From IMG/VR virus record IMGVR_UViG_3300033144_001147, positions 1 to 61,738 of that record: DNA of 61,738 nucleotides, one strand, 5' to 3'. Both the position numbers and the translations under genes were made by a program. The notes under the pieces are model-generated. The model did not search any database. It was not told the origin of the DNA and saw nothing but the letters and a program-made list of their open reading frames with translations. Below, one piece after another: positions 1 through 61,738 of this stretch; position 1 is the first letter of the stretch; each line of letters opens with the position of its first letter. The stretch comes from a virus. Lineage: Duplodnaviria; Caudoviricetes.

Positions 1-114
1 CTGAAACTCTTCTACCGTACCATTATATCCTGTATTAACAAAATATTTATAAGTATCATTAAAAGCCTCATTATTTTCTTGTAATAATTGCTGATAATCC
101 TCTATAGTTCCGTT
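1..114. repeat. Terminal direct repeat, copy 1 (circular assembly overlap)
   Basis: 1-114 is identical to 61625-61738; a reading frame runs through the junction. Confidence 0.97.
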
Positions 115-168
115 ATACCCTGTTTGAACAAAGTAATTATACCCGTCTTGAATTGCTTCCTCGTTCAT
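1..168 (-). CDS. N-terminal 56 codons of the giant virion protein (continues across the circular junction)
   Basis: ATG at 168-166, 2 nt after the stop of 171..2021; reads MNEEAIQDGYNYFVQTGYNGTIEDYQQLL... with no stop into 61624 and on to 52784. Confidence 0.88.
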   Translation of the reverse strand, partial: MNEEAIQDGYNYFVQTGYNGTIEDYQQLLQENNEAFNDTYKYFVNTGYNGTVEEFQ

Positions 169-170
169 TT

Positions 171-2021
171 TTACTTATTATATTTATTACCCACTCCTCC
201 ACCACCGGTGTTTGCATCGTTCACTACTTTAGACATCAATTCTTGGACTCCCGTAACTATGTCATTAACCGAAGTGTCATTCTTATTCGGGAAACTAACT
301 GTTTCGTTACCTATAGTAAAGACAAGGTTCCCACCATCTTCTTTTACAGATTTAGGTATACCTTTCATTCCTTCTGGCCAGAAAGCTGAGTTTGTTAGCA
401 TTTGGTCAAACTTACCTAAAATAGCAGAAGTTGAGTTGTATCTCAAATTATCTCCTAAGTCTAAGAACTCATTTACGTCCGTAACCGCCATCGGAGTATA
501 CTCTATACGCTCTCCTGCTTGTTTTACATTTACACCACCTTCACCTACGTTTTCTCCAACTTCTCCTCCTGCGTTTAACCACTGGTCGTAATTAGAACCA
601 TCAACCGCGTGCTCATAAATCGACCTGTTTAATTCATCTACAGTTAAAGGAGTTTTATCTTCTGCAAAAGCGCTAATACGTTTAGCTGTCTTCCCTGGCT
701 TAGTTATAATAAATTCTTGAGTTACTCCATTAGCATCTATTACAACTTGAATATCAGCCCCTGTCTCAGCTCCTATTGCTTCAGCAGCAGCCTTTCTTTG
801 TCTTGGGTCTCCTGATGTTAAGAGGTTTACATTTTTACCCATATTAAGCATGTTTTCCTTCTCTTTACCTGCCTCAAATTCCCATTGATTTTTTGGTCTT
901 GGAGCATGGGTTGTTTTCTGCACCTTCTTAATATCTTTCTCTTGCTTCACATCTAAAGAACTCTTTATCTGATTTTGCGCATATTGTTCCGCAATCTCTT
1001 GCTGATGCTTATTAAATTTTGGGTGGTATTGATTATCCTCCCCAAACTCCATAACTAAGTATGGATTATTTTCTTCGTTATCTGGATTCTCTTCATTCCA
1101 TTTATCGTAATCTTCTTGTCCTCCTATTTGAAACGCAGTCCCATCTGAAGTAGTTAGGTTAGCGTTTACCATCATAGACTGTTGGTTGTAAGGATTAGAT
1201 ATCATTTGTTGAGTTTTTAAATCTAACCACTCCTGTCCGTCTTCAGTAGCAAAATATTCTGTCTCCGCTCGACTTCTTTGTTCTGAAGTAATCTCAGCTG
1301 TTACCCCGTCTTTAGTTATACTGGCTGTAATAATTTGTCCTAACTCATCCTTCACTCCTTGAGTTGCTTTACCTACATCAAAATTATCAATCTTTTGTTT
1401 CATTAACAAAGTCATTCTCTGCACACTCATACTGGAACCAGGTATAGGTTGACCGTTTTCATCCATCTTTAACATAACCATATTTCCAGTCTCTGGATCT
1501 GCCTCTAAACTCATATTATTCATATTAGCAAAACCTTCTAATTGTTTTGCCATCCACTCTTCTCCAGGAGCTCCCACCGATAAGTTAGACCCTTCCATCT
1601 GCTCTTGTAATCGGGTAGTATATTCTTGGAAAGTTTTATCGTATTGAGACGCGTTCTTTTTTAATAAATCAAATCCTGTTTTTGCATTATGCTGCCACAT
1701 CGTAGCGTCTGAAGGTTTCATTAAACCTCTTTGAACTAAATTTTGAACATCTAAAAGTTTATTAGAAACATCCTGACCTCCATTCATTACAAATTGTTGA
1801 ATGGTGGGATTGTCATATTCCCCTATATCCTGTAAAGCTGTTTGTTGGTCTTGAAAGGCCTTTTCAATTTCGGCTTTTTGCTTTTGCCTCTCATCTTTAA
1901 TACCAGTAAAGGTATCGGCTATTTTCTTTGCCTGAGCGCCCCAATCTATCTGCGATTCAGGATCAGCTCTTTGGTAAACATCAAAGTTTATTTTACTTTT
2001 GCTTGGGATATCCGTTGCCAT
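171..2021 (-). CDS. Putative internal virion (ejection) protein, 616 aa
   Basis: Long helical Q/E/K-rich ORF between the tail genes and the giant protein; function from position only. Confidence 0.6.
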   Translation of the reverse strand: MATDIPSKSKINFDVYQRADPESQIDWGAQAKKIADTFTGIKDERQKQKAEIEKAFQDQQTALQDIGEYDNPTIQQFVMNGGQDVSNKLLDVQNLVQRGLMKPSDATMWQHNAKTGFDLLKKNASQYDKTFQEYTTRLQEQMEGSNLSVGAPGEEWMAKQLEGFANMNNMSLEADPETGNMVMLKMDENGQPIPGSSMSVQRMTLLMKQKIDNFDVGKATQGVKDELGQIITASITKDGVTAEITSEQRSRAETEYFATEDGQEWLDLKTQQMISNPYNQQSMMVNANLTTSDGTAFQIGGQEDYDKWNEENPDNEENNPYLVMEFGEDNQYHPKFNKHQQEIAEQYAQNQIKSSLDVKQEKDIKKVQKTTHAPRPKNQWEFEAGKEKENMLNMGKNVNLLTSGDPRQRKAAAEAIGAETGADIQVVIDANGVTQEFIITKPGKTAKRISAFAEDKTPLTVDELNRSIYEHAVDGSNYDQWLNAGGEVGENVGEGGVNVKQAGERIEYTPMAVTDVNEFLDLGDNLRYNSTSAILGKFDQMLTNSAFWPEGMKGIPKSVKEDGGNLVFTIGNETVSFPNKNDTSVNDIVTGVQELMSKVVNDANTGGGGVGNKYNK

Positions 2022-2042
2022 ACTTTTTTATTTATTTATTTA

Positions 2043-2837
2043 TTAGCTCATTGTCCAGGTTCCGTCTCCAGTATAAGCTCCTGGGTCTCCCCCAAAACTT
2101 CCATACTGAAAATCTTCCCCATCCCAAAACATATTATCTGAACCTTGTTTCTTTATATTTTTATATTGCTTTCTGCTATACCCTTTCTCTCCTAATTTAG
2201 CCGCCCATTGAGCGTCAGACATTCCAGATGGTTTTTGGTCTGCAAATTGTTTAGATAATTTAGACCCTCTTCTATCTGCGCCACTTTGACTATACAAAGG
2301 AGCCATAGAAGCGAGTCCAGTTGCTACTCCTGCCACCCCTTGAACTCCTGAATTAATAGCTTGAGCTCGGGCAGCCTCAGCATCTCTTTGTCTCATGTTT
2401 TGTTCTTTAGCATAAGCCACATCCATTTCAATAAGTTGCTGGTTAATAGCTTCTTTAGAGTCCGCTTTAGTTTTATTAAGATCTGAAATTTCTTCTCCCA
2501 TAGCAATACGAGTATTTTCAGCTCCCGCTTGAGATTGAGCTCCCACTCTCCCAACTCCCGCAGCTAAAGCCCTTGCGTCTCCTTCTTGTAAAGCTTCTAC
2601 ATTTTGTTTTTGAACAGCTAAATTTTGTTCAAACTCTTGTTCGTAGGCATCCATAGGTACATTAAGACCTTCGTAGTAGTCTGTCTCGGCTTTTTTCTTA
2701 GCGTCCGTCATCGCTTTTTTAGCTGCCGCATCGGCCTTACTTGCTAATTCTTTTTGTTTAGCGGCTTCTGAAAACCCTTGATATGCTTGATATCCTGCTG
2801 CCGCTACACCTATTACTGCTGTCGTTACTACTGCCAT
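2043..2837 (-). CDS. Putative ejection/pilot protein, 264 aa
   Basis: Ala/Gly-rich hydrophobic N-terminus, coiled coil and second Gly-rich hydrophobic patch, as in podoviral ejection proteins. Confidence 0.6.
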   Translation of the reverse strand: MAVVTTAVIGVAAAGYQAYQGFSEAAKQKELASKADAAAKKAMTDAKKKAETDYYEGLNVPMDAYEQEFEQNLAVQKQNVEALQEGDARALAAGVGRVGAQSQAGAENTRIAMGEEISDLNKTKADSKEAINQQLIEMDVAYAKEQNMRQRDAEAARAQAINSGVQGVAGVATGLASMAPLYSQSGADRRGSKLSKQFADQKPSGMSDAQWAAKLGEKGYSRKQYKNIKKQGSDNMFWDGEDFQYGSFGGDPGAYTGDGTWTMS

Positions 2838-2838
2838 A

Positions 2839-3249
2839 TTATATTGTTTTTATTAATTCATGGGTGTAAGAAGCTCCTTCCTTAAACCCTTGTTTTTTAT
2901 AAACATTAATTAAAGGTTTATTTTTAATCAACGCGTACACATATTTATTTCCTAAACTTTCCGCTTTATCACTAATAGTTTTAATCAAAAGGTCTAAAGC
3001 TTCTTTTCTTTTTTCTCTATCTTTATAATATAAATTAGAGATAATCCAGTCACACCATACTGCCTTAGAGTTAGTTATATACATAAATCCGGCACATATT
3101 GGAGTCTCTCCTTCATACACAATAAATCCACCCGTTCCATTTTCTGGTAAAAAATCTCTCTTCGGAGGGTCCCACCTCCACTCTTTCCACCATTTACAAA
3201 GTATATCTTCGTAATCATTTTCTTTAAGCGAGAATATATTTAATTTCAT
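2839..3249 (-). CDS. GNAT-fold acetyltransferase-like protein, 136 aa
   Basis: GFIVYEGETPICAGFMY...LINVYKKQGF pattern; position analogous to T7 gp13. Confidence 0.6.
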   Translation of the reverse strand: MKLNIFSLKENDYEDILCKWWKEWRWDPPKRDFLPENGTGGFIVYEGETPICAGFMYITNSKAVWCDWIISNLYYKDREKRKEALDLLIKTISDKAESLGNKYVYALIKNKPLINVYKKQGFKEGASYTHELIKTI

Positions 3250-3254
3250 TTATG

Positions 3255-3262
3255 CAAAGATA
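3255..3262 (-). promoter_or_regulatory. Bacteroidota sigma70 -7 element, TATCTTTG
   Basis: Matches TAnnTTTG; 5 nt before the ATG at 3249. Confidence 0.65.
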
Positions 3263-3269
3263 ATAAAAT

Positions 3270-4091
3270 CTATGGAAAACTTTTCATCACGCTACTACCT
3301 ACAGAAAATAGTTCCACCGGCCCTGTATTGTTATTAGTTAGTGTAAAATTCAAGAAATAACCACGAGCTCCGTGAGACTCCGCGACCGCGTCTTTTACAA
3401 AACAAATAAAATCCCCTACCGGAGGGATAGCTCCTGGAGGAACTACTGTATTAATAGTAATAGAAGCAGGGGTTGTTACACCTGCTACAGTAGTGGTGCT
3501 TTGTCTTACAATATTAGTTACAACACCTCCGTACGTTGGGGCTCCTGATGTTGCTGGAGGAATAGATGGAGCTACAAAATAAACCGCATCCCCTACACTT
3601 AAAATACTCCCTATATCTTGAAGTCCAAATTCAATTACTATCGCTGCCGGAGGACCAGCTATATTAGTGCATACTCCTATACCATTTGTTGATCTATCTC
3701 TAAAGTCTAATGTTCCTGCATTTTCCCTTAAAAATGTAAACCACTCTCCTTCTTTTTGTTCAAAAAACGTTTGAAGCATAGACCCTGTGCTTAAGTCAGA
3801 AAATAAAGCAGGACACTCCCATCTGTCATTACTTTCATAAGACATAGTTTTAAATAACTTAATAGTCATTGGTTCAAAATTAAATACAGAAGTAATAGTT
3901 GAATTATACTGTACTCCGTAATAATTGTTTCTTAAAGCATTAGTGTTGTGACGATATAAATTACCTCCACTCCAGGTGTAAAAAAACCCATTCATACCCA
4001 TCATAAAGTCAGGTAAAAAAGAATAAAATGAAGGCCATCCTTTTACATCTTCACTGTAAGATAATGTTCCTGGTTCGTAAGGTGTTGGCAT
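3270..4091 (-). CDS. Tail protein, probably the C-terminal part of a split nozzle/stabilisation protein, 273 aa
   Basis: TLSYSEDVKGWPSFYSFLPD...FEQKEGEWF...GARGYFLNFTL...VELFSV resembles the C-terminal region of podoviral nozzle proteins. Confidence 0.6.
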   Translation of the reverse strand: MPTPYEPGTLSYSEDVKGWPSFYSFLPDFMMGMNGFFYTWSGGNLYRHNTNALRNNYYGVQYNSTITSVFNFEPMTIKLFKTMSYESNDRWECPALFSDLSTGSMLQTFFEQKEGEWFTFLRENAGTLDFRDRSTNGIGVCTNIAGPPAAIVIEFGLQDIGSILSVGDAVYFVAPSIPPATSGAPTYGGVVTNIVRQSTTTVAGVTTPASITINTVVPPGAIPPVGDFICFVKDAVAESHGARGYFLNFTLTNNNTGPVELFSVGSSVMKSFP

Positions 4092-4102
4092 AATTAATTA
4101 TT

Positions 4103-5497
4103 TTATGGACATTTAGTTATTGATGTTACTACTCCTGGCATCCTGGTTCCTGTAGATTGGGTAGGTCCCGGGTAATTTTCTGGAGGTAATGCGTGCCCTA
4201 ATCCATCTACATCTGCATATTCTAACATTCCCACTTCTATTACCCAGTCTGATATTCCCCCTCCATCTTGAGCGTCAAACCTTACTTTATACATTCCTAC
4301 AGGTAATGGTGTTACCCCGTCTGGATCTTCGAAAACTAAATCGTGTAATCCTAAAACCCCATCTGGCTGACCGTATTGACCTGGTGTTGTTGGGTCGTAA
4401 CTTGCGGGAAATTGAGCTCCACCCACAAAGTATGATGAATTAGGATTGGTATTTCCAGAGTTATCTACCGGAACATGATAGAATGTAAATCCTAACGAAT
4501 GTGCACATATCGTACTAAATGCAGTTCCTAAAGGATATTGAAGACTTCTCTCTATCCCTGTCAATTGACGAGGACATTGAACATGAATACCCCACCAAGT
4601 GTTTATACAAGGTGCGGTTATAACCATAGTAGCAATACTATTAGTAACCCCTAAAGGAGACGGTATAACCGAAGTCCACCCTCTATACTCTCCGTTAGAT
4701 AAAGGCCATGGGGTTCCGGCTGGTGATGCTAAATTAGGAGCTAAAGGTTGAGCTCCATCCAAAGGAGACGCAGGTACGTTTAATGCACTTCCTGGGTTAC
4801 AATCGTTATTACTTGTGTTTGTACAATTCCAGTCTAAACAAGTAGATTCTAAAGACTCCACATTAGGATAAACCCCTGACGAACCACCTACATTATTAGT
4901 AATACCTGTATAAGGACCCATAGTTGCCGCTCCACTGGCAACAAAATTATTTAAACTTGCGTCCCAAATATAGTATTGAGCTCCATTTGGTTGAATACCT
5001 GAACTCCCCGTAGCTGTAGTAATAGGAGGGGTTCCTGGATTGTTATTAAAACAAGGAACAGAAAAGGTTGCTGGAGGCCCATCTGGAGCTCCTATTATAC
5101 CTCTTTGATATCCACCAACTAAAGCTGACCCTTCAGAGCTTGCCATTCCATTATAATTCCATGTAAGTCCATCTGGAATAGGTCTTAAAGTAGTGTTATT
5201 AACTCCCGAGCTAAAAGTTACTACCGCTGCTCCTGGGGCTGTTCCCATATCAAATGCAATAGTAAATAACCCTGTACTAAAACCTCCAATATTTATACCT
5301 GTACCACAAGGTATTACACATGAAGGACATGGTGTTGCAGGCCCTAACACTCCACCAACCATTTGACGGTATATACCTCCGATAGAATACCACCCATCAT
5401 TAGCTATGGTAGTTAAGTTTGGGTCGGTATAAATTGTAACAGCGGAAGCAAATGAAGCTCCCGCCCAATAATATGTATTTGTACTGCAAGTAGTCAT
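4103..5497 (-). CDS. Tail-associated/receptor-binding protein, 464 aa
   Basis: G/P/T/C-rich beta protein inside the tail module; its end resembles the C-terminal module of the 1721-aa protein. Confidence 0.55.
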   Translation of the reverse strand: MTTCSTNTYYWAGASFASAVTIYTDPNLTTIANDGWYSIGGIYRQMVGGVLGPATPCPSCVIPCGTGINIGGFSTGLFTIAFDMGTAPGAAVVTFSSGVNNTTLRPIPDGLTWNYNGMASSEGSALVGGYQRGIIGAPDGPPATFSVPCFNNNPGTPPITTATGSSGIQPNGAQYYIWDASLNNFVASGAATMGPYTGITNNVGGSSGVYPNVESLESTCLDWNCTNTSNNDCNPGSALNVPASPLDGAQPLAPNLASPAGTPWPLSNGEYRGWTSVIPSPLGVTNSIATMVITAPCINTWWGIHVQCPRQLTGIERSLQYPLGTAFSTICAHSLGFTFYHVPVDNSGNTNPNSSYFVGGAQFPASYDPTTPGQYGQPDGVLGLHDLVFEDPDGVTPLPVGMYKVRFDAQDGGGISDWVIEVGMLEYADVDGLGHALPPENYPGPTQSTGTRMPGVVTSITKCP

Positions 5498-5516
5498 AGT
5501 TTAATATATTTAATTT

Positions 5517-8500
5517 TTAACATGAGCCGGCATTTATTACCACTCCATTAGCCCCTACTTCTATCCAGTTTTTAGGGGATGCTGCGGAAGGAGAGGCGGG
5601 GTCTACCACATAAAATCCAGTTGGTAGATAATTACCTGAACTCCCTACATTACAAGAGGTGTTATCGTAAACAATATTTCCTAAAGCCGGTATAGATCCT
5701 GGTCCATTAAATCCAATTTGTTGGAATCCAGGACTATTTGTATCAGTAGCACAAGCAGTTGCCGCGCTGAAAGTTTGAGGTCCCACATAGACCTGTTGAC
5801 ATCCTACCGCACAAGTACAACATACATCATCAGCTGAAGCAACAGGAGGAGGAACACAATAACATAATTCTGAAGACCCTATTAGTCGTAAATCCCAAAT
5901 TAAATATAAATATTGATTAGCTGAAGGCATAGATAAAGCTGTCTCTGTAGCCTGATAAGTATCAACAGAAGGATTAGTAATAGGACCACCAACTACTGGA
6001 GCTGCCGCTAATAAAGTGTTTGTGTCAGCCACCGAATTAGTATAAAGGGTATTAGAAGATAATATTCTAAATTTATGTATTGATGGATCAAAATCAAAAT
6101 TGTCTGGCGGAATCTTTTGAGTACGCAAGGTGATATCCGCTCCACTGTAAGGGAAAATACCAATTGACCTAACACCTGTTTGAGCTTGATACTCTGAAGG
6201 TTGTAAGGTAACTAATTCAGCAGGAGAAAAACCAGCATAAGGACTAATTGTAGTTCCGTCTGTCCAATTGTAAGATGTAGTAATAAATTCTCCTGAATAA
6301 TTTGGAGAATTAACTACCACTTGGATTACAGTAAGCTGCTCTTCAGGAGGACACTCTACAGTTATATCAAACGCAGCCGGACCTGATAATACATCAATAC
6401 TCACTTCTGCATAATCCGGAGTATTTGTGGTTTTATTAAAAGTAAAGAATCCGTTTCCACCCACTGGTCCTGATGAAATAGTTGTTCCATTCCAAGTTAC
6501 ACTAATATTGATAGTTCCAGAGCTTATATTGTAAGGAACATTTACTAATCCAATTACTAATCCTAAGTCTACTTCATACTCTAATGTAGAGGTAGCGCTC
6601 ATTTGGGTAACTTGTTGACCACAAGGTACTTTAGGAACAGGAACAGGAACTTGTCGTAAATTAGTTCCTATAACATATTCCTTCATGTATGGGTCATAAC
6701 CTCCTAATTTTTGAGTAGTAAGTTGAGCATTAAAACAATCTCTAAACCAAGAGTTCATACCGTAAGATTGAACCGTTTGAAGTTGGTCGCTACCTTGAGA
6801 CGCTCCTCTTAAGTTTATTACTGCCCCTCTTTTGGTGTCAGTAAAAAACATATCATAACCCCAAGCCGCAAAACTTTCAGGATTAAAACTTATACCGTAC
6901 TCTTCTATTCTCGCTATTTGAGTTCCTAAAACTTCTGGAACTGAGGCGATTGCCCCTCCACCAGTAGAGTCTGTTATAACGTTTTTACTGGCTAAAACAT
7001 AAGTTATTCGATCTTCTTGCAATACTAAGATGTCTGTTTCTCTCGCATGCATTTTCATGATAGGACCAAATCGAGTTTCGCAATCTTTGTAGTTAGCAAG
7101 ACCTAAATTAAATTCATTCAAATTATTAGAGTTAGCAGGACCACTAAAAACTCCACTATAAGTCATTCCTGCAAACCTATCCGCTTCTTTAAAGTCTTGA
7201 TTAGAAACCGCTAAAGTTCTTTCTCCCAAATTAAAGCTTTTTCCAGCAGGACTATCATTTACCCTAAAACTTTCCACTCCATTTCCGAAAGTGTAACAAT
7301 TATAAAAATCTAATGTTGTAATTAAATCAAGGCCAGGTGCTTGATTTTGTTCTCCTGCCGGTAAACTGTAAGGGTCTCCCGGGAGATTAGTTTGAGTAAA
7401 GTTTGATTTAGCCATGTGATAAGCCTGCCCCCCTGGAGCTATAGGCTCTATATCTAATAAATCAGATGCGTCATAAAATAAATTAGGATCCGCATCTAAA
7501 GGAACGGTTTCCCAAACTAATAAAGACCCACCTCTTGTTACCTCAATTAAAGTAGAACAATGTCCGTTATAATATTCAAACCATTCCCAGCATCTTGGAA
7601 TACCACAGGTATTTACAAAATACATTGCCCCTGTTCCTGTAACTCTACATCTGCATACAGTTGAAAAAGGATTGTTAGTACAGCCTCCACTTGAAGTTAA
7701 TGCGGGGTCATAAGAAATACTCATCTCTGAACAGGTAGAAGCTTGAGTACAAGTCATTTGACTTTGTAAATCATCGCCTACCGTCCATGAATGGAAGTTA
7801 GGATAATCTGCGGTAGATACAAAGCTTTTGTCATACGTTAAACTTTTACTATCGCAACTTCCACCTCCACCTCCTCTCCAGTTTCTAATTTTAATTCTTA
7901 TAGTAGAACCAGCCGGAATAGTGTAAGGAACCCCAGCGTCATCATTAAGATTGTAGTTATTTATACAACCATCCGTAAAACTCCCTGTATTATCCGCGTC
8001 CTTACTTTTTGTTCCTCTAAAATAATTTTGTTGTGTTGATTCTATTGTCCATCCAGAAGGCTTTAATAACATATAAAGACCTTTTAAAGATTTATTTGTA
8101 ATACCTTCTGAAGCATAAGCTGTAACTGCTAATACAGTGCATTTTTCCTCTGTTAATACTGGCCCAGCTGTATCTACTTTTACAATTAATTCATCCCCTA
8201 CTTTTACTAAGTTCTGATTGTTTCCTTCTAATTTAAACCAAACTAAACTTGGATCGTTTTGTTTTGCTACGTCTCCACTTCCGTCTTGTTGGTAGAATAT
8301 ATTAGAAAATATTGTCTGATAAGTTCCTTCACTTGGCTTCATTACAAACTTATACTTCTTTGCCCACCAAGGAGGTAGGCTGGAAAGATTCACTGTTATT
8401 CTGTTTTTAAACACTGAAGTTGAAGGGTCAAAATAAGCTGTATTAGTATTACTTACTAAAACTGTAGACGCTCTACCATACTCATCCATATAAACAATAC

Positions 8501-10682
8501 CTGTTTCGTAGTCTCTATTAGAATGTAAACTACCTTGGTCTGCAGAGGTTAAATACCCCGCGCTACACCCATAAGCAATAAAATTAAAATATATAAAAGA
8601 CTCAGATGTAGTACCAGCTCCATCATCAGCCCAATATTGTATAGCTGGAGGTCTAAGTGAGAATCCTCCTGCTAATGGGGTAAACTGAAATCCTAATGGG
8701 TCGCAAGGAGATGCTACAGCTCCTCCTCCTGACACAACTTGATAAGTAACACCTGTTGTCTCTAAAGCAGCTAAACCTCCTGTAGAGTCTGCTATAGGTA
8801 AGGCTGTCATCGTAATAGCCCCTAAAGTTGTGTCTACTATAGCTAACAACCCAGTAGCCATATCCATAACTAAATCTCCATTCGCAACTCCATCTGAAAT
8901 AAAATCTGCTGTAGAGTCTGTTAAAAAATTAACAACAGTTCCATCGGTTACTCCTGATGAAATTACAGTGGTACTACAGAGTAGAGGCCACCCTCCTATA
9001 GGTGTAGCACACTGGTCTGCTGCAGTAAATCCTCCACTAATTAATTCCATAGTGGTTCCGGTCATCGGATCAATAGCTGCGGCATAAAATCTATCTGATA
9101 AAGTTCCTCCGCTATCTGTGTTGTTACAAGGGTACACTTGCTGCATTATTCCTGTTCCTGTATAACCTTGAGATGCGCTTCCTCCAAAACGAGCCGCAAA
9201 CTCCGGGCTTGCACACATAGTGGTTACATCTGGGTAATCCACAGGACATGTAAAAGTACAGGTTACGGTGAAAGGAGAAGACTGGACAAAAGTACTGGCA
9301 GCAACACAATCAGCGGTTCCTCCAGGGTTACATTGTAAAGCGTTTTGTTCTAATGAAAAAGAGAAGTTAAAAGTGGTTCCAGCTACAATATCTCCAGCTG
9401 CTGGATTAGCATTAGTTAAATCCCACGTTAAAAGAGAGTCTTGACCAGCGGTTCCTCCCCCAATAGTATATGCTGAATTAGCAACCTGCGGATTAGTAGT
9501 TCCTCCATCTCCTATAGCCTCCCCTGCGATTTCTTTAGAGGTTGGTGCACACCAATAATCTACATCAATATCTGCACCACCTGGAGCTACTTTTATATTA
9601 TATCCGTCTACATAATTCCCATACATTAAACGATTTCCTTGGATAGTTTGAGCCTTAGCAATTCGCGGAACATTATCGTATAGTCTTAATAACTCATCCG
9701 AACCTAAAGTGGTATATATTTCACTATTACTAAAAGCTTCAGTCTGGTAAGTATTATCAGCCCATCCTAAATCTGCCTTACGAAACCTCTTTATTACATA
9801 AATAGTATTACTGGTAGTTTGTTTGTATAGTAAATCTATTTCTTTTACTCTTTTTGAACCGGTTGAAAAAGTAACTCTACAAGCGTTAAAACGATTATAC
9901 ATCCCAGCATTTAGATAATCCTGAATACTGAATCTAAATTGCTTAGGTTGAAAGGCGGGAGTTGAAAATAAAGATGTAGCACTATATTGCCCGTCATCAT
10001 ATCTATATCTATAAGCAAAAGAAAGAAATCTCGTTTCCATGTAATTCTCTTGCCCTACCAAACGATAATTTTCTACTTCAGGAGATCCTAAAGGAGCCCA
10101 TTGACTGGCAGTGGTATCGAAGTCTTCAAACCCTGGTGGTTTTACAATTACACTTACATCTTCTTCTTCAAATATAGTATCTAATCCACCTACCGGATAA
10201 TCATAATCCGTAGTAACATTTATCATTCTTGGAGGATTCAAATCATCCGTCCAAAATAACAACCCCTCAATTTTATCGACTCCGGTAATAAGATATTTAA
10301 AGTCAAAATTTAAAACCTCTGTACTAATACAGTGGTAAATTAAAGACCCTGTATTAGTGTTATAGGATACCACTAAATCTACCACTCCGGTAATTACTGA
10401 ATTAGGGTTACCTTCATTATGTACAAACCAGTATAATGTTTCATTTATACCGTCTTCATATACTCCAATACATCGAGCGTCTCCAACTAAAGGTTGATTA
10501 TTATACTCTAACTGAGTTAACAGAGTGTTACCTCGGGAATTTTCTACCGCACCAATCTCTGTGTTTTCGGTAGACCCTAAACGCACATTCAGCGCATCAA
10601 TATATTCTCCTGGAGGAACAAGTCGTTCGTCAATAGACTTGTTCATTTTTCCTGCTACGAAATTTGTTGACGTTAACGACAT
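5517..10682 (-). CDS. Tail nozzle/stabilisation protein (tail tubular B-like) with inserted domains, 1721 aa
   Basis: N-terminal NFVAGKMNKSIDERLVPPGEYIDALNVR, LLFWTDDLNPPRMIN, FAYRYRYDDGQYS, EYGISFNPESFA, LGGYDPY motifs. Confidence 0.75.
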   Translation of the reverse strand: MSLTSTNFVAGKMNKSIDERLVPPGEYIDALNVRLGSTENTEIGAVENSRGNTLLTQLEYNNQPLVGDARCIGVYEDGINETLYWFVHNEGNPNSVITGVVDLVVSYNTNTGSLIYHCISTEVLNFDFKYLITGVDKIEGLLFWTDDLNPPRMINVTTDYDYPVGGLDTIFEEEDVSVIVKPPGFEDFDTTASQWAPLGSPEVENYRLVGQENYMETRFLSFAYRYRYDDGQYSATSLFSTPAFQPKQFRFSIQDYLNAGMYNRFNACRVTFSTGSKRVKEIDLLYKQTTSNTIYVIKRFRKADLGWADNTYQTEAFSNSEIYTTLGSDELLRLYDNVPRIAKAQTIQGNRLMYGNYVDGYNIKVAPGGADIDVDYWCAPTSKEIAGEAIGDGGTTNPQVANSAYTIGGGTAGQDSLLTWDLTNANPAAGDIVAGTTFNFSFSLEQNALQCNPGGTADCVAASTFVQSSPFTVTCTFTCPVDYPDVTTMCASPEFAARFGGSASQGYTGTGIMQQVYPCNNTDSGGTLSDRFYAAAIDPMTGTTMELISGGFTAADQCATPIGGWPLLCSTTVISSGVTDGTVVNFLTDSTADFISDGVANGDLVMDMATGLLAIVDTTLGAITMTALPIADSTGGLAALETTGVTYQVVSGGGAVASPCDPLGFQFTPLAGGFSLRPPAIQYWADDGAGTTSESFIYFNFIAYGCSAGYLTSADQGSLHSNRDYETGIVYMDEYGRASTVLVSNTNTAYFDPSTSVFKNRITVNLSSLPPWWAKKYKFVMKPSEGTYQTIFSNIFYQQDGSGDVAKQNDPSLVWFKLEGNNQNLVKVGDELIVKVDTAGPVLTEEKCTVLAVTAYASEGITNKSLKGLYMLLKPSGWTIESTQQNYFRGTKSKDADNTGSFTDGCINNYNLNDDAGVPYTIPAGSTIRIKIRNWRGGGGGSCDSKSLTYDKSFVSTADYPNFHSWTVGDDLQSQMTCTQASTCSEMSISYDPALTSSGGCTNNPFSTVCRCRVTGTGAMYFVNTCGIPRCWEWFEYYNGHCSTLIEVTRGGSLLVWETVPLDADPNLFYDASDLLDIEPIAPGGQAYHMAKSNFTQTNLPGDPYSLPAGEQNQAPGLDLITTLDFYNCYTFGNGVESFRVNDSPAGKSFNLGERTLAVSNQDFKEADRFAGMTYSGVFSGPANSNNLNEFNLGLANYKDCETRFGPIMKMHARETDILVLQEDRITYVLASKNVITDSTGGGAIASVPEVLGTQIARIEEYGISFNPESFAAWGYDMFFTDTKRGAVINLRGASQGSDQLQTVQSYGMNSWFRDCFNAQLTTQKLGGYDPYMKEYVIGTNLRQVPVPVPKVPCGQQVTQMSATSTLEYEVDLGLVIGLVNVPYNISSGTINISVTWNGTTISSGPVGGNGFFTFNKTTNTPDYAEVSIDVLSGPAAFDITVECPPEEQLTVIQVVVNSPNYSGEFITTSYNWTDGTTISPYAGFSPAELVTLQPSEYQAQTGVRSIGIFPYSGADITLRTQKIPPDNFDFDPSIHKFRILSSNTLYTNSVADTNTLLAAAPVVGGPITNPSVDTYQATETALSMPSANQYLYLIWDLRLIGSSELCYCVPPPVASADDVCCTCAVGCQQVYVGPQTFSAATACATDTNSPGFQQIGFNGPGSIPALGNIVYDNTSCNVGSSGNYLPTGFYVVDPASPSAASPKNWIEVGANGVVINAGSC

Positions 10683-10683
10683 A

Positions 10684-11616
10684 TTATTTTAACCATTTAT
10701 CCTGGCCTCTTAAATTCATCAAGAGTCTTCCAGGGTGTATATTACTTAATCTTAATTTTGCATTACGAAGCAAGGAGGATTTATCCTTTCTTGCTCGATT
10801 AACTACATATTCCTGAACCCCGAATCTACCATTCAAAATAGCAAATTTAATATATGCGTATATAAATTCTTCAAACATTTTATTTACACTTACACTGGAG
10901 TCATCGCCATTCTCCATGCCGTCTGAAACATATTCTAATACTACCATTTGTCCCGACATAACTGAATTAAAGTTAATGACCCCTCCTTTTTTATTTATAC
11001 TAAAGGTAGGGTTTATATTTGCGGTTTCAGTGTTTAATCCAAACCTGTCACCTATTTGATAGTCAAAATACCAACAGCCATCTACACACCATCCTTGCTG
11101 ACCATTATACTGACCTTCTCCTAAATACATTGTTTTTTGATTTCCATTTAATCGTTGTGTGTCCCAAAACGAATCACTTGGCTTTAATACGTTGCCATCT
11201 ATATCGAATAAAACCCTGCAATTATGGTCTTGTAAATACGCTCCACTCCAATTAGTTTGAATGTTTTCCGTTAAAGGATATAACATTCCATCTTTTTCCC
11301 AGGAGATTCTTACCCAGTTTACATAATCTGGAGGAAGAACAAATCTAAGAGTATCACAGACTGTTAATTCTAATATCTTAATTTCTTTCATCGCATCATA
11401 GTTTAACTCCTGAATACCTCTCTTTGCATGAAACAAAACTTGATATCTATTTACATTATTAATAATTTCATTGTTTCCTTGAAACATTAACATGAAGTTG
11501 TTTACAATATCCTCTAAAGAAACATACTGATATGAACCCCAATTCGCGTCTGAAGGACTTGCGTATGGTGGTCCAATATTATTTTCGTAATAAACGTAAT
11601 CTGTAATATATGCCAT
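10684..11616 (-). CDS. Tail ring/adaptor protein, 310 aa
   Basis: LPPDYVNWVRI motif; lies between capsid and nozzle genes. Confidence 0.6.
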   Translation of the reverse strand: MAYITDYVYYENNIGPPYASPSDANWGSYQYVSLEDIVNNFMLMFQGNNEIINNVNRYQVLFHAKRGIQELNYDAMKEIKILELTVCDTLRFVLPPDYVNWVRISWEKDGMLYPLTENIQTNWSGAYLQDHNCRVLFDIDGNVLKPSDSFWDTQRLNGNQKTMYLGEGQYNGQQGWCVDGCWYFDYQIGDRFGLNTETANINPTFSINKKGGVINFNSVMSGQMVVLEYVSDGMENGDDSSVSVNKMFEEFIYAYIKFAILNGRFGVQEYVVNRARKDKSSLLRNAKLRLSNIHPGRLLMNLRGQDKWLK

Positions 11617-11618
11617 AA

Positions 11619-12572
11619 TTAACTGCTTTCTGATATTTCGTTACCTTCTTCTGTTTTCCCAAAATTATATACGTCTGCTTCTCTAATTTCTATACCTACA
11701 TATTGACATATTTTCGCAATAAGCGTTGGCTCATCTGAGTCTGGTAATTCAAACTCTTGAAAATCTGTCTGCGTAGGGTCAAACTGCGGTTCTCCTATAA
11801 CTAAATTTGTCCACGTCCATCTTGGAGTAAGTGGGTATCTTATGTATTGAGATCTGATAGCTCCTGCCTGTAATATAGTAGTAGGATATACTGTAATAGT
11901 ATTTCCATCCAACACATACGCTGGGTAAGTTGTGGTTGGAGCTGTCAACATAGAATTTGTTAAATAAAATATTTTACTTTGATTAACTCTTTCTACCTCT
12001 CTAATTTTAGTATCTGCATAAATAACATAAGTTTCAGGAGTAGCTGTAAATATATCTGCGCTTAATGTTATTGTAGTGGTGTTAACTACTCCAGTTACAT
12101 AAGCCTCTTGAAATGTAGTGGTGTTAACCACTATACTACCAGGAAGCGGAGTAGGAGCTGACGCAGGGATAGTAGTCCATCCTACTGCTGCCGCGTCTAT
12201 TAACTGATTAGCTGCTACCGCACTATTTGTTCCTGTAAATAAAGGGGTAGAATAATAAAATAACTTATTTATTAAGTAATAATCATTAGGTAAATTATAA
12301 GTATTAGCATTATTTTGAGGTAAAAACACTTGAGTTGAAAAAGTGTCTATTACCTCTACTAACCCTTTAATTATATCTGCATAACCACTTCCAGACATTC
12401 TCGAGTTCTGCTTATTAATCCAATTATTATAAGCATAAAAATAATCTTCAAACATATCAATTTGAGCTTGTTTTGCATAAAGATTAAAATCTTGTGGAGA
12501 AATGTATCCGTAGTTATTCTTATTAGCTATCGCTAAAACGGTATTTCTTACTTCATTAATAGATGCTGCCAT
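11619..12572 (-). CDS. Tail ring/adaptor protein, 317 aa
   Basis: NKNNYGYISPQDFN...YIRYPLTPRW...FELP pattern; position. Confidence 0.6.
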   Translation of the reverse strand: MAASINEVRNTVLAIANKNNYGYISPQDFNLYAKQAQIDMFEDYFYAYNNWINKQNSRMSGSGYADIIKGLVEVIDTFSTQVFLPQNNANTYNLPNDYYLINKLFYYSTPLFTGTNSAVAANQLIDAAAVGWTTIPASAPTPLPGSIVVNTTTFQEAYVTGVVNTTTITLSADIFTATPETYVIYADTKIREVERVNQSKIFYLTNSMLTAPTTTYPAYVLDGNTITVYPTTILQAGAIRSQYIRYPLTPRWTWTNLVIGEPQFDPTQTDFQEFELPDSDEPTLIAKICQYVGIEIREADVYNFGKTEEGNEISESS

Positions 12573-12590
12573 ACTCTCTAAACATTTTTA

Positions 12591-12598
12591 CAAAGATA
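12591..12598 (-). promoter_or_regulatory. -7 promoter element, TATCTTTG
   Basis: TAnnTTTG upstream of 12572. Confidence 0.65.
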
Positions 12599-12600
12599 GT

Positions 12601-12640
12601 AAAAAAAAAGAGGCCTACTTTTTTTGTAAGCCTCTCTTTT
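12601..12640 (-). terminator. Intrinsic terminator, possibly bidirectional
   Basis: AGAGGC/GCCTCT stem flanked by A9 and T4. Confidence 0.65.
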
Positions 12641-12657
12641 AAAATGTCAATATCAAC

Positions 12658-13452
12658 TTATGACCAAGTAAATGATGCTGCCCATTGAACCCCTTGAGTA
12701 CCACTGGATACCGTTAAAGGCATATCTTCAGTGTTAACTTGCCATTGAGACTTCATACATTCTAATGCCACTTCTTTAAACTTAATAAAGTAAGCATCAT
12801 CACTTACAGCATCTCCCATAGCGATAACTAATTTTTGGCTGGTAGCTCCTCTTTTATAATGAACTGTTACTTCTCCATCAGCAACGTTACCTCTAATTTC
12901 AGTAGCGTTATCTAATCTCACCTGGTTCTTACCATGAGCCCCTTTATCGGATAAGATAAAAAAGTCATCTCCATTAAGAATACCAAAAGTAATTCCTGTC
13001 AAAACAAGAGTAGTATCATCTGCAACTTCAGCTATTATATAGTTTTCATTAGAAGTAACATTACAAACTAAATCCCCTACAGATACATTCTCTGTAAAAG
13101 TAGCTCCTGACAATACACATTTAGAAGCGTCTGCCGCTGCTATAATAGAATAAGCTGTTCCAGAAGCAGATAAACCTCCTGTCCCTGTAGCTGCAACTGC
13201 TGGTCCTTTAATACTTAAAACAGTATCGCTATCTACCGCTGTTACTAAAGCCCAGCTTCTTTTAGCGTAAGCTCCTACTGCGGTTGTAATAACAGCATAA
13301 TCTCCTACATTAACTGTAGTTGTAAAGTTTTGACCTGCTTCAGTTAGTTTTCCTTCTGTAGCAGCACTTGTTGTACCTGAATCCACAGCAGCTGCATTTG
13401 TTGCTGTCGATCCCGGGTACATTTGTATAGGTACATTAATATATCTCTCCAT
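12658..13452 (-). CDS. Virion structural/decoration protein, 264 aa
   Basis: Two copies of a beta module inserted in a domain resembling the adjacent 91-aa protein. Confidence 0.55.
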   Translation of the reverse strand: MERYINVPIQMYPGSTATNAAAVDSGTTSAATEGKLTEAGQNFTTTVNVGDYAVITTAVGAYAKRSWALVTAVDSDTVLSIKGPAVAATGTGGLSASGTAYSIIAAADASKCVLSGATFTENVSVGDLVCNVTSNENYIIAEVADDTTLVLTGITFGILNGDDFFILSDKGAHGKNQVRLDNATEIRGNVADGEVTVHYKRGATSQKLVIAMGDAVSDDAYFIKFKEVALECMKSQWQVNTEDMPLTVSSGTQGVQWAASFTWS

Positions 13453-13457
13453 CTTAC

Positions 13458-13733
13458 TTAGGCTATTACTACTGCACTAACCGCTTTAGCTGGAACCCAT
13501 GCAAATGCAACATCAGTCCAAGAAGTTTTTAAAGCTTCTTCCATAGCGTTTTGTACATCATCTCTCATTTCATTAACGAAAGCTTCTGCAGCGTGTTCAA
13601 GTTCAGCAGTGTTACCACTATTGTAAGTGATTGTTGTTTTCGTTGTAGATGTTTTTGTAACTGCAATCACATCAGAACAACTGATGAGCATGTTTGTTTC
13701 TCCCGTTACCGGAGTGTCTAAAAATTTGTCCAT
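13458..13733 (-). CDS. Small virion protein, 91 aa
   Basis: Clean ORF with its own -7 element (13763-13770). Confidence 0.6.
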   Translation of the reverse strand: MDKFLDTPVTGETNMLISCSDVIAVTKTSTTKTTITYNSGNTAELEHAAEAFVNEMRDDVQNAMEEALKTSWTDVAFAWVPAKAVSAVVIA

Positions 13734-13791
13734 AATTAATAATTTTAATGGTTAATAAAGCGCAAAGATAAGTAAAAAAGAAATAAGAATT

Positions 13792-14091
13792 TTAGACCCA
13801 ACCTCCTAATAGACCCCCAGAATTGCTGGTGTAAATTTCAACAGGATAAAATTGTTGTTGCTCCCCTCCTTTTATAGCCGCAACAATTGCTCGGTTAATA
13901 GTCTCCTTAAGACCTTCTTGTTCGCCTAACTGCACAGCTATAGCTAATACAGAAGAAGTTCCTTTGTAATGATAAGAAACAATAGACCCAGCGGTATTTG
14001 CTCCTATCAATCCTTTTAAAGGAATTAAAACAGGAACGGTAGCTGAAATATTAGGCTGGGTTATTTTAAGGTATATATTTTTTTGATTCAT
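13792..14091 (-). CDS. Small virion protein, 99 aa, possible distant paralogue of 13458..13733
   Basis: Similar length and pattern; -7 element TATATTTG at 14096-14103. Confidence 0.55.
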   Translation of the reverse strand: MNQKNIYLKITQPNISATVPVLIPLKGLIGANTAGSIVSYHYKGTSSVLAIAVQLGEQEGLKETINRAIVAAIKGGEQQQFYPVEIYTSNSGGLLGGWV

Positions 14092-14105
14092 ACTGCAAAT
14101 ATAGT

Positions 14106-14137
14106 AAAAAAAAACATCCCCTTAGGGATGCTTCTTT
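14106..14137 (-). terminator. Intrinsic terminator
   Basis: CATCCC/GGGATG stem followed by T9 on the minus strand. Confidence 0.75.
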
Positions 14138-14140
14138 ATC

Positions 14141-14938
14141 TTACTCTTCGTCTTTCTCAGACTTCTTTTTTTGAGGTTTTTTCTTATCGCCTTTTAACAT
14201 ACGATTTAAAAGCTTATAAGTTTCAACACCCTCATCCGTTTGCATATACGAAGCGACAATATCTTCAGCGTCTTCTCCGTATGGAATAGTTAGCATTTTA
14301 GTTTTGTTGGTAGGTAAATTAAAATACACGTCTCTATTTTTATTTCGTGTAGACAATAAGCCTGCTCCAAAAAACTTAGCCACATCATCATAAACCTGTA
14401 AAGAAGGATCGTTTAGCATATCAATAAATTCTCCAGGATTTTCTCGAGAGAATATCAACATGTCTCTTCTTAATTCAGATGTGCTTCTTTTATCTGCAGC
14501 CGCCCCAAACAGAACTCTCGATAAACTTTCTAAAGTAGTTAAATCTAAATCTTTAGCTAAAATTTGAGCGTCTAAAATAATTTCCTCATATTCTAATTCT
14601 TCAGCTGCATCTTTAGCTTTATTAATTTCCTCAAATACATGCCCGTTTTGTGGGTGGTAATATAAGAACTCTTGAAGAACTTGGTTTCCTCTATCAACAT
14701 TTAAAAACCCATCTTCAAATACAATAGGTTCTAAAATAGCATTTCCATCTTGCTCGTCTTCAAAAGGGCTTTTTTGGTTTCGAGCATAACGTAAAGCTCG
14801 GTTTACACCTTTATCTTCATCAAAATAAAGTAATGGTGTTCTTTTATTGTTGTGGGAAGATAACATAAACGCTAATGGCGCTACGTTTCTTTTTAATCTA
14901 TACTGTTTAGCAACAGCAGTTGTGTTTCTTTTTTTCAT
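14141..14938 (-). CDS. Hypothetical phage protein downstream of the capsid gene, 265 aa
   Basis: Long ORF (LRYARNQKSPFEDEQ, IVFEDGFL); function unknown. Confidence 0.7.
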   Translation of the reverse strand: MKKRNTTAVAKQYRLKRNVAPLAFMLSSHNNKRTPLLYFDEDKGVNRALRYARNQKSPFEDEQDGNAILEPIVFEDGFLNVDRGNQVLQEFLYYHPQNGHVFEEINKAKDAAEELEYEEIILDAQILAKDLDLTTLESLSRVLFGAAADKRSTSELRRDMLIFSRENPGEFIDMLNDPSLQVYDDVAKFFGAGLLSTRNKNRDVYFNLPTNKTKMLTIPYGEDAEDIVASYMQTDEGVETYKLLNRMLKGDKKKPQKKKSEKDEE

Positions 14939-14961
14939 TTTATTATAATTTAATTAAAGTT

Positions 14962-14992
14962 AAAAAAAAGGGGAGGAGGTTAATCCTCCCCT
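14962..14992 (-). terminator. Intrinsic terminator after the major capsid gene
   Basis: AGGGGAGGA/TCCTCCCCT 9-bp stem then T-run on the minus strand. Confidence 0.85.
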
Positions 14993-15008
14993 AAATTAAT
15001 GATACTTA

Positions 15009-16457
15009 TTAGTCTCTAAATAAGAAGAAGTTGTTTGCACCTAAAGTACAACAAGCTCTTTCAGATAAGAAGTTAACTTGCATCTTGTCTATATCAGACG
15101 TTCTCGCTCCACCAGCAGAACCAGTGATCCAAGTTTTGTAACGTCTATCTTCAGTTTCAGAAGCTCTATATCTAACATGTAAGAATGGTCTCTTAGCGTT
15201 CTTACCTAAGATTTGGTCATAAACTGTAGTTGAACCAGCAGGAACTAAAAGCCCGTTGATTGCACCACCTGTTAAACCACCTCTCATAGTAGGATCGTTT
15301 AAGTATTTCCAGTCCGACTTATAGAAGTCATAACCTCTACGGAATCCTGTGAATCCTAAGTTAAGAGCCATATCTTCATCATTATCAAATAAACCATACG
15401 AAGTACCACCCGCTCCATAAGAGTTTTGTGCCGCTAACATATCGTCAATGTCAAATGAGAAATCTCTATTTACGAAAATAACATTTTCTTCAATAGCTCC
15501 TTGCTTATCTAATCTTTGGATTACTGAATCAAAACCTGCAAGAGCAACTGGGTTACCACCACTCCATACATTTCCTCGCGTGTTAACTACATGGAAAACT
15601 CCTTCAGAACCTTTGTTTCCTACTGGAGCTACAGCCGCTGCTGCACCAGAACCTGCTACTGCTGGAACTGCTTCAACCATTGCTGTTTCAAGATAGTCTT
15701 CAAAACGAAGTCTTGTTTCGTGCTCAGACTTTAAGTACCAAAGGTATCCTGTACCTCCGTTTTCTGTACTTATCTCTACCCATCCAATTTGTGCCATGTC
15801 AGAACCACTTACTTCATAAGTATCCTTAATGATGATTGGAGAGTTTTCGAATATAAAGTCTTGAGACTCTAATGAACCAACCATACCTGGCTGACCTTTA
15901 GCAAATTCAGACCCATAAACAAATACACTTACAGTTGAAGCTGCTGCATAAGCTGCTTGTGTTGCTTCGTAGTAAGCTACTGTTATAGAGAATGGAGCAC
16001 CTGCTCCTGAATTAGCTGTTACAATCGCTTTATTACTTAAAGTTGAACCTGCTGTCTCATCAGATATCATAATAGTTTGACCTACTCTGATAGCTGCAAA
16101 ACCATTAGCCGGAGCTGATGATGCTGGAGGAGAAGCTGGATTAACCTGTGCTGTAGGGATTGTAATAGTTTGTGTAGTTTCCGCACCTGTGTAGGTAGCT
16201 AACGTACACGCTGTATATTTAGTGTGCAACCTTCCTTGTTCAGCCCATTTTATAAGGTCTGAGTTTGAAGGCATTTCAGCGCCTACCATTCTTAAGAATG
16301 ATGCTACTGTTCTGTTACCATAACGCTCAAATTCTTTTTCATAAGTATCAGGAAGATACTGATTCAAAAAATTAAAGTTAGTTAGGTAGTTTGAGGCTAA
16401 AGCGACTTGCTGCGCACTTGGTTGCAAATCAAAGCCTGGTGTTCCTAATACTGCCAT
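15009..16457 (-). CDS. Major capsid protein, 482 aa
   Basis: Follows portal and scaffold; QYLPDTYEKEFERYG, WAEQGRLH, WYLKSEHETRLRFEDYLE; strong terminator downstream. Confidence 0.85.
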   Translation of the reverse strand: MAVLGTPGFDLQPSAQQVALASNYLTNFNFLNQYLPDTYEKEFERYGNRTVASFLRMVGAEMPSNSDLIKWAEQGRLHTKYTACTLATYTGAETTQTITIPTAQVNPASPPASSAPANGFAAIRVGQTIMISDETAGSTLSNKAIVTANSGAGAPFSITVAYYEATQAAYAAASTVSVFVYGSEFAKGQPGMVGSLESQDFIFENSPIIIKDTYEVSGSDMAQIGWVEISTENGGTGYLWYLKSEHETRLRFEDYLETAMVEAVPAVAGSGAAAAVAPVGNKGSEGVFHVVNTRGNVWSGGNPVALAGFDSVIQRLDKQGAIEENVIFVNRDFSFDIDDMLAAQNSYGAGGTSYGLFDNDEDMALNLGFTGFRRGYDFYKSDWKYLNDPTMRGGLTGGAINGLLVPAGSTTVYDQILGKNAKRPFLHVRYRASETEDRRYKTWITGSAGGARTSDIDKMQVNFLSERACCTLGANNFFLFRD

Positions 16458-16476
16458 AATTTCTAAATTTTTTTAA

Positions 16477-17637
16477 TTATACTTTTTTTATACTTCTAAT
16501 TTTGAGTCCTTTTCCACTGCTTGAGTCGCCTACCGATCTAATCTTTAAACCATCTTTACTGAAACTTTGTGGAGTTTTACGCATATCCATATTAATGTTT
16601 TTTGACTTCTTAGTAACATCATCTACAGCTGCGGTCATTCCTTGATTGTAACAAAATTCAGCAAACTTGTCTAAATTCATCGCTACAGACATAGCTTTAT
16701 GATATCCTTGAGGGTCAGTCATTAGTCCGCTTTCTTTATCCATGAATTTACCCACGAAATTATTAACATCAGACTGTTTACTTTTTAACTCATCTCTATC
16801 ACCCGGCTTGAAGGTAAAATTTTTGTCTCCGATATTGAACTCAAAACCTTTGAACTCATCGTTAAAAACCTCGTTGGTTTTATTTACAAAATAATCGTAC
16901 CTTTTTTTCTGCGCTTCCTGTGCACTTTTCGATTCCTCTATATAACTTTTATAGCCTTCTATCTCTTTCTTCTCATCGGCTGACAATCCACCCCCGCTTG
17001 ACCCAAGAGGAGCTTTATATTTGTCTCGCTGTTCAGTTAGAAACTTTTTAGCTTTAACAAGTTCTCTTTTTTTAGCTAACTGCTTTTTCTTAATATCTTT
17101 TGGTTCGTCCAAATCTTCATCGTAAGAAAATTTATCCTCAATGATATCTTGAATATCCTCACTATCTAAACCTTCTTCAGTGGTTTTATAGTAAGCTGTT
17201 AGCACTTTGTCTCCGTCCATTTCTTCGTAGTCTTTTTGTAATTCTACAAAGTCATTGATACCTCGACCTGTTTCTTTTTTATATTTAAAATATGCCGCTA
17301 CATCTTCTGGTAAGTCTTCATTTGTTTCTTTCGCATCAAATAATTGATCTACCGATTCGATATCTTTATCATATCTTTTTTTAATATAAGAAAGAACTTC
17401 TGCATCATTTAACTCTGGTGCGGGAGTTTCTTCTTGTGCTTCTCCTTCCGATTGTACTTCTTTTTGTTCCGGAATGGTTTCGGCACTCGTAGAGCTTGTA
17501 TCCACTCGCTCCACGTTAGGGTTACTTTCTGTATCTTGGAATTTTTCTTCATGTTCCTTAAGTAATTTTTCTTCTACTTCTACTTTGGATTTTTCAGCTC
17601 CCGATACGTCTTTTACTGTAAATTTATTCTCTTCCAT
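16477..17637 (-). CDS. Capsid scaffolding protein, 386 aa
   Basis: Acidic and helical, between portal and capsid; -7 element TAACTTTG at 17658-17665. Confidence 0.75.
   Translation of the reverse strand: MEENKFTVKDVSGAEKSKVEVEEKLLKEHEEKFQDTESNPNVERVDTSSTSAETIPEQKEVQSEGEAQEETPAPELNDAEVLSYIKKRYDKDIESVDQLFDAKETNEDLPEDVAAYFKYKKETGRGINDFVELQKDYEEMDGDKVLTAYYKTTEEGLDSEDIQDIIEDKFSYDEDLDEPKDIKKKQLAKKRELVKAKKFLTEQRDKYKAPLGSSGGGLSADEKKEIEGYKSYIEESKSAQEAQKKRYDYFVNKTNEVFNDEFKGFEFNIGDKNFTFKPGDRDELKSKQSDVNNFVGKFMDKESGLMTDPQGYHKAMSVAMNLDKFAEFCYNQGMTAAVDDVTKKSKNINMDMRKTPQSFSKDGLKIRSVGDSSSGKGLKIRSIKKV
17409..17552 (-). CDS. Overprinted 47-aa basic peptide (ArfA-like) in the +1 frame of the scaffold gene
   Basis: MKKNSKIQKVTLTWSEWIQALRVPKPFRNKKKYNRKEKHKKKLPHQS; ATG preceded by TAAGGAAC. 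Confidence 0.6.
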   Translation of the reverse strand: MKKNSKIQKVTLTWSEWIQALRVPKPFRNKKKYNRKEKHKKKLPHQS

Positions 17638-17694
17638 TTTATTTAATTTAATTTTTACAAAGTTAATACTAATTTTATTATATTTTTAAGCCAA

Positions 17695-20130
17695 TTATCT
17701 TGGATTAAATTCAGCTAAGTCAAATCCATCTAAACTGTCTTCGTTAGATTCAAAGTTCATAGCTGGTAAGTTTCTTTTACGTTGTTCAATCATTTTAGAC
17801 TGCTGAGTATTACCTTCAGCAATTCTTTGAGATTTACCTTTTTCTTTTCTTTCTTCTCGCATATCTATCTGTTGTTGCTCTTGACCTCTAAGCTGCATAT
17901 TGTAATTAAATTCAGCATCCATTAATCTACGTTTTAACTGAGCTTCATTATTTTGCTTTTCAATCTCAAAAGCAATCTCTGCTTGTTTAATTTGTATTTT
18001 AGCTTGTATCTCGGCTTGAGTTTGTTGCATTTTAGCTTGAGCCGCTTGTTGTTGCAACTGTTGTTGTTGCTGACCTTGCATAGCTTGTTTTTGTTGCTCT
18101 TGCGCTTGTTTCTCGGCAGCACTTTGTTTTCTTTTAACTTTCAGAAGTTGATTAGCTAATTTTAAATTATTAATAGTTCTAATATCAATAGCATCCTCTA
18201 AATCAATTCCTTGTTGTTGAAGAGCCATCTGAATGTTAGCTTCGAGTTGTTGTTTCTCCTCTTCATCCGGAGACATTTCTATAAATATACCAAAGTCATA
18301 TAGGTATAAATTTTTAATCTCCTCCAGTATTCCCATATTATATTTACCTATCTGCATAGCAAACTCGTCTTTAAAATCCGCATACTCTAAAATATCTGCA
18401 GTTCTTATAGATAAACATTCCGCTAATGTTTTAGTTATATATAAACTTGCATTTAATATATGTCGAGTAGCTACATTAGAATTTAAAGCAGCTAACTTTT
18501 GAATCCCCACTAAAGAATTAGGGTCCGGAGTAGAGGCATCTCGAGCTTCATTTAATCCTGTTACCTGCCTTAACATCCCTAAGTAATGATTATAATTACC
18601 TACCAACATCTGCATTTTACTTTGCCCACTACTTGATGTTAATTGACTAATAGGCTGTCTGGCATTATTAAATTCTCCATCCTGAGTATAACTTCTTCCT
18701 ACTACACTACCAGTCTGGAAATATAACCTCAACGCATCCTCTGGATTATATGCAGCTCCAGTTCCTAAATCAACTTCGCTTAATCCGTCCGCGTCAATAA
18801 ATACCCCATCTGGAACAACTTTAGAAACAACTTGTTGTATTTTTAAATGAGTTAATTGTATAAGGTCCGCAAAAGGAATCATTCTTCTTACTAAAGATTC
18901 TAACGTTCCTTTATATAACTTAGGAGCACAGGCTACATAATTAGGCATTGCAAATTGGTTGGCAGAATTAGGCCTCACCATATTCTCCATCATTTTCCAT
19001 TCTAAAATAATATTCGTACCCATAACCATTACTCCTTCATACCATACATCAATCTTTTTTTCTACTCTTTCAAACTTACCTTCTTCCATCATCTCTGGAG
19101 GAGGGTTAAACTGGTCGTCTTTTTGCACTGTCTTAAACGTACCTTCCGCCACTTGTTTTTTCTTATACACAAAAGTGTTAGTAGTTTTGTAATTAAAGTA
19201 GAGTAATGTACATGTGTCTCGAGCAAACATACTGTTCTCGTACATAGCCGCTACATTATAATAATCATACCAAGCTTGACTATACTTAGAAATTTCCTCC
19301 ATCTCTTCGTTAGTAATCTCAGGATCTATTTTTACCAACTCCCCGATAGGAACTGTTTTTATTTCTCCCCAATAAAAAGTATCTTTAAAGTATGGGTCCT
19401 CAGTATAGCTATAAACAACATTGGCTGGGTCTACATATTCTACTCTTATACCATCACCTTTCTGGAACATGTGTTTAGTAATACCTATTCCTAAAGTAGT
19501 TATATCATAATCCACACGTTTACGAGTGTCGTTATAATGGTTTTCCTCCATCATAGTATTAATAGCAATCTCATTAGCAATCTCAATTCCAGGCTTGTAG
19601 TTTAACTGCATATATAACTCCATCTCAGCGTCAGACTCTGGTAAATTTTTAGGGTCCTGAGAAAACATAGGAACCTGAAAGTCTTTTTCTATTTGTAAAA
19701 ATAAATCTTTCGCTACCACATTCTTTTCTACCTCTCGCTGAAACTCGTTTCTTTTTTCTGCCGACATAGCATCCATAGCTACACAGTTTACATCAAACAT
19801 TCTGTCAGCCATTCCATTTACAACTATATCTACAAATTTAGGGATGATAGGAACAGGAGTCCAGTCTAAATTTAAATAAGACAAGTCCCCATCTATTGAT
19901 AACTCATCTTTATATTTAGCAACAGATTGTTCTCCTCTCGCATATAAACGTAGTCTATGAAATTCTGCCCACTGATTATAGAACCTACAATTATATCCGT
20001 CTTTCCTGAACCATTCGTATTGTATAGCTTGTCCTACTTGCAGTCCAAACTCTTCTGTCTTCTTTTCGCTGTCTGAAACAAATTGGTCGGGAAAAGCAGC
20101 AGCATTGATATCTATTTTTACATTTTTCAT
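17695..20130 (-). CDS. Portal protein, 811 aa
   Basis: Follows terminase; LDWTPVPIIPKFVDIVVNG, TGLNEARD, Q-rich C-terminal coiled coil. Confidence 0.85.
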   Translation of the reverse strand: MKNVKIDINAAAFPDQFVSDSEKKTEEFGLQVGQAIQYEWFRKDGYNCRFYNQWAEFHRLRLYARGEQSVAKYKDELSIDGDLSYLNLDWTPVPIIPKFVDIVVNGMADRMFDVNCVAMDAMSAEKRNEFQREVEKNVVAKDLFLQIEKDFQVPMFSQDPKNLPESDAEMELYMQLNYKPGIEIANEIAINTMMEENHYNDTRKRVDYDITTLGIGITKHMFQKGDGIRVEYVDPANVVYSYTEDPYFKDTFYWGEIKTVPIGELVKIDPEITNEEMEEISKYSQAWYDYYNVAAMYENSMFARDTCTLLYFNYKTTNTFVYKKKQVAEGTFKTVQKDDQFNPPPEMMEEGKFERVEKKIDVWYEGVMVMGTNIILEWKMMENMVRPNSANQFAMPNYVACAPKLYKGTLESLVRRMIPFADLIQLTHLKIQQVVSKVVPDGVFIDADGLSEVDLGTGAAYNPEDALRLYFQTGSVVGRSYTQDGEFNNARQPISQLTSSSGQSKMQMLVGNYNHYLGMLRQVTGLNEARDASTPDPNSLVGIQKLAALNSNVATRHILNASLYITKTLAECLSIRTADILEYADFKDEFAMQIGKYNMGILEEIKNLYLYDFGIFIEMSPDEEEKQQLEANIQMALQQQGIDLEDAIDIRTINNLKLANQLLKVKRKQSAAEKQAQEQQKQAMQGQQQQQLQQQAAQAKMQQTQAEIQAKIQIKQAEIAFEIEKQNNEAQLKRRLMDAEFNYNMQLRGQEQQQIDMREERKEKGKSQRIAEGNTQQSKMIEQRKRNLPAMNFESNEDSLDGFDLAEFNPR

Positions 20131-22373
20131 CGGATTATTCGGCTTTGGGTATTGGTATTGTTATATCTTGCAAAGTTAACACTTATTTTTGATTTTTGTT
20201 TAGACGGTGTGTATAAGTGCTTCTGATTAGCCATAATAGCTAATCCAGAACTAATAGCCGCATCAAACTTGGTTCTATTACTAATATCAAACTTAGCCCA
20301 GTCTTCCAATGTGCGACCAAAGTGCATTACACCCATGTCCCCTTGATCTCTATAATCTCCAGTAAAATCAATTCCTACATATTTTTCTATATAAGATTCA
20401 ATTGCTGAGGCATGAGATTGTTTTACGTCTTCCGAGGTGTTTGGGATACCTCCTAACTCCCGTTCTGTTTTAGATAATTTATTATAAGTTTTATCGGGGC
20501 GGTTTAAAGAAAAACCTCTATACCCTCTGTTTTTAAAATGATACAAAAGACGAGGTTTATTGTTCTCGCATAAAATAGGCATCCCATAAAATATACATGC
20601 CATTAACACTTCTTCAAAAAATATCTCCGCGGTTTGTGGTCGAGCTATGTATTCTAAGAAAAACTCATTACTTGGAGCTTCATCCATATTAAATTTAGTC
20701 AATCCGTGTAAAGCTCCGTTAGACCCCTTTCCTACCACTACTCCCGATATATCATAAGAGTCACATCCAAATGAACCTAAGTGTTCATTTCCTGGTTTTT
20801 TTATTCCCCTTTCTGTAATTATATTATTCTGTAATTCTTTTTTAGGAGTCCAGCTAACTAAAAATCTTCCTTTTCGATTAGGAGACCACATTACTTTAGA
20901 ATCTTTAATTCCATCTGCCCAATAAAAAGAACCTCGAGTAGTATGATGGTCCATAATTAAAGAGTCATTATAATCTATCTGTTGATAAATTTTAGTTAAA
21001 TTAAACAACGATTGTTTACTCTCATCCCTAAAAGCGTGAGACTCAGTTCGAGGAAACTGTCTATAAAATTCATTTAAAGCATCTGGGTCTTGAGATAAAG
21101 AGTCTACTTCATTTTCCCAATAATCTACAGCCCCTACTACAATATCCTCTCCGTCAATTCCTATTACTGGAGATGGTGGAGTATTTAACACGGGCATCCC
21201 ATACCTATCAATATAACCTTCAAAATTCCATTCCATAGGAACAAACAAGCAGTATAATCCGCTTTTAGTTTGACCATTAGCATTTCGATTAGAAGGAAAA
21301 GAATCTTCGTATAACTTTTTAAAATTAGAACCCCCTTTATCTAACGCATTAGAAGTAGACCCCATCATACATTTACCAATAATCTTACTACCTAATCTTA
21401 AACAAGTTTTAGTTACCCTCCAGTTATTTAATATGTTATCTGGTTTTTCCCACTTACCACTCTCATCATGCAAAAGTAGTTGTAGTTTTTCTCCGTCATA
21501 ACTATTATCTCCTGTATTCTTCCAGTCAATAGTTGTATCTAACCCCTCTAATTCCTCGTCAGATATTTTATGCATATTTTTTTTAGTAATCTTAGAAGCT
21601 GGAACTCTATACGCTAATTCTGTTTTAGGTTTATCCATACCATCTTGAATAGGTTTGAAAAAGAATGGGTAGTTATTAGAAATAGGGACCACTTTGTCGG
21701 TAAACATTTTCTTAGCGTCCGATCCGGTTTTTGATAAAATACCTATACGCGAATCTTTAGTTATAGTAGCTTGATTTACGCCCTCGCAAGAACTCATAAA
21801 AGAAAACCCAGAACGTCTAATTTTTAAATAGCACATTCCAAAACTTCGTTTATCCGCCTTGCAAGCCTCCCAAAAAATATAGAATATTCTATTAGCTTCT
21901 CTAAAATCTGGATTTCCTACATCAATTTTAGTCCACTGCAAATACATATAATGAGTACCTGTAATATAAGTAGGAACTCCTTTATTCATAAACCAATACC
22001 CTTGCTCTCTTCTATCAAACTCTTCTTCTATATATTCTACCCATTGAGATTTAAATATATCAGGAGTTTCGTGCCATTGAAAAATAGATTTAATCCTACT
22101 AAGCTCTTTAGCAATAGGAGCCGCCTCCCAATATTGCTCTTCTTTATCTGCGTGTCTTTTATATATATCTTTAGGTGGTTTAGGTAAAGCTATCCTTAAT
22201 CCATTAATATCTATAACCTTATCTATCTGTCCTGTTTTAGAAATAACAACAACATCGTATTTAGCATTATACCCATAAAGCCAGCTTCTTCCTCTATTTT
22301 TATTAGATATAACAGACTTGGATATAACTCCTTTTAATTCTGTATATAAGTTATTTTGAATTTCTTTCCGCAA
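20127..22373 (-). CDS. terL: Terminase large subunit, 748 aa (TTG start)
   Basis: Walker A-like KIRRSGFS, Walker B LLLHDESGK, coupling motif MGSTSN, nuclease GCDSYD. Confidence 0.9.
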   Translation of the reverse strand: MRKEIQNNLYTELKGVISKSVISNKNRGRSWLYGYNAKYDVVVISKTGQIDKVIDINGLRIALPKPPKDIYKRHADKEEQYWEAAPIAKELSRIKSIFQWHETPDIFKSQWVEYIEEEFDRREQGYWFMNKGVPTYITGTHYMYLQWTKIDVGNPDFREANRIFYIFWEACKADKRSFGMCYLKIRRSGFSFMSSCEGVNQATITKDSRIGILSKTGSDAKKMFTDKVVPISNNYPFFFKPIQDGMDKPKTELAYRVPASKITKKNMHKISDEELEGLDTTIDWKNTGDNSYDGEKLQLLLHDESGKWEKPDNILNNWRVTKTCLRLGSKIIGKCMMGSTSNALDKGGSNFKKLYEDSFPSNRNANGQTKSGLYCLFVPMEWNFEGYIDRYGMPVLNTPPSPVIGIDGEDIVVGAVDYWENEVDSLSQDPDALNEFYRQFPRTESHAFRDESKQSLFNLTKIYQQIDYNDSLIMDHHTTRGSFYWADGIKDSKVMWSPNRKGRFLVSWTPKKELQNNIITERGIKKPGNEHLGSFGCDSYDISGVVVGKGSNGALHGLTKFNMDEAPSNEFFLEYIARPQTAEIFFEEVLMACIFYGMPILCENNKPRLLYHFKNRGYRGFSLNRPDKTYNKLSKTERELGGIPNTSEDVKQSHASAIESYIEKYVGIDFTGDYRDQGDMGVMHFGRTLEDWAKFDISNRTKFDAAISSGLAIMANQKHLYTPSKQKSKISVNFARYNNTNTQSRIIR

Positions 22374-22629
22374 ATCCTTTTACTGTATTAGTTTTATTTT
22401 TTACTATACCTCCCTCCAGCATAGTTTTTTCTTCTTCAATACGTTTTAGTATTTCAAACGCATCCATAATACAAAGCTTTTTAGTGGCCGCTGCATTTTT
22501 AAGTCTGTCAGCCGCTAAAGGATCTTCCGCTTCATATTTAATAATATCCTCTTTAGCTACCTTAATTAATTGCTTAACCGCTTTTTCGCCAGCCTGTATG
22601 ATGCTTAATTTAATTTCCTTTATGTCCAT
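22351..22629 (-). CDS. Putative terminase small subunit, 92 aa
   Basis: Helical protein immediately upstream of and overlapping terL. Confidence 0.5.
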   Translation of the reverse strand: MDIKEIKLSIIQAGEKAVKQLIKVAKEDIIKYEAEDPLAADRLKNAAATKKLCIMDAFEILKRIEEEKTMLEGGIVKNKTNTVKGFAERNSK

Positions 22630-22816
22630 CTTCTTCTTTAAATTTTTCCTGTAATTTTCCTAAAGCCTTTTCGTGACCTGGCATTTCTTTTAAAATTTGC
22701 AGCGCTCCTAACACCATATCTCTGGTTTGTTTTTCTTCAAGAATTAACTTTTGAAGATTAGAGGTTAACGCTTCTACTTTTGCTTTTAAAATTCCAATGT
22801 TTTTTTGTACTCCCAT
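22610..22816 (-). CDS. Hypothetical coiled-coil protein, 68 aa
   Basis: ORF packed in operon. Confidence 0.6.
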   Translation of the reverse strand: MGVQKNIGILKAKVEALTSNLQKLILEEKQTRDMVLGALQILKEMPGHEKALGKLQEKFKEEDGHKGN

Positions 22817-22819
22817 GAT

Positions 22820-23143
22820 TTAATTTTTTTTAAATTTATATATACTATATTTTAAAGTTAACTCTCTGCCTTCTTTTATCTTACGAAGAGTCTTTAATTT
22901 TTTATAATTATAATCTCCTTCGTCTTCTATTAGCTCACAATTAGGGTTTTCGCTATGATTTATAAATCCTCCTAACGGAGTCCGAATAAAATCATGCTGA
23001 AACTCTGGATCGTAAATATGAGTAATACCAATAATAATATCTTTCGGAACATCCTCGGTTGCAAAAATACCAGCCCCGTGTATTGGCGAGGGGCCGATAG
23101 AAAGATATTCAGGCAACGGTTTATAGTTTTCTTCACTTTTCAT
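22820..23143 (-). CDS. SET-domain protein lysine methyltransferase, 107 aa
   Basis: SPIHGAGIFA (motif I), GFINHSENPNC (NHS motif), GRELTLKY (ELxxxY). Confidence 0.9.
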   Translation of the reverse strand: MKSEENYKPLPEYLSIGPSPIHGAGIFATEDVPKDIIIGITHIYDPEFQHDFIRTPLGGFINHSENPNCELIEDEGDYNYKKLKTLRKIKEGRELTLKYSIYKFKKN

Positions 23144-23717
23144 TTTTTTTATATTTATAAAATATTACAAAAACATTTCTCCCCTCCTTCCATGATTGGT
23201 TTGGATATTTACTATGAAAGTAATTTGCAGGATAAGATATAAGCCTATTTTCCTCATATCCAGCTACCGAAACTAATCTCCATTTTTCTAATTCATTTGC
23301 ATCAACCCTTATCATTTCATTATATTCTTTATCCTCGACATGTTCAGGTAAAAACTGTCCGTAGATTATATGCTCCCAAAATGCTGTTCCGTGCAACTCT
23401 TCTTTCTCCCGAGGGGACATATATAAGACTGCCGCTCTATCTGGCTGCTCTCCTTTTATTTTTAAATCTGAATGTATCCTCCAATCCGTATCCTCACTAT
23501 CTGTAGATGTTCTAAAAAAACTTAATATATTTTCTACAGGCCTACCCTCTACCAATCCTAACTTATTTGTCATATAGTTAGTAAAAGTCTCGGGCGATGA
23601 TTGAGTATAAAAATCTTTTTCCCCTACTGTATGTTTTAAAAATTCTCCCTTTTTTAAATAATTAGTTGCTAAGTCAAATAAATCTTTATCCACGAAATTA
23701 TCTATAATTCGTATCAT
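23133..23717 (-). CDS. 2OG-Fe(II) oxygenase, 194 aa
   Basis: IHSD...AAVLYM...GTAFW...NRLISYPANYFHS...R gives the HxD..H facial triad and 2OG-binding Arg. Confidence 0.8.
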   Translation of the reverse strand: MIRIIDNFVDKDLFDLATNYLKKGEFLKHTVGEKDFYTQSSPETFTNYMTNKLGLVEGRPVENILSFFRTSTDSEDTDWRIHSDLKIKGEQPDRAAVLYMSPREKEELHGTAFWEHIIYGQFLPEHVEDKEYNEMIRVDANELEKWRLVSVAGYEENRLISYPANYFHSKYPNQSWKEGRNVFVIFYKYKKNEK

Positions 23718-24277
23718 ATTATCATTGTTATATTTTTAGTAAACATGCGGTATAGTTTTTCTCCTTCTACCTTAAACTCATATTCGCTGTCTGGAGCAAA
23801 AGAAATTTTATCTCCTTCTTTTACTCCTAATTTAATTAATTCATTATTGATATATTTTACTTCTCCCATTAAAGGCTCCTCATTACCTCCTTTATACATA
23901 AATGAATCTTGAAGTGTTAGAGGTTTTATAAAACAATATTTTCCGTGAGCCTTCCATTTATTATTATTTTTATATAAGAAAAACTGATCGTTTTCTACTA
24001 AGAAGTGGTCGTCTTTTAAATAACTTCTTCCGCTTTTTTGACGACCGTACATGTCATAGTAAAATTTAAAAACATTATGATGAACCAATAGAGTGTCTCC
24101 TTTTTGTATTTCGCCTTGATAACCAATAGGTGTAGAAATAACGGTAGCTAAACGATTAGCGGAAGTATGGTCTTCTTGAGATACGCTGGTTATAAAGTCT
24201 ACCTCCCCGATTTGAGTACTATTATCGTATCTTTTATTTTTTACAGGAGTGACTATAAAATTATATGGAGATCTCAT
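23714..24277 (-). CDS. GroES-like tandem-domain protein, 187 aa (start corrected to 24277)
   Basis: ATVISTP...IQKGDTLLVHH and GEVKY...GVKEGDKISF...EYEFKVEGEKLYRM; ATG coupled to the upstream stop (TAATG). Confidence 0.6.
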   Translation of the reverse strand: MRSPYNFIVTPVKNKRYDNSTQIGEVDFITSVSQEDHTSANRLATVISTPIGYQGEIQKGDTLLVHHNVFKFYYDMYGRQKSGRSYLKDDHFLVENDQFFLYKNNNKWKAHGKYCFIKPLTLQDSFMYKGGNEEPLMGEVKYINNELIKLGVKEGDKISFAPDSEYEFKVEGEKLYRMFTKNITMII

Positions 24278-24495
24278 TAAAAGTTTATATTGTATTCTAA
24301 GGATATAGGAAGGGTAACAAGGAACTCTTTCCACACATAAATTTCGTTATTTTTCTGTATCCAAATTTTATATGAACCTTCGAGCGCTTGTATTAAATGA
24401 ATGGTATGACTACCTCCTAATACGTCTTGCCCAACAATATAATGCATAGCGCCTGACTTGTAGTCAGCGCCAATTGATATTTTTCTAATGTCCAT
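24277..24495 (-). CDS. Hypothetical protein, 72 aa
   Basis: MDIRKISIGADYKSGAMHYIVGQ; operon-packed. Confidence 0.7.
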   Translation of the reverse strand: MDIRKISIGADYKSGAMHYIVGQDVLGGSHTIHLIQALEGSYKIWIQKNNEIYVWKEFLVTLPISLEYNINF

Positions 24496-24516
24496 TTCAT
24501 TTAATTTAATTATTTT

Positions 24517-26790
24517 TTATTTCGTTCCACTTGTGTGCTCCGCTCTCAGTGAAACACTCCCCGCAACAGTTGGTGTTCCTAATCCACCTAACGTTCGCAT
24601 AGTAAGAATTAAACCGTGGCCGGGCGCAAGTACATTACTACTAAGCGAGTCTGCACTACAACATGCTACTTCTGGTTCTGTTGGAGTAGGTGCTCCTCCA
24701 ATTAACATCTCGCATGCTCCAATTAGATAGACAGGTGTTGCGGTGCTACAAGGGTCAAAGCCATATACAGCTAAACCATAAGTGTCGGCAACATCAGCTG
24801 TAATCTGAAAACTCAAAGAACAAAATGTTAAACCTGATATATCCGCATCACATCCGTTTATTTCCGCTAATCTATAAAACATACCCCCGTTTAATTCTCC
24901 TTGATTCCAATGAGCATGGTCTGGAGCGTTAGCGTTGTTGTATAGTAATTGATTTATATCCTTATTACCCACAGTAATATCAGCTAATGATGGGAAGGTC
25001 CAGTAGTCAGCGCCTGGAACTGTTTTAGTCATATAGAACCTTTGGTGTATGTTTTCCCATGATTTGCTACCACCTCCACCTGCTGGAACTGTCCAGTTTC
25101 CTGTACCATCTAAATATTTAGTAGCATCATTTCCTGAACCTCTTGGAACACATCCTTCATTCAAATCTCCTGTATATCTTGCTTGATTAATAGTTACTGA
25201 TCCTGTTGCTGGAGAGACTGGGCTAATTAAAAGTGGCAATCCTGTTGAAGCGCTAATTGCCCCTACACTTAGGTCACTTACTCCTGCGGTAGCACTTGGT
25301 GTAACCCATGTTCCATCTCCTCTTAAGAATGTTGTAGCACTACCTCCTGTTGGTACATGTCCAACGTTAGTAGTTCCAGCATAAGCGTTAGACTGAATTA
25401 TTACTGCTCCTGTTGTTGGAGCTATTGTTAATGGGGCTCCTGCTGAAGAACCTAATGATGAGTTTACGGACGTTACTCCACCTCCACCACCTCCAGCTAC
25501 CCATTCTATTGCGGTTCCTAATGCATTTAATCCTAAAACTTGCCCAATGGCTCCAGTAGATCCTGTCGCATCTTCAATTTGAGTTGGAATCATAAGAGGA
25601 GCTGTAACGTTAGTACCTGCTCCTGATAAAATTATACTGGTGATAGCTGTATTTCCCGCTGTTAAAGTGTCTTGTAAATCACAACAAGCAGCATTAATCC
25701 ATGTTAAACCTGTTCCTGTAGATGATAATATTTGTCCCGCTAATCCGACTGAGGATGTAGAATCTGTTATAGTCCCAGCATCTAATGTTCCTGAAATAGT
25801 TATATCGGCATTTGCTCCTGACGCTGAGTTTCCTGTATCTAAAACAGATTGTAAATCTTGTGTTCCTCCGCTGGCCGCAGCCCATAACACCCCTGTTCCT
25901 GTAGATGTTAATACCTGTCCTGCAGTCCCTACAGAAGTTCCGTCCCATAAACTTCCTAATAAAGATATTGCTGAGGTGGAACCTGTTACTCCAGTATTAG
26001 TATATTGATTATTTCCTGCCCAACTATTATTTCCTTCTGAATTAATAGAAACGTTAGGCTCGTATGTCCAGACACCGGTTCCTGATAAGGTAACATTTTG
26101 ACTGGTAGACGTGTTTCCTGAAGCAATCGTGCTTTGTAATCCGCAACAAGAAGCTGGAGGTAATGAGCTTGACCATGCTACTCCCGTACCTGTGGATGTT
26201 AAAAATTGTCCCGGAGTTCCTACCGAACCAGCACCATCATTCAATAAAGCTGTTGAATTAAAATTTAACGTAGTGCTATTAATATTTACTTGTCCAGAAA
26301 ATGCTGAAGTTCCGGTGTTAACTAAAGCAGCCGGACTTAATATCTCTAACTGACCTCCCGCATTTATAATTTGAAAGGTAGCTCCGTCCACTATAGCTTT
26401 TTGAACAGCTGTATTGTTTATAGTTAAAGTATCATTCCAACTACAACAAGAAGTAGCAGGAGAATTAATCCACTGAATACCTGTTCCTGTAGATGATAGT
26501 ATCTGACCTGCCGCACCAACGGATCCTCCAGCGGTAATTGTAGTAGGATAAATTGTACCGACTACGGTTATACCTCCACCTGGTCCTACACCTGTGAGGG
26601 TCATGTTTTGAGTAGCGGTATTACCTGTGTCTAAAACAGATTGAAGTCCTTGAAGAGGACCACCGCCTGCAATTGCTCCAACTAAAAACGTAACCGTCTT
26701 ATTATCGTCACTCGTGTCTGTTGCTATTAGTAAGTCGTCTGCGGATGGTGTAACCGTAGGATATGCGACTGTATTTTCAATTTTTGCCAT
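24517..26790 (-). CDS. Tail fibre protein, 757 aa
   Basis: Repeats LQSVLDTGN and SVGxAGQxLxSTGTGxxW; FLRGDGTW and YLDGTGNW fibre motifs. Confidence 0.8.
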   Translation of the reverse strand: MAKIENTVAYPTVTPSADDLLIATDTSDDNKTVTFLVGAIAGGGPLQGLQSVLDTGNTATQNMTLTGVGPGGGITVVGTIYPTTITAGGSVGAAGQILSSTGTGIQWINSPATSCCSWNDTLTINNTAVQKAIVDGATFQIINAGGQLEILSPAALVNTGTSAFSGQVNINSTTLNFNSTALLNDGAGSVGTPGQFLTSTGTGVAWSSSLPPASCCGLQSTIASGNTSTSQNVTLSGTGVWTYEPNVSINSEGNNSWAGNNQYTNTGVTGSTSAISLLGSLWDGTSVGTAGQVLTSTGTGVLWAAASGGTQDLQSVLDTGNSASGANADITISGTLDAGTITDSTSSVGLAGQILSSTGTGLTWINAACCDLQDTLTAGNTAITSIILSGAGTNVTAPLMIPTQIEDATGSTGAIGQVLGLNALGTAIEWVAGGGGGGVTSVNSSLGSSAGAPLTIAPTTGAVIIQSNAYAGTTNVGHVPTGGSATTFLRGDGTWVTPSATAGVSDLSVGAISASTGLPLLISPVSPATGSVTINQARYTGDLNEGCVPRGSGNDATKYLDGTGNWTVPAGGGGSKSWENIHQRFYMTKTVPGADYWTFPSLADITVGNKDINQLLYNNANAPDHAHWNQGELNGGMFYRLAEINGCDADISGLTFCSLSFQITADVADTYGLAVYGFDPCSTATPVYLIGACEMLIGGAPTPTEPEVACCSADSLSSNVLAPGHGLILTMRTLGGLGTPTVAGSVSLRAEHTSGTK

Positions 26791-26792
26791 TT

Positions 26793-27383
26793 CTATAAAT
26801 TAAATCCTGAAAGTATTCTATATCTAAAAGTAATCCTTATTGACCCATTTCCGTTTGTTGGTCCATCACCAGCATCAAATGTAAAAACAATCGGTTCGTT
26901 TACCATACCAGTCATATCGTTTCCATATTGATTATCCCCTGTCTGAGCACGACTTCCATAAACAAGATTTGTTGTAAGCGGCCAAGGAAATCCTGATTGG
27001 TTTATATTGTTTTCGTCCATAGCATATATGTTACAAGTACTAATAGAACTGGCTGACCTTATCCACGCTTGATTAGTGCAATCAAAGTTGTCGGGAGGAA
27101 CTGAGGTATTGGTTATTGTCTGAGCGACCAATTCTCCTATCTCAGGCATAACTATTACTCCTGCTCCTTGAGCTGGTATTAAAATAACCGGCATAGCTTC
27201 TGCGCCTAAAACCTCTGCAGCTGTTAAAGTTCTATCAAAATATTTCCAACCATAAAAAGCCCACAAGTCGCCAACTAAACAGGTTTTAGTTTCATTATTA
27301 TCACTAACATCTGTTAGCACCACATAGTCGTTAGCTTGAGGCTTGACTAAGGGGTATGCGACTGTGTTTTCAATTTTTGCCAT
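26793..27383 (-). CDS. Short tail fibre/spike protein, 196 aa
   Basis: Shares N-terminal MAKIENTVAYP...D...TD.SD.N.T with the 757-aa fibre. Confidence 0.65.
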   Translation of the reverse strand: MAKIENTVAYPLVKPQANDYVVLTDVSDNNETKTCLVGDLWAFYGWKYFDRTLTAAEVLGAEAMPVILIPAQGAGVIVMPEIGELVAQTITNTSVPPDNFDCTNQAWIRSASSISTCNIYAMDENNINQSGFPWPLTTNLVYGSRAQTGDNQYGNDMTGMVNEPIVFTFDAGDGPTNGNGSIRITFRYRILSGFNL

Positions 27384-27384
27384 T

Positions 27385-27630
27385 TTACTCTTTTTCTTTC
27401 GGTTCCTCTTTTTCTTTTATTTCTCCTGTCTCTAAATTTATTACTGCATCTTTCCCGTACTTAGTCATTAAGTCTCTCTCTAAATGTGAGAACTCTGTTT
27501 TTAACTCTTCTACTCTTAAACAAATTCCGTGCTTTTGTAAAGCTAAATCTCCAAGATTAGTTTTAAGTTTGTTAAATTCCACATTTAAAGTCTGTAAAGA
27601 TTGTAATTCTTTTTCTTCAATTTTTTTCAT
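27385..27630 (-). CDS. Coiled-coil protein, possible fibre chaperone, 81 aa
   Basis: Heptads then KYGKDAVINLETGEI; -7 element at 27665-27672. Confidence 0.6.
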   Translation of the reverse strand: MKKIEEKELQSLQTLNVEFNKLKTNLGDLALQKHGICLRVEELKTEFSHLERDLMTKYGKDAVINLETGEIKEKEEPKEKE

Positions 27631-27693
27631 TTTAATTAAATTTTAGTGATGATTAATATTTCTACAAAGATAATAAAAGTTATGGAATGTATT

Positions 27694-27828
27694 TTACTTT
27701 CCTTGACCTCTATATTTCTTAAGATAATGCTTGCTGGATTTTAAAGAACTACTCTTAGATTTAGAGTGTACTCCTGGTCTTTTCTTCTGACGGTTTCCAC
27801 GAAATATAAATGCAGGTGACTTAGCCAT
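27694..27828 (-). CDS. Small basic protein, 44 aa (not on ORF track)
   Basis: MAKSPAFIFRGNRQKKRPGVHSKSKSSSLKSSKHYLKKYRGQGK; ATG coupled to the holin stop. Confidence 0.75.
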   Translation of the reverse strand: MAKSPAFIFRGNRQKKRPGVHSKSKSSSLKSSKHYLKKYRGQGK

Positions 27829-28220
27829 TACTTTTTAATTTTTTCAAACGACCTTCCTCCAAAATAAGCCCCAATAACAGTTATTAAAACAATCTCTAAT
27901 AAAGATGTCCATTTTTCTTCTACTACAAAATTAATAGACCCCGCGTCTATAAATATCATTAACACTGTGCATACAACTAAAAATATAAGAACCAGAGGTC
28001 TCACATTTTTACTTAACCAGGAATCGCTGGTCATATCATGCCTCCATCTTTCTGTTACGTTTTTTTGAATTGCCTCTTCGGCTGAAATAAAAAGCTTTTC
28101 CATTTCCATTTCAAACTTAGCCTTTTCATCTTTAGTTTGAATAAATTGATCTGCAATTCCTGCTACTTTATCAGCAACATCTCCCGCAGCTCCTCCGAAT
28201 ATTTTTGTAAGCCAATTCAT
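27828..28220 (-). CDS. Holin (3TM/GTA-holin type), 130 aa
   Basis: RWRHDMTSDSWLSKNVRPL, two TM helices, AYFGGRSFEK; next to the endolysin. Confidence 0.8.
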   Translation of the reverse strand: MNWLTKIFGGAAGDVADKVAGIADQFIQTKDEKAKFEMEMEKLFISAEEAIQKNVTERWRHDMTSDSWLSKNVRPLVLIFLVVCTVLMIFIDAGSINFVVEEKWTSLLEIVLITVIGAYFGGRSFEKIKK

Positions 28221-28230
28221 ATTTTTTTTA

Positions 28231-28521
28231 TTAATATTTACCCCTCCTATTAGATGGTGAACTTTTAGTTGAACCCCCTTTGCCTGCCCATAATTTTTTA
28301 CACGACCAGTATCTTGCTGTTAGTTTTGATTTTGCTGTTCCACATTTATGTCTTGCTTTAAAAGACTTTCTTGCAGCAGTAGAATAGTTATGACCATAAC
28401 CTTTAGCCCCAAAGTGAATTAACTTCTCTTTACCTCCCTCACACGCTTTAACCATCTTCTTCTTACCCGGTCGGTCAGAAGCTACAACTCGGTTACATTT
28501 CATTTTACTCTTCTCTGCCAT
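28231..28521 (-). CDS. Basic hypothetical protein, 96 aa (start corrected to 28521)
   Basis: KLIHFGAKGY...ARKSFKARHKC...TARYWSCKKLW; TAATG coupling to the endolysin stop. Confidence 0.7.
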   Translation of the reverse strand: MAEKSKMKCNRVVASDRPGKKKMVKACEGGKEKLIHFGAKGYGHNYSTAARKSFKARHKCGTAKSKLTARYWSCKKLWAGKGGSTKSSPSNRRGKY

Positions 28522-28895
28522 TATGCGTATAGCCAAATTGCGTCAGGTTTACCAGGGTCATTGTCAACATGTATGAAGGATTTTGCAATCCCCAATCTGG
28601 TATATCCGACATTGATTAAAGCTCTAACTATTGTACTTCTTTTTACAGAATCCGTACACACAATATCTGCGGCACACCCTTTAAGATGTGAGCTGGTTTT
28701 AGAGGCTTGGTATCCTCTTTTTAATAAGTCTTTATTATAGTCCTGTGTACGAAATCCAGAAGATATTTTAAAAGGAACTCCTGCTTCTTCTCGAGCAAAA
28801 TCTAAAAGCTCTAAAAAGTCATGATTCATATTTTCGCCCGAACCAGGAACATCTGGAGAGTCAAATTCTTTTAAGGTAAAATATTTATAACTCAT
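28521..28895 (-). CDS. Endolysin, peptidase M15A family, 124 aa
   Basis: ISSGFRT...SSHLKGCAADI...FIHVD zinc-binding motifs. Confidence 0.9.
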   Translation of the reverse strand: MSYKYFTLKEFDSPDVPGSGENMNHDFLELLDFAREEAGVPFKISSGFRTQDYNKDLLKRGYQASKTSSHLKGCAADIVCTDSVKRSTIVRALINVGYTRLGIAKSFIHVDNDPGKPDAIWLYA

Positions 28896-29050
28896 TTCTT
28901 CTTTGCTTTAGCAAACTTATAAACCGTGAAGGCTATCGCTAAGCTTAAAGAAACAAATTGTAAAATTTCATTACATTGAGTAAGGGTTAATCCCAAGGCT
29001 CCCCCATTGGCTGCTACTACTTCGATGGTGTCTTTCACTTCTTTAGTCAT
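28892..29050 (-). CDS. Small membrane protein, 52 aa (not on ORF track), possible holin/antiholin
   Basis: MTKEVKDTIEVVAANGGALGLTLTQCNEILQFVSLSLAIAFTVYKFAKAKKK; ATGA overlap with the endolysin. Confidence 0.7.
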   Translation of the reverse strand: MTKEVKDTIEVVAANGGALGLTLTQCNEILQFVSLSLAIAFTVYKFAKAKKK

Positions 29051-29123
29051 TTTTTAAAGGATAAGTTGCGGTTTGTACCCACGTTATTTTTCCGTTCCCC
29101 GTTGCTGTTTGTGTCCAATTCAT
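29043..29123 (-). CDS. 26-aa microprotein heading the lysis operon
   Basis: MNWTQTATGNGKITWVQTATYPLKND; -7 element TATATTTG at 29129-29136. Confidence 0.5.
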   Translation of the reverse strand: MNWTQTATGNGKITWVQTATYPLKND

Positions 29124-29143
29124 AATTGCAAATATAATAAATT

Positions 29144-29449
29144 TTATGGCTTCTTCTTTTTGAAGGATTTTACTGTATCCGAGATACCTGTACCTAAAGC
29201 AATAAGAGAATTACTTTTCTTTAATTTATTTATTCTGGCTTTAACAGGGTCATATACTTTACCAGGCTTTGGAGCGTTCTTACCAGGATTATATGTTTCC
29301 TTTTTCTTTTTCTCAATTACCACCGGCTTTACAACATTACCTCTATTTGCTGAATCTGATACAGAAGGCTGTGTATTATAATTTAATCCGTCACTCTTTC
29401 TTTTCTCATTCTTCTTTTTGGTACGATGTTTTTTTTCTGTTTTAGGCAT
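29144..29449 (-). CDS. Lys-rich hypothetical protein, 101 aa
   Basis: ORF with A-rich start context. Confidence 0.65.
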   Translation of the reverse strand: MPKTEKKHRTKKKNEKRKSDGLNYNTQPSVSDSANRGNVVKPVVIEKKKKETYNPGKNAPKPGKVYDPVKARINKLKKSNSLIALGTGISDTVKSFKKKKP

Positions 29450-29461
29450 AATTGTTTATTT

Positions 29462-29683
29462 TTATTCAACCCAACCGTTATCCGGGTTAGTAGTTAGTTC
29501 GTAAATTTCTGTCCAAGTGTAATGCGTCTCTCCTTCTGCAATCGGTGGAATATTATCATTAGGAAATGATATGATAAATAAAGTACTGTCGTTATTTTGT
29601 CTTACCGTAGCGGCTGAACCTTGTATAACAGTAGTATAATTAACGTCATTTATAAGCGATATGTCTAAGGTAGAATATAACAT
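29462..29683 (-). CDS. Hypothetical protein, 73 aa
   Basis: Coupled to the LamG gene. Confidence 0.7.
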   Translation of the reverse strand: MLYSTLDISLINDVNYTTVIQGSAATVRQNNDSTLFIISFPNDNIPPIAEGETHYTWTEIYELTTNPDNGWVE

Positions 29684-30438
29684 TATGGTACATCTGTTGT
29701 AATATCAGAACTTACTTGATTAACCATTGATAAATCTAAACTTCCTTTAGCGTCAACAATAGTAGCGTAAGAAGCTGTTCCATCCGGATCCCCCATTCTC
29801 CACCAGTGTTGTAGATTCCCCGAAGCAGCTACTGTATTTAAATCTACACCTGCGCCCCCATTATATATTTCTAAACACTCGGCATCAGTTAAATATTTAT
29901 TCCAGACAGCAAACTCATCTATCCATCCTTCAAATCCATAAGACCCTGAATTTCTTCCTATATAGGTAGCTCCTGTTTCGTCAAAAGTAGTTGTAATAGT
30001 CTGGTTTTTATTATTAATAGTAGAACCGTCAAGTACATACCCTACATTTTGGGTTGTTCCTGCTGTGTCTGCTCTATATATAACGTGGTACCAAGTTCCT
30101 GCGCTGGCTCCCCAAGCAAATCCGTCAGACCATGGGCCTCCGAATTGTAGGTTCCCCGAAGAAGTTATGTACATTTGAGTCTGAAGAGTTCCTCCAGCTC
30201 CAAAACTAAAAAGTCTTTGATTTGCAAAAGTAACCATAGTATCAACTTTTATCCAAAAAGAAACACTCCAATTACCTGTACCCAGGGTTCCCAACAAAGG
30301 AGCTTTAATTGTGTTTTGAAGTCTTTGGTCAACCCCGTTAAATTTTACTGAATAAAGATTAGAAAATGGACGTGGTGTGTAGGGTGTGCTATTGTCTAAC
30401 CATAGATTTGCATTTCCGTTTCCGTTAACAATTGCCAT
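29683..30438 (-). CDS. LamG/concanavalin A-like domain virion protein, 251 aa
   Basis: SVKFNGVDQ, WSVSFWIK, TWYHV, FEGWIDEFAVWNKYLT, HWWRMGD. Confidence 0.85.
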   Translation of the reverse strand: MAIVNGNGNANLWLDNSTPYTPRPFSNLYSVKFNGVDQRLQNTIKAPLLGTLGTGNWSVSFWIKVDTMVTFANQRLFSFGAGGTLQTQMYITSSGNLQFGGPWSDGFAWGASAGTWYHVIYRADTAGTTQNVGYVLDGSTINNKNQTITTTFDETGATYIGRNSGSYGFEGWIDEFAVWNKYLTDAECLEIYNGGAGVDLNTVAASGNLQHWWRMGDPDGTASYATIVDAKGSLDLSMVNQVSSDITTDVP

Positions 30439-30439
30439 A

Positions 30440-30985
30440 TTACCACATTGCTATAATATCCGTAGCTGTAGTATCCCCCACATATACTTGAATTACTTGA
30501 ATAGGCATAAATGACCCATTCGCTATATTTTTATAAATCTGTGTTGTATTAGCAGGAGTATTAGCGGCATTTACATTTCCTCCTTGTTCTGCCATTTTTA
30601 CATGTATATCTCCACCAGTACCTACAAACAAAGTACATCCTATTGTTGGTTTTTCGTATATAGTAATAAAATCTGAAACACCACCACCTACAGCTGCAGA
30701 AACAGTAATTTGAGTGTCGCTATCTACCGAAACTACATAATAACATTCTGAAGCTGTTCCATTATAAACAATCATACCTTGCTTTATATTCATTTCAGTG
30801 AACTTAGTGTTAGTTCCTGTTAAAACACTTGCTGCATTTGCCGCTACTTGAAACATGGTTACTCCATCTGTTGCTTCTACTGTAGTGCTAATTAAGTTAA
30901 TTGCTGAAGTTGGATCAGGTATTCTTACCGTATTACTTGGTATAATTTTTAACGCTTCTCTTGATTGTAATTTTTGATATGCCAT
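30440..30985 (-). CDS. Virion protein (spike-base-like) with inserted beta module, 181 aa
   Basis: LFVGTGGDIHV...GSFMPIQVIQVY...TTATDIIAMW. Confidence 0.6.
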   Translation of the reverse strand: MAYQKLQSREALKIIPSNTVRIPDPTSAINLISTTVEATDGVTMFQVAANAASVLTGTNTKFTEMNIKQGMIVYNGTASECYYVVSVDSDTQITVSAAVGGGVSDFITIYEKPTIGCTLFVGTGGDIHVKMAEQGGNVNAANTPANTTQIYKNIANGSFMPIQVIQVYVGDTTATDIIAMW

Positions 30986-30996
30986 TTTTTTTCTTT

Positions 30997-31188
30997 TTAT
31001 TTATTGTAAGGAAAAGCTCGGTTTAAAGCATCTCGTCTTTTTCCGCAACCACAATCCTTACCTGTTTTTTTTGCTACTGTGTCTACTACTTTTTTTATTC
31101 CCGTTGCCTGTGTAAATTTTTGTATAGTATCTCCAAAGCCTCGAGATTTTTTCATATTTGGAATATCTTCAATTTTAGTTCTGCGCAT
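30997..31188 (-). CDS. Small basic protein, 63 aa
   Basis: SRGFGDTIQKFTQATGIK...DCGCGKRRDALN. Confidence 0.75.
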   Translation of the reverse strand: MRRTKIEDIPNMKKSRGFGDTIQKFTQATGIKKVVDTVAKKTGKDCGCGKRRDALNRAFPYNK

Positions 31189-31190
31189 AC

Positions 31191-31331
31191 TTATTTCTTA
31201 CAAGTACAGAGCTTGTTAGGACAAGACTCTACATTAAACATTATTTTTGAAATTAACCAATTCCATTTACACTGGAATTTACACCACAGGTTAGAGATTG
31301 ACTCTCCTAACCAAATTAATAATTTACCCAT
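31191..31331 (-). CDS. Cys/Trp-rich 46-aa protein (not on ORF track)
   Basis: MGKLLIWLGESISNLWCKFQCKWNWLISKIMFNVESCPNKLCTCKK fills the gap exactly. Confidence 0.7.
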   Translation of the reverse strand: MGKLLIWLGESISNLWCKFQCKWNWLISKIMFNVESCPNKLCTCKK

Positions 31332-31333
31332 CT

Positions 31334-31540
31334 TTATTTATTTTTACACCCAAAGTTGTTAGCGTAGTTAGCCATTTTTACTACTTTTTCAGAATACTTG
31401 TCAGTCTTCTTCATTACAGCAGTAGCGGCACTACACGCATCTTTGAATCCGTTATTTTTAGCCCACTTAGTAAAAGCTCCCTGACGAGATTCTTTTATTT
31501 CTGGAAAGGCTCCTTTTTTAGTTCTTCCCTTAGTAGCCAT
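31334..31540 (-). CDS. Small basic protein, 68 aa
   Basis: GAFTKWAK...KMANYANN; operon-packed. Confidence 0.7.
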   Translation of the reverse strand: MATKGRTKKGAFPEIKESRQGAFTKWAKNNGFKDACSAATAVMKKTDKYSEKVVKMANYANNFGCKNK

Positions 31541-31542
31541 AA

Positions 31543-31752
31543 TTATTTTCTAATTGCTGATCCGATTTTTTTCTTCACATTATTAATACACTCATAAGAC
31601 ATATTGTGATCTCCACCATACGCATGACCGTAATCTTTTTTAGACATAGCTTTTGACTCGTCTCTTCTTGATTTCATAGATTGTGAATGTTTTCCTTTAT
31701 GCTTTGCGCCTAAAGACTCATCTAATCTTGAATTGTAACCTTGCTTTTTCAT
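31543..31752 (-). CDS. Small basic protein, 69 aa
   Basis: QGYNSRLDESLG...QSMKSRRDESK; -7 element at 31776-31783. Confidence 0.7.
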   Translation of the reverse strand: MKKQGYNSRLDESLGAKHKGKHSQSMKSRRDESKAMSKKDYGHAYGGDHNMSYECINNVKKKIGSAIRK

Positions 31753-31804
31753 AATTTATAATTTTTAATATTTTACAAAGATAGTAATATTTATTTATAT
31801 CTGT

Positions 31805-32533
31805 TTAGTACGATTTATCCTTCTGCCAAGAACTATCCCATCTTTTGATACCCGTTAAAGCTTGAGAACGTTTTTTTCTTCCTGCTCTTTTTTTAGCTCT
31901 CCTAATGTCTTTATTCATTTTAGTTTTACCAGTAGCTCTATCCTCTCGCTTTTTCCCACGAGTATTTTCTCTTTCTATACGATTAGACGTTCTCTTCTTT
32001 CTTGTTTCGTTTTGTCTGGTCTCCCTGTCTTTTCTTTTAGCCTCTTTAGTTTTTAATCGAGATTTAGTTTTGGTTTCTTTATTCTTTATCTTATCTAACT
32101 TAGATTTTAATCTCGCCAGTTTTTTATCTCTCTTTTCCTTAGTAAGCTCAGTATTAGCCTGTACTTCTTTTATTTTTGCTTTAGTCTCTCGAGTACTCTC
32201 TATAGACTTAGTGCTGGCTTTCTGTCTTTTAGAAGCAAGGTCTCCTTGTTTTTTTATAGACCTTTTATCCGCATCAATATTTTTTTGCAGAGATTTCTTA
32301 CGAATCTTCTCTTTCTTCTCTTTTTGCTTTTCCTTACTTCTTCTTACTTTGTCTTTAGCAGTGTGAGTAGATGCTTTTTGTTTCTGCTTTAATTTAGCCT
32401 CTTCAATCTTACGGTCTCTTCTTTCGTCCGCTTCTTTTCTTTTCTTAGCGTCAGCCTCTTTTTTAATAGTAGACTTAGATTTTACCGTACTCTTTTTAGA
32501 AACATTAGCTCTATGAAATGGTTTATGTGGCAT
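31805..32533 (-). CDS. Extremely Lys/Arg-rich protein, 242 aa
   Basis: Low-complexity basic ORF. Confidence 0.7.
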   Translation of the reverse strand: MPHKPFHRANVSKKSTVKSKSTIKKEADAKKRKEADERRDRKIEEAKLKQKQKASTHTAKDKVRRSKEKQKEKKEKIRKKSLQKNIDADKRSIKKQGDLASKRQKASTKSIESTRETKAKIKEVQANTELTKEKRDKKLARLKSKLDKIKNKETKTKSRLKTKEAKRKDRETRQNETRKKRTSNRIERENTRGKKREDRATGKTKMNKDIRRAKKRAGRKKRSQALTGIKRWDSSWQKDKSY

Positions 32534-32538
32534 AGTCT

Positions 32539-33123
32539 TTATGGTTTGTCAAAAATAGAAGGAGACATTGGATTGCTCAAATCTCTTTTTAAACGTTTTG
32601 TTACTTTCTTCATCATCTTCTTCACTCCTTCAGAATCTTTCTTTTTACGCGGTGGTCTTGGAGGAAGTCCTGGATTTATTTTTTTTGTAACCTTTTTCTT
32701 CTTAGTCCCGTCTGGACCAACGTTCTTTCTCTTTATGTCAAAATGCTTCTTAAGCCTCTTCTCAATATCCTTTTTCCTATCTTCAGTTTTTGGTTTTGTT
32801 GGTCTTTTTGGTTTTGTTGGTTTTTTTGTTTCTTTTTTCTTTCTTATTACCTTATTTAACCTTTCCATATCTTCTCTATACTTATTTCTTCTCTCCTTAT
32901 CCTTACCTCTCTTTCTATCCTCTTGAGCTTTAGGATTGGCATTAATTTTTTTCTGGATTCTTTTCTTCTTTTTCTCCTGAATCTTTGTTCTTAACTTTCT
33001 TAAAGGCTTTATCTTGCCATCTGTATCTTTTAGCTTTTTAAGTCTTTCATTAGTCTTAGTTCTTTTCTTAACTAATTTGTTAAGCTTTTCTCTGTCTGTT
33101 TTTTTCTTTTTAGGATCTGGCAT
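32539..33123 (-). CDS. Extremely Lys/Arg-rich protein, 194 aa
   Basis: Low-complexity basic ORF with KPTKPK repeats. Confidence 0.7.
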   Translation of the reverse strand: MPDPKKKKTDREKLNKLVKKRTKTNERLKKLKDTDGKIKPLRKLRTKIQEKKKKRIQKKINANPKAQEDRKRGKDKERRNKYREDMERLNKVIRKKKETKKPTKPKRPTKPKTEDRKKDIEKRLKKHFDIKRKNVGPDGTKKKKVTKKINPGLPPRPPRKKKDSEGVKKMMKKVTKRLKRDLSNPMSPSIFDKP

Positions 33124-33160
33124 GATTTTATGATTTTATAATTTATCGTTATTATTTTAA

Positions 33161-33182
33161 TACCTTTGTGACTGCAAAGATA
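33161..33182. promoter_or_regulatory. Face-to-face -7 promoter pair
   Basis: TACCTTTG (+, 33161-33168) and TATCTTTG (-, 33175-33182). Confidence 0.6.
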
Positions 33183-33195
33183 CAAATTTAATTTA

Positions 33196-33666
33196 ATGTC
33201 AAATATAATAAGAAAGAACTACGATAGAGTTCAGCCCTCACACGATTACATGAAGTATTGGAGGGTGATAAGGTATTGGGCTAAAGCCAAATACAAAGTC
33301 GGAACTCCCGATATAGATATGCTATTTTTCCTTTATAGCGAACAAATATTTAACAAAACAAAGTTTAAAGACTTCGAAGAGTGTATGTCTTGGGACGAAC
33401 CGAGGTTCTATAGACTACTTAAACAGGGATGGATTCATGTTTGGAGAAAAAGACAAGGTAAAGAAACAACGCTTTATGAGTTATCTTATAAAGGTAAACG
33501 TATGATTAACACTCTATATAAGAAATTAAATGGAGAAGAAATAGGGGAAAGCCCTCAAGCCAATCCTTTATTTAGACACGATGCCTCTTATATGGATAAG
33601 ATTTATCGTAATATGATTATAGAAATGAATAACTTTATAAAACAACAACGACATCTCTCTCAGTAA
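33196..33666 (+). CDS. Winged-helix (MarR-like) DNA-binding protein, 156 aa
   Basis: DIDMLFFLY...RLLKQGWIHVWRKRQGKETTLYELSYKGK; lone plus-strand gene in the late arm. Confidence 0.6.
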   Translation: MSNIIRKNYDRVQPSHDYMKYWRVIRYWAKAKYKVGTPDIDMLFFLYSEQIFNKTKFKDFEECMSWDEPRFYRLLKQGWIHVWRKRQGKETTLYELSYKGKRMINTLYKKLNGEEIGESPQANPLFRHDASYMDKIYRNMIIEMNNFIKQQRHLSQ

Positions 33667-33892
33667 TAATCGTATATGGATTATCTTCAATAAGCATTTG
33701 ATGTCCAGCCGCTCCGTCATAATAAACTATGTCTCCTTTCTTTATGACATTAACATCAGTTCCTTCTTTTATTACTTCTCCTTTTTTGTATCTAAAGTCA
33801 GACGCATCTTGAGCAGAAAGTAAAAGTCCTGATTCTGTTTTTAATTCTTCTTTTATCGATTTAATTATAATATACTTACCTATTGGTTTCAT
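33635..33892 (-). CDS. groES: Co-chaperonin GroES, 85 aa
   Basis: MKPIGKYIII...KTESGLLL...GEVIKEG...KKGDIVYY...IITERDVV. Confidence 0.9.
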   Translation of the reverse strand: MKPIGKYIIIKSIKEELKTESGLLLSAQDASDFRYKKGEVIKEGTDVNVIKKGDIVYYDGAAGHQMLIEDNPYTIITERDVVVVL

Positions 33893-34175
33893 ATCTTTTT
33901 ATTTTAAATTTTAATACATTACATTTCGGGTACAAATACTGAAGAATCTTAAGTCTATGATTTCCTTGAACCACCCAATACTTTCCTTCTTTCTTAGTAA
34001 CCTCTATTAATTCTTTTAATCCGTTATTATCTATATCGTGCAAAAGCCCAGTCCAATCATAACCTCTATCATTAGTTATTAACTGATGTATAGTGTAATT
34101 AGTAAAGTCTCCATTAATATCACAAAGTCTAATATACTCTGTAGTATACTGACTTTTATAATATTTTTTACTCAT
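33876..34175 (-). CDS. ParB/Srx-like N-terminal domain protein, 99 aa
   Basis: DIDNNGLKELIEV...YWVVQGNHRLKIL (GxxR box). Confidence 0.65.
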   Translation of the reverse strand: MSKKYYKSQYTTEYIRLCDINGDFTNYTIHQLITNDRGYDWTGLLHDIDNNGLKELIEVTKKEGKYWVVQGNHRLKILQYLYPKCNVLKFKIKRYETNR

Positions 34176-35790
34176 CCTTATTTATTCTCGCGTGAGTAAT
34201 TATAGCGTTAGTAGTTAATATGGTAGTAGCTACACTAATAGCGTTAGACAATGCTTGAGTGGTTACTCTTGCTGGATCAATAACCCCCATATCAAACATA
34301 TTTCCATACTCTCCTGTTACCACGTTATATCCTATATTCTTTTTTTGTTTAGTAGTAAGGCCTCCTTCTGGAAGATTAGGAATAAACCCTGGCTTATCAT
34401 ATATATCTTTTTTATCTAATCCTGCATTTTTTAGAATTTGACGTAAAGGAGCTTCTAAAGCTTCTTTTAATATTTTATGAGAAGTCTTTTTGCCATTATA
34501 AGTTTGAGCTATATTGTATAATAACAACCCTCCTCCTGGCACAATTCCTTCTTGAAGGGCACTGCGCACCGCGCATACCGAGTCATCGACTCGGTCAAAT
34601 TTTTCTTTTTGTTCTATGTCAGATGTAGCACCTACATGTATACATCCTATCCCTCCAACTAAAGAAGCTATTCTTTCATTAATAAAATCCTTCTCATGTT
34701 TAGCTGTTAATCTTTCTTGTTGGTCTCTTAATTCTTCTACTCTATCAATAGTCTCATTAGTAATCTCTCCGTCTTTAATAATGATAGTAGAGTCTTTACC
34801 TACTATAATCTTATCTGCATGCCCTAAGTCTTCCATTCTAATTAGAGATAAATCATCTCCTGTTTTTTCAGAAAAGTATTTAGCTCCTACAGAAAATGCT
34901 ATGTCTTGCATTAACTCGTGAGTTTTATATCCAAATGACGGAGGTTGTATATTACAAAACTTTAATCCATTTCTTTGAACATTGGCTGCCATTGTATTAA
35001 TAACATTCTGTCCGCAATCTCCAATAATTAAAAGCTTGTCTCCCGCATTAATAATAGGTTTTAATATATTCTCAATTTGTAATATGTTACTAATCTCTGA
35101 ATCACATATAAGAATCTTCACTCCTTCATATACACACTCGTCTTTTCTTTGGTCATTAATAAACATAGGAGAAGTCCATCCTCTATCTACTTTAATACCA
35201 TTAGTTACTTCAGCAAAAGTCTTATCTGTTTGAGATCGCTCTACAGTTACTATCCCATCTTTACCAACTTCTTTATATGCTTTAGCTATAATCTCACCAA
35301 TCTCTTTATCATTATTCGCAGAGATGGTTGCTATATCTTCTAACATATTCTCAGTAACCTCAACAGCCTCTGTCTTTATTTTATTATCTATTATCTCTCC
35401 TTGAACTCTGAGCTCTCTAATTATTTTAATTTTATTATCTCCTTCTTTTATATGTTTCTGACCAGCCTTCACTAAAGCTTCAGTTAATACAATAGCAGTA
35501 GTTGTTCCATCACCAGCGGTATTAGCTGTTTTTTCAGAAGCTTGTTTCATCATTCTAACCGCAAGGTTTTCGATTGGGTCAATAAGAGATATTGATTTAG
35601 CTACAGTTACTCCATCTTTAGTAACGGTTAATCCTTGAGTATGTTCTGTTGATTCTATCAATACAGTTTGCCCTTGAGGGCCAAGAGTTGATTTAACTGC
35701 ATTAGATATTTTAGAGATTCCCGAGGTAAGCTTTGTTCTTGCGTCTTCATTAAACGCTAAGTCTTTTGGAATGTATCCAGAGTCTTTCAT
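34168..35790 (-). CDS. groEL: Chaperonin GroEL, 540 aa
   Basis: TLGPQG, VTKDGVTVAKSI, AGDGTTTA, EGIVPGGG, GVIDPARVT. Confidence 0.97.
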   Translation of the reverse strand: MKDSGYIPKDLAFNEDARTKLTSGISKISNAVKSTLGPQGQTVLIESTEHTQGLTVTKDGVTVAKSISLIDPIENLAVRMMKQASEKTANTAGDGTTTAIVLTEALVKAGQKHIKEGDNKIKIIRELRVQGEIIDNKIKTEAVEVTENMLEDIATISANNDKEIGEIIAKAYKEVGKDGIVTVERSQTDKTFAEVTNGIKVDRGWTSPMFINDQRKDECVYEGVKILICDSEISNILQIENILKPIINAGDKLLIIGDCGQNVINTMAANVQRNGLKFCNIQPPSFGYKTHELMQDIAFSVGAKYFSEKTGDDLSLIRMEDLGHADKIIVGKDSTIIIKDGEITNETIDRVEELRDQQERLTAKHEKDFINERIASLVGGIGCIHVGATSDIEQKEKFDRVDDSVCAVRSALQEGIVPGGGLLLYNIAQTYNGKKTSHKILKEALEAPLRQILKNAGLDKKDIYDKPGFIPNLPEGGLTTKQKKNIGYNVVTGEYGNMFDMGVIDPARVTTQALSNAISVATTILTTNAIITHARINKDE

Positions 35791-35821
35791 TGTGTTGTGA
35801 TTTAATTAAATTTAATTTGTG

Positions 35822-35829
35822 CAAAGATA
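35822..35829 (-). promoter_or_regulatory. -7 element of the groEL operon
   Basis: TATCTTTG. Confidence 0.65.
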
Positions 35830-35848
35830 TAAAAATAATAATTACAAT

Positions 35849-36040
35849 TGTGACGGTATGTCGAAATAAATTTTCTATATTGTATATATATATAACTCTC
35901 CTATCTCTATATATATTTTTATATATTTTGTATTTCAAATCGACATATCGACATAAATAAATATAATAGATTGAAAATCAATAAGTTAGTTTGTGTCGTT
36001 TTTTTTTACAAAGTGGAATCTTGTGTCGATGTTTGACATA
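35849..36040. repeat. Iteron-like element A (TGTCGA/TCGACA repeats around an AT-rich core)
   Basis: TATGTCGAAATA, 71-nt AT-rich spacer, TCGACATATCGACA, AATCAATAAGTTA, further TGTGTCG copies. Confidence 0.7.
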
Positions 36041-36045
36041 GATAT

Positions 36046-36082
36046 AAAAAAAAGAGGCAGACTGAATGTCTTACCTCCTTTT
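36046..36082 (-). terminator. Intrinsic terminator
   Basis: Imperfect GAGG-AGAC/GTCT-CCTC stem with flanking A8 and T4. Confidence 0.55.
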
Positions 36083-36106
36083 CACAACAGAACAAATGGG
36101 ATTCTT

Positions 36107-36325
36107 TTAGAACTCTAACTCTCTCCAGTTCTTTTTATCTTCAGCTAATTCTATACCTTCAGCTATTCTATTTATTTTTCTATCGTTTGTTACTGCTCTT
36201 TTGATACGCGCGGCTTTTGCTATACCGGTTTCTCCATCTCTTCTTTCGTTCATTAGTCTTCCGTCTTTAACATAAAGTCCGTCAACGTTGTCAGATCCAA
36301 TAAAAGGGTTTGTCATTTTTTTCAT
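36107..36325 (-). CDS. Hypothetical protein, 72 aa (first gene of the minus-strand arm)
   Basis: Own -7 element at 36341-36348. Confidence 0.7.
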   Translation of the reverse strand: MKKMTNPFIGSDNVDGLYVKDGRLMNERRDGETGIAKAARIKRAVTNDRKINRIAEGIELAEDKKNWRELEF

Positions 36326-36431
36326 AGTTCTAATTTTTTACAAAGATATAAAATTTTTTTAGATGTCTGGGGGTTGAGGGTTATTATAGGTGATACGATG
36401 GAAGTCCGGTATAGAAAAGTGATTTGTTTTT

Positions 36432-36612
36432 TGGGGGTGGGGGTGTTGTTTTCAAAATTTCCAGTCCGATTTTTTGGGGTTTTTCTGGTGGTGGTTGGTT
36501 GTGTGTGTGTGTGTCTGGTTGTGGTGGTGGTTGTGGTGGTGGTTGTTCCTCTGTCTGTCTGTCTGTCTGTCTGTTTCTCTGTCCGTCCGTCCTCCTTCCC
36601 TCGTTCCGTTCG
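36432..36612. repeat. Strand-skewed simple-repeat tract at the transcription divergence point
   Basis: GGGGGT x2, (GGT)n, (GT)n, (CTGT)n, (GTCC)n; no A on the + strand from about 36470 to 36612. Confidence 0.85.
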
Positions 36613-36841
36613 AAGATCTTAAATAATATGTATATAAATACATTAAATTGTTAAACCTTCCCCCAATTAATCGACTAAATAAAACATTTAGACACTGAAA
36701 GAAAGGGAATAATACCCCCACGAACACACCGAAACACAAACAAAACACCAAGAAAACACAAATTTTTTTTCTCTCTAACTACCTGAACATCAACAACTTA
36801 AAAATTATTTTCACACTGGGACAAAAATAAAACAAAAATTG

Positions 36842-36874
36842 TTTGTTTATATTAAAATAAATATACTATCTTTG
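36842..36874 (+). promoter_or_regulatory. Early promoter 1
   Basis: TTTG-N21-TATCTTTG, the full Bacteroidota -33/-7 consensus. Confidence 0.8.
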
Positions 36875-36921
36875 AACAATAATTAAACAAATAATAATAA
36901 TAAATTAAAAAGTTTACAACT

Positions 36922-37227
36922 ATGAAAAATTCAGTAAGACAAGAACTAACCGAACACATTAACGATTTCCAAAGAGATGAACAAAATCATTTTACAATGT
37001 TTAACGAGGACTATTATATAATAGGATATTACCAGTCTGAACAATGGTTAAAACTTCATAACATTGGAGAACTGGAAGGAGTTAATATATGTAATGAGTA
37101 TGAGATGGAACATTTCGGAGAGATACAAACAACATTCGACAACACCGAAAAACTGGTAAATCATCTTGTTTACTGGTTCGGACAAGATCTTTGTAATGAG
37201 TTAAACATTCCATTTGATAGAGAATAA
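36922..37227 (+). CDS. First early gene, acidic; candidate Ocr-like anti-restriction DNA mimic, 101 aa
   Basis: Acidic helical protein (FNEDYYIIGYYQSEQWL...EYEMEHFGE...EKLVNHLVYWFG); function inferred. Confidence 0.5.
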   Translation: MKNSVRQELTEHINDFQRDEQNHFTMFNEDYYIIGYYQSEQWLKLHNIGELEGVNICNEYEMEHFGEIQTTFDNTEKLVNHLVYWFGQDLCNELNIPFDRE

Positions 37228-37229
37228 AA

Positions 37230-37283
37230 GTTAATCTGATGAGGACTAAATGTCCGAAACTGGAAGAAATTCCAGTCATTAAC
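37230..37283 (+). ncRNA. Hammerhead ribozyme, type I (HH1)
   Basis: GTTAAT-CTGATGA-GGAC taaat GTCC-GAAA-CTGGAA gaaa TTCCAG-TC-ATTAAC: full core, three perfect stems, GUC cleavage after 37277. Confidence 0.93.
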
Positions 37284-37308
37284 AAATAATTAAATAAATA
37301 AAAAAGTT

Positions 37309-37563
37309 ATGAAAAAATGTATTTTTATAGGTAGTCTTGTTTTCTTCTCTTCTTGTGGGATAGGACACCTAACAACCGAACAACGAGGGGAGATAAACAA
37401 GATAGACAAACAAATGGATGAGTTATGGATTAATTACTCTTACTCAATCGATAGTTTGTATATTAAAAGGGATAGTATCATAGAGAACAACGGAAAATTC
37501 AAAGAATGTTGTATAAAAACCTCTAATGATGTGTATAAACATGAAGGACTAACAATAGAATAA
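37309..37563 (+). CDS. Putative lipoprotein, 84 aa
   Basis: MKK-hydrophobic-FFSS|C signal peptidase II-type signal. Confidence 0.65.
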   Translation: MKKCIFIGSLVFFSSCGIGHLTTEQRGEINKIDKQMDELWINYSYSIDSLYIKRDSIIENNGKFKECCIKTSNDVYKHEGLTIE

Positions 37564-37565
37564 TT

Positions 37566-37841
37566 ATGAACTTACCTAAAATATCAAACATAATCGGACA
37601 CGGAGGAAACGAGGTAAAAAATCAGTTTATCATCCGAACTAAAGGAACAACAATTTTTCAGTCTTACGATAGTATTATTTGTATGATTAATCATAACACC
37701 GGAATAACTACACTGGACAAAAATTACTGGGACTACTCAACAACAACCGGAAAATATAGAAATATATTTTTAGGAGAGAGTAAACAAGATACGGAAAAGA
37801 AAATAAAATCAAAAGAGTATAAACTAAAAAACCTTAATTAA
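37566..37841 (+). CDS. Early hypothetical protein, 91 aa
   Basis: NQFII...FQSYDSII...WDYSTTTGKYRNIFLG. Confidence 0.8.
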   Translation: MNLPKISNIIGHGGNEVKNQFIIRTKGTTIFQSYDSIICMINHNTGITTLDKNYWDYSTTTGKYRNIFLGESKQDTEKKIKSKEYKLKNLN

Positions 37842-37842
37842 G

Positions 37843-37971
37843 ATGAACTACCAAGAAAATGAAATATCGTATTGTGTAAACTATAAAGGACAAAAAATAA
37901 AACCTTATAGGAGTTTACCGACATTACCTAAACCGAGTTTAATTAGAAGAATAATAAACTTTTTTAAGTAA
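37843..37971 (+). CDS. Early hypothetical protein, 42 aa (not on track)
   Basis: MNYQENEISYCVNYKGQKIKPYRSLPTLPKPSLIRRIINFFK. Confidence 0.6.
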   Translation: MNYQENEISYCVNYKGQKIKPYRSLPTLPKPSLIRRIINFFK

Positions 37972-38021
37972 TACTGATGAGTGTTTAATACACGAAACTG
38001 GTAGAAATACCAGTCTATTAC
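37968..38021 (+). ncRNA. Hammerhead ribozyme, type I (HH2)
   Basis: GTAATA-CTGATGA-GTGT ttaat ACAC-GAAA-CTGGTA gaaa TACCAG-TC-TATTAC; GUC cleavage after 38015. Confidence 0.93.
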
Positions 38022-38039
38022 AATAAAAAATATATAAAA

Positions 38040-38357
38040 ATGAAGACAAAAGAAGATATTAAATCTGAAATGATGAGGGACTCTGACTTTAGACAAGAGT
38101 TAAAAAGTGTTTTACTTATAGACTCAAATGTAAAATCAGTTAGACAAAGAATGGAAACAACCCTATCAAATATACAATATCAAAAGGGAGTTATGATGTG
38201 GGATGATGAGGAGAAAATTGAACATTGTATTGAGATACTTAAAATACTGGAGTATGAAACAACACCAGTATATGAGGATCAATGTTGGGATTGTAGAGAG
38301 GATATACAATACACGGACTTACATCCCTTTTGTCCGGAATGTAATCAACACCAATAA
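38040..38357 (+). CDS. Early protein with C-terminal zinc ribbon, 105 aa
   Basis: CWDC...CPEC. Confidence 0.7.
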   Translation: MKTKEDIKSEMMRDSDFRQELKSVLLIDSNVKSVRQRMETTLSNIQYQKGVMMWDDEEKIEHCIEILKILEYETTPVYEDQCWDCREDIQYTDLHPFCPECNQHQ

Positions 38358-38369
38358 AATTAAATAGAT

Positions 38370-38534
38370 ATGGAAAATAAAGAGTATAAATATATATATC
38401 TACCTAATGGAGATTATATAGTAATTAAATTTGATATAGAGGGAGTTGTTTATGATAGATTTAATAAAGATGATGAACATAAAGAATCTTATGGATATGA
38501 TTTGTATGAGGAATTAAAATTAACTAAAATATAA
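38370..38534 (+). CDS. Early hypothetical protein, 54 aa (not on track)
   Basis: MENKEYKYIYLPNGDYIVIKFDIEGVVYDRF... Confidence 0.65.
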   Translation: MENKEYKYIYLPNGDYIVIKFDIEGVVYDRFNKDDEHKESYGYDLYEELKLTKI

Positions 38535-38538
38535 TAAA

Positions 38539-38718
38539 ATGAAAGAGAAATTTTTATCAATGAGGATGGGAGAACATTTAGAAATGAAAAGGTTCGGACT
38601 ATCAACAAAAGAAATAATAAGACTTAATACAAATGAATGGGAAGTAAATTGTTTTGTAGATGGATGGGAAACTTATTATATGAACATAAAAGAACTAATA
38701 AATTATTTTACTAACTAA
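38539..38718 (+). CDS. Early hypothetical protein, 59 aa (not on track)
   Basis: MKEKFLSMRMGEHLEMKRFG... Confidence 0.65.
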   Translation: MKEKFLSMRMGEHLEMKRFGLSTKEIIRLNTNEWEVNCFVDGWETYYMNIKELINYFTN

Positions 38719-38733
38719 TTAAATATAAAAATT

Positions 38734-39021
38734 ATGAAAATTGAAATTGAATTAAACGAGTTTACTAAATCAGTTGGAACATATATAGATCCTATGTTAA
38801 ATATAGGATATATTCGTTCAGATGAAAGAACAAAAATACAAGTAGTGTATTTTAACGATATAGAGGAGATAACCGAGTTATATGATAGATATAAATATGA
38901 TATACAAAACGACTGGGACACGGAAGAAACACCAACACTGGAAGAATTTTTACACTCTGAACACATTTACATTCTACTGGGTTGTTATAACGGAGAAGGA
39001 CACGAGGTTCTATACTCTTAA
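38734..39021 (+). CDS. Acidic early protein, 95 aa
   Basis: ORF with A-rich start. Confidence 0.75.
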   Translation: MKIEIELNEFTKSVGTYIDPMLNIGYIRSDERTKIQVVYFNDIEEITELYDRYKYDIQNDWDTEETPTLEEFLHSEHIYILLGCYNGEGHEVLYS

Positions 39022-39043
39022 ATTAAATTAAATAAATAAAATT

Positions 39044-39496
39044 ATGGAAAACTGGAAAACACAATATGATGAAGGACAATTTTTAATGGATGAAATTGAC
39101 TTTTTTAAGAATGATAAACAAGAGTTTCTTGTTAGTATACTATGGGATGAAGATAGAGAGGTTGAAAGTGTAACGGATAAAGAAATTGAGGATCATTTTT
39201 ATAGTGATTGTTATTTGTATGAAATACATAGAGAACAATTTTTGAATGATATGAACGAGGAGTTTATGGACTATATAGATGATGAGGTTTATGTTGAGGG
39301 TAAAAATATGGGATGGAGAAATAGGACTGGATATAAAGAGTTTACACTGGAGAGAGGAGAGGACATCTTCTATAAAATTATACCTGAATGTGATTTAACT
39401 TATTATATAGAAAAAGTAAAAGAAAAAGAATATCAAGTAAAAATATCTCACCACGACTCACCAATGGGAGAACATTATACAATTAAAATTAAATAA
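39044..39496 (+). CDS. Acidic early protein, 150 aa
   Basis: MGWRNRTGYK...SHHDSPMGE. Confidence 0.8.
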   Translation: MENWKTQYDEGQFLMDEIDFFKNDKQEFLVSILWDEDREVESVTDKEIEDHFYSDCYLYEIHREQFLNDMNEEFMDYIDDEVYVEGKNMGWRNRTGYKEFTLERGEDIFYKIIPECDLTYYIEKVKEKEYQVKISHHDSPMGEHYTIKIK

Positions 39497-39497
39497 A

Positions 39498-39734
39498 ATG
39501 AAAAGAATAGAGAAACTAAACAAATGGAGTAAATTATCCGACAAAGACAAGTCAGATAAAATTGTAAACGAAATGGACTGGACTGAAAAAGACACAAAAG
39601 AATGGAACGAATTTAAGAAAAATCTACCAAATTTAATAAGAGAAGGGTTGCTTTTTGGGTTCGGAATGAGTGTTTTTCTATTAATTTTAGGGTTCTTTTT
39701 ATATCAATTTCTTCAAGTAATATACAAAATATAA
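39498..39734 (+). CDS. Early membrane protein, 78 aa
   Basis: C-terminal TM helix. Confidence 0.7.
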   Translation: MKRIEKLNKWSKLSDKDKSDKIVNEMDWTEKDTKEWNEFKKNLPNLIREGLLFGFGMSVFLLILGFFLYQFLQVIYKI

Positions 39735-39753
39735 AAAATAATTAAACAAAAAC

Positions 39754-39785
39754 TTGACTTGTATTATTATTTTATTATACATTTG
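39754..39785 (+). promoter_or_regulatory. Early promoter 2
   Basis: TTG-N21-TACATTTG, preceded by AAACAAAAA as in promoter 1. Confidence 0.7.
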
Positions 39786-39817
39786 TCAAAAATTATTAAT
39801 CTATTAAAATTAAAAAA

Positions 39818-40237
39818 ATGGGAACAAGAAGTTTAACAAAGGTTATAGAAACCTACACGGACAAAGAAAACAAGAAACACAAAACAAACCTTATATGTAT
39901 GTATAGACAATATGATGGTTATCCAAGTGGACACGGACAAGAGTTATCAGAATTTTTGTTCGGTAGACAAATTGTAAACGGATTTAGTTGTAGACACGAA
40001 AACGAAAAATATAACAACGGAATGGGATGTTTCGGAGCAGAATTAATATCCTACTTTAAGACTGGAATAGGAAACATATATGTCCAAGATCCAAATAGTG
40101 AAATGGATTATGAGGACTTTGAATATATAATAGAAGGAAATGATGAGGATGGGTTAAACATAAAAGTAAACAATTATGATGGAGTTGAAGTGTTTAATGG
40201 TAGTGTAGGTTCATTTAGAGATTTTTGTAATGAATAA
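39818..40237 (+). CDS. Hypothetical phage protein, 139 aa
   Basis: MGTRS...YRQYDGYPSGHG...NGMGCFGAEL. Confidence 0.8.
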   Translation: MGTRSLTKVIETYTDKENKKHKTNLICMYRQYDGYPSGHGQELSEFLFGRQIVNGFSCRHENEKYNNGMGCFGAELISYFKTGIGNIYVQDPNSEMDYEDFEYIIEGNDEDGLNIKVNNYDGVEVFNGSVGSFRDFCNE

Positions 40238-40247
40238 AATAAAACCT

Positions 40248-40352
40248 ATGAGAGTTAAGAAGGTTGGTAAAAATACCAACAAGAGTTATACCGAATGGAT
40301 GAAATACATCCATAAGGAAGTAAGTAAAATAAATAAAAAGAAAATAAAATGA
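40248..40352 (+). CDS. Basic 34-aa protein (not on track)
   Basis: MRVKKVGKNTNKSYTEWMKYIHKEVSKINKKKIK; ATGA-coupled to the next gene. Confidence 0.55.
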   Translation: MRVKKVGKNTNKSYTEWMKYIHKEVSKINKKKIK

Positions 40353-40645
40353 GTTTATACCATAAATTAAGATTAGATCCACCTTTACTAAAAATAGAGG
40401 GAAAACCGAGAGAAATTAAAATTGATGTAGTATCAGTTATGTGTGATAACAAGTATAGATGGAGTGTATATAAAAACGATAATGGGGATTACAAAATTTC
40501 TACATCCCCTCAAGCGTTCTCTAATTTTCAAACGAAATATAAGAAAGATGATATTGAGTGGGAAATGGATGGAGGAGACTGGGAGGAAGTATGGGAGATG
40601 ATTAATAGTGGAACAATTAAAATAGAAAAAATAAAATATAGATAA
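40349..40645 (+). CDS. Hypothetical protein, 98 aa
   Basis: Operon-packed ORF. Confidence 0.7.
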   Translation: MSLYHKLRLDPPLLKIEGKPREIKIDVVSVMCDNKYRWSVYKNDNGDYKISTSPQAFSNFQTKYKKDDIEWEMDGGDWEEVWEMINSGTIKIEKIKYR

Positions 40646-40646
40646 T

Positions 40647-40901
40647 ATGAAAAATTATAGTAAAGAAAAAGTAGAGAAATACTGGACTGAATTAATATCA
40701 GAACATTTAGTTGGTAAAACAATAACAAAAGTAGAATATATTGGGGATGAAGAAATGGAAAAAAATATGTGGTATAAAAAACCCATAGCCATTCAGTTAG
40801 ATAATAAAGATTGGTTAGTGCCTATGATGGATGATGAAGGGAATGATGGGGGAGCAATATCAACCTCATTCAAAGAACTACAAACAATACCAGTAATATG
40901 A
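40647..40901 (+). CDS. Hypothetical protein, 84 aa
   Basis: LVGKTITKVEY...PMMDDEGNDGGA. Confidence 0.75.
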   Translation: MKNYSKEKVEKYWTELISEHLVGKTITKVEYIGDEEMEKNMWYKKPIAIQLDNKDWLVPMMDDEGNDGGAISTSFKELQTIPVI

Positions 40902-41023
40902 AAAAAGATACTAACTTTTATATAGAGTGTTTGAAAAGAGAATTAAGAAAGCCATTAAATAAACAAGATTTTATGTATATGAGATGGTTAGATGAAATGA
41001 TAAACGATAAATCAAATAAATAA
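40898..41023 (+). CDS. Hypothetical protein, 41 aa (not on track)
   Basis: ATGA-coupled; MKKDTNFYIECLKRELRKPLNKQDF... Confidence 0.55.
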   Translation: MKKDTNFYIECLKRELRKPLNKQDFMYMRWLDEMINDKSNK

Positions 41024-41045
41024 ATAACTAAACTTAAATTAAATT

Positions 41046-41747
41046 ATGCCAAACTGGGTTTATAGTGGGATAACAATATCTACCCCACTTACAAAAAAAC
41101 AAGAAAAGATATTACAAAAAATAGAAAAGACTGGATCAATATGTGAGTATTATGTTCCAAGAAACAAAGAGATTTTAGAGACAAGAAGTCCAGCCAGTAT
41201 TGTTTCTCAAAAAGAATATGATGAGATACAAATTAAAAACAAAAAGAAAGTAGAAAATCATAAGGAGGGAGAACACTTACATTTAGATCGTTCAATTACA
41301 CAAAAGACAAGTGATAACCTTATCAAAAAGTATGGAACAAATAATTGGTATGACTGGAGTAACGAAAACTGGGGAACAAAATGGGGAGATTGTGATTTAG
41401 AGATAGATGTTGAAGAGGGAGATATAAGATTTGAGAGTGCGTGGAGTCCTATTTCTAATAAAATAATGGATATGTTTATACAAGACTTTCCTACTATATA
41501 TTATCATTTTGAAGAAGAACAAGGATGGGGAGCAGAATATGATTTTGAAGATGGAGAAATGACACGAAGTTTAGATTATGATTATCCTAATTGGGAGGAT
41601 GGTGTAGAGTATAAGGATTGTTTTATAACAAAACTAATTGATGATCATCCACATTTTGAGGAGGGTGCCGGATATTATTTAGAGTGGGGACAAGAGTATT
41701 GTGGAAAAACATTAGAGGAAGCCAAAGAATATATTAATCAATTTTAA
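41046..41747 (+). CDS. DUF1281/YubB ferredoxin-like domain protein, 233 aa
   Basis: MPNW...WYDWSNENWGTKWG...FESAWSP. Confidence 0.75.
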   Translation: MPNWVYSGITISTPLTKKQEKILQKIEKTGSICEYYVPRNKEILETRSPASIVSQKEYDEIQIKNKKKVENHKEGEHLHLDRSITQKTSDNLIKKYGTNNWYDWSNENWGTKWGDCDLEIDVEEGDIRFESAWSPISNKIMDMFIQDFPTIYYHFEEEQGWGAEYDFEDGEMTRSLDYDYPNWEDGVEYKDCFITKLIDDHPHFEEGAGYYLEWGQEYCGKTLEEAKEYINQF

Positions 41748-41758
41748 AAATAATTAAT

Positions 41759-41956
41759 ATGATACTTGATGATAAGATAGATAACTATATAAAATGGTAT
41801 AGGGAAGAATGTAACGATCCTTATGGGGAGTTAAGATGGTTGATTGAATGTGTATTAGAGGATGAGAATAATAAAAAGTTTATGATGGAGATACTTAATG
41901 ATACTGCCGAAATATATAGGTTACGAGACAAAATAGAAATAACAAAACATAAATAA
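41759..41956 (+). CDS. Hypothetical protein, 65 aa
   Basis: Operon-packed ORF. Confidence 0.65.
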   Translation: MILDDKIDNYIKWYREECNDPYGELRWLIECVLEDENNKKFMMEILNDTAEIYRLRDKIEITKHK

Positions 41957-41957
41957 T

Positions 41958-42188
41958 ATGAAATATAAATTAGAAACATATAAGTTTATAGACTATATGT
42001 TCCAAGATAAAGATGATTATCTTTACTGGGGAAAACGAGTAGCAGAAGAAGTGCAAGATGGAGAAGTAACTATTACCTTACAAGGATTGTTAGATGGTTG
42101 TGGAGAAATACCTATATGGTATTTTGATGTAGAGGATGAGAATGAACACCCTGAATATATAGACTCTTCAAATATAAAACTAATATGA
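41958..42188 (+). CDS. Hypothetical protein, 76 aa
   Basis: Operon-packed ORF. Confidence 0.65.
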   Translation: MKYKLETYKFIDYMFQDKDDYLYWGKRVAEEVQDGEVTITLQGLLDGCGEIPIWYFDVEDENEHPEYIDSSNIKLI

Positions 42189-42313
42189 GTGAGAGAGAAG
42201 ATATATTAGAGTGGTATGATAATTTTGTAGACTATATTGAAGAAATGGATATAAACTTATATAACGAAGCGTGTGAACATGCCGATAAAAAAGAAGAAGA
42301 TGAACTACGATAA
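42185..42313 (+). CDS. Acidic 42-aa protein (not on track)
   Basis: MSEREDILEWYDNFVDYIEEMDINLYNEACEHADKKEEDELR. Confidence 0.6.
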   Translation: MSEREDILEWYDNFVDYIEEMDINLYNEACEHADKKEEDELR

Positions 42314-42512
42314 CTGGAAATTAGCAACACCCGATTATACCGAGATGGTTAGTAGATGTTGTGGAGGAGAATATGAGGAAGTGTATAGCGAGATGTATGA
42401 TGAGGATAAATTATTATGTAGTGAATGTAATGAGTATTGTGAGTCAATAGAGGATTATGAATATAAAGAAATACAAAGAGAAAATTATTTAGAAGATATG
42501 AGAGATGAATAA
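42300..42512 (+). CDS. Small Zn-finger protein, 70 aa (start corrected to 42300)
   Basis: MNYDNWKLATP...SRCCG...CSECNEYC. Confidence 0.7.
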   Translation: MNYDNWKLATPDYTEMVSRCCGGEYEEVYSEMYDEDKLLCSECNEYCESIEDYEYKEIQRENYLEDMRDE

Positions 42513-42515
42513 ATA

Positions 42516-42623
42516 AAGAATAAAGGTAGGAGAACAGAGGTGATAGCTGAAATACGTGGAATGAAAAGATCCTAATGTAGCCATCCTTGAGTGCACTCTT
42601 AACGAACTACTACCTTTATTTTT
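42516..42623 (+). ncRNA. Candidate structured RNA 1
   Basis: Perfect 11-bp closing stem AATAAAGGTAG/CTACCTTTATT in a non-coding gap. Confidence 0.4.
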
Positions 42624-42631
42624 TAATAATT

Positions 42632-42732
42632 AAATATCAATAGGTGTTGAATGATGTAAGTCCCGATATGGCAGAAACAACTTAATAGGAATGAAAACAT
42701 TTGCGTTATCAATAACCTGCCTTATGATATTT
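42632..42732 (+). ncRNA. Candidate structured RNA 2
   Basis: AAATATCA/TGATATTT closing stem and long G-U-rich inner stem. Confidence 0.4.
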
Positions 42733-42748
42733 TTAATAAAATAAAAAA

Positions 42749-43051
42749 ATGAAAGAAATACAAGAGTTAATACTAAAAGAAAAACAAAAGGATAGTCCTA
42801 ATAAAGAATATATCCAGTTTTTACAACAACTATCGGATCAGAAAGAGTTAAGTGAAAATTTAGTTAATGAAGTTAAGCAAAGAAACTTTTTAGAAAAACA
42901 ATATAAACAAAACACTATTGAGCTTGATGATTACTTTAAGTATAGTGGAGAAGTGGAGCAATACAAAAATATAGTAGATCGTTTAGTTTGGAAAAACAAT
43001 ATGGTAGACCGGCTAAAAGAATATATGAAAGATAAAAAATTAAATAAATAA
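42749..43051 (+). CDS. Hypothetical protein, 100 aa
   Basis: ORF with A-rich start. Confidence 0.7.
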   Translation: MKEIQELILKEKQKDSPNKEYIQFLQQLSDQKELSENLVNEVKQRNFLEKQYKQNTIELDDYFKYSGEVEQYKNIVDRLVWKNNMVDRLKEYMKDKKLNK

Positions 43052-43069
43052 CTAATTAAAATTAAAAAA

Positions 43070-43258
43070 ATGAGTGAATACAAAGAACAACAACCGATTA
43101 AAACAATAGAACTTGAAACATGTTGGTATGAAATGGATGATGGAACAATATATTATGATACCGATACAATTAGAGAGGAGTTTGAACGGATAATAGAATG
43201 TCTTGAGAGTGGAGAGGCAGTAGAAAAATCTGCAATTGATATGATTTTTGGGAATTAA
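43070..43258 (+). CDS. Acidic hypothetical protein, 62 aa
   Basis: ORF with A-rich start. Confidence 0.65.
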   Translation: MSEYKEQQPIKTIELETCWYEMDDGTIYYDTDTIREEFERIIECLESGEAVEKSAIDMIFGN

Positions 43259-43282
43259 TAACAATTAAAAATAAAAAGAAAT

Positions 43283-43549
43283 ATGAAAACATCAGACTTA
43301 ATTAAAGAAGTAGGAAGAGAAGTAGTTATGTTGCTACTTGAAAAAAATAAAGCATACGGAGATACTGCAAATAAACCTCCTAAAATTTTTTCTAAATTAT
43401 CAGCAAAAGAAGGGATACTGGCGAGAATAGATGATAAGTTAAGTAGAATAAAACAAGTAGGTATAAACGATAAGACTGAAGATACCTTATTAGACTTAAT
43501 TGGATACTTAATTTTATATAGAGTTCAGTGTAAAAAGGAAGAGAAATAA
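43283..43549 (+). CDS. DUF1599/nucleotide modification-associated domain protein, 88 aa
   Basis: KNKAYGD...RIDDKLSRI...EDTLLDLIGYLIL. Confidence 0.75.
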   Translation: MKTSDLIKEVGREVVMLLLEKNKAYGDTANKPPKIFSKLSAKEGILARIDDKLSRIKQVGINDKTEDTLLDLIGYLILYRVQCKKEEK

Positions 43550-43566
43550 AAAAAAGTTAAACATTA

Positions 43567-43598
43567 TTTGGTAAAGTATTGAAAAAGAATTATCTTTA
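43567..43598 (+). promoter_or_regulatory. Middle promoter
   Basis: TTTG-N20-TATCTTTA (one mismatch). Confidence 0.6.
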
Positions 43599-43631
43599 CC
43601 GACAATTAAATCTAATTAAATTAAACTTTAT

Positions 43632-43925
43632 ATGAAGAAACGTATTTTTGATCTTTACGCAACGGAAATAGCCAAGCAATTCCATCTGACACTCGATCAG
43701 ATGTTTACTAAAACAAAGAAAAGAGAGATAGTAGATGCAAGACAAATCTTGTATTACTTATGTATGGAGCGTCCTATTAGAATATCTTATATTCAAAGGT
43801 TTATGGAAGAAAACGGACATCATATTTCTCACTCTACTATTATACACGGATATAAAAAAGCAAAACAACTTATTGATGATGATAAGGATTTTGAAGAAGT
43901 AGTTAATAAAATTCAGAATGTATAG
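43632..43925 (+). CDS. DnaA C-terminal (domain IV)-like DNA-binding protein, 97 aa
   Basis: KTKKREIVDARQILYYLC...HSTIIHG. Confidence 0.8.
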   Translation: MKKRIFDLYATEIAKQFHLTLDQMFTKTKKREIVDARQILYYLCMERPIRISYIQRFMEENGHHISHSTIIHGYKKAKQLIDDDKDFEEVVNKIQNV

Positions 43926-44325
43926 TATAGAAGATGTGTTTGAACAATCTCAAAAAGATCATCACGCAATTATCACGGACAAAGGAGCAATCAACAATGG
44001 AGTAAAAATACAAAAGTTCCCCTCCAAAACCGAGATCTTAAATTGTGGGAGGAGTGGAGATTATTTTCAAGAGTGTAATAAAGAAGAGTATAAAATTTTT
44101 TTTAAGTATGGATGGAAGGAAGGAGGGTTAAGACTATCAATGTTGAATTGCAAAAGAAAGTTAGACATTGTGGAGCATAAAATAAAGGCTGAAGTAAATA
44201 CAAGAAAGAATGATAAACATATACAAAGATTAAAAAATACAAGAGAGTCTTTATTAATAAAATATTCAAATAGAAATCAACAATTAAATAAATTAACAAA
44301 TGGAAAAAAAGAAAAACATTTTTAA
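43918..44325 (+). CDS. Hypothetical protein, 135 aa
   Basis: Operon-packed ORF. Confidence 0.7.
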   Translation: MYSIEDVFEQSQKDHHAIITDKGAINNGVKIQKFPSKTEILNCGRSGDYFQECNKEEYKIFFKYGWKEGGLRLSMLNCKRKLDIVEHKIKAEVNTRKNDKHIQRLKNTRESLLIKYSNRNQQLNKLTNGKKEKHF

Positions 44326-44911
44326 GGAATTATCATCCATATCTATAAAAGGTAAAACCGATAAGAAAGGAAAGTTTGATTATTTATCATGGGCTTCAGC
44401 GTGGAGTATGATTAAATCAGAACACCCTGAAGCACAAAGAAAAGTATATGAGTCTCAAGAAACTGGACTTAACTTTTTTACTGATGGTAAAACTGCTTAT
44501 GTAAAAGTAGGTATAACTATAAATAATTTAGAGCATATAGATTATTTACCAGTAATGGATTACCGAAACAACTCAATATCTATGGATAAGATTAATTCTA
44601 TGGATGTTAATACAGCCATTCAACGATCTACTGCCAAGGCAATTGCGATGCACGGATTAGGATTAAGTTTATGGATAGGAGAAGATACTATAATAACAAC
44701 TAAACCGGTTTCAACTCCATCCAGTAAAACTCCTACACCAACAAAAGATGCTAAAATAACTTTAGATATAGGAGATAACAACTGGGGTAAGGTATTAAAA
44801 TATATAGCTTCTAATAAAGAATTAGGATTACCTAAAATAGTAAAGAATTTAGAGACTAAATATAATATAAAGGCGGTAGTAAAAAAAGAACTCTCAAAAC
44901 AAATTAAATAA
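44300..44911 (+). CDS. Sak/Rad52-like single-strand annealing protein (DUF1071), 203 aa
   Basis: YLSWASAW...LPVMDYRN...DVNTAIQRSTAKAIAMHGLGLSLWIGED. Confidence 0.85.
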   Translation: MEKKKNIFKELSSISIKGKTDKKGKFDYLSWASAWSMIKSEHPEAQRKVYESQETGLNFFTDGKTAYVKVGITINNLEHIDYLPVMDYRNNSISMDKINSMDVNTAIQRSTAKAIAMHGLGLSLWIGEDTIITTKPVSTPSSKTPTPTKDAKITLDIGDNNWGKVLKYIASNKELGLPKIVKNLETKYNIKAVVKKELSKQIK

Positions 44912-45246
44912 TGGAAAAAATACCGGGGATAAAAGCTTTAATTAAAGATAAATTAGATAAACTTAACTGGGTTCAATGGGATGGATCAGGGATTACCAGT
45001 GAAGAGGGTTTTGTAGTTTGGGTAGACTATATGGAAAATATAGGGGTAGATAAAGATACTAATCAACTCTTAATTAATATAAAGTATAAAGGTCAGCCAG
45101 TATACACAACCGCAACTACTGATAAAGATACTATGGATTATTTTGGTGTATGGTATATGCAGTTAGGAGATATAATAAACGAGAGAAATGAAAAGAGAGA
45201 TAAGGAGGCGGAGGAAGAGGGTAAAATAAAATTTGAAAAACTATAA
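44911..45246 (+). CDS. Hypothetical protein, 111 aa
   Basis: Coupled to the annealing-protein gene. Confidence 0.7.
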   Translation: MEKIPGIKALIKDKLDKLNWVQWDGSGITSEEGFVVWVDYMENIGVDKDTNQLLINIKYKGQPVYTTATTDKDTMDYFGVWYMQLGDIINERNEKRDKEAEEEGKIKFEKL

Positions 45247-45985
45247 TATGGATAAAGACTTACAATTATTAAAAGAGGATGAACATTATTACGGAAAGTT
45301 TGGAAAACAATTTTTATCTAATTCCGATATAATCACTTTACTAAACGATCCTAAAAGTTTTGGAACTGAAAAGGTTATGACAAAGGCTATGTTGATTGGA
45401 AGATATTTTCATACAGCAATGTTGGAGCCGGAGAAAATTGATAGTGTAGAATATTGGACTATTGATGCTTCCAGTAGAAATACTAAAAAATACAAAGAAG
45501 AACTACTCCATTACAAAAGGCCTTTAATGATGTTGTCTAAAGAAAAGATTGAGATTGATAAAGCTATCAGTACTATGAAAAACAATTTGGAATTTTATGA
45601 GTCAATATATGATGAAGAAAATGAGTTCGAAGTTCCTGCAATACACGAGGTAATGGGAATGAAATGGAAGGGAAAGGCGGATATAGTGGGAAAAGATTTT
45701 TTAATTGATCTAAAAACTACATCTAACATAAAAGACTTTAAGTATAGTGCGAGAAAATATAACTATGATAGTCAAGCGTATTTATACCAACAATTCTTTA
45801 ATAGACCTCTTGTTTTTTATGTGGTAGACAAACTAACGTTTGAGTTAGGGATATATCATCCCTCTGAAACTTTTTTAAGTTATGGAAAAGATAAAGTTGA
45901 ACGAGCAATAGAAGTATATAAAAAATTTTTTAGCAATGAATCTACGGAAGATATTGAAACTTATATTATTAAAGAAATACTTTAA
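45233..45985 (+). CDS. PD-(D/E)XK exonuclease (RecE/ExoVIII-like, DUF3799); start may be ATG 45248
   Basis: LSNSDI...GRYFHTAMLEP...KGKADI...IDLKTT...YNYDSQAYLY. Confidence 0.85.
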   Translation: MKNYNMDKDLQLLKEDEHYYGKFGKQFLSNSDIITLLNDPKSFGTEKVMTKAMLIGRYFHTAMLEPEKIDSVEYWTIDASSRNTKKYKEELLHYKRPLMMLSKEKIEIDKAISTMKNNLEFYESIYDEENEFEVPAIHEVMGMKWKGKADIVGKDFLIDLKTTSNIKDFKYSARKYNYDSQAYLYQQFFNRPLVFYVVDKLTFELGIYHPSETFLSYGKDKVERAIEVYKKFFSNESTEDIETYIIKEIL

Positions 45986-46106
45986 TAAAAAAAATGATGA
46001 AGTGTGGTTGAAAGTTCCGACCAATTACACTTCACAAGCTGATCGTGATAAAGTCATGGAAGCTACAATGGACAAGTTGGAGCAAATAATTTATAAAAAT
46101 TTTTAA
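45936..46106 (+). CDS. Hypothetical protein, 56 aa (not on track)
   Basis: MNLRKILKLILLKKYFNKKNDEVWLKVPTNYTSQADRDKVMEATMDKLEQIIYKNF. Confidence 0.55.
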   Translation: MNLRKILKLILLKKYFNKKNDEVWLKVPTNYTSQADRDKVMEATMDKLEQIIYKNF

Positions 46107-46108
46107 TT

Positions 46109-46372
46109 ATGGCAGAAGAAAAAATCTATGTCGGAAGTGGAACTTCCAAGTTTGATGGGAACTTAATCTCATGTAGTGTTTGTTTAACTGATTTACCTCA
46201 AGAACACATGTTCGAGTATAATGGTAAAAAGTATATCAAACTAAATGTATCAGCTAAAAAAGATGGGGCTGATGAGTATGGTAAAACTCATTATTTAGCT
46301 GTAGATACTTATAAGCCTGAACCGAAAAAAGAGCCGGTTGCAACAAAAGAAGAGGAAGACTTACCATTTTAA
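46109..46372 (+). CDS. Putative single-stranded DNA-binding protein, 87 aa
   Basis: Small beta protein with acidic tail EEEDLPF; in the recombination operon. Confidence 0.7.
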   Translation: MAEEKIYVGSGTSKFDGNLISCSVCLTDLPQEHMFEYNGKKYIKLNVSAKKDGADEYGKTHYLAVDTYKPEPKKEPVATKEEEDLPF

Positions 46373-46392
46373 TCTTTACTCCTTGACAAAGG

Positions 46393-46446
46393 ATAGGGGG
46401 CTTTAGACTGGGCAGTAACGAAGAACAGGTATCCCCCTATTTTTTT
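46393..46446 (+). terminator. Terminator-like hairpin with a large loop
   Basis: ATAGGGGG/CCCCCTAT, 32-nt loop, T-run. Confidence 0.5.
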
Positions 46447-46454
46447 GTCTTTTT

Positions 46455-46629
46455 TGTGTCGATATGTCGAAATAGGTAGGCAATTATATAGTAATTATGT
46501 TTTTTTATTTTATTTATATAGTTTATTTTATTTATTTTTTACTTATTATTGACATATCAACATAAGAAATATATAAAGTAGTAGTAGTCAATAAGTTAAA
46601 TAAAAATAAGTCGACATAAAATCGACACA
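46455..46629. repeat. Iteron-like element B, candidate replication origin
   Basis: TGTGTCGATATGTCGAAATA, 74-nt AT-rich spacer, TTGACATATCAACA, TCAATAAGTTA, GTCGACATAAAATCGACACA; directly upstream of the primase. Confidence 0.7.
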
Positions 46630-46646
46630 ATACCAACACTTAACAA

Positions 46647-49058
46647 ATGGAAATAACAATATTTAAGGATATTAAGGACACTTCTCAGCCTTTTTATAGA
46701 GATGTAAGTATAATAATAGAAAGAATACAAGAGGGAGCATCACAAGAGATAGTAAGAGCAATACGATTAGAAAAAGATAAAGAAAAAAGAAATCTATTAA
46801 AGCAGTCATTACCGGCTATTTGTTTTAGTGGTAAATTTACAAAAAGAAATGATGCTTCTTTAGTAGAACATAGTGGGATAATATGTTTAGACTTTGATGG
46901 CTATGAGTCAGACAAACTTTTACTGGAAGAGAAGGAGAGAATAACAAAAGATCGCTATACTTATTCGGTTTTTATTTCTCCAAGTGGGTTAGGATTAAAA
47001 GTGTTAGTCAAGATACCTGCCGAGCCTGATAATCATAAAAACTTTTTCAACTCTCTTGAAAAACATTACGACTCTCCTTACTTTGATAAGACTTGTAAAA
47101 ATGTTTCAAGAGTTTGTTATGAGTCATACGATCCATTAGTGTTTCTTAATGAGCAGTCCAGTGTATTTAATCAAATTACTGAACAAGAATACCAAGAGGT
47201 AGTTAAACATAAAGGGGTTCAAACTATTCCTATTACGGATGAGAATAAAATAGTAGAAATATTATTTAAATGGTGGGAGAGAAAATATGGATTAAAAAAT
47301 GGAGAAAGAAATAATAACGTATATATACTGGCTTCAGCCTTTAACGATTTTGGAGTAAATAAAACATTAGCTGAATACATAATGAATGATTTTGCTACTA
47401 ATGATTTTCCTTTATTAGAGGTTAAAAGAACTATTAATTCTGCTTACGCACAATCTCAAAACTTCGGAACAAAATATTATGAAGATGAAGATAAGGTTAA
47501 TAAGGTAAAACAACAACTTCGAAGAGGAATAACGAAGACTAAAATAAAACAAGAGTTAGAGGAGAATACTGATGTAGATGATTCAGTAGTGGTATCAGTT
47601 ATTGAGAGATTAGAAGAAGAACAATCTCAACAAAAATTTTGGAGTAAGAGTGAGAAGGGAGTAATAAACATCGTCCACATTTCTTTTAAGAAATTTTTAG
47701 AAGAGAATGGATTTTACAAATTCAACCCTGAAGGAAGTAAAAACTATGTATTTGTAAAGGTTACTAATAACTTAATAGACCATACTTCAGAAAAAGAAAT
47801 AAAGGATTTTGTTCTTACTTACCTTTTAGACGTGGAGGATATCAGTGTATATAATTATTTTGCAGAAAAAGTTAAATACTTTAGAGAGGAATTTTTAACC
47901 CTTCTTTCTTCTATTAATGTTTATTTTATAGCCGACAACAAAGACACAGCGTATTTGTATTATAATAACTGCGCGGTAAAAGTAACAAAAGAGGATGTAA
48001 CTCCTATAGATTATTTAGATTTAGGAGGGTATGTATGGAAAGACCATGTTATAGATAGAGTCTTTGATATATGTGAGATTACCGATTGTAACTACAAAAC
48101 ATTTGTAGGAAATATTGCAGGAGGAACCGAAAAAAGAATAAGGTCTATGGAATCCACTATAGGTTTTTTACTTCACGGATGGAAGAACCTTTCTTATTGT
48201 CCGGCTACTATTCTTAATGATGAACTAATTTCAGACAACCCTGAAGGAGGAACTGGAAAGGGGTTGTTTATGACTGGATTAGGTCAAATGAAAAAACTTG
48301 TAGTGATTGATGGTAAATCTTTTAATTTTGAAAGATCATTTGCATATCAATTAGTTTCAGCCGACACGCAGATACTTTGTTTTGATGATGTAAAAAAACA
48401 CTTTGATTTTGAAAGATTGTTTAGTGTAGTAACGGAAGGCCTCACTCTTGAAAAGAAAAATAAGGACGCTATTAAAATTCCCTTTCATAAATCTCCTAAG
48501 ATTGCCATAACTACTAATTATGCTATTAAGGGATCCGGTAGTTCGTTCGAAAGAAGAAAGTGGGAATTAGAACTTACTCAATATTATACTAAAGAGTTTA
48601 CACCTCTTGTAGAGTTTGGTAAATTAATGTTTGGAGAATGGGGAGACCACGATTGGTGCCAGTTTGACAACTATATGATAGGATGCCTCCAATTATATTT
48701 AGACAAAGGATTATTAAAAAGTGATTTTGTTAATCTTAAAACGCGTAAGTTCTCTGCAGAAACCTGTCACGAATTTGCAGAATGGTGTGGGGCTATAGGA
48801 GGACAAAAAACCGATAAGCTTGTCCGTAATAAAAAGATATATAAAAACGATTTATATTTAGATTTCATTGATGAGAATCCTGATTTTGCTCCTAAATCTA
48901 AAATGACAGTAAGTAGAAATAGATTCAACAAATGGCTTCAGTCTTATTCTGATTTTAAATACGACTGCAAGGCAACCGAAGGTCGCGATGGAGTAGGAAG
49001 ATGGATAGAGTTTGTTCATAAATCTCATTACGATACACAAAGTGAGATGGGTCTATGA
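46647..49058 (+). CDS. Primase-helicase (VirE-N/BT4734-like primase, PriCT, P-loop), 803 aa
   Basis: KQSLPAICFSG...HSGIICLDFD...SPSGLGLK; GERNN; GGTGKG...FDDV...ITTNY. Confidence 0.85.
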   Translation: MEITIFKDIKDTSQPFYRDVSIIIERIQEGASQEIVRAIRLEKDKEKRNLLKQSLPAICFSGKFTKRNDASLVEHSGIICLDFDGYESDKLLLEEKERITKDRYTYSVFISPSGLGLKVLVKIPAEPDNHKNFFNSLEKHYDSPYFDKTCKNVSRVCYESYDPLVFLNEQSSVFNQITEQEYQEVVKHKGVQTIPITDENKIVEILFKWWERKYGLKNGERNNNVYILASAFNDFGVNKTLAEYIMNDFATNDFPLLEVKRTINSAYAQSQNFGTKYYEDEDKVNKVKQQLRRGITKTKIKQELEENTDVDDSVVVSVIERLEEEQSQQKFWSKSEKGVINIVHISFKKFLEENGFYKFNPEGSKNYVFVKVTNNLIDHTSEKEIKDFVLTYLLDVEDISVYNYFAEKVKYFREEFLTLLSSINVYFIADNKDTAYLYYNNCAVKVTKEDVTPIDYLDLGGYVWKDHVIDRVFDICEITDCNYKTFVGNIAGGTEKRIRSMESTIGFLLHGWKNLSYCPATILNDELISDNPEGGTGKGLFMTGLGQMKKLVVIDGKSFNFERSFAYQLVSADTQILCFDDVKKHFDFERLFSVVTEGLTLEKKNKDAIKIPFHKSPKIAITTNYAIKGSGSSFERRKWELELTQYYTKEFTPLVEFGKLMFGEWGDHDWCQFDNYMIGCLQLYLDKGLLKSDFVNLKTRKFSAETCHEFAEWCGAIGGQKTDKLVRNKKIYKNDLYLDFIDENPDFAPKSKMTVSRNRFNKWLQSYSDFKYDCKATEGRDGVGRWIEFVHKSHYDTQSEMGL

Positions 49059-50287
49059 TAAAATTTAGAGAGTATCAATCTAAAATAATAAAAGAAGGAA
49101 CGTCTATTATAAACCAACACCGGTTTTTATATTTAGCTATGGAAGTTCGGACAGGAAAGACATTAACCAGCTTAGGTATATGTTCTAACTTAAAAGCTAA
49201 CAATGTCTTGTTTATTACTAAGAAAAAAGCTATATCAAGTATTGAACAGGATTACATTGTCTTAGAACCAGATTATAATCTAACCGTAATAAATTACGAA
49301 TCCTTACATAAAATTAAACAAACCGGATGGGATGTAGTGGTATGTGATGAGGCTCATGGAATGGGGGCTTTCCCTAAACCAAGTGGAAGAGCTAAAAAGG
49401 TATCAAGATTAATATTTAGATCTAATCCTTATGTAATACTCTTAAGCGGAACTCCAACTCCCGAGTCTTACTCTCAAATGTTCCATCAAGTTTCTTTTAT
49501 TCCAAACAATCCCTTTATAGAGTTTAGGAACTTCTACTCGTTTGCCAGTAGATATGTGGGTGTTGTTAGAAAAAAGATAGGAGGAATGTATATTAATGAT
49601 TATTCTAAAGGCAGTAAGGAAATTTTAGATAAAATGAAACCTTACACTATTAGATTTAGTCAAAAAGACGCAGGATTTAAAGTTGAAACCAATGAACATA
49701 TATTAGAGGTAGATATCAAACCCTCTACGATTGACCTTATAAAGAAACTTAAAAAAGATTTAGTTGTGGAGGGTGAGAGTGAGGTGATTTTAGCCGATAC
49801 TTCCGTTAAATTAATGACTAAGGTTCATCAGTTATGTAGCGGAACTATTAAGTTTGAAAGCGGTAACTCTATGGTGCTTGACTTAAGTAAAGCTAAGTTT
49901 ATAAAGAAACAATTTAAAGGAAAAAAGATAGGTATTTTTTATAAGTTTAAAGAAGAACTTAATGCTTTAAAGGAAGTTTTTAAAGAAGATCTTTGTATTA
50001 CTTTAGATGAGTTTGATAATACCGATAAACATATTGCCCTTCAAATAGTTAGTGGAAGAGAAGGTATATCTTTACGCAAGGCAAATTGTTTAGTATATTA
50101 CAATATTGATTTTAGTGCCACCTCTTACTGGCAAAGTAGAGACCGGATGACAACTAAAGATCGGCTAAAGAATGAAGTGTACTGGATATTCAGTAAAAAC
50201 GGAATCGAAAAAGATATTTACAAGGCGGTTGTTAAGAAGAAAGATTATACCCTAAATCATTTCAAGAGAGATTTTGTAAATTTGTAG
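49055..50287 (+). CDS. SF2 (SNF2-like) helicase, 410 aa
   Basis: FREYQ, RTGKT, DEAH, LSGTP, GREGISL, QSRDR. Confidence 0.85.
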   Translation: MIKFREYQSKIIKEGTSIINQHRFLYLAMEVRTGKTLTSLGICSNLKANNVLFITKKKAISSIEQDYIVLEPDYNLTVINYESLHKIKQTGWDVVVCDEAHGMGAFPKPSGRAKKVSRLIFRSNPYVILLSGTPTPESYSQMFHQVSFIPNNPFIEFRNFYSFASRYVGVVRKKIGGMYINDYSKGSKEILDKMKPYTIRFSQKDAGFKVETNEHILEVDIKPSTIDLIKKLKKDLVVEGESEVILADTSVKLMTKVHQLCSGTIKFESGNSMVLDLSKAKFIKKQFKGKKIGIFYKFKEELNALKEVFKEDLCITLDEFDNTDKHIALQIVSGREGISLRKANCLVYYNIDFSATSYWQSRDRMTTKDRLKNEVYWIFSKNGIEKDIYKAVVKKKDYTLNHFKRDFVNL

Positions 50288-50289
50288 CA

Positions 50290-50490
50290 GTGAAAAGGTT
50301 TATTATATTTACGTTGATATGGATTAGCCAGAATTTAGCTATCCCTTTTTGGGTTGTAGGACACATTCATTTATCTATCCATAGTTTCCATGACGCAGTA
50401 GAAATACTTTCCTCAATAGGGATGAATATAATAGTAGGTGTAGGATTTTATTTAGACTATAAGTATGACCGAACAACAAATACAAAGTAA
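50290..50490 (+). CDS. Small membrane protein, 66 aa
   Basis: Two hydrophobic segments; GTG start 5 nt after TAAATTTG (50277-50284). Confidence 0.6.
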   Translation: MKRFIIFTLIWISQNLAIPFWVVGHIHLSIHSFHDAVEILSSIGMNIIVGVGFYLDYKYDRTTNTK

Positions 50491-50713
50491 AAGGATTAAG
50501 CAATTGGAGGCGGAAGGATACTATGTTCTTAAGCTAATCAAGACTAATAAGAATGGTATACCCGACCTCCTTGCTATTCCTCCAGATTGTAAAGTATTAT
50601 TTTCGGAAGTTAAAAAGCCTAACGGAAAGCTATCTAAATTACAAGAGTATAGATTAAAAGAATTAAAAAACCATGGATGTGAAACGGAAGTATATAAAGG
50701 AGGCGGGTTATGA
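50465..50713 (+). CDS. VRR-NUC domain nuclease, 82 aa
   Basis: EQQIQ...GIPDLL...EVKKPNGKLSKLQ. Confidence 0.85.
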   Translation: MTEQQIQSKRIKQLEAEGYYVLKLIKTNKNGIPDLLAIPPDCKVLFSEVKKPNGKLSKLQEYRLKELKNHGCETEVYKGGGL

Positions 50714-51023
50714 TGTAGCCGAAGACTTTATAGAGACTCTTCAGCAACTTGATATTCGTACCGGAATTAAAATAGCTAAGTTTATTGAGAAAAACGTAGA
50801 TCAAGTTCCGGTCAGCCTACTAACCTCTACAATATTAGGCGGGGTAATTATTGATGATAACAAAAATCCTGTTACCTTTGCTTTAGAAATGCTTAAAATA
50901 AATAAAGTTATCATTCTGTCTGATATAAAGATGGTAGAGATGGACGAATATTTAGATTTACTCAACTTAAATTCAGACTTAAATGGTATCCGAAAAAGTA
51001 AAGGCAATAAAAAAACTAATTAG
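50673..51023 (+). CDS. Hypothetical protein, 116 aa
   Basis: Operon-packed ORF. Confidence 0.65.
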   Translation: MDVKRKYIKEAGYDVAEDFIETLQQLDIRTGIKIAKFIEKNVDQVPVSLLTSTILGGVIIDDNKNPVTFALEMLKINKVIILSDIKMVEMDEYLDLLNLNSDLNGIRKSKGNKKTN

Positions 51024-51411
51024 TTCTCATTACGAAATTGATATTGAGGCTAAAACTAAAGCCTATAATTATGTAAAAGCCAGAGCCATGGCCTACACAT
51101 TAATGAGAGAAAAATGCCTGATGTCTTATACAAGTATCGGATTAGCCTTTAAAAAAAATCACGCAACTATACTTCATGCGGTAAAAGAATTTCCTTTTAT
51201 GAGGAAATGGGATAAAGAATTAAACAGAGATTATAATGATATCCTGGTGTTATGGGAAGGAGAATCGGGAGAGTATGAAGATGTAAAGCCTCTTCAATTA
51301 AAAAAACAATTAAAATATTTGGACGAACAAAATAAATTGTTAAATTTGTCATTAAATAATGTTCAAGAAGAGTTGGAAGAAATCAAAAGAATAATTAAAA
51401 ATGGGAAATAA
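50983..51411 (+). CDS. Second DnaA C-terminal-like DNA-binding protein, 142 aa
   Basis: YVKARAMAYTLMR...SYTSIGLAFKKNHATILHAVK. Confidence 0.8.
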   Translation: MVSEKVKAIKKLISSHYEIDIEAKTKAYNYVKARAMAYTLMREKCLMSYTSIGLAFKKNHATILHAVKEFPFMRKWDKELNRDYNDILVLWEGESGEYEDVKPLQLKKQLKYLDEQNKLLNLSLNNVQEELEEIKRIIKNGK

Positions 51412-51429
51412 GTTTATTATGCAAAACTG

Positions 51430-51621
51430 ATGCCAAGAGTAGCTCCGGAAGATACAAAGTTTCTTACCCACGTTGAATATCTATGTGGGCGGATTCACGA
51501 CTTTGGAGATGAAATTTACGAAGACTTAATGGAGAGGGAACATGAGGAGGTTAAAGTAAAAGCTCAAGAATTAATTAAAGAGCTGGCTGAACTAATACAA
51601 TCTTTATCTGATGATGTGTAA
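51430..51621 (+). CDS. Hypothetical protein, 63 aa
   Basis: ORF; -7 element at 51341-51348. Confidence 0.65.
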   Translation: MPRVAPEDTKFLTHVEYLCGRIHDFGDEIYEDLMEREHEEVKVKAQELIKELAELIQSLSDDV

Positions 51622-51659
51622 ATCTGATCCAGATATAGTGGTTATATGGCCCTCTAAAA

Positions 51660-52007
51660 TTGGCTTATAAGAATAAAAAAGATCAGGCTGCGGCCAGTAA
51701 ACGTCATTATGAAAAGAATAAAGACACAATTAAAGCACGCAGTAAGGTACGAAACAAAAGTCAGAAACAGAAAAACCGGAGGTTTGTGGCTTGGGTAAAG
51801 AGTCGGAGTTGTTGTGTTGATTGTGGAGAAGATAACCCAGTGGTTTTAGATTTTGACCATGTAGTAGGAGAGAAGGTTATGAATATTTCAGATATGGCTC
51901 GAACATGTTATAGTAGAGATACTTTAATGGATGAAATAGATAAGTGCGAGGTTAGGTGTTCCAATTGCCACAGAATAGTTACAGCAAAAAGAAGGGAAAA
52001 TGAATAA
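51660..52007 (+). CDS. HNH endonuclease, 115 aa
   Basis: CVDCG...LDFDHV...KCEVRCSNCHR. Confidence 0.85.
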   Translation: MAYKNKKDQAAASKRHYEKNKDTIKARSKVRNKSQKQKNRRFVAWVKSRSCCVDCGEDNPVVLDFDHVVGEKVMNISDMARTCYSRDTLMDEIDKCEVRCSNCHRIVTAKRRENE

Positions 52008-52383
52008 ACAAACAGCTAAAGAGTTAAGTGAGTTTAGTAAAGTTATTGCTAAACGATTCTCTTATAACGACAGAGAGGGTAATCAAAACAAAGAAACCTT
52101 TGTTGTTGATGAGGTAATACCTACATCAGACCATACAGCGGTTATTAATTTCAAAAAGAGCAGTGGTAAGATAGGTGTTGCTTTTTGTTATTATATAAAC
52201 AGAGGGGCCTCTAAGGGGTGGAAATACTTTTTTCCTACCGATTCACACGTCAATGGATTTCAAGCTTTTCTCTATTATAAATTAGAAGCCGAAAGAAAAA
52301 ATTTTTCTAAAAACTTTTTGGTAGACCAGTATAATAGAAACCGAGAACACAAAGACCATATAAATTTTGAAAATGAAATATAA
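52000..52383 (+). CDS. Hypothetical protein, 127 aa
   Basis: Operon-packed ORF. Confidence 0.7.
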   Translation: MNKQTAKELSEFSKVIAKRFSYNDREGNQNKETFVVDEVIPTSDHTAVINFKKSSGKIGVAFCYYINRGASKGWKYFFPTDSHVNGFQAFLYYKLEAERKNFSKNFLVDQYNRNREHKDHINFENEI

Positions 52384-52567
52384 TACTATTAGATGGGTAT
52401 TAAGGGATAACATTAAAAAAAATGTAAACGCTTTATGGACGTGGGATAAGGAGGGAAAGAATTTTACTATGATTTACAACAACTACAACGATGACCTTCC
52501 TATATATACCGCCTCTCAATTATTAGAGGAAATAGAAAAAGAACTTAAGAAGAAGCCTGTTTCTTAG
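52367..52567 (+). CDS. Hypothetical protein, about 66 aa
   Basis: Last plus-strand ORF. Confidence 0.6.
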   Translation: MKMKYNTIRWVLRDNIKKNVNALWTWDKEGKNFTMIYNNYNDDLPIYTASQLLEEIEKELKKKPVS

Positions 52568-52784
52568 CTCTAACTAATTCCGCACACTTCTCATACTCTT
52601 CCGTGTAAGTAAAGTATTCAATCAGGGTGTCATAAATATCACACTCCATAGCTACATGCTTCCGTTTAGGATTAAACATTAAATATAATATAGCTGTTTC
52701 TTGGATTAATTGATCTAATGTTTTTTTACCTAACAATAAATTGTAGGTATGTCGCATGCAGATATCTTCATTAAACCCATCCAT
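52545..52784 (-). CDS. Hypothetical protein, 79 aa
   Basis: LIEYFTYTEEYEKCAEL (UVR-like); coupled to the giant gene. Confidence 0.7.
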   Translation of the reverse strand: MDGFNEDICMRHTYNLLLGKKTLDQLIQETAILYLMFNPKRKHVAMECDIYDTLIEYFTYTEEYEKCAELVRAKKQASS

Positions 52785-55700
52785 TAGTCAAGCATAGGAT
52801 TATCTGAACTCATAGGGTTGCTATTCGACATAGGATTCTCGCTATGCATAGGATTTACCCTCTCCATTGGATTATCTGATTTAAGTTTAGTATTTTTTGA
52901 TTTCTTTTTAGTTGTTCCGTGACGCTCCCTGGTTCTTTTATTAACCCCCTTCATCATCTCTTTTCTTTGTTCAGCCCTTTCTTCTTCACTATTTATCTGG
53001 TACTCGCTATAATTAAAAAGCCTCATCATTATTTTAGCCGGATCGCTTTCTCCGTCCGCTAACGCTTCTAAATTTTTAAATATCTTATGAAGATTATTAA
53101 CAGGCAAACCGGTTATTTGAGATATCTCTCTTAGAGCTTTATAAAATTTCTCTTGTTTTTTTACAGGATCTTTAGCGTCTCTATATGCTGCCAGCTTGCT
53201 TAATATCTCTTCTCCTTGAGTTAATATGGGTAAGTTTTTAAATTCTAAAAACCCTTTAGGTTTATCTTGTAAGTAGTACGCAAATTTTTCTACAAACTCT
53301 CCATAAATAAACAAGGCATTTATATTTCCTAATATACCAGCTCTCATTAAATCACTCCCATCTTCTTCATCCCAATCAGCTAACAATCCTGGGAATCCAT
53401 TAGCTACATATTGGAAGAACATTGGCATCACAACATGATAAGTAATAAACGTTCTCATATTCTCCCCTACGGTTCCCTTCCCTTGTTTTCCTCCAGACGC
53501 AGCCAACCTGTAAAGGTTTCTTATAGCATACACTTCTTTCCTTAAATATTGTTTTGGAGTAGTTAAGAACATGTTAAGAGCTCTGTTAATTGCATCTTTA
53601 TTTTGGCGGTAATCTCTGTCTTGTAAATCAGTAGACTGCTGAGTTCTTTTAGTATCCCTCTCAAACTTTCTAATAGCTATCTCAATTGCTTGTTTTTCCG
53701 TTTTACCCGCTTTTAAAGCCTGCTCCTTGTAGAATACATAGTTAGGTACTCCCCCTAAATAGATAGCACCTATATCCCCTAAACGCGTGGTATACATTAA
53801 TATATTAATTAGTGACTCTCTGGTGTTGCCAGACATTCCAAACCTTTCTGGCATTACCTCTATCATTCTCTCATCCGTATAAGCCTCTATCGCTTTGGTA
53901 ATACTTTGTTTTTGTCGGTCTTGAAGGTATACAGAATTTTCAGCTATTTCTTTCCATACCGCCTTTACACTCTGTCCTTTTCCAAACCTACTTAATGCAG
54001 CGTTCTTCATCCAATTAACAAAACCTATATCATTTCCATAAGTAACAAAAGAAGTAAGCTGTTTAAGGGTTACTACTGGATTTATTCCTAATCGAGACAA
54101 GATAAATATATCCTGCATTACATTAACCGCTTGATCCATTTTACCGTCTGACTGCGACATACCTTTGTTGGCTATTTTATCTATAGCCGCATGAATCATA
54201 TCATTAGTTTCCTGACCATACAATCTTTTAATGGTGTCATAAATAATTGGGTTGGTAAAAATTTTATTTATATCACTTACCGGTCGAGCATAAGCGGCAA
54301 AATACTCCATATCTCTAATGTATGTAAACAAAGCATTAGTACCGTCCACATCTTTTCGGATAGCTCTCTTGTTATCTTGCCTCATTTTAGTAGAGTTAGA
54401 AGATACTGTATTGTGGTATTGAGGAGTTCCAGACAGTAGGTCTATTCCAGCATCTTGCTGGTCTCCCTTTCCTAACTCTCTATATACCATACCCGCATAA
54501 TTAACATTGTAAGGCATATCAATTCTATATATATCTTTATACGCTTGATTGTAGTGTTGATATAACATAGGGAACAAGATGTCTACTTGCCAGTCGGCAA
54601 ATTCTTTCAGCTCCGCATACTCATTAGTTAATAAGTCAGTCATCTCTTGCATAACTCTTTGATAATCACTTCCAAATTGTTTTTCAAATCCAGGGTGATT
54701 TCGAGGGTCTTTATATTGATTATATAAATAATACATCTGATTAGGAGATAACTCTTGTTCATTCTGAGCTATAGCGTCTTCCAATTTTTTCTGATTAACA
54801 GGAGTTGGATTATTGTTATAAGCATCTTGAGCTTTCTGCACAGCATCAGCGTCTTTGTATATTCCGGTTGATACGCTTCTTGTAAATTTAGCTACCTTCT
54901 TTTTATACTTTTTTCCAAACAACTCTTGCCATTTAAATATAATAAAAGCTTCGTTCATTAACATTCTCTCTTTAAACAAACGACTCGCTCTATCTATTTT
55001 TTCAGTAACTTCTTTCTGAGTAACCCCTTCAAATAAGGCGGCTGGAAGTTTAGAGATTTTATCCATTAAAGAGAACATGTCTGAGTTTTGACCCATTATA
55101 TTTCCTAAAGTTCTAACAATACTATTGACTAAATTTTGAGCTCTCTTTTTAAGAGCTACTCCTGTCGGTCTGTTTTTCTTGTTAGAAGCGTCATTTAAAT
55201 CTCCTTGTTTTTGCTTAATCCCCTCTATAATATCTGTAATTTTATCTTGAATTAATTCAGGGGTAGGGTTTTCAATACCATCTTCTTTTAGTTCTCTAAT
55301 AGCTTGCTTTTTAAAACTTTCAGTTCTACCCGTGATGTCTTTATACACCTCTTCAAATTGTCTACGATATTCTAAGTGAGCTTTTTTTAATTCTTCTTTA
55401 AACAATGTTTTCCCTGTAACTATTATATCTTTTAACATTGATTCTACCTTAGAGAGAGTGGCTACCTTACTGATATCTTTATTATCCATCAGGTTTTGAG
55501 CGTTAATTAAACTCATTATAATTTGGAGGTCAGCTAAGGCTTCGTAGTCCGCTTCTTTTTTAGCAGGATTTTCGTTGATATCATTATACTCTTTCTGAAG
55601 CTCCGCTAAATACTCTAACACTTTATCTTCGGTCTTCAATCCTCCTTTAGGATTAAGTCTCTTTCTTATTCTCTCTATTCTTTTACGCGTAGCATCATCT

Positions 55701-58700
55701 ATTTTAACTCCCTTCAGAATATTATTAATCTTTATTCTATCTTTAGGATTTAAAAGTTTTTCGATTGACTCTTCTAATCTAACATTATTCTTTTCAGCAG
55801 CAAATTCTAAAATTTCATCCTGTATATTTTGTATATTTTCAGGGGTTGCTTGTGAGATCTTACGAATTAAAGTGGTCACTTCTGATTTAGTATAAATATC
55901 TTTAGGAAGAACTCTTCTTAAAAAGTTTCTTAATTCTCTTTGAGCTTCCCTTAATTCTTTCATTCCTATCTTTTTGGAATTTAATATAAGTCGAGAATTT
56001 TTAATAGACGCTGATAAATCAGTGCTTTGTTTTCCTCCTAAAGCTCGCGCCATATCTATTTCTAAAACTCGTTGCTGAGTGGATGCAATATTAGTTCCTG
56101 TAGTGTTTAATTTTTTAAAGGCCGGTTGAGATCGTAAAAAATCCATAGTCTCGTCCATTATCTCTTGTTGACTCTTTTTTATTTTAGACTTTATATTAGC
56201 TCTTTGCAGTTGGTAATATTTTTTAAATACTGTATTATAAAGTTTAAGGCCACTGTTCATTCCCCCCTCTATATTACCTAAAGATTTAGGGATGGTTTTA
56301 AGAACCTCATCATGTACTTTTAATAATTTATCTATTTCTCTTTTAGGAAATTTACGGACTCGAGTTAAATAATCTCTGATTGCTGCATCTGTAAAATTCT
56401 GATCTCTTGCGGTATTAATAATATCTATAGGGCTATCTTCTTTATTAAAAGTTTTTTGGTTCTTTTCGGTTATTACCTTTTGGTTTTTCTCCTTACTTCT
56501 TGGATTAAACATTCTACCATTCTTTGTTAAGTAATATCCTGTCAACCTCCCATAGTCATACGCATTTTTATCTCTAACTCTCGCCTTACCAATACCAAAA
56601 CCTAACCTGCCCGCCCACGTTTCTAAGTCGGTTAAAGAATAAACGTTAGGACCAATAAAACCTTTAGGGTTCATTTGATACATTTGTATTAATTTATCTA
56701 AGCCGGCTTTTTGATTTTTCTCTTTAAGCTGAGTATATTTACCTGGATTATTTACTCTATCCATCATGTAGTCAATAAAGTCTTGCTCCGTAATCTCAAC
56801 TCCAGCTAACTCGCTTAACTCTTGAGCTTGACCGTCTAAAGGAGATGCGTTTCTTCTTAAAAGGAAATTTAAAGCCGCATTACCCTTTCTCCAATTAGGA
56901 TCTCCATATTTATCAAAATCTTGTTTGGTTATACCATGGAAATACTCATGAATTTTTTGAGCTATATAACTAATATCTAACCCAGCTAATCCTGATTCTT
57001 GTCGTTCTAAAGCCTGCTGTTCAGCATCTTGCTCTGCATAAGCCCCTGCAATCTCCTCTTCTGTATAGACATCTCGACTTATTTGATAATCTTTAAGGGC
57101 CTTTAGTAATGGGTCGGTAATAACATCTATGTTCGTAGTAGACGCATAAGTCTTAAAAGGTAGTTTGGATAATTTTTCTAAAGCTTCCTCGTAAGTTTCA
57201 CTCTCCTTCATTAGTTTAGTTATAAGCTTATCTAAAACTCTTCCTTCTTTAGTTTTCCTCAAGTCAGTGTGTTCTCGCGCATCCGTATACATACCTGCGT
57301 TGTTCGTTGGAGGATATCCCGCTAATTTTAGAAGAGCATTAAATAACATTGAATGATGACCTGGTACGATTGGAGTCTTTTTCTTTTGTGGAGCAGACTT
57401 TTCTTTCGGTGATTCTTTTTTAGATTTTTTCTTTGGTTTTGCTTTTGGTTTTCTGGTTATAACCTCCACATCAGACTCTTCTACCTCTTCTCCTGTTCTC
57501 ACCTTACCAGCTACCGTATTAAAAAAGTCTATAATATCATTGTCTGTTTTAGTAAATTTAACTATATCTGTAGGTAATCCTAATTTAGAAGCCACAATTT
57601 GTAGCCATCTTTTTACCGTTCCTTTAGCTGACTTATCTAACTTAGTATAGTTATTAGCTAACATAGCAAATAACTCGGCCACCTGTTCTTCACTTTGGTC
57701 TTGAGTTTCATAAGCCTTAGCAAACTCTTGTAATTCTTTTTTTACTTTAGGGTCTTTCACTCCCTTAATAGCGGCAGCCAACATACGCTGAGTAACCTCT
57801 TGTATCTCACTATCAATACCTAAAGTTTTTAATAGTACCGCATGCATAACTTCATGAGGAACCGTTCTACTGGTAGCGATGGTAGAGTTAATATGAATTG
57901 TATTAGTAGCTGGAGCAAACGTTCCTCTTGTCCCTCTACTCTTTTGACTTACCGCTTGATTATACGCATCCTCTGTAGCGTGTAATACTATATTAACATT
58001 AGGTAATAGTTTCTTAACTGCTTTCCCAGCCTTAATAGCTTGATTTAATAAACGTTGAGGGATAGTGGTTTTACCCTTACCATCAGTTGAGGTATATTGA
58101 ACGTTGTCTGAAACCCTGCCTCCTGGAAGAGAAACTGTAGACCCTTCACTGGTTGTTACATTAACCGTATTAGTTTCAGTATTTACATCTACCCCTGTAG
58201 TAGTGGTAGTAGTTTCCGCAACAGGAGTGTCTTCTGTAGTTTCTTCTGTAGTCTGCTCTACCACTGGAACGCCCGTGTCTTCAGCCACAGCTGCTTCTAA
58301 ATCACTAACCTCCTCATCTAATTGGGTTTCAGGTTCTACTTTCGTCTTCTTCTTCGACTTAGTATCTGTTTTACTTTCGACTTTACTTTTTGAGGTAGAC
58401 GTACCCGAGGTGTTTCCCGTTCCCACCGGGCCGCCATCTTGGGCTTGTACTTGTACATCCACTTTCGTTGAGCTTGACTTTTGAATGGCATCTGTTTTTT
58501 CTTTTTTAATTAATTCTTTAGTATTATCAAATTCTTCTTGAGTCCAGACATAATCCTTTCCCTTATCCTTTTTTATTCTATCCCTAACCTCTTGGTCTTG
58601 AATATCCATCTGCTCTATCTGCTCTCTACCTTTTTTTAATAGTTCAGCTTGTTTAGCATCGATCTGCTCTTGAGTAGGATTTTCTATTCCGTCTTTTTGT

Positions 58701-61700
58701 AGTTCTTTTTTAGCGTGATCTTCAGTAACCTCTACTGTATAAGTTGATGTTGTATTTCCGTCTACAGTAGTAAAGGTATGAGTTCCTTTAGCCAGCTCGG
58801 CTTTCTTTTTATTAACCTCTTCAGGGGTAGGGTTTTCTACACCGCTATTTATAAGCTCGTGCATTGCTCGTTCGGTTAAATGCTTATCTTTTGCTTCTTC
58901 GGAGAGATTACTTTCCCCTTCTCTTATTATACTCTCTACGTCATTTTCTAACTGAGCTAATTCAGCTTGCTGTTTCTTAGTAAGTTGTTTATTATATTTT
59001 TCAATATAATCTCTTAACTCTTGTTGTCGTAATAGATTCCCTAATAACTTCTTTTTTTGCTGTAATGGAAGGTCGGCAGGTATCTGATCCATAACCCCGC
59101 TTATCTGGTCGTAACTCTGAATCTGCTTGTCTCCTTCAGATTTAGTCATCTCACCTGATAATATTTTTTCTTTTATCTTTGTTACAAATGCGTCTTTGAC
59201 TGTTTGTTGCTTATGGACTTGCTCAAACACTTTAAACGTGTCGTCAGTTACTTGCGTGAAATCTTGATCTTTAGCTGCGTACACCATAGCCATTGGAGTT
59301 CCTATTACAAAACCTCCTATCATTTCTGAAGTAGCCCCTACCATTAGTTGATTAAAAAACTCCTCGGTACTTTGAGGGGTAGCAAAAGCATCAGCATCTT
59401 TTACTTCATTGTAAACACTTTTAAAAGTTATATCTGCTAATTCTTGAGCAAACCCAGTTTCAAACTCAGCAACCCCCGCGTTTCCTACTCTTATCAATCC
59501 TTGAGCTAACATACTGTTTACCTCAGCTTTCACTACCTCTTTGAAGGTTCTGCCTGAAACCTCTTTAGCTCCCTTCCCTAATACATTCATTAAAATTTTA
59601 GAAGATAGACTGTTCATTTGTTTCATGTTTCTGAAACCTAAATTCTCCAACACCCCTACTACAGCCGCTAAAGGAATAGAAAATAGTTTCTTTTCTCCTT
59701 CAGATATACTGTCAAAATATTCATCACCCGCCATTTCTTTTTGTAGGTGGGTATATACTTGTCCCCCCATATTTAGAAGTCTAATTTTTCCTGGGCCAAG
59801 CATTGCTGGAATACTTCTTGCAGCACCGTAAAACCCTAAATTACCTACCCAGTCCCACCATCCTTTATCCTCTCCTTTGTGGTCTATCTCGGAAAACGGA
59901 TGGTCTTCTACATATATATTTTCACGAGACATTTTTTGATTAATATACTCTCTACTATCATAACCAAAAGCCCAATCAAAACCAGCCTCAACACCGGTTG
60001 TCATTCCTTTTTCTTGCTGCACCCGGTCAGTTACTTTGTTAGCGAAATTAGAGAACGGAGATTTCTCTTGTCTTTCCCAATCTTCTCCTTGACCTAATTT
60101 TATTTGCTTTTTAAGATTATCAGCGTCTTCCCGCGACATGTCATCGTCAAACATTTTATTTATTTCTACTCCAGCATCTATTACCATATCCATTCCAAAA
60201 GCCCCTATATCAGAAAACCCTCCTGCTGTCATATTTTGAAAAAATCCTCCTGAAGCACTTCCTTGTTGCCCTCTCATCATATACCACAGACCTACATCGC
60301 GGTCTAATTGTTGACCTATATCTATTAAGTTATTTCTCTCTACCTTAAGTTGCTTGTGTAGATACTTTAATTCTATAAGTAAAGCGTCCGGAGTGGTAGC
60401 TACTTCCTCTCCATCCTCCCCGGTTATATATATAGGTTGGTCTCGAGGCAGGTGTTTTATATTATTATAATCTTGAACTTGACGGAAGTATTCTTTAATA
60501 TCATCTCTTAACTTATTTTCTTTTTCGGTTACTTTTTTAACCGTTCTATCCACCTGTCCTTGGTCGTGAAACTTAAACTCTTTTTCTACAGACTCTCCTT
60601 TCTCAGCTTCGTTATAATAATTAGTGTCATGTCTATTGTCTATTAAAAACTTTTTAAGGTTTTTTGCCTCTAACCCCTTGTCATATAGTCGGTCTAAATT
60701 AACATAATGTCGTTTTTTATACCATTGCCCATCATCACCTTCTTCATATCCGTACACATACATTCCGTCCCCCGCAACGTCAGTTCTCTCAAACACAAAA
60801 CCATAGTCCCCAAAATGATATTCCAGTAAAGGTATTACTCCCTCTTCCGTGTCTGCTACAAGGTCTTCATCAATATGTTGAAGAGATTGCTCGAAAGGAT
60901 CTTTACTTTTAATATACCCCGCTGTTTCATCGTCAATTCTTTTCCCTGAAGTTTCAGTTTCATGATAATACTTTCTTTTATAAGCCCTGTCTCCAGAAGA
61001 GTCTGTGCCCTTAAATATATTTTTAATGGTGTTCATTAAAGCTTTAGCCCCTCCCCAGCTTTCTGATCTTGCTACTATTTTTTGAGGCTCCATAATCTCG
61101 GTCTCAATAAGGTCTTCATTTACTGCGTCAAAACCTTGAGCAGAATAAAAGTCATCTATCTCCGCGTCACTCATTTTATTTAACTCCCCCATAGTCATGG
61201 TGGTTAAAAGGATGGCTTTCTGTTCATCGCCTCGTGCTTTATCTAAATACCACTTACGGGACTCATCATCCCAGCGCGCCCATCGGTCTAAAACTTCTTG
61301 GTCTATTTTTTGTTGAGTGGCAGGCTCCTCTTGAGATTGGTCTATAGCTTCTTCACTAACACTAACGTCCCCTTCGGCAGGCTGTTCATTCTGATCTATA
61401 TCTTGTTCGGATTGAGGCTGAGGGTCTCCTTCAGCGGGTTGTTCATTTTGGTCTATCGCTTGTTCCGTTGATATGTTTGAAGATTCCAATTTGCCAGGTA
61501 CTCCCTCCACTTGTGGTATACCTGATACCAACATTTCCTCCACATGGTCTCCAGTAAGCTCGAAATTTTTTTTTTCAGGAGATTCTCCTGTAGACTCTTC
61601 ACCTGCAGTAGTTCCTACTAAAACCTGAAACTCTTCTACCGTACCATTATATCCTGTATTAACAAAATATTTATAAGTATCATTAAAAGCCTCATTATTT

Positions 61701-61738
61701 TCTTGTAATAATTGCTGATAATCCTCTATAGTTCCGTT
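52784..61738 (-). CDS. Giant virion/ejection polyvalent protein with a zincin-like metallopeptidase domain; true length 3002 aa starting at 168
   Basis: Frame is open past the annotated GTG at 61543 through the junction; RGTFAPATNTIHIN...TVPHEVMHA...EEQVAE (HExxH plus downstream Glu). Confidence 0.8.
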   Translation of the reverse strand, partial: NGTIEDYQQLLQENNEAFNDTYKYFVNTGYNGTVEEFQVLVGTTAGEESTGESPEKKNFELTGDHVEEMLVSGIPQVEGVPGKLESSNISTEQAIDQNEQPAEGDPQPQSEQDIDQNEQPAEGDVSVSEEAIDQSQEEPATQQKIDQEVLDRWARWDDESRKWYLDKARGDEQKAILLTTMTMGELNKMSDAEIDDFYSAQGFDAVNEDLIETEIMEPQKIVARSESWGGAKALMNTIKNIFKGTDSSGDRAYKRKYYHETETSGKRIDDETAGYIKSKDPFEQSLQHIDEDLVADTEEGVIPLLEYHFGDYGFVFERTDVAGDGMYVYGYEEGDDGQWYKKRHYVNLDRLYDKGLEAKNLKKFLIDNRHDTNYYNEAEKGESVEKEFKFHDQGQVDRTVKKVTEKENKLRDDIKEYFRQVQDYNNIKHLPRDQPIYITGEDGEEVATTPDALLIELKYLHKQLKVERNNLIDIGQQLDRDVGLWYMMRGQQGSASGGFFQNMTAGGFSDIGAFGMDMVIDAGVEINKMFDDDMSREDADNLKKQIKLGQGEDWERQEKSPFSNFANKVTDRVQQEKGMTTGVEAGFDWAFGYDSREYINQKMSRENIYVEDHPFSEIDHKGEDKGWWDWVGNLGFYGAARSIPAMLGPGKIRLLNMGGQVYTHLQKEMAGDEYFDSISEGEKKLFSIPLAAVVGVLENLGFRNMKQMNSLSSKILMNVLGKGAKEVSGRTFKEVVKAEVNSMLAQGLIRVGNAGVAEFETGFAQELADITFKSVYNEVKDADAFATPQSTEEFFNQLMVGATSEMIGGFVIGTPMAMVYAAKDQDFTQVTDDTFKVFEQVHKQQTVKDAFVTKIKEKILSGEMTKSEGDKQIQSYDQISGVMDQIPADLPLQQKKKLLGNLLRQQELRDYIEKYNKQLTKKQQAELAQLENDVESIIREGESNLSEEAKDKHLTERAMHELINSGVENPTPEEVNKKKAELAKGTHTFTTVDGNTTSTYTVEVTEDHAKKELQKDGIENPTQEQIDAKQAELLKKGREQIEQMDIQDQEVRDRIKKDKGKDYVWTQEEFDNTKELIKKEKTDAIQKSSSTKVDVQVQAQDGGPVGTGNTSGTSTSKSKVESKTDTKSKKKTKVEPETQLDEEVSDLEAAVAEDTGVPVVEQTTEETTEDTPVAETTTTTTGVDVNTETNTVNVTTSEGSTVSLPGGRVSDNVQYTSTDGKGKTTIPQRLLNQAIKAGKAVKKLLPNVNIVLHATEDAYNQAVSQKSRGTRGTFAPATNTIHINSTIATSRTVPHEVMHAVLLKTLGIDSEIQEVTQRMLAAAIKGVKDPKVKKELQEFAKAYETQDQSEEQVAELFAMLANNYTKLDKSAKGTVKRWLQIVASKLGLPTDIVKFTKTDNDIIDFFNTVAGKVRTGEEVEESDVEVITRKPKAKPKKKSKKESPKEKSAPQKKKTPIVPGHHSMLFNALLKLAGYPPTNNAGMYTDAREHTDLRKTKEGRVLDKLITKLMKESETYEEALEKLSKLPFKTYASTTNIDVITDPLLKALKDYQISRDVYTEEEIAGAYAEQDAEQQALERQESGLAGLDISYIAQKIHEYFHGITKQDFDKYGDPNWRKGNAALNFLLRRNASPLDGQAQELSELAGVEITEQDFIDYMMDRVNNPGKYTQLKEKNQKAGLDKLIQMYQMNPKGFIGPNVYSLTDLETWAGRLGFGIGKARVRDKNAYDYGRLTGYYLTKNGRMFNPRSKEKNQKVITEKNQKTFNKEDSPIDIINTARDQNFTDAAIRDYLTRVRKFPKREIDKLLKVHDEVLKTIPKSLGNIEGGMNSGLKLYNTVFKKYYQLQRANIKSKIKKSQQEIMDETMDFLRSQPAFKKLNTTGTNIASTQQRVLEIDMARALGGKQSTDLSASIKNSRLILNSKKIGMKELREAQRELRNFLRRVLPKDIYTKSEVTTLIRKISQATPENIQNIQDEILEFAAEKNNVRLEESIEKLLNPKDRIKINNILKGVKIDDATRKRIERIRKRLNPKGGLKTEDKVLEYLAELQKEYNDINENPAKKEADYEALADLQIIMSLINAQNLMDNKDISKVATLSKVESMLKDIIVTGKTLFKEELKKAHLEYRRQFEEVYKDITGRTESFKKQAIRELKEDGIENPTPELIQDKITDIIEGIKQKQGDLNDASNKKNRPTGVALKKRAQNLVNSIVRTLGNIMGQNSDMFSLMDKISKLPAALFEGVTQKEVTEKIDRASRLFKERMLMNEAFIIFKWQELFGKKYKKKVAKFTRSVSTGIYKDADAVQKAQDAYNNNPTPVNQKKLEDAIAQNEQELSPNQMYYLYNQYKDPRNHPGFEKQFGSDYQRVMQEMTDLLTNEYAELKEFADWQVDILFPMLYQHYNQAYKDIYRIDMPYNVNYAGMVYRELGKGDQQDAGIDLLSGTPQYHNTVSSNSTKMRQDNKRAIRKDVDGTNALFTYIRDMEYFAAYARPVSDINKIFTNPIIYDTIKRLYGQETNDMIHAAIDKIANKGMSQSDGKMDQAVNVMQDIFILSRLGINPVVTLKQLTSFVTYGNDIGFVNWMKNAALSRFGKGQSVKAVWKEIAENSVYLQDRQKQSITKAIEAYTDERMIEVMPERFGMSGNTRESLINILMYTTRLGDIGAIYLGGVPNYVFYKEQALKAGKTEKQAIEIAIRKFERDTKRTQQSTDLQDRDYRQNKDAINRALNMFLTTPKQYLRKEVYAIRNLYRLAASGGKQGKGTVGENMRTFITYHVVMPMFFQYVANGFPGLLADWDEEDGSDLMRAGILGNINALFIYGEFVEKFAYYLQDKPKGFLEFKNLPILTQGEEILSKLAAYRDAKDPVKKQEKFYKALREISQITGLPVNNLHKIFKNLEALADGESDPAKIMMRLFNYSEYQINSEEERAEQRKEMMKGVNKRTRERHGTTKKKSKNTKLKSDNPMERVNPMHSENPMSNSNPMSSDNPMLD
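58336..58491 (-). CDS. Overprinted 51-aa basic peptide in the +1 frame of the giant gene
   Basis: MPFKSQAQRKWMYKYKPKMAARWERETPRVRLPQKVKSKVKQILSRRRRRK, preceded by the A-rich TAATTAAAAAAGAAAAAACAG. Confidence 0.65.
   Translation of the reverse strand: MPFKSQAQRKWMYKYKPKMAARWERETPRVRLPQKVKSKVKQILSRRRRRK
61625..61738. repeat. Terminal direct repeat, copy 2
   Basis: Identical to 1-114. Confidence 0.97.

What the first reader, a model, noticed from the sequence alone, without database searches (positions are those of the whole stretch)
36221..39649. A 3.4-kb GpC-free zone at the start of the early arm, with ten consecutive alanine-free proteins
Seen: reading line by line I find no 'GC' dinucleotide between the one at 36219-20 and the one at 39650-51 (3,429 bp). 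GpC is self-complementary, so both strands lack it. Only three occur up to about 40780 (39650, 40037, 40514), then it returns gradually and is common elsewhere; CpG, GG and CC remain present, and dozens of GpC would be expected by chance. All Ala codons begin with GC, and the ten ORFs from 36922 to 39734 (859 aa) have zero alanines. TGC, GGC, AGC, CGC and codon-junction GC are also missing, as is GC in intergenic DNA and both ribozymes, so the constraint acts on nucleic acid, not on protein or tRNA-Ala. Known: first-entering phage DNA (T7, T5) is depleted of restriction sites, and many sites contain GC (GCGC, GGCC, AGCT, TGCA, GCNGC, RGCY of CviJI). Inference: this is the first-injected DNA, purged of a two-base target to evade a GpC-directed host defence until early counter-defence proteins are made, at the cost of one amino acid. 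I do not know of a described case this absolute.
Basis: partly seen in the sequence, partly recalled or inferred. Interest (0 to 1): 0.95.

Follow-up and report, generated by a model that had tools for sequence, protein, structure and literature searches.

The report
GpC-free start of phage early arm
A marine flavobacterial-type phage has removed every GC dinucleotide, and so every alanine codon, from the first 3.4 kb of its early gene arm; selection keeps it that way in several relatives, which points to an unknown host factor that reads a two-base target.

Summary
There is no GpC between 36219 and 39650, against 72.6 expected (Poisson P 3e-32). Frequency returns to normal only near 42 kb. 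The ten ORFs in the zone (859 codons) have no alanine. Non-alanine GpC and 701 bp of non-coding DNA are purged too.

The window is a complete 61.7-kb podophage genome of the Flavobacterium/Cellulophaga phage group. Seven other contigs of the group show the same depletion at the same place; most relatives, some equally close, do not.

Selection maintains the trait. Depleted relatives differ by about 18% in the zone, yet carry 1 GpC where 17-19 are expected. Conserved alanines are replaced by S, G, T, I or L, and synonymous GpC is removed by varied changes.

The same region lacks GTAC, ACGT, GACC/GGTC and ACAG/CTGT. CTAG is absent genome-wide.

Best reading, at moderate confidence: restriction-style target avoidance in the leading early DNA, taken down to a dinucleotide. 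Not shown: the genome end, the host, the factor, and whether DNA or RNA is read.

The parts
36221..39649 (.). Absolute GpC-free zone (3,429 bp): divergent intergenic region plus the first early operon
   Evidence: 0 GpC vs 72.6 expected
39650..42000 (.). Recovery gradient: GpC still about one third of expectation
   Evidence: 14 vs 42.3 expected; 42001-44000 has 31 vs 38.8; 1-kb profile
36107..36325 (-). Conserved small gene (72 aa) that bounds the zone on the left; GpC only in its 3' half
   Evidence: Homologues found in the related loci listed; the N-terminal half is GpC-poor family-wide, so the left boundary is fuzzy by about 100 bp
36326..36921 (.). Divergent intergenic region. It has G/T-rich and C/A-rich low-complexity runs, (CTGT)n, and a conserved ACCTTCCCCC motif near 36655. 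It is GpC-free, and it is where contigs of relatives tend to end.
   Evidence: Sequence; 36221-36921 has 0 vs 20.2 GpC; no fold more stable than shuffles (z 0.90); contig ends
36843..36874 (+). Promoter-like site P1 (TTG-N21-TATCTTTG) before ORF1
   Evidence: Regex scan. One of 8 plus-strand matches in the genome, and one of two that lie in gaps between early genes. The consensus is recalled, not tested.
36922..37227 (+). Early ORF1, 101 aa, 0 Ala, pI 4.5
   Evidence: 14 of its 120 listed homologues are Ala-free; conserved A39/A53/A75 are S/G/T here. AF2 pLDDT 94.9, no PDB fold match.
37207..37282 (+). Hammerhead-like ribozyme 1, GpC-free
   Evidence: RF03152 at 29.1 bits (GA 56.3), core CUGAUGAG..CGAAAC..GUC
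37309..37563 (+). Early ORF2, 84 aa, 0 Ala
37566..37841 (+). Early ORF3, 91 aa, 0 Ala
   Evidence: Homologues in non-depleted loci carry 2.4 Ala and 5.6 GpC per 100 aa, vs 0.2 and 0.2 in depleted loci.
37843..37971 (+). Early ORF4, 42 aa, 0 Ala
37945..38020 (+). Hammerhead-like ribozyme 2, GpC-free
   Evidence: RF03152 at 23.6 bits; core match
38040..38357 (+). Early ORF5, 105 aa, 0 Ala
   Evidence: Homologues in non-depleted loci carry 3.8 Ala and 10.0 GpC per 100 aa.
38370..38534 (+). Early ORF6, 54 aa, 0 Ala
38539..38718 (+). Early ORF7, 59 aa, 0 Ala
38734..39021 (+). Early ORF8, 95 aa, 0 Ala, pI 4.3; among my loci found only in GpC-depleted relatives
   Evidence: tblastn hits in 3 depleted loci and 0 other loci. 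A lead only, because sampling is uneven.
39044..39496 (+). Early ORF9, 150 aa, 0 Ala, pI 4.45; large marine phage family
   Evidence: 200 homologues, 120 listed, 17 of those Ala-free. AF2 pLDDT 88.2, no PDB fold match.
39498..39734 (+). Early ORF10, 78 aa, 0 Ala; holds the first GpC (39650, a codon junction)
39754..39785 (+). Promoter-like site P2 before the second early operon (ORF 39818-40237)
   Evidence: In relative L055 the depletion runs well past the equivalent site.
33931..45569 (.). Wider desert of other short words, anchored on the same region. GTAC is absent across this whole span. ACGT is absent 36286-42553. CATG occurs once in 34819-42277. GACC/GGTC is absent 35578-43006, ACAG/CTGT 36580-42533 and GACG/CGTC 36589-43769.
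   Evidence: P from 1.5e-4 down to 1.4e-18 at the rate seen outside each span
36922..52383 (+). Whole early/replication arm (Sak-type annealing protein, PDDEXK and VRR-NUC nucleases, HNH, DnaA-C-like HTH, primase/helicase, helicase)

Best explanation
The window is a complete podophage genome of the marine Flavobacteriia-phage group that includes the Flavobacterium 'elemo' and Cellulophaga podophages.

At the point where its two gene arms diverge, selection has removed the dinucleotide GpC. The divergent intergenic region and the first early operon have none, and GpC is progressively less depleted over the next 2-3 kb.

I take this as positional target avoidance. A host factor with GpC-level specificity acts on the phage nucleic acid that is exposed first. 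The most likely candidate is a restriction-like nuclease, or a nuclease that depends on a GpC-specific modification, acting on the leading DNA. A 2-bp target cannot be purged from 60 kb of essential genes, so the phage purges only the stretch that must survive until early products (probably among the small acidic proteins of the zone) neutralise the factor. The price is doing without alanine in about ten small early proteins.

Shown: the depletion; that it acts at nucleic-acid level; that it recurs in a patchy way among relatives; that it is maintained by selection; and that other short words are depleted in the same place.

Inferred: that a host factor is the agent; that it reads DNA; that this DNA enters first; and that early proteins switch the factor off.
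For: 1. Scale and specificity. GpC is 0 of 72.6 expected while CG, GG and CC persist.

2. The constraint is on nucleic acid. Non-Ala GpC in coding DNA is 1 vs 18.3 expected. Non-coding 36221-36921 has 0 vs 20.2, including about 620 bp upstream of the first canonical-looking early promoter.

3. Recurrence at the same place in 7 other contigs:
- L055/L010: 3 vs 99.1 over 5,668 bp.
- L053: 3 vs 79.6.
- L082: 3 vs 42.0.
- L064: 3 vs 26.8.
- L059: 5 vs 32.8.
- L066: 12 vs 48.6.
- L081: 1 vs 18.0.
Where the locus extends far enough (L055, L082), it shows the same recovery gradient.

4. Absence elsewhere. The trait is missing in MW202828.1 and in 19 of the 20 loci that hold 10 kb upstream of GroEL. 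Among those, L003 and L005 are as close to the window in GroEL (83% and 82%) as the depleted L010 (83%). It is also missing in G001 and elemoA. Such a lineage-variable trait is what a host-specific pressure would give.

5. Selection, not history. The window and L055 differ at 369 of 2,060 aligned zone positions. Re-dealing those same substitutions gives 19.0 +/- 3.7 GpC (minimum 9 in 1,000), against 1 observed. For L053 the figures are 17.4 +/- 3.7 against 1.

6. Replacements are varied and often multi-step: GCT->ATT/ATA, GCA->CTT, AGC->TCA or AGT, AAG|CAA->AAA|CAA, TGC->TGT, GGC->GGT/GGA. Family-conserved alanines become S, G, T or I.

7. All ±1 flanking contexts are hit. The 75 residual GpC in depleted zones show the same NGCN spectrum as 448 background GpC.

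8. The restriction frame fits the group. CTAG is 0 vs 167 expected genome-wide here. GATC is 0 vs 146 in the 50-kb locus L001 of MW202828.1 (the part of that record counted). ElemoA has CATG 3/121 and no GGCC, CGCG or CCGG. The same early stretch of the window lacks GTAC, ACGT, GACC/GGTC, ACAG/CTGT and GACG/CGTC, which are common elsewhere in the genome.

9. The concept has precedent. Restriction motifs matter only in the first-injected region of Murciavirus, T5 and T7 (PMC12455610; abstract and Discussion read).

10. Depletion follows distance rather than operon. In L055 it continues about 2 kb past the second promoter-like site.
Against: - No host, no defence gene and no enzyme with this specificity is identified. 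In what I read, enzymes that read plain GC are chlorovirus methyltransferases (PMC9636781). I know of no bacterial GpC-specific nuclease.
- The physical genome end is unknown. The window's contig closes on itself with a 114-bp overlap elsewhere in the genome. One relative's contig ends overlap by 148 bp inside the intergenic region, which looks like assembly breakage rather than a true terminus. If packaging is headful, the 'first-entering DNA' argument fails, as PMC12455610 itself notes.
- The portal of the closest GenBank relative is annotated 'P22 like'. This is a depositor's label, but P22 packages by headfuls (recalled).
- DNA cannot be told from RNA, because GpC is self-complementary.
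- No early protein of the zone matches a known anti-defence family or fold.
- The GTAC-free span extends 2.4 kb leftwards into the other arm, which a strictly one-ended entry model does not predict.
Confidence: 0.5

Rival explanations
1. The target is early RNA. A GC-specific endoribonuclease would destroy early messages. It could be a host toxin of an abortive-infection or toxin-antitoxin system (MqsR, recalled, cuts at GCU), or the phage's own host-shutoff RNase. Early transcripts are kept free of GC so that they survive.
For: The absolute zone ends within 85 bp of the end of the first operon, just before promoter-like site P2. The two hammerhead elements inside the operon also avoid GpC, whereas 30 of 45 such elements in the loci (the two of the window counted among the 45) contain it. 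Depletion tracks the likely order of expression. GpC is self-complementary, so no strand test excludes RNA.
Against: About 620 bp upstream of the first canonical-looking early promoter are equally GpC-free (0 vs 21.0). The same intergenic stretch is GpC-poor in L055 and L053. In L055 the depletion is not bounded by the operon. The words depleted alongside GpC include palindromes typical of DNA restriction sites (GTAC, ACGT, CATG). An unseen upstream promoter, or transcription by an injected enzyme, would remove the first objection.
Confidence: 0.2
2. There is no single GpC reader. The zone is the sum of avoiding many different GC-containing restriction sites (AGCT, TGCA, GGCC, CGCG, GCGC, GCNGC, RGCY and others) met across many hosts.
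For: The group plainly avoids many 4-base sites, in lineage-specific sets. The zone also lacks several unrelated words.
Against: All ten strand-symmetric NGCN classes are absent from the 3.4 kb, six of them non-palindromic. Residual GpC in depleted zones have the same context spectrum as background (75 vs 448 sites), so no subset of contexts is preferentially removed. Other 4-mers such as GATC, TCGA, CCGG, AATT and TTAA are not depleted in the zone.
Confidence: 0.08
3. Self-protection from the phage's own modification or weapon. Either the phage (or host) modifies GpC and the modified sites would block early transcription or attract a modification-dependent nuclease, or the phage makes a GpC-cutting enzyme against the host.
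For: GC-specific methyltransferases exist in viruses (M.CviPI and two further chlorovirus enzymes; PMC9636781). The phage encodes HNH, VRR-NUC and PDDEXK nucleases.
Against: No DNA methyltransferase or base-modification family was found among the 89 proteins of the window that I scanned, nor among 40 early ORFs of three non-depleted relatives. A DNA weapon against GpC would also cut the 1,733 GpC in the rest of the phage genome.
Confidence: 0.07
4. The cause is translation or RNA folding. GpC is avoided to keep early messages unstructured or fast to translate, as argued for plasmid leading regions.
For: Leading regions of conjugative plasmids show codon adaptation rather than consistent motif depletion (PMC13478746, abstract only).
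Against: GG, CC and CG remain, so G-C pairing is not prevented. Non-coding DNA upstream of the promoter is purged too. An entire amino acid is given up. Relatives with equally similar GroEL and with homologues of several of these early genes do not show the trait.
Confidence: 0.04
5. A mutational footprint. A context-specific cytosine deaminase, or another mutator acting on exposed DNA, erased GpC without selection.
For: AC is somewhat enriched in the zone (O/E 1.32 vs 1.02 in the rest of the arm), as G->A at GpC would give.
Against: GT is not enriched (0.92). Replacements include transversions and multi-step codon switches such as GCT->ATT, GCA->CTT and AGC->TCA. All reading frames stay open. 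Avoidance persists through about 18% divergence, far beyond what re-dealt substitutions give. Amino-acid replacements are conservative at family-conserved sites.
Confidence: 0.03

Closest known systems
Leading-region (first-injected) restriction-site avoidance: T5 first-step-transfer DNA, the T7 early region, Murciavirus vs the Mme2I Type I R-M system (PMC12455610; abstract and Discussion read)
   Same: A target is missing only from a sub-genomic stretch at the start of the early genes while it is common elsewhere. Presence or absence varies between close relatives. Small, fast-evolving early genes of unknown function occupy the stretch.
   Different: There the target is a defined 6-13-bp R-M motif, present a few times, with a known host enzyme and a mapped entry end. 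Here the target is a 2-bp word with about 73 expected copies. Its removal costs an amino acid and produces a graded recovery over kilobases. Host, enzyme and genome end are all unknown.
Genome-wide avoidance of Type II restriction sites by phages (survey PMC6286503; search listing and start of abstract only)
   Same: The same phage shows this classic form too: CTAG 0/167, GAATTC 0/11 and CATATG 0/13. Relatives lack other palindromes.
   Different: Classic avoidance concerns 4-8-bp palindromes across whole genomes. GpC is avoided only regionally, and in all flanking contexts.
CviJI (RGCY) and M.CviPI (GC) of chloroviruses: the shortest known GC-centred specificities (specificities recalled; M.CviPI = GC confirmed in PMC9636781)
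   Same: They show that proteins can read a GC dinucleotide, or something close to it, in DNA.
   Different: They are encoded by algal viruses, not known from Flavobacteriia. No homologue was sought or found here, and RGCY covers only part of the contexts that are missing.
CpG depletion of vertebrate RNA viruses under ZAP (recalled)
   Same: A dinucleotide-level immune target shapes viral sequence, including synonymous sites.
   Different: ZAP acts in eukaryotes, on RNA, genome-wide and only partially. Here the depletion is bacterial, regional and absolute. The analogy is to the logic only.
Leading regions of conjugative plasmids (PMC11541004, listing only; PMC13478746, abstract only)
   Same: The first DNA to enter carries anti-defence genes and is under special selection.
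   Different: The 2026 study found no consistent palindrome depletion there. This phage shows extreme depletion.

Membership tests
Leading-region restriction-target avoidance (T5 FST / T7 / Murciavirus type) | The target is absent from a contiguous stretch at the start of the early genes but frequent in the rest of the genome | tested here: met
   0 of 72.6 expected in 36221-39649, vs 1,733 in the whole genome
Leading-region restriction-target avoidance (T5 FST / T7 / Murciavirus type) | The stretch is the DNA that physically enters the cell first (fixed genome end next to it) | tested here: inconclusive
   Contig ends of relatives fall in the adjoining intergenic region in 8 of 27 truncated loci (P 2.8e-5). 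However, the ends sit in low-complexity sequence, one contig's ends overlap by 148 bp there, and the window itself closes elsewhere. No raw reads were available.
Leading-region restriction-target avoidance (T5 FST / T7 / Murciavirus type) | The missing word is the recognition site of a defence system of the host | not testable with these tools
Leading-region restriction-target avoidance (T5 FST / T7 / Murciavirus type) | Early genes in the stretch encode inhibitors of that defence | tested here: inconclusive
   There is no Pfam, PHROG-function or PADLOC match for the zone's proteins. The ORF1 and ORF9 models are confident but match no solved fold. Several proteins are very acidic (pI 4.3-4.7), which is only suggestive.
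Leading-region restriction-target avoidance (T5 FST / T7 / Murciavirus type) | Presence or absence of the target varies between close relatives, as a host-specific pressure would give | tested here: met
   7 depleted contigs against many normal ones. On the ORF9 tree the label needs 3 changes, and well-supported branches force at least 2.
Selection-maintained avoidance (as opposed to a mutational relic) | The target does not re-arise despite sequence divergence | tested here: met
   1 GpC observed vs 19.0 +/- 3.7 and 17.4 +/- 3.7 expected after re-dealing the observed substitutions; 0 of 1,000 trials as low
Deaminase-type hypermutation | Losses are C->T / G->A transitions only, with collateral damage to genes | tested here: not met
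   Replacements include transversions and multi-step codon switches, and the ORFs are intact
Hammerhead ribozyme (Rfam RF03152 RAGATH-1-hammerhead / RF00008) | Conserved catalytic core (CUGAUGA ... GAAA ... cleavage-site GUC) with flanking helices | tested here: met
   Both elements have the core. The core pattern occurs in 35 of 140 loci, only on the early strand, against 0.005 expected per shuffled window.
Hammerhead ribozyme (Rfam RF03152 RAGATH-1-hammerhead / RF00008) | Score at or above Rfam's gathering threshold | tested here: not met
   29.1 and 23.6 bits vs 56.3. There were no gathering-level hits in the window or in 9 related loci.
Hammerhead ribozyme (Rfam RF03152 RAGATH-1-hammerhead / RF00008) | Helices kept by compensatory changes | tested here: inconclusive
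   The 45 distinct elements show different but self-complementary stem sequences by eye. No formal pair count was run.

The most novel reading that the evidence does not exclude
Marine Flavobacteriia (or whatever the host is) carry an immune function that recognises the bare dinucleotide GpC in incoming phage DNA or in the first phage transcripts. This would be a bacterial counterpart, in logic, of dinucleotide sensing such as ZAP on CpG. A clade of phages answers it with a GpC-free, alanine-free 'stealth' leading segment that buys time for early inhibitors. ORF8 (38734-39021), which I found only in depleted relatives, would be a candidate inhibitor.
Probability: 0.35. Interest if true: 0.92.

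Novelty: new variant of a known kind. Interest (0 to 1): 0.85.

Why it matters
If a host factor with two-base specificity is behind this, it is a kind of bacterial defence not yet described, and the phage genomes give a ready read-out of its target.

The case also shows how far sequence-level evasion can go. An amino acid is removed from ten proteins, ribozymes are rebuilt without GpC, and non-coding DNA is purged, all held in place by selection across diverged lineages.

Practically, scanning for word-free zones could do three things: locate the leading end of uncultured phage genomes, flag their anti-defence gene cargo, and predict host defence specificities from metagenomes alone.

The patchy distribution among close relatives offers natural controls for experiments.

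Tried and rejected
**Approaches that gave nothing useful**
- Known RNA families. There was nothing at Rfam gathering level in the window or in 9 related loci. A weak PreQ1 hit at 41059-41108 (21 bits vs 39) is taken as noise.
- Structured RNA in the intergenic region. The fold of 36330-36921 is no better than shuffles (z 0.90).
- tRNAs. None were found, so a tRNA-Ala story has no footing in this genome.
- Gene-content explanation. No methyltransferase or known anti-restriction domain was found in the window, nor in 40 early ORFs of three non-depleted relatives.
- Giant protein 52784-61543. It has no PHROG, no Pfam hit above cut-off and no PDB sequence match, so an injected RNA polymerase is neither shown nor excluded.
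- ORF1 and ORF9. Folds are confident but match nothing solved. BFVD gave only unnamed viral homologues. The protein atlas gave scores of 0.81 or less, which is noise level.

**Ideas I dropped**
- That the residual GpC in the gradient are mostly indispensable Ala codons. The Ala: NGC: junction split is 12:1:5, against 120:26:38 in the control arm, which is much the same.
- That the left boundary falls sharply inside the small gene and marks a terminal-repeat edge. That gene's N-terminal half is GpC-poor in all relatives.
- The sigma-70 and terminator scan gave counts no different from shuffles.

**Literature**
- Seven full-text searches listed no paper describing a GpC-free or alanine-free phage region.
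- Papers opened for passages and found irrelevant: PMC13716836 and PMC5335546.
- Supplementary files were not opened.

**Sequencing runs**
- One search listed 24 runs. 20 hold part of 34000-42000, 6 hold half or more of its sampled words, and they come from 14 studies.
- All are kept as contigs, so no termini can be read from them. No RNA holder is listed.
- Nothing was laid, so these rows are not used as evidence.

**Rows dropped before the tree**
- L010, L022, L080 and L056, as duplicates of L055, L054, L057 and L079.
- Hits shorter than 140 aa or below 58% identity.
- 62 rows were used.

Full report
**1.

A direct count finds 1,733 GpC in the 61,738-bp window. There is one gap of 3,431 bp, from the GpC at 36219 to the next at 39650. 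The next largest gaps are 477, 414 and 387 bp, and two of those (39650->40037 and 40037->40514) adjoin the big one.

From base composition, 72.6 GpC are expected in 36221-39649. CG (57 of 72.6), GG (152 of 107.4) and CC (65 of 49.0) are all present. The Poisson probability is 3e-32. The chance of such a maximal gap at the genome's own GpC rate is about 10^-38.6.

Recovery is gradual:
- 36221-40787: 3 vs 92.3.
- 39650-42000: 14 vs 42.3.
- 42001-44000: 31 vs 38.8 (1-kb profile).

The ten ORFs from 36922 to 39734 add up to 859 codons and have no alanine. The rest of the same arm has 3.9% Ala, which would give 33.1 here. The large late-arm ORFs have 7.5%.

**2. The constraint is on nucleic acid**

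- With the zone's own Ser/Cys/Gly/Arg content and the arm's codon usage, 7.8 NGC codons are expected; none is seen.
- 10.5 G|C codon junctions are expected; one is seen, the GpC at 39650.
- The 701 non-coding bases 36221-36921 should hold 20.2 GpC and hold none.

Loss of alanine is therefore a consequence, not the cause. No tRNA is encoded.

The left edge needs one correction. It falls in a conserved minus-strand gene (36107-36325) whose N-terminal half is GpC-poor in all relatives, including normal ones. The zone effectively starts with the divergent intergenic region.

**3. What the genome is**

The window is the whole record (called a virus record). Its ends overlap by 114 bp, so the assembly closes on itself.

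- The minus-strand arm carries terminase, portal, structural proteins, crAss-type muzzle-like proteins, GroEL/GroES and a 2,919-aa or longer protein.
- The plus-strand arm (36922-52383) carries small unknown genes, then recombination and replication genes.

The terminase finds 87 phage records: 68 Flavobacterium (the 'elemo' phages), 15 Cellulophaga, 2 Tenacibaculum, 1 Maribacter and one uncultured phage at 73% identity. Homologues of the early proteins come largely from marine metagenomes, judging by the source tags.

Two sites matching the Bacteroidetes promoter pattern (recalled: TTG, 17-21 nt, TAnnTTTG) lie in the gaps before ORF1 (36843-36874) and before the ORF at 39818 (39754-39785).

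**4. The trait recurs, patchily**

Not depleted:
- The closest GenBank relative, MW202828.1, has no such zone (largest GpC gap 256).
- ElemoA has none either.
- Of 50 virus-contig loci found through GroEL, 20 hold 10 kb upstream of it. One of these (L010) has a 2,505-bp GpC gap in the homologous place. The other 19 have gaps of 587 bp or less, including L003 and L005 with GroEL as similar as L010's (83, 82 and 83%).

Depleted (searches with ORF9 added these; numbers):
- L055 (same contig as L010): 3 vs 99.1 over 5,668 bp, then 12 vs 35.2, then 67 vs 78.8.
- L053: 3 vs 79.6.
- L082: 3 vs 42.0 in its first 2.7 kb, then normal.
- L064: 3 vs 26.8.
- L059: 5 vs 32.8.
- L066: 12 vs 48.6.
- L081: 1 vs 18.0.

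Around ORF9, these loci and the window have observed/expected GpC of 0.04-0.29, while all other rows lie at 0.52-1.35. L082 is the exception: its ORF9 lies in the recovery gradient, at 0.61.

On an ORF9 tree of 62 rows, five depleted rows form a clade. The window sits next to it in a well-supported 13-row group that also holds 7 normal rows. L081 lies elsewhere. The label needs 3 changes, and supported branches force at least 2. Lack of alanine could itself pull sequences together, so I do not read the tree closely.

**5. Selection keeps it so**

- The window and L055 differ at 369 of 2,060 aligned zone positions (17.9%). Re-dealing exactly those substitutions over the window's sequence creates 19.0 +/- 3.7 GpC (never fewer than 9 in 1,000 trials). 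L055 has 1. For L053 the figures are 17.4 +/- 3.7 against 1.
- In ORF9, codon by codon, the GpC of eight normal homologues correspond in five depleted ones to ACA, CTT, ATT/ATA, GTA/GTT and TCN, and to synonymous fixes (AAG|CAA->AAA|CAA, TGC->TGT, AGC->AGT or TCA, GGC->GGT/GGA).
- In the ORF9 family, 17 of 120 listed homologues lack alanine, among them 13 of the 20 closest listed (P0001, the window's own, counted). The usual count is 2-3.
- In the ORF1 family, 14 of 120 lack it and the usual count is 3-4. Three conserved alanines (A in 73, 82 and 59 of 97 rows) are S, G and T in the alanine-free rows.
- Across the early ORFs that have homologues in both classes, depleted loci carry fewer Ala and fewer GpC per 100 aa, for example 0.2 and 0.2 against 2.4 and 5.6 for ORF3.

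These patterns do not fit a deaminase-type footprint.

**6. What exactly is avoided**

The 75 GpC that survive in depleted or gradient stretches of eight loci have the same NGCN spectrum as 448 GpC from normal parts. The target therefore behaves as GpC itself, not as a few longer sites.

The same region is also a desert for other words:
- GTAC: none from 33931 to 45569, 21.6 expected at the outside rate.
- ACGT: none from 36286 to 42553, 8.8 expected.
- CATG: one in 34819-42277, 13.5 expected.
- GACC/GGTC: none in 35578-43006, 27.8 expected.
- ACAG/CTGT: none in 36580-42533, 41.1 expected.
- GACG/CGTC: none in 36589-43769, 20.4 expected.

Genome-wide, CTAG is absent (0 vs 167), as are GAATTC (0 vs 11) and CATATG (0 vs 13). 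Relatives lose other words:
- GATC is 0 vs 146 in the 50-kb locus L001 of MW202828.1, and absent in L016 and L017.
- ElemoA has CATG 3/121 and no CCGG, CGCG or GGCC.
- CTAG is normal in several lineages.

This is a phage group under heavy, host-specific pressure from readers of short sites.

**7. How I think it works**

The pattern matches the known logic of leading-region avoidance. In Murciavirus, T5 and T7, restriction motifs matter only in the DNA injected first, because early products then disarm the system (PMC12455610; abstract and Discussion).

A 4-base word can be purged from a whole genome, as CTAG is here. A 2-base word cannot, so it is purged only where exposure comes before protection, and the purge relaxes with distance.

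If entry is driven by transcription as in T7 (recalled: tens of bp per second), 3.4-6 kb corresponds to one or two minutes. That is about the time needed to make the first proteins. This step is inference.

Depletion follows distance rather than operon: in L055 it runs about 2 kb beyond the second promoter-like site.

What speaks for DNA over RNA:
- The purge covers about 620 bp upstream of the first promoter-like site (0 vs 21.0).
- The co-depleted words are palindromes of the restriction type.

What keeps RNA alive as a rival:
- GpC is its own complement.
- The absolute zone ends at the first operon's end in the window.
- An unseen upstream promoter cannot be excluded.

**8. What is missing**

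- The genome end. Eight of 27 loci cut by a contig end stop 225-651 bp upstream of the small gene, inside the intergenic region (1.15 expected; P 2.8e-5). IMG/VR classes five such near-complete contigs as linear. But the ends lie in low-complexity sequence, one contig's two ends overlap by 148 bp at 99.3%, and the window's own assembly passes through the region. Assembly breakage explains this as well as a true terminus does.
- Raw reads.
- The host and its defence. No methyltransferase, modification enzyme or known anti-defence protein was found in the phage or in the early arms of three normal relatives.
- Function of the early proteins. ORF1 and ORF9 fold confidently (pLDDT 94.9 and 88.2) but match no solved structure. 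Several zone proteins are very acidic. ORF8 was found only in depleted relatives. These are leads, no more.

**9. Novelty and verdict**

The principle, sub-genomic target avoidance in the leading region, is known. This variant is not, as far as seven full-text searches showed. What is new:
- a dinucleotide target, absolute over 3.4 kb;
- an amino acid given up;
- ribozymes and non-coding DNA remodelled;
- graded recovery;
- replication in several diverged lineages under ongoing selection.

It implies a reader of GpC for which I know no bacterial example. The enzymes of plain GC specificity that I could document are chlorovirus methyltransferases (PMC9636781).

I rate the finding real and highly interesting. 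I file it as a new variant of a known kind, and give the DNA-level leading-region explanation a probability of about one half.

Noticed in passing
whole window: CTAG is entirely absent (0 vs 167 Markov-expected), as are GAATTC (0 vs 11) and CATATG (0 vs 13). Relatives lack different words. GATC is 0/146 in MW202828.1 and absent in L016/L017. ElemoA has CATG 3/121 and CCGG, CGCG, GGCC all 0. CTAG is normal in L016, L017, L057, L099 and L110.
   Followed up: partly
window 33931-45569 and nested spans: The start of the early arm is free of GTAC, ACGT, GACC/GGTC, ACAG/CTGT and GACG/CGTC and nearly free of CATG, although these words are common elsewhere in the genome. The extents differ from word to word, and the GTAC-free span reaches 2.4 kb into the other arm.
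   Followed up: partly
window 37207-37282 and 37945-38020 (+); 35 of 140 related loci: Hammerhead-like ribozymes sit between early genes, with up to four per locus and always on the early strand. There are 45 distinct elements with different self-complementary stems. All score below Rfam's threshold, so this may be an uncatalogued hammerhead variant that cuts early polycistronic RNA.
   Followed up: partly
window 36326-36921: The divergent intergenic region holds runs of G, (GGT)n-like and (CTGT)n microsatellites, then C/A-rich sequence, and a motif ACCTTCCCCC that recurs (sometimes twice) near the contig ends of relatives. It could be an origin, a packaging site or a terminal-repeat region.
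   Followed up: partly
window 38734-39021 (+): ORF8 (95 aa, pI 4.3) has tblastn hits only in GpC-depleted relatives (L053, L055, L082) among my loci. It is a candidate lineage-specific factor linked to the trait.
   Followed up: no
window 1-114 and 61625-61738; 52784-61738 (-): The contig ends overlap by 114 bp (circular assembly). The giant ORF (at least 2,919 aa) runs off the window end and probably continues across the junction. It has no family, PHROG or PDB match.
   Followed up: partly
late arm: 5517-10682 (-) and one member of alignment A3: There are crAss-type muzzle-like proteins (PF25731 at 1.2e-10; PF25729 at 5.7e-11) in a phage that is not a crAss-like virus by size. A SET-domain protein (PF00856 at 4.2e-10) lies somewhere among the late-arm ORFs; which ORF it is was not resolved.
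   Followed up: no
L144 (MT497017.1) 10495-10570: The cultured relative elemoA carries a tRNA-Ala in its early/replication arm, as annotated in the record. The window has no tRNA at all.
   Followed up: no
window 33635-35790 (-): The phage encodes GroES and GroEL right next to the zone. GroEL is the most conserved marker of the group (59-86% identity across 50 viral contigs).
   Followed up: no

Follow-up and report, generated by a model that had tools for sequence, protein, structure and literature searches.

RNAs of the hammerhead class cleave themselves 3′ of residue H17, leaving a 2′,3′-cyclic phosphate and a 5′-OH. The early transcript of phage T7 is divided in another way: the host RNase III cuts double-stranded stems between the cistrons, so that the individual mRNAs are released, each with a structured 3′ end. 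What most genome-encoded hammerheads do for their carriers is still an open question (PMC6765202). The closest described systems are the clustered hammerheads of phages and prophages reported by Perreault 2011 (PMC3088659), where same-orientation copies with a canonical core flank single genes or short blocks of variable identity. According to that report, three tandem prophage arrangements were cleaved in vitro, and a role in mRNA processing was proposed, whereby long phage transcripts are cut down to mRNAs the length of a gene. The idea that clustered phage hammerheads process polycistronic RNA is therefore not new but dates from 2011.

The locus described here shows the same clustering: two same-orientation copies, whose predicted cuts are separated by 738 nt (37278-38015), flank three small ORFs. 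Unlike the prophages tested in PMC3088659 (Clostridium scindens, Azorhizobium caulinodans and Agrobacterium tumefaciens), which are reported there to carry mixed types, all copies in the present set are of type I, bear a 6-bp stem I capped by A residues, and belong to a clade of lytic-type Flavobacteriaceae podophages. Their placement is unusually regular for a known idea. In the main text of PMC3088659, as distinct from its supplementary alignments, the terms “stop codon” and “translation” do not occur, and the stop/start phasing is not discussed.

Structure and detection of the two hammerheads

The window, i.e., the whole stretch of DNA that was analysed, represents a complete 61.7 kb genome of a marine Flavobacteriaceae phage, a relative of the Flavobacterium Elemovirus. 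Two hammerheads, HH1 and HH2, lie on the sense strand of the early genes (+), amid small ORFs (Table 1). Most early genes of the window have no hammerhead upstream.

Table 1. Coordinates of the hammerheads, their leaders and the surrounding features in the window
Feature	Position	Strand	Description
Promoter-like box TATCTTTG	36867..36874	+	sole copy on this strand in the module at 36.4-52.4 kb; the transcript carrying both hammerheads putatively starts in this region
First ORF of the module	36922..37227	+	101 aa, phrog_10208, function unknown; stop TAA 37225-37227, 2 nt before HH1
HH1, predicted type I hammerhead ribozyme	37230..37283	+	evidence: sequence, scanner, model R2 (74.7 bits), family covariation
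HH1 leader	37278..37308	+	31 nt, A/U-rich, no SD-like motif; predicted 5′ end (5′-OH) of the HH1 3′ product
84-aa ORF	37309..37563	+	first gene of the 738-nt inter-cut segment; lipoprotein-like N-terminus; no Pfam or PHROG match
91-aa ORF	37566..37841	+	phrog_21575, function unknown
42-aa ORF	37843..37971	+	stop TAA 37969-37971, inside HH2 stem I
HH2, predicted type I hammerhead ribozyme	37968..38021	+	evidence: sequence, scanner, model R2 (71.6 bits), 114-nt fold
HH2 leader	38016..38039	+	24 nt, A/U-rich; predicted 5′ end of the HH2 3′ product
105-aa ORF	38040..38357	+	downstream of HH2; no family match (Pfam, PHROG)

HH1 reads GTTAAT / CTGATGA / GGAC-TAAAT-GTCC / GAA / ACTGGAA-GAAA-TTCCAGT / C / ATTAAC. 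Its stem I is formed by 37230-37235 with 37278-37283, and between the two arms lie the CUGAUGA core (37236-37242), the stem II hairpin (37243-37255), the GAA (37256-37258), the stem III hairpin (37259-37276) and C17 at 37277, so that cleavage is predicted at 37277/37278. HH2 reads GTAATA / CTGATGA / GTGT-TTAAT-ACAC / GAA / ACTGGTA-GAAA-TACCAGT / C / TATTAC, with stem I formed by 37968-37973 and 38016-38021, C17 at 38015 and the predicted cleavage at 38015/38016. In both copies, stems I, II and III comprise 6, 4 and 7 bp, respectively (the last count includes the A15.1-U16.1 pair), the loop of stem III is GAAA, and stem I is capped by unpaired A residues, at 37229 and 37284 in HH1 and at 37967 and 38022 in HH2.

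Three helices emanate from a central junction, with all 17 predicted pairs formed in HH1 as well as in HH2. Both copies match the hammerhead core exactly (C3 U4 G5 A6 N7 G8 A9 / G12 A13 A14 / A15.1-U16.1 / H17, which is not G) and have the topology of type I, where the 5′ and 3′ ends enter via stem I and loops close stems II and III. The letters of the two copies differ in all three stems, and yet the pairing is complete in both. An earlier note on this DNA had described a pair of complete hammerheads of type I whose stems show compensatory changes; the structures presented here bear out both points, and the comparative evidence, including covariation within the family, agrees with them.

A structure-aware scanner applied to both strands of the whole genome found only HH1 and HH2. 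In 1000 first-order Markov random windows, the same scanner gave 94 matches when stems of at least 4/3/3 bp were accepted, and none with stems of at least 5/4/5 or at least 6/4/7 bp. The covariance model R2, built from the relatives’ copies only and run with filters off, recovered HH1 with an E-value of 6.9e-22 and HH2 with 7.5e-21, the next best match in the genome scoring 11.5 bits. Rfam at gathering thresholds gave no matches in the window. The top-scoring Rfam family for both copies was the RAGATH-1 hammerhead RF03152, with 29.1 bits for HH1 and 23.6 bits for HH2 vs. the gathering threshold of 56.3, while for Hammerhead_1 (RF00163), HH1 reached 18.7 bits vs. the threshold of 34 and HH2 was not listed at E ≤ 10; both copies thus fall outside these two families as Rfam delimits them. 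When HH1 is aligned to the RF03152 model, its 5′ hairpin contains non-standard pairs and its stem II is a regular 4-bp helix. The earlier note had suggested a search with the Rfam hammerhead models as a check; their matches remained below the thresholds, whereas the relatives-only covariance model retrieved both ribozymes.

Folding of HH2 in its 114-nt context yielded the full three-way junction as both the MFE and the centroid structure. In the 114-nt context of HH1, the 3′ arm pairs with an upstream GUUAA instead. When the 54-nt sequences were folded alone, the canonical junction was not the MFE structure, in that HH1 shifted stem I and HH2 mispaired stem II. None of the known tertiary contacts between stem I and loop II was identified in HH1 or HH2, so that activity at physiological Mg2+ is an assumption. 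Pairing of loop II with the flanks in a Watson-Crick pseudoknot, either RAGATH-1-like or Perreault-type, is not supported, since the mean best run was 3.25-3.62 vs. 3.39-3.71 for loops of shuffled letters. Candidate elements for a tertiary contact are nevertheless conserved, namely loop II, with the form U-N-A-A-U in 18 of the 40 rows of the family alignment, the 6-bp stem I and the flanking A.

Conservation, covariation and stop/start phasing

Further copies, 58 in all, are present in 26 of 50 related loci. With the model R1, the window and these loci gave 60 matches at E ≤ 1, every one of them on the sense strand of the early genes, with no match on the opposite strand. In the structural alignment A3 (Infernal, 40 distinct rows), 98.6% of the cells were paired vs. 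59.3% in shuffles (reached in 0/500) and 21-46% with slid partners, counts that are favoured by the fitting of the alignment to the model. The covariation score was 0.796 vs. 0.157 in shuffles (again reached in 0/500). Double-sided changes occur in 14 of the 17 pairs, the three invariant ones being G10.1-C11.1, A15.1-U16.1 and C15.2-G16.2. The core residues C3, U4, G5, A6, G8, A9, G12, A13 and A14 are invariant in 40/40 rows; N7 is the only variable core position (U in 32 rows, A in 3, C in 5), and H17 is C in 38 rows, A in 2 and never G.

Ten near-complete relatives bear 0-9 copies per genome, always in a single cluster on a single strand, with up to nine copies within ~5 kb. Such variation in copy number among close relatives indicates that no individual site is essential. 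The copies are more alike within genomes than between them: identity is 0.68 vs. 0.46 for stem I, 0.45 vs. 0.28 for stems II/III and 0.48 vs. 0.41 for the leaders. In one relative, L037, three copies share the stem I GTAACA/TGTTAC. Special selection for an identical stem I within a genome was nevertheless rejected, because stems II/III and the leaders are also more alike within genomes, for which simple intragenomic duplication suffices. An exact scan of viral contigs for a near-identical stem III found nothing.

One copy resides in a cultured phage, Flavobacterium phage vB_FspP_elemoA_7-9A (host Flavobacterium sp. BAL314), where the predicted cut would leave a 5′-OH end 28 nt ahead of the gp69 ATG. 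The RefSeq record (NC_055852.1, around 17200-17450) annotates this ribozyme site as a protein gene of 35 aa, placed on the wrong strand. An annotation gap is thereby exposed, where Rfam thresholds miss the ribozymes and RefSeq calls such a site a protein gene. Among the other cultured relatives, Cellulophaga phage phi38:1 gave no match, and MW202828.1, phi13:2 and Tenacibaculum phage Gundel_1 gave only chance-level matches of at most 14 bits.

The ribozymes are positioned strictly with respect to the ORFs. In the window, each lies at the stop codon of the preceding ORF (Table 1), and the next ATG follows the predicted cut by 31 nt after HH1 (37309) and by 24 nt after HH2 (38040). None of the 60 copies of the clade is spanned by an ORF of at least 60 aa. 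The upstream stop codon is found from −10 to +9 nt relative to the hammerhead start in 50/54 copies, and the next ATG 18-35 nt past the cut in 38/53 (rows not de-duplicated in any of these counts). An analogous picture was obtained with a wide set of 210 distinct copies from unrelated viral and prokaryote contigs, where a stop codon lies within −21..+10 in 166/203 cases vs. 17/198 at random positions, and an ATG 10-45 nt downstream in 137/195 vs. 29/201. The distance from the cut to the ATG peaks at 20-29 nt (101/195), and in all 50 multi-copy loci the copies occupy one strand. Stem I comprises exactly 6 bp in 214/225 copies, with an unpaired A beside it on the 5′ side in 196/209 and on the 3′ side in 201/210. 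Thus, the placement proposed in the earlier note, in the sense orientation at a stop codon with the cut 24-31 nt before the next ATG, agrees with the coordinates and extends to the relatives and to the 210 wider copies.

Proposed processing of the transcript and rival explanations

The box TATCTTTG at 36867 resembles what we take to be the Bacteroidota −7 promoter element, with the consensus TAnnTTTG. It occurs at ten sites genome-wide. Two of these are on the plus strand (36867 and 59174), and the other eight fall on the opposite strand inside the block of minus-strand genes, among them one at 35822, upstream of GroEL, and one at 36341, ahead of a 72-aa ORF. The motif TANNTTTG is not enriched in the genome (93 matches vs. 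82 ± 9 expected), and a sigma-70 promoter scan gave 26 sites vs. 25.0 ± 5.6 in shuffles. No plus-strand terminator-like sites were found at 36.9-40 kb. Together with the gene layout, the lone box and the lack of such sites point to early genes that are probably read as one polycistronic transcript. As for the products, the translation of the 84-aa ORF contains, in our reading, a putative lipobox (MKKCIFIGSLVFFSSCG), and Pelagibacter podophages hold DNA homologous to the 91-aa ORF.

Judging from the sequence, we consider it highly probable that HH1 and HH2 are catalytically competent type I hammerheads that would cut the polycistronic early RNA into gene- or cassette-length mRNAs. Protein-free processing of polycistronic mRNA, which the earlier note had inferred and likened to the role of the RNase III sites in T7, is the best-supported reading in our analysis, and it matches the proposal made in PMC3088659. 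A long plus-strand transcript would start probably at ~36880, and each ribozyme would fold during transcription and cut itself 3′ of C17. The upstream cistron would keep a structured 3′ end composed of the stem II and stem III hairpins plus the 2′,3′-cyclic phosphate, and the downstream cistron would begin with a 5′-OH, followed by 24-31 nt of A/U-rich leader, short and unstructured. Stem I, being weak with its 6 A/U-rich pairs, would let the products part, and we propose that the cut becomes effectively irreversible in this way. The net effect would be a protein-free split of the polycistronic RNA, whereby stability and the translation start region are insulated from the neighbours, mRNA by mRNA, presumably to the benefit of the phage.

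A second explanation refines this one more than it excludes it, and we regard it as a real possibility, though short of probable. Here, the main selected role would not be mRNA separation in itself but the setting of a 5′ end close to the next start codon and at a constant distance from it, with cleavage needed for, or strongly boosting, downstream translation, and the 5′ arm lying over the upstream stop would couple folding to ribosome traffic. The sharp peak in the cut-to-ATG distance, in the wide set as well as in the clade, and the overlap or abutment of the ribozyme with the upstream stop speak for such a role. In addition, the hosts belong to the Bacteroidota, in which ribosomes take no notice of SD and mRNA structure tunes initiation, as described in PMC6847099 and PMC13000453, and the leaders of the clade are A/U-rich, with an SD-like motif in 0/32. 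In the wider viral set, however, 69/146 leaders have SD-like motifs, about half, which means that such a device is not confined to hosts blind to SD; specificity to SD-less hosts as a general rule was therefore rejected. When the HH1 leader was compared with 12,338 genome windows, the promoter-proximal leader 36881-36921 matched best (score 42; mean 12.3, 99.9th percentile 33), suggesting that cleavage recreates a 5′ UTR like that of the primary transcript. Against this, an ordinary gene leader near 2019 nearly ties, the HH2 leader has no similar match among the genome windows, and the hammerhead is missing upstream of most early genes. A parallel comes from the type I hammerheads in the 5′ UTRs of fungal RNA viruses, reported as needed for translation initiation (PMC13725137).

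According to a third explanation, which we hold to be improbable, the sites are junctions of recombination or mobile cassettes: the ~56-nt ribozyme and its leader would serve as a shared homology patch for swaps of early-gene cassettes, RNA cleavage being secondary. The promoter-terminator cassettes (PeSL) of T4-type phages offer a comparison for this reading (PMC2839356, PMC4122927, as far as these sources describe them). The early module is indeed extremely mosaic: the BLAST coverage by 50 relatives, ~30 loci deep at 35.8-36.4 kb, shrinks to 0-4 loci beyond 36.4 kb, and the gene order is permuted relative to the relative L013, whose homology stops inside HH1, at 37261. Another relative, L006, shares only HH1 and its leader (37226-37315, 85.7%) while the flanking genes differ, and its HH1-like copy is preceded by a stretch homologous to the 42-aa ORF, which in the window precedes HH2 instead. 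Among the proteins of the phage are a single-strand annealing protein (Sak) and a PDDEXK nuclease, and the greater likeness of copies within genomes would also fit. This evidence comes from two junctions only, and a homology patch needs neither an invariant catalytic core nor compensatory stem changes or a strict sense orientation; moreover, the copies diverge so strongly in their stems that identical stretches are short.

Very improbable, in our estimation, is that the two ends of the 738-nt segment 37278-38015 are joined to each other, or that the segment is spliced, through ligation by the hammerhead itself or by a host RtcB-type ligase. The 5′-OH and 2′,3′-cyclic phosphate ends suit such ligations, and an identical stem I in several copies of some relatives, as in L037, would permit arm swapping, but in the window, the HH1 3′ arm AUUAAC pairs with the HH2 5′ arm GUAAUA at 3/6 positions, with the core-proximal pair lost, and the phage genome has no match to RtcB (PF01139) or RNA ligase (PF09414). 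Perreault 2011 raised this possibility, and the circular or spliced products sought there are reported as not detected (PMC3088659). Equally hard to credit are structures without catalysis (3′-end stabilisers, pause or termination signals) or decaying relics: sub-threshold Rfam scores, the dispensability of individual copies and the lack of an identified canonical tertiary contact would suit them, but no T-run follows the hairpins, and a single-stranded core invariant save for N7, an H17 that is never G and the fixed G10.1-C11.1 and A15.1-U16.1 pairs are explained by catalysis and not by a hairpin function.

Returning to protein-free mRNA processing, we tentatively put forward an extended form of it, itself rather doubtful, in which a ~56-nt type I hammerhead acts as a widespread phage “intercistronic insulator” whose cleavage would license translation of internal cistrons by means of a primary-transcript-like 5′ end. 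It would be defined by a stem I of exactly 6 bp with an A cap at either side, by a stem II of 4 bp whose loop is often U-N-A-A-U, by a 5′ arm that covers the stop codon of the preceding ORF, and by a cut placed 20-29 nt ahead of the following start codon. On the same reading, ribosomes that finish translating the preceding ORF could modulate the ribozyme folding.

Comparison with known systems

Three features seem to be unpublished: the phasing to stop and start codons, the 6-bp stem I with its A caps, and the cultured-phage copy that carries a gene annotation. As a natural example, the clade is unusually clean, with up to nine copies, strict stop/start phasing and a cultured phage-host pair, vB_FspP_elemoA_7-9A and Flavobacterium sp. 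BAL314, in which cleavage, mRNA stability and translation become measurable. If cleavage proved necessary for downstream translation, this would provide a link to the ribozyme-dependent translation of RNA viruses and a natural precedent for synthetic insulators. If the insulator reading were true, self-cleaving RNA would be a general, promoter-independent way to build and shuffle independently expressed cassettes in phages of many hosts.

As with the RNase III sites of T7, the intercistronic cuts would split one early polycistronic RNA. T7, however, relies on a host protein enzyme, which leaves a 5′-phosphate and a 3′-OH, whereas here the RNA is predicted to cut itself, leaving a 5′-OH and a 2′,3′-cyclic phosphate. 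With RF03152 and RF00163, the present copies share an open stem I (type I) and the CUGAUGAG...CGAAAC...GUC core; in RAGATH-1 (RF03152), there is an additional hairpin on the 5′ side and stem II is minimal, in contrast to the regular 4-bp stem II and the lack of a conserved 5′ hairpin found here.

The hammerhead insulator RiboJ, which by the title of the report raises downstream gene expression (PMC6206723), likewise lies just upstream of a translation start and strips the upstream RNA context to give a constant 5′ UTR. RiboJ was obtained by engineering a satellite-RNA hammerhead of type III, to which a hairpin was added, whereas the present elements are natural, of type I and overlap the upstream stop. 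The chrysovirus and fusarivirus 5′ UTR hammerheads, as described in PMC13725137, are also of type I, directly precede ORFs and have no obvious loop-loop contact, and there is a link between their cleavage and the translation of the ORF that follows. These are eukaryotic RNA viruses with cap-independent translation and a helix II of 0-2 or 6-8 bp, in contrast to the DNA phage and the typical 4 bp here. Finally, HHphage of haloviruses HF1/HF2 resembles the present copies in lying in the early region of a lytic virus a short distance upstream of a start codon, at 13 nt, with a mapped transcript 5′ end near the cleavage site; it is reported as a core variant from an archaeal virus, present as a single copy at the transcript start and not between cistrons (PMC3088659).

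Genome context and gene phasing of the two hammerheads

The window spans an entire IMG/VR virus record (61,738 bp), which has direct terminal repeats and a completeness rating of 100%. Its terminase is nearest to that of an uncultured podovirus (73%), followed by Flavobacterium phages of the genus Elemovirus (45.6%) and then by Cellulophaga, Tenacibaculum and Maribacter phages; because of these relatives, the predicted host is a member of the Flavobacteriaceae. Among 50 related contigs found with the phage GroEL, this protein is 51-86% identical in 49, and 36% in the remaining one, L054. The stretch 35790-36427, comprising the GroEL upstream region, a 72-aa ORF and the next ~100 nt, is kept in about 30 of the 50 relatives, and everything downstream is mosaic.

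Features of the window and insertion-bearing hammerhead copies of its relatives
Feature	Location	Strand	Remarks
Minus-strand gene block	1-35,790	-	includes large terminase, portal, crAss-muzzle-like protein, phage GroEL
Phage GroEL chaperonin	34168-35790	-	phrog_5725, E 3.3e-134
72-aa ORF	36107-36325	-	conserved; no PHROG match
Upstream ~100 nt of 72-aa ORF	36310-36427		78-92% identity even in distant relatives
G/T-rich simple-sequence tract	36360-36600	+	between divergent modules; (TGG)n, (TG)7, 12-mer TGGTTGTGGTGG x2.6, (TCTG)10
(AAACACAAACA)x2.8 array	36732-36762		after the G/T-rich tract
Small-ORF module	from ~36.4 kb	+	then Sak annealing protein, PDDEXK nuclease, primase/helicase, helicase, to 52.4 kb
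HH1	37230-37283	+	GTTAAT-CTGATGA-GGAC(TAAAT)GTCC-GAA-ACTGGAA(GAAA)TTCCAGT-C-ATTAAC
84-aa ORF	37309-37563	+	first gene after HH1; lipoprotein-like signal (MKKCIFIGSLVFFSSCG); no family match
HH2	37968-38021	+	GTAATA-CTGATGA-GTGT(TTAAT)ACAC-GAA-ACTGGTA(GAAA)TACCAGT-C-TATTAC
Sak (PF06378) adjoining PDDEXK-like nuclease (DUF3799)	44300-45985	+	Sak is a single-strand annealing protein
Giant ORF, at least 2,919 aa	52784-61738	-	runs off record end (record has terminal repeats); no PHROG match, Pfam only sub-threshold GA-like match
Copies with stem III loop insertions	L013 7912-8006, 8205-8307; L040 8429-8513; L036 3307-3393; L035 249-347, 570-669	-	insertions of 30-60 nt

The plus-strand module harbours both hammerheads, HH1 0.3 kb and HH2 1.1 kb into it. 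The motif TATCTTTG, which we take to resemble the Bacteroidota -7 promoter box, is found on the minus strand upstream of GroEL and of the conserved 72-aa ORF, and on the plus strand of the small-ORF module at a single site, 36867, 48 nt before the first ORF. The G/T-rich tract is positioned just upstream of this putative early promoter. Since there is one such promoter-like box and the plus strand shows no terminator-like site from 36.9 to 40 kb, a single long transcript across both ribozymes is plausible.

A 101-aa ORF ends with its stop codon 2 nt before HH1, whose predicted cut (37277/37278) precedes the ATG of the 84-aa lipoprotein-like ORF by 31 nt. HH2 contains in its stem I the stop codon of a 42-aa ORF, and its predicted cut (38015/38016) precedes the ATG of a 105-aa ORF by 24 nt; 738 nt and three small ORFs separate the two cuts. 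Judging from its signal, the 84-aa product could be a superinfection-exclusion-type early protein. The earlier note had placed both copies at a stop codon and in the sense orientation, cutting 24-31 nt before the next ATG, which was upheld in the window and is mirrored in the relatives. For the 60 family copies, with near-identical genomes retained and ORFs called simply as the longest from an ATG, no ORF of at least 60 aa runs across a ribozyme. Of the 54 copies with a nearby ORF, 50 have the upstream stop between -10 and +9 nt relative to the ribozyme start, and the next ATG lies 18-35 nt past the predicted cut in 38 of 53.

Structure, significance and conservation of the ribozymes

A sequence check gave an exact match to what the earlier note had described for both stretches. 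HH1 and HH2 are type I hammerheads with an open stem I of 6 bp, a stem II of 4 bp whose first pair is G10.1-C11.1, and a stem III of 7 bp including A15.1-U16.1; the core comprises C3-U4-G5-A6-U7-G8-A9 and G12-A13-A14, with C17 as the nucleotide at the cleavage site. A residues flank stem I in both copies.

A structure-aware scanner applied to both strands of the window returned HH1 and HH2 as its sole matches, and over 1000 random windows from a first-order Markov model it produced 94 loose matches (stems of at least 4/3/3) and none with stems of at least 5/4/5 or 6/4/7. Furthermore, a covariance model built from the relatives' copies only, applied to the entire window with its filters switched off, scored HH1 at 74.7 bits (E 6.9e-22) and HH2 at 71.6 bits (E 7.5e-21), the runner-up reaching 11.5 bits. 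Rfam, whose hammerhead models the earlier note named as a check, missed both sites, giving no match in the window at gathering thresholds; its best family, RAGATH-1 hammerhead (RF03152), scored them at 29.1 and 23.6 bits vs. a gathering score of 56.3, and Hammerhead_1 (RF00163) scored HH1 only (18.7 bits vs. a threshold of 34).

To assess conservation, 50 related viral loci were gathered via the GroEL protein. In 23 of these loci the scanner detected a total of 44 type I hammerheads, which without exception lie on the opposite strand to GroEL, matching the window, and a covariance model seeded with seven 54-nt copies yielded 60 matches (E<=1) in the window and 26 loci, 60 sense and 0 antisense. 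From these matches, 40 distinct rows were structurally aligned, with the caveat that this alignment was fitted to the structure of the model. Standard pairs occupy 98.6% of the cells vs. 59.3% in column shuffles, a level that 0 of 500 shuffles reached, and only 21-46% are paired when the partners are slid. Both sides change in 14 of the 17 pairs, the invariant ones being G10.1-C11.1, A15.1-U16.1 and C15.2-G16.2. The compensatory change proposed from HH1 and HH2, whose stem sequences differ with the pairing kept, is thus borne out in the relatives. The single-stranded core is identical in all 40 rows except N7 (U in 32, A in 3, C in 5), the sole core position of hammerheads known to tolerate any base, and H17 is C in 38, A in 2 and G in none. 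At the level of sequence, this core pattern is a signature of selection for catalysis and not for hairpins alone. An extra U between A9 and G10.1 occurs in five rows, and some family copies, all on the minus strand, carry insertions of 30-60 nt in the stem III loop.

Thermodynamic models predict canonical folding only partly: HH2 in its context gave the three-way junction, and HH1 kept stems II and III, its 3′ arm being able to pair with an upstream GUUAA. No canonical contact between stem I and loop II was found; candidates for it are loop II, conserved as U-N-A-A-U in 18 of 40 distinct rows, the A residues on either side of stem I and the constant 6-bp length of that stem. Watson-Crick pairing of loop II with the flanks to form a pseudoknot was also tested and is unsupported.

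Ten near-complete relatives bear 2, 4, 9, 2, 2, 2, 1, 0, 2 and 0 copies, always on one strand and in one cluster of up to ~5 kb. In a relative that has been cultured, Flavobacterium phage vB_FspP_elemoA_7-9A (NC_055852.1), a single strong copy (54 bits) occupies 17290-17347 on the minus strand, 28 nt before the gp69 ATG. The gp68 of this phage, a 35-aa hypothetical protein annotated over the hammerhead on the opposite strand (17275-17382, plus; L066 2776-2883), is probably a spurious gene call. Taken together, these comparisons allow us to conclude that HH1 and HH2 are real, conserved hammerhead ribozymes, almost certainly active by prediction.

A wider scan used the core together with a 4-bp stem II closed by a U-N-A-A-U loop as its pattern. 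Matches came from at least 120 viral contigs and, among prokaryote genome representatives of many phyla, from 44 stretches, some of the latter being short MAG contigs and possibly phage DNA. Conservation of loop II in this set is not independent, as it was part of the search pattern; stem I length, flanking A residues and gene phasing are independent of it. Among the matches listed, a complete type I hammerhead is found in 118 of the 120 viral loci and in 26 of the 44 from prokaryote genomes. Of the 225 copies in these matches, 214 have a stem I of exactly 6 bp, and in all 50 loci with at least two copies these share one strand. Gene context was counted for 210 distinct copies, again among the matches listed: an upstream stop lies -21 to +10 nt from the start in 166/203 copies vs. 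17/198 random positions, the next ATG 10-45 nt past the predicted cut in 137/195 vs. 29/201 (20-29 nt in 101/195), A flanks stem I on the 5′ side in 196/209 and on the 3′ side in 201/210, and a sense ORF of at least 60 aa spans 10/210. The pattern also occurs in archaeal MAG contigs, namely L201 and L230 (Nitrosopumilus MAG chromosome OY759726.1), L204 (Promethearchaeota MAG) and L223 (Nitrososphaerota MAG), of which at least L201 has a complete type I copy by scanner; these may be provirus or mis-binned viral DNA.

Proposed processing, alternatives and known systems

The ribozyme would fold during transcription and cut after C17. In the upstream mRNA, over 40 nt would separate the retained stop codon from a new 3′ end bearing two hairpins and a cyclic phosphate, and the downstream mRNA would start with a 5′-OH, six nucleotides of the former stem I and an A/U-rich leader. 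An SD-like motif was found in 0 of 32 leaders of the clade, which fits hosts whose ribosomes are described as ignoring the SD and relying on low mRNA structure for initiation (PMC6847099, PMC13000453). Among the viral matches listed in the wider scan, such a motif is present in 69 of 146 leaders; therefore, the device is not tied to SD-ignoring hosts. Compared with 12,338 genome windows, the HH1 leader best matches the promoter-proximal leader at 36881 (score 42; mean 12.3, 99.9th percentile 33; 29 identities in 33 aligned columns, 2 gaps), and one other gene leader comes close to a tie. Cleavage may thus restore to an internal cistron a 5′UTR resembling that of a primary transcript, but this match is suggestive only; the HH2 leader had no comparable match among the genome windows.

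The ribozyme-plus-leader unit may also serve as a junction for cassette shuffling, as has been described for the PeSL elements of T4-type phages, to which we liken it (PMC2839356, PMC4122927). The early module is strongly mosaic, and the phage encodes the Sak and PDDEXK recombination genes, a pair that may drive this mosaicism. Moreover, L006 shares only HH1 and its leader with the window (85.7% over 37226-37315), its copy being preceded by a homologue of the ORF located before HH2 in the window, and the homology of L013 stops within HH1. A recombination junction, however, leaves the invariant core unexplained. Circularisation of the 738-nt fragment is unlikely: swapped stem I arms pair at only 3/6 positions, the phage encodes no RtcB or RNA ligase, and Perreault et al. 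report that no circular or spliced products were detected (PMC3088659). A purely structural, non-catalytic role is contradicted by the core conservation.

Elements of this kind are already known, and the mRNA-processing role put forward in the earlier note repeats a proposal made by Perreault et al. and taken up in later literature. Of interest here are the strict stop/start phasing, an A-capped 6-bp stem I subclass missed by Rfam, a copy number ranging from 0 to 9 within a mosaic early module, and the availability of a cultured phage for a functional test. No paper combining 'hammerhead' with 'Flavobacterium phage' turned up in a full-text literature search; the main text of Perreault et al. 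does not mention stop codons or translation, and its supplementary alignments may hold members of the subclass. That study proposed that hammerheads process long transcripts of phages into mRNAs the length of an operon or a gene, and it reported in vitro cleavage for three tandem arrangements (PMC3088659), and later reviews repeat mRNA processing as an open hypothesis (PMC6765202). A 2026 paper describes DNA-encoded type I hammerheads in bacteria and phages, as well as type I hammerheads in the 5′UTRs of RNA viruses, where they are required for translation initiation (PMC13725137).

Follow-up and report, generated by a model that had tools for sequence, protein, structure and literature searches.

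The window analysed here, a 61,738-nt stretch of DNA from a marine tailed phage, carries on its minus strand a giant virion gene whose +1 frame contains a complete small open reading frame (ORF). This locus raises the question of whether the small ORF is a second gene, how its product would be made, and which of the two overlapping readings is the older.

We confirmed by translation the ORF that a preliminary description had singled out as a basic microprotein overprinted in the giant gene. The minus strand from 58491 to 58339 reads ATG CCA TTC AAA AGT CAA GCT CAA CGA AAG TGG ATG and onwards, which gives MPFKSQAQRKWMYKYKPKMAARWERETPRVRLPQKVKSKVKQILSRRRRRK (51 aa) with the TAG stop at 58336-58338; the host frame across the same bases reads DAIQKSSSTKVDVQVQAQDGGPVGTGN... 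The ORF begins at codon 1101 of the giant gene and is the longest ATG ORF in an alternative frame of the same strand within that gene. The stop-to-stop run at this place is 58 codons, the maximum, while the mean run in that frame is 9.5 codons. The raised local GC content that had been reported was also found (0.455 over the small ORF vs 0.364 for the giant gene, a level reached by 3.7% of 156-nt segments). The predicted product is a protein of 6.5 kDa with a pI of 12.0, with 20 lysines plus arginines and two acidic residues. In an AlphaFold2 model (mean pLDDT 81; 88-93 across the first 20 residues) the N-terminal module is predicted to form two short helices, residues 6-15 and 17-26. We also considered reading the TAG as glutamine and rejected it, as this merely appends a tail with three further TAGs and the genome has no tRNA genes. 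The features of the locus are collected in Table 1.

Table 1. Coordinates of the features discussed, all numbered along the window.
Feature	Position	Strand	Remarks
Embedded small gene	58336..58491	(-)	51 codons + TAG stop; +1 frame relative to the giant
Conserved N-terminal module, residues 1-34 (MPFKSQAQRKWMY..P..A..W...TP...LP)	58390..58491	(-)	from alignments
Variable K/R-rich tail, residues 35-51	58339..58389	(-)	predicted disordered
A-rich leader before the small-gene ATG	58492..58511	(-)	15 of 20 bases A; presumed Bacteroidota-type internal initiation region
Giant host gene	52784..61738	(-)	2984 codons in the window, running past its end; final gene of the virion module
Start of the giant gene (18 codons)	115..168	(-)	on the far side of the junction in the circularly permuted record
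Zincin-like metallopeptidase domain of the giant	57467..58045	(-)	HEVMH at 57842-57856; about 100 codons downstream of the overlap
ORF in the scaffold gene	17409..17552	(-)	47 aa

Small basic phage proteins starting with MPFKS form a large family that has no name, and judged by its sequence the small protein is one of them. A likeness to a stand-alone phage protein had previously been noted, and the homologue searches bore it out. A search of 5.8 billion sequences for proteins of near length returned nine proteins that stand alone, 39-49 aa long (identity 60-81%, E 4.8e-7 to 1e-4), and a profile built from 96 sequences matched 3784 representative clusters at E<=0.001, 510 of them at <=1e-10. 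Among the 150 representatives listed from the profile search, the match begins at residue 1-3 in 135. The motif M-P-F-K-S..Q, P17, A20, W23 and L32-P33 has a fixed spacing, and its positions are invariant or at least 90% conserved in alignments of 10 and of 96 sequences; the peptide of the window has all of them. The family reaches Streptomyces phages and a cyanophage. Weak tblastn matches in four unrelated GenBank phages each started from Met1 of a small ORF, two of the four unannotated, and tblastn with the stand-alone member P0010 against GenBank phages found one record. No match to GenBank phages was obtained by blastn with the region.

Pfam (down to E<=10), PHROGs and NCBIfam contained no family for the small protein. 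The nearest named cluster by language-model similarity (0.85, a lead only) was DUF3008 (PF11450), whose members are likewise short, basic and viral; membership was rejected as there was no Pfam match at E<=10, and we know of no function for DUF3008 either. The model of the small protein gave no fold match in the PDB at E<=0.001, and its fold matches in BFVD were uncharacterised family members alone. Literature searches on the motif string, on embedded or overlapping phage genes, on Elemovirus and on small-gene catalogues found no account of the gene or of its embedded arrangement, although large catalogues may list the family without its context.

The record ends in a terminal repeat of 114 nt. 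When the giant host gene is followed over the junction, its start is an ATG at wrapped coordinate 168, giving a protein of 3002 aa. Its relatives in cultured phages are annotated as "structural protein". Searches of Pfam, PHROGs and NCBIfam with the giant gave nothing beyond a sub-threshold GA-like match and no MuF domain, and phmmer against PDB sequences returned nothing useful. Since a single-protein search for relatives of the giant returned only six, an alignment was adopted as the query. In an alignment of 26 sequences the zincin-like domain has an invariant H..H..HExxH..EE pattern (H64-E65-x-x-H68, E119-E120), and its model has strands at 18-22, 41-44 and 49-53 followed by a helix at 61-75. 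The domain model had no fold match at E<=0.001, the top weak rows being mostly zincins, and the sub-threshold peptidase matches were to DUF5700 and Peptidase_M78 (7 of 26 members each; best E 0.0013). The giant's segment over the small ORF had been described as an acidic linker. We found instead that it is rich in S, T, K and G (K10, S9 and T8 among 53 residues) and that an acidic stretch begins directly after it.

We then compared the overlap in two sets of relatives. The peptide-retrieved set comprised the best 80 IMG/VR loci among at least 476 matching stretches; in 61 of these the small ORF lies wholly within an ORF of at least 700 aa, with a constant frame relation. The independent set comprised 80 loci among at least 277 matching stretches and was retrieved via the zincin-like domain of the giant alone. 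Frame conservation across homologous giants, a point raised in the preliminary description, was evident here: 52 of the 80 loci have the small ORF, and all 52 copies, very divergent variants included, lie inside the giant ORF in the +1 frame, start with ATG and are found 305-1790 nt upstream of the zincin domain. The two sets have some contigs in common, and because the HMM applied to the second was built on the first, very divergent copies may escape it. Pooling the window with both sets gave 114 copies (85 distinct DNA sequences, 75 distinct peptides), which range from 36 to 63 aa and start with ATG without exception. Start, frame and length are retained among peptides down to 35-45% identity. 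These results describe a well-supported and widely conserved gene-within-gene in tailed phages of marine Bacteroidota, with at least 85 distinct sequences.

The remaining 28 of the 80 zincin-bearing giants have no small gene within 4 kb. We searched five complete or near-complete genomes (CheckV 95-100%) whose giant is without the small gene, and it was found elsewhere in none of them; the same search succeeded on the window's own genome, used as a positive control. The small gene is thus either dispensable for this phage type or replaced by something unrecognised.

Gene callers were said to miss genes of this kind. Consistent with this, none of the 68 GenBank records of Flavobacterium Elemovirus gives the small ORF a feature, although all contain it beneath a gene annotated as "structural protein"; the same is true of one further GenBank record. 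In NC_055852.1, for example, the internal ATG stands at position 54224 of the record. Standard gene calling thus overlooks a conserved protein in every Elemovirus record, and the small gene is present in a cultured, tractable pair, Elemovirus on Flavobacterium sp. BAL314.

How would the small protein be translated? The A-rich leader noted in the preliminary description was confirmed. Of the 197 ATG trinucleotides on the coding strand of the giant, just 0.5% are preceded by as much A (75%); the mean before the 47 gene starts of the window is 0.55. Among 35 distinct contexts from relatives the leader has a mean A content of 0.636 vs a background of 0.384. In the small frame a stop precedes the ATG at a median distance of four codons, with no gap at all in 8 of 114 copies, and an in-phase slippery heptamer X_XXY_YYZ occurs in only 3 of 42 distinct ORFs. 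The leader, the stops at or near the ATG and the lack of slippery sites together argue for internal initiation, and we think that the small protein is probably translated independently in this way.

The same observations bear on programmed ribosomal frameshifting, by which no separate protein would be made. A +1 shift from the giant frame would join the N-terminal 1100 aa of the giant to a basic C-terminal module, and leaving the small frame by a -1 shift would yield a C-terminal protein of 1850 aa headed by the module, resembling the many proteins that have this module at their N terminus. An exit by the common -1 shift is conceivable because the small frame is +1 to the giant. The module does occur in-frame in larger proteins, mostly at the N terminus and including metallopeptidase-bearing ones, and the zincin domain of the giant lies just downstream. 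However, with stops so close to the ATG there is no room for a conserved shift site into the small frame. In-frame internal versions of the module tolerate N or V at the position of the Met, which indicates that the invariant Met of the embedded copies reflects start-codon function. The end of the ORF is conserved too, since most embedded copies finish with R/K-R-K and a stop within the narrow length range. Furthermore, two loci (L031 and L046) have a free-standing small gene beyond the stop of the giant. We therefore regard frameshifting as improbable.

We next considered which frame is under selection, using the 42 distinct ORFs of the independent set; the entropy and pair counts that follow ignore shared ancestry. 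Column entropy by codon position was 0.82/0.78/1.11 in the small frame and 1.09/0.78/0.82 for the same bases in the giant frame, while the zincin domain of the giant had the usual pattern (1.06/0.73/1.45). In the small frame entropy was higher at the third than at the second position (Wilcoxon p=1.7e-4). The synonymous share of single-base codon differences was 61% in the small frame (8120 of 13217 pairs) and 16% in the giant frame (1653 of 10431 pairs), kinship again ignored, and mean amino-acid identity was 0.565 in the small frame vs 0.429 in the giant frame. By this pattern of substitution, it is the embedded small frame that is under amino-acid selection and that is the more strongly constrained of the two. 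Taken together, the small ORF is very likely a real, selected coding frame.

The giant frame is also maintained over the small gene. It was uninterrupted in 114 of 114 copies, whereas when 96 peptides were recoded with synonymous codons at the phage's own codon usage the giant frame was free of stops in only 0.1% of 19200 trials. Stand-alone copies have stops in the frame equivalent to that of the giant. The overlap is thus a natural case of shared constraint, with amino-acid selection in one frame and avoidance of stops in the other. This bears on the idea that the giant ORF is really several genes, one for a protein upstream of the small gene, the small gene itself and one for a zincin protein downstream, with an untranslated linker. 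The overlap is of low complexity and poorly conserved in the giant frame, with its low synonymous share, and the giants are modular, the cassette lying anywhere from residue ~500 to 1100 and at a variable distance before the zincin domain, as this idea would have it. Against it stand the open giant frame, the two flanks, which are always in one frame, and the GenBank annotation of the cultured Elemovirus as a single structural protein of 3694 aa, and we consider it very improbable. Least credible of all is a decaying relic or chance open frame carried along by conservation of the host gene, which would fit the giants lacking the ORF and the absence of any RNA run among the sequencing runs containing the stretch (20 DNA runs from 13 studies), but here the host frame is the less conserved one, third-position variability and the synonymous share track the small frame, and start, frame, length and A-rich leader are all held in divergent copies.

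As a whole, we consider it likely that the small ORF is a genuine second gene of a widespread family, made from the mRNA of the giant, dual-coded and older than the overlap. Its protein, very basic, would consist of a two-helix N-terminal module starting with Met-Pro-Phe-Lys-Ser and a K/R-rich tail, and would most likely be translated from the late mRNA of the giant gene from its own ATG behind the A-rich leader. In the giant virion protein the same 156 bases would specify a low-complexity linker, and the small gene would be limited to codons that put no stop into the giant frame. The family is far wider than the giant (thousands of clusters), and constraint lies on the small frame. The linker of the giant therefore seems to have extended across a small gene that was already there, which makes the small gene probably the older of the two readings.

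The preliminary description had gone further and proposed a general strategy in which disordered linkers host such genes, with an ORF in the scaffold gene of the window as another example. A word-based search found no homologue of that ORF, and among 80 relatives of its host gene at least 12 have it at the same position. With such patchy conservation and no homologue it is not yet a second example. The general idea, supported only in part, gained from three other loci (L059, L071 and L072), where the small gene itself is found, again in the +1 frame, within the variable 5' part of a scaffold-like gene between the portal and capsid protein genes; its direction is probably reversed, the linker having come to the gene, and the scaffold ORF lends it no support. 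A more speculative reading, which we hold to be possible but rather unlikely, is that the small gene with its stop-free second frame is a portable dual-coding cassette that is dropped into, or overgrown by, disordered linkers of different virion genes. Most relatives would then have it in the gene of the giant ejection-type protein and these three loci in the scaffold-like gene, and it might serve both as a linker for the host protein and as a separate basic partner in the head. If this were true, the disordered linkers of large phage proteins would be a systematic hiding place for small genes, invisible to current annotation.

Overlaps of this kind have precedents. In the lambda spanins, the complete small gene Rz1 lies in the +1 frame inside Rz and is translated from a start of its own alongside Rz; phages related to lambda may have the pair separate or only partly overlapping. 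Like Rz1, the small gene is a whole, conserved ORF in the +1 frame of a phage gene on the same strand, and it has the same range of arrangements, being embedded, partly overlapping or directly downstream. Unlike Rz1, the small protein lacks a lipoprotein signal and a membrane segment, and its gene is not part of a lysis cassette in this phage. The host also differs from Rz in being a virion protein of 3000 aa, with the overlap in a disordered linker and the embedded frame more constrained. Overprinted genes such as phiX174 B in A and E in D, and accessory genes of RNA viruses, similarly have one stretch read in two frames with reduced synonymous variation in one of them. In such small viruses, however, the embedded gene is usually young, arisen de novo and taxonomically restricted, whereas here the embedded family is far wider than its host and the host linker is probably the younger reading.

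The neighbourhoods of the small gene give some indication of function. At L031 and L046 the gene comes directly after the stop codon of a 1600-aa protein homologous to the L068 giant, with a TAATG junction in L046, and at L067, L068 and L082 it is embedded. Other loci place it immediately downstream of the portal gene or between the portal and scaffold or capsid genes (L058, L059/L072, L076, L081). MuF genes usually sit just after the portal gene, and in often occupying this slot the stand-alone small genes resemble those of MuF/SPP1 gp7-type minor head proteins, from which the small protein differs in having no MuF domain; none was detected in the giant. Many neighbourhoods are outside head modules, some with glycosyltransferases, HNH endonucleases or lysis genes. 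A complex prediction for the small protein with the portal protein, run without controls, had a score of 0.00 (mark 0.32) and counts neither for nor against an interaction. From gene neighbourhood, fusion partners and composition we tentatively suggest that the small protein may be associated with the head or with DNA. It could be a nucleic-acid-binding or cargo-attached partner in the head, made together with the giant, the latter being presumably packaged and ejected. The giant virion protein, the portal-proximal head genes and the MuF fusions provide a first genomic context for thousands of uncharacterised small proteins.

The host gene resembles the polyvalent proteins of Iyer et al. 2017 (PMC5512222), in the passages of which the zincin-like domain is described as three strands, an HExxH helix and a helix with a Glu. 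The giant is likewise a very large multidomain protein containing an HExxH + Glu domain of the same topology. The Pfam models of polyvalent proteins gave no match to the giant, and the words "overlapping" and "frameshift" do not occur in those passages. The fusion partners of the module were counted from the 20 of 122 longer family members with a Pfam match. We found the module as an N-terminal fusion to DUF5661 (3), InPase (2), GH24 lysozyme (2) and EncFtn/rubrerythrin (2), and also to LigD phosphoesterase, NUDIX, SAM lyase and metallopeptidases; MuF, InPase, lysozyme, SAM lyase and LigD phosphoesterase are of the kind listed in those passages of PMC5512222. The most frequent partner was MuF (4), and in these four family members the module lies N-terminal to, or inside, the MuF-domain protein.

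An ORF hidden in the +1 frame of the giant gene had been claimed in the preliminary description, together with an A-rich initiation region and locally raised GC, and we found all three. The ORF opens with an ATG and its minus-strand translation is MPFKSQAQRKWMYKYKPKMAARWERETPRVRLPQKVKSKVKQILSRRRRRK, a protein with a computed pI of 12.0 that holds 20 K+R and 2 D+E. It lies entirely within ORF 52784..61738(-), starts at host codon 1101 and is the longest of the host's same-strand alternative-frame ATG ORFs; open runs in the host's +1 frame average 9.5 codons. Its GC content is 0.455 versus 0.364 for the host. The 20 bases 5' of the ATG are 75% A, a value matched by just 0.5% of 197 ATGs on the host coding strand, and the leaders at the window's 47 gene starts have a mean A content of 0.55.

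The host ORF runs past the window end. The window is itself a complete virus record whose two ends repeat 114 nt exactly (1-114 and 61625-61738), and the giant gene spans the record junction, with its ATG at wrapped coordinate 168 and 3002 codons in total. This ATG is 5 nt past the stop of the preceding gene (171-2021, minus strand). PHROGs matches in the genome include the large terminase, portal, holin, replication genes, GroEL- and GroES-like proteins and several 'virion structural proteins' of Cellulophaga-phage type. The virion genes are followed, on their strand, by the giant gene. Pfam, PHROGs and NCBIfam gave no family match for the giant or for the small protein.

Positions of the small gene, its relatives and other features (window coordinates unless a locus is named)
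Feature	Position	Strand	Remarks
Small ORF	58491 to 58339; TAG stop 58336-58338	minus	51 codons, ATG start
First part of giant gene beyond the junction	115-168	minus	read across the terminal repeat
Scaffold ORF	17409-17552	minus	47 aa, 34% K+R; +1 frame, variable 5' part of scaffold-like gene 16477-17637(-)
GroES-like gene	23714-24334	minus	206 aa
GroEL-like gene	34168-35790	minus	540 aa
Distant family members (actinophage, cyanophage)	L001 (FlowerPower) 2498-2719; L002 2498-2605; L003 2501-2611
Two-cysteine sub-family	L172 (NC_055852.1) 5228-5353		also in L114, L115, L119, L122, L124, L142, L153

The overlap was followed in two sets of relatives. When IMG/VR was scanned for the pattern of the peptide alignment, at least 476 of 600 candidate stretches proved to hold relatives, and 80 loci were kept. 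For 61 of the 80 loci, a same-strand ORF of between 700 and over 3000 codons encloses the small ORF entirely, always in the identical frame relation. Since this set was selected by the peptide, we built a second set that ignored it. Briefly, the zincin-like (metallopeptidase-like) domain of the giant was aligned (26 sequences), the alignment was scanned over IMG/VR, 80 of the 277 related loci (from 441 stretches) were kept, and their six frames were searched with a small-peptide HMM. The small ORF was present in 52 of the 80, at a distance of 305 to 1790 nt 5' of the zincin domain; without exception these 52 copies start with ATG, share the giant's strand and lie within its ORF in frame +1. 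The overlap is conserved in relatives. Divergent versions include MPVQSKAQWRKLAQSNPKLLKKW..., MSFKSERQKNWLKKNLPQIYHLW... and a two-cysteine form, MPFKSKKQRRKCYQMNSPKWDCKMW.... The same search found no copy within 4 kb in the other 28 loci, which have other domains upstream of the zincin domain. Pooled with the window, the sets hold 114 embedded copies (85 distinct DNA sequences, 75 distinct peptides) of 36 to 63 aa. All 114 start with ATG; they end in TAG (69), TAA (43) or TGA (1), and one is cut by the locus end.

Among cultured phages the giant has its nearest relatives in the genus Elemovirus (68 records of Flavobacterium phages, podoviruses that infect a Baltic Flavobacterium) and in Tenacibaculum phage Gundel_1; in both the gene is annotated 'structural protein'. 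In Elemovirus elemoA_7-9A the gene for a 3694-aa structural protein has the two-cysteine form in its +1 frame, at record position 54224. By tblastn it occurs in 68/68 Elemovirus records and one further GenBank record, in every case under the giant's annotation. None of the 68 Elemovirus records, elemoA_7-9A included, annotates the embedded gene itself, so gene callers do miss it as had been supposed. The conserved cysteines of this sub-family, in ..KCYQMNSPKWDCK.., suggest a disulfide or metal site. An embedded ORF is also seen in GenBank MW202828.1 (9638-9724, minus strand), in the giant of an uncultured Caudoviricetes from a freshwater spring; that giant's label, 'reticulocyte binding/rhoptry protein', is probably a low-complexity mis-annotation.

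Selection was measured on the 42 distinct ORFs of the independent, zincin-retrieved set. With shared ancestry uncorrected, entropy at codon positions 1/2/3 of the overlap was 0.82/0.78/1.11 in the small frame and 1.09/0.78/0.82 in the giant frame, and 1.06/0.73/1.45 in the giant frame of the zincin domain, the control. The usual third-position excess is lost in the giant frame over the overlap and regained in the zincin domain; in the small frame third-position entropy exceeds second-position entropy (Wilcoxon p=1.7e-4, ancestry likewise uncorrected). One-base codon-pair differences, in pairs uncorrected for kinship, were synonymous in 61% of cases when read in the small frame (8120 of 13217), as against 16% in the giant frame (1653 of 10431). 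Mean pairwise amino-acid identity over the overlap, likewise uncorrected, was 0.565 for the small frame versus 0.429 for the giant frame. The pattern was repeated in the peptide-ascertained set. On these measures amino-acid choice over the overlap bases is set by the small gene.

We then redrew the codons of 96 peptides randomly from this phage's codon usage (19200 trials). The giant frame was stop-free in just 0.1% of trials and the third frame in 13%; giant-frame stops are common because a T-ending codon before K, N, E, D or AGR/AGY makes one. Stand-alone copies contain such stops and 114/114 embedded copies have none, which, given how rarely resampling leaves that frame stop-free, implies that the small gene's codon choice is constrained by the giant's reading. 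Constraint is divided unusually between the two frames. These comparisons indicate that the small ORF is a real, conserved, unannotated gene within a gene.

Likeness of the peptide to stand-alone phage proteins, as previously put forward, was borne out by homologue searches. A word-based search returned nine stand-alone homologues (39-49 aa, E 4.8e-7 to 1e-4, identity 60-81%) with the consensus MPFKSQAQRKWMYxNKPKMAKKWExETPKGKKLPKKVKKKK. Matches by tblastn to GenBank phages were mostly due to chance (Klebsiella phages made up 42 of 58 records; their rows among the matches listed are capsid genes at E 2-4). Those beginning exactly at Met1 of small basic ORFs were in Streptomyces phage FlowerPower and kin, C75C1, Synechococcus phage S-CBS2 and phage 023Pt_psg01; the C75C1 and S-CBS2 copies are unannotated, in gaps between annotated genes. 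The FlowerPower copy lies between 'peptidase' and holin, and the stand-alone gene of 023Pt_psg01 two genes upstream of a GroES-like gene. A 96-member profile matched 3784 representative clusters at E<=0.001 (510 at <=1e-10) among 1.84 billion proteins, and the match begins at residue 1-3 in 135 of 150 representatives among the matches listed. Thus the small peptide belongs to a real family of small basic phage proteins. Members in UniProt and BFVD carry only the name 'uncharacterized protein', and a language-model search returned unnamed viral clusters only, with DUF3008 a weak lead (0.85).

A-rich leaders serve initiation in Bacteroidota. The leader of the relatives (mean A 0.636 in 35 distinct contexts, versus 0.384 in 20-mers of the same loci) is richer in A than the window's own gene starts. 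In other phages' proteins with an internal in-frame module, N or V takes the place of Met, so the invariant embedded ATG is best read as a start codon. Frameshifting, a rival route to a small-frame product, has an in-phase slippery heptamer to draw on in only 3 of 42 distinct ORFs; ahead of the ATG the small frame has a stop at a median distance of 4 codons (n=114), which touches the ATG in 8 copies, and frameshifting would not call for an ATG where N or V is tolerated. Nothing spoke for TAG recoding, and no tRNA gene was found in the genome. Taken together, these features favour internal initiation over frameshifting. The motif G-[IV]-E-N-P-T-P-E-[EQ]-[IV] is repeated in the giant (near residues 975, 1025 and 2140 as translated from the window), and in several lineages (contexts in loci L091-L170) its coding sequence, ..ACTCCTGAACAAATTAAA.., abuts the embedded ATG and so supplies part of the A-rich leader.

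The small gene is found on its own, abutting, in partial overlap (L073, L075) and fully embedded. Since the family is far wider than the giant and the small frame is the constrained one, the likeliest origin is that host reading frames extended over an older small gene, birth of the gene from a linker being less likely. Two different host genes hold it with their frames related in the same way, and the host-frame translations are alike (DDAVQESSTTKVDV in locus L059, DAIQKSSSTKVDV in the window); a two-frame cassette might move as a unit.

A general strategy had been proposed, in which acidic linkers host basic +1-frame genes, with the scaffold ORF as a second example. The embedded gene is real, but the host segment is S/T/K-rich in composition, not acidic, and the scaffold case is unproven: a similar ORF occupies its place in at least 12 of 80 relatives of its host gene, including two distant hosts (about 62% identical), but a word-based search found no homologue. 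In L059, L071 and L072 a true MPFKS-family ORF takes its place, in the +1 frame of a scaffold-like gene's variable 5' part; from residue 108 on, that gene is homologous to window 16477-17637. The small gene joins a known class of embedded phage genes, in an unusual host. No account of the gene or arrangement was found in literature searches on the motif, embedded or overlapping phage genes, Elemovirus, polyvalent proteins or small-phage-gene catalogues; large small-protein catalogues may list the family.

AlphaFold2 (96-sequence alignment) predicted two short helices (6-15 and 17-26, pLDDT about 90) and a disordered basic tail; fold searches of PDB and BFVD with this model gave no informative match. 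In L031 and L046 the small gene directly follows the stop of a gene for a 1600-aa protein (TAATG in L046) colinear with the L068 giant (37% identity); in L067, L068 and L082 it is embedded near residue 500. This arrangement is a lead to a possible link with the giant gene beyond the overlap. A second lead is a possible place in the head module of unrelated phages: L058 has the small gene after portal, L076 has it between portal and scaffold/capsid genes, L059, L071 and L072 have it within the scaffold-like gene, and in L081 the portal gene is followed by one for a 195-aa module-bearing protein. Other neighbourhoods are unrelated to heads. In five genomes whose giant lacks the gene (CheckV completeness 100% for four, 95% for one) no copy was found elsewhere, and the same search found exactly one in the window's genome; together with the 28 of 80 giants without it, this counts against an essential role. 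We propose tentatively, at less than even odds, that the small protein may be head-associated, nucleic-acid-binding or cargo-attached, and made together with the giant virion protein. By composition, the basic tail and TP..K.LP..V stretch would suit DNA binding.

A third lead is fusion of the family's module to the N-terminus of other proteins. A search of longer proteins found 211 that bear the module at E<=0.001, and for 103 of 129 domain rows it begins at residue 1-3. Among 122 members of >=140 aa, 20 had a Pfam match at E<=1e-5: MuF (4), DUF5661 (3), InPase (2), GH24 lysozyme (2), EncFtn/rubrerythrin (2), and LigD phosphoesterase, NUDIX, cupin, SAM lyase, putative metallopeptidase, GerE and PF0610-like (one each). 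Weak M48-like peptidase matches were seen in one member of 425 aa. Iyer et al. (PMC5512222) described large packaged 'polyvalent' proteins, for which several of these partners are characteristic. The giant's zincin-like domain, which had no significant match among curated models, fits the hub peptidase of that paper by motif and predicted topology. Family members P0064, P0236 and P0255, from public collections, join the N-terminal module to encapsulated-ferritin-like or rubrerythrin domains and to a SAM lyase domain, partners that recall shell-loaded cargo and injected anti-restriction enzymes.
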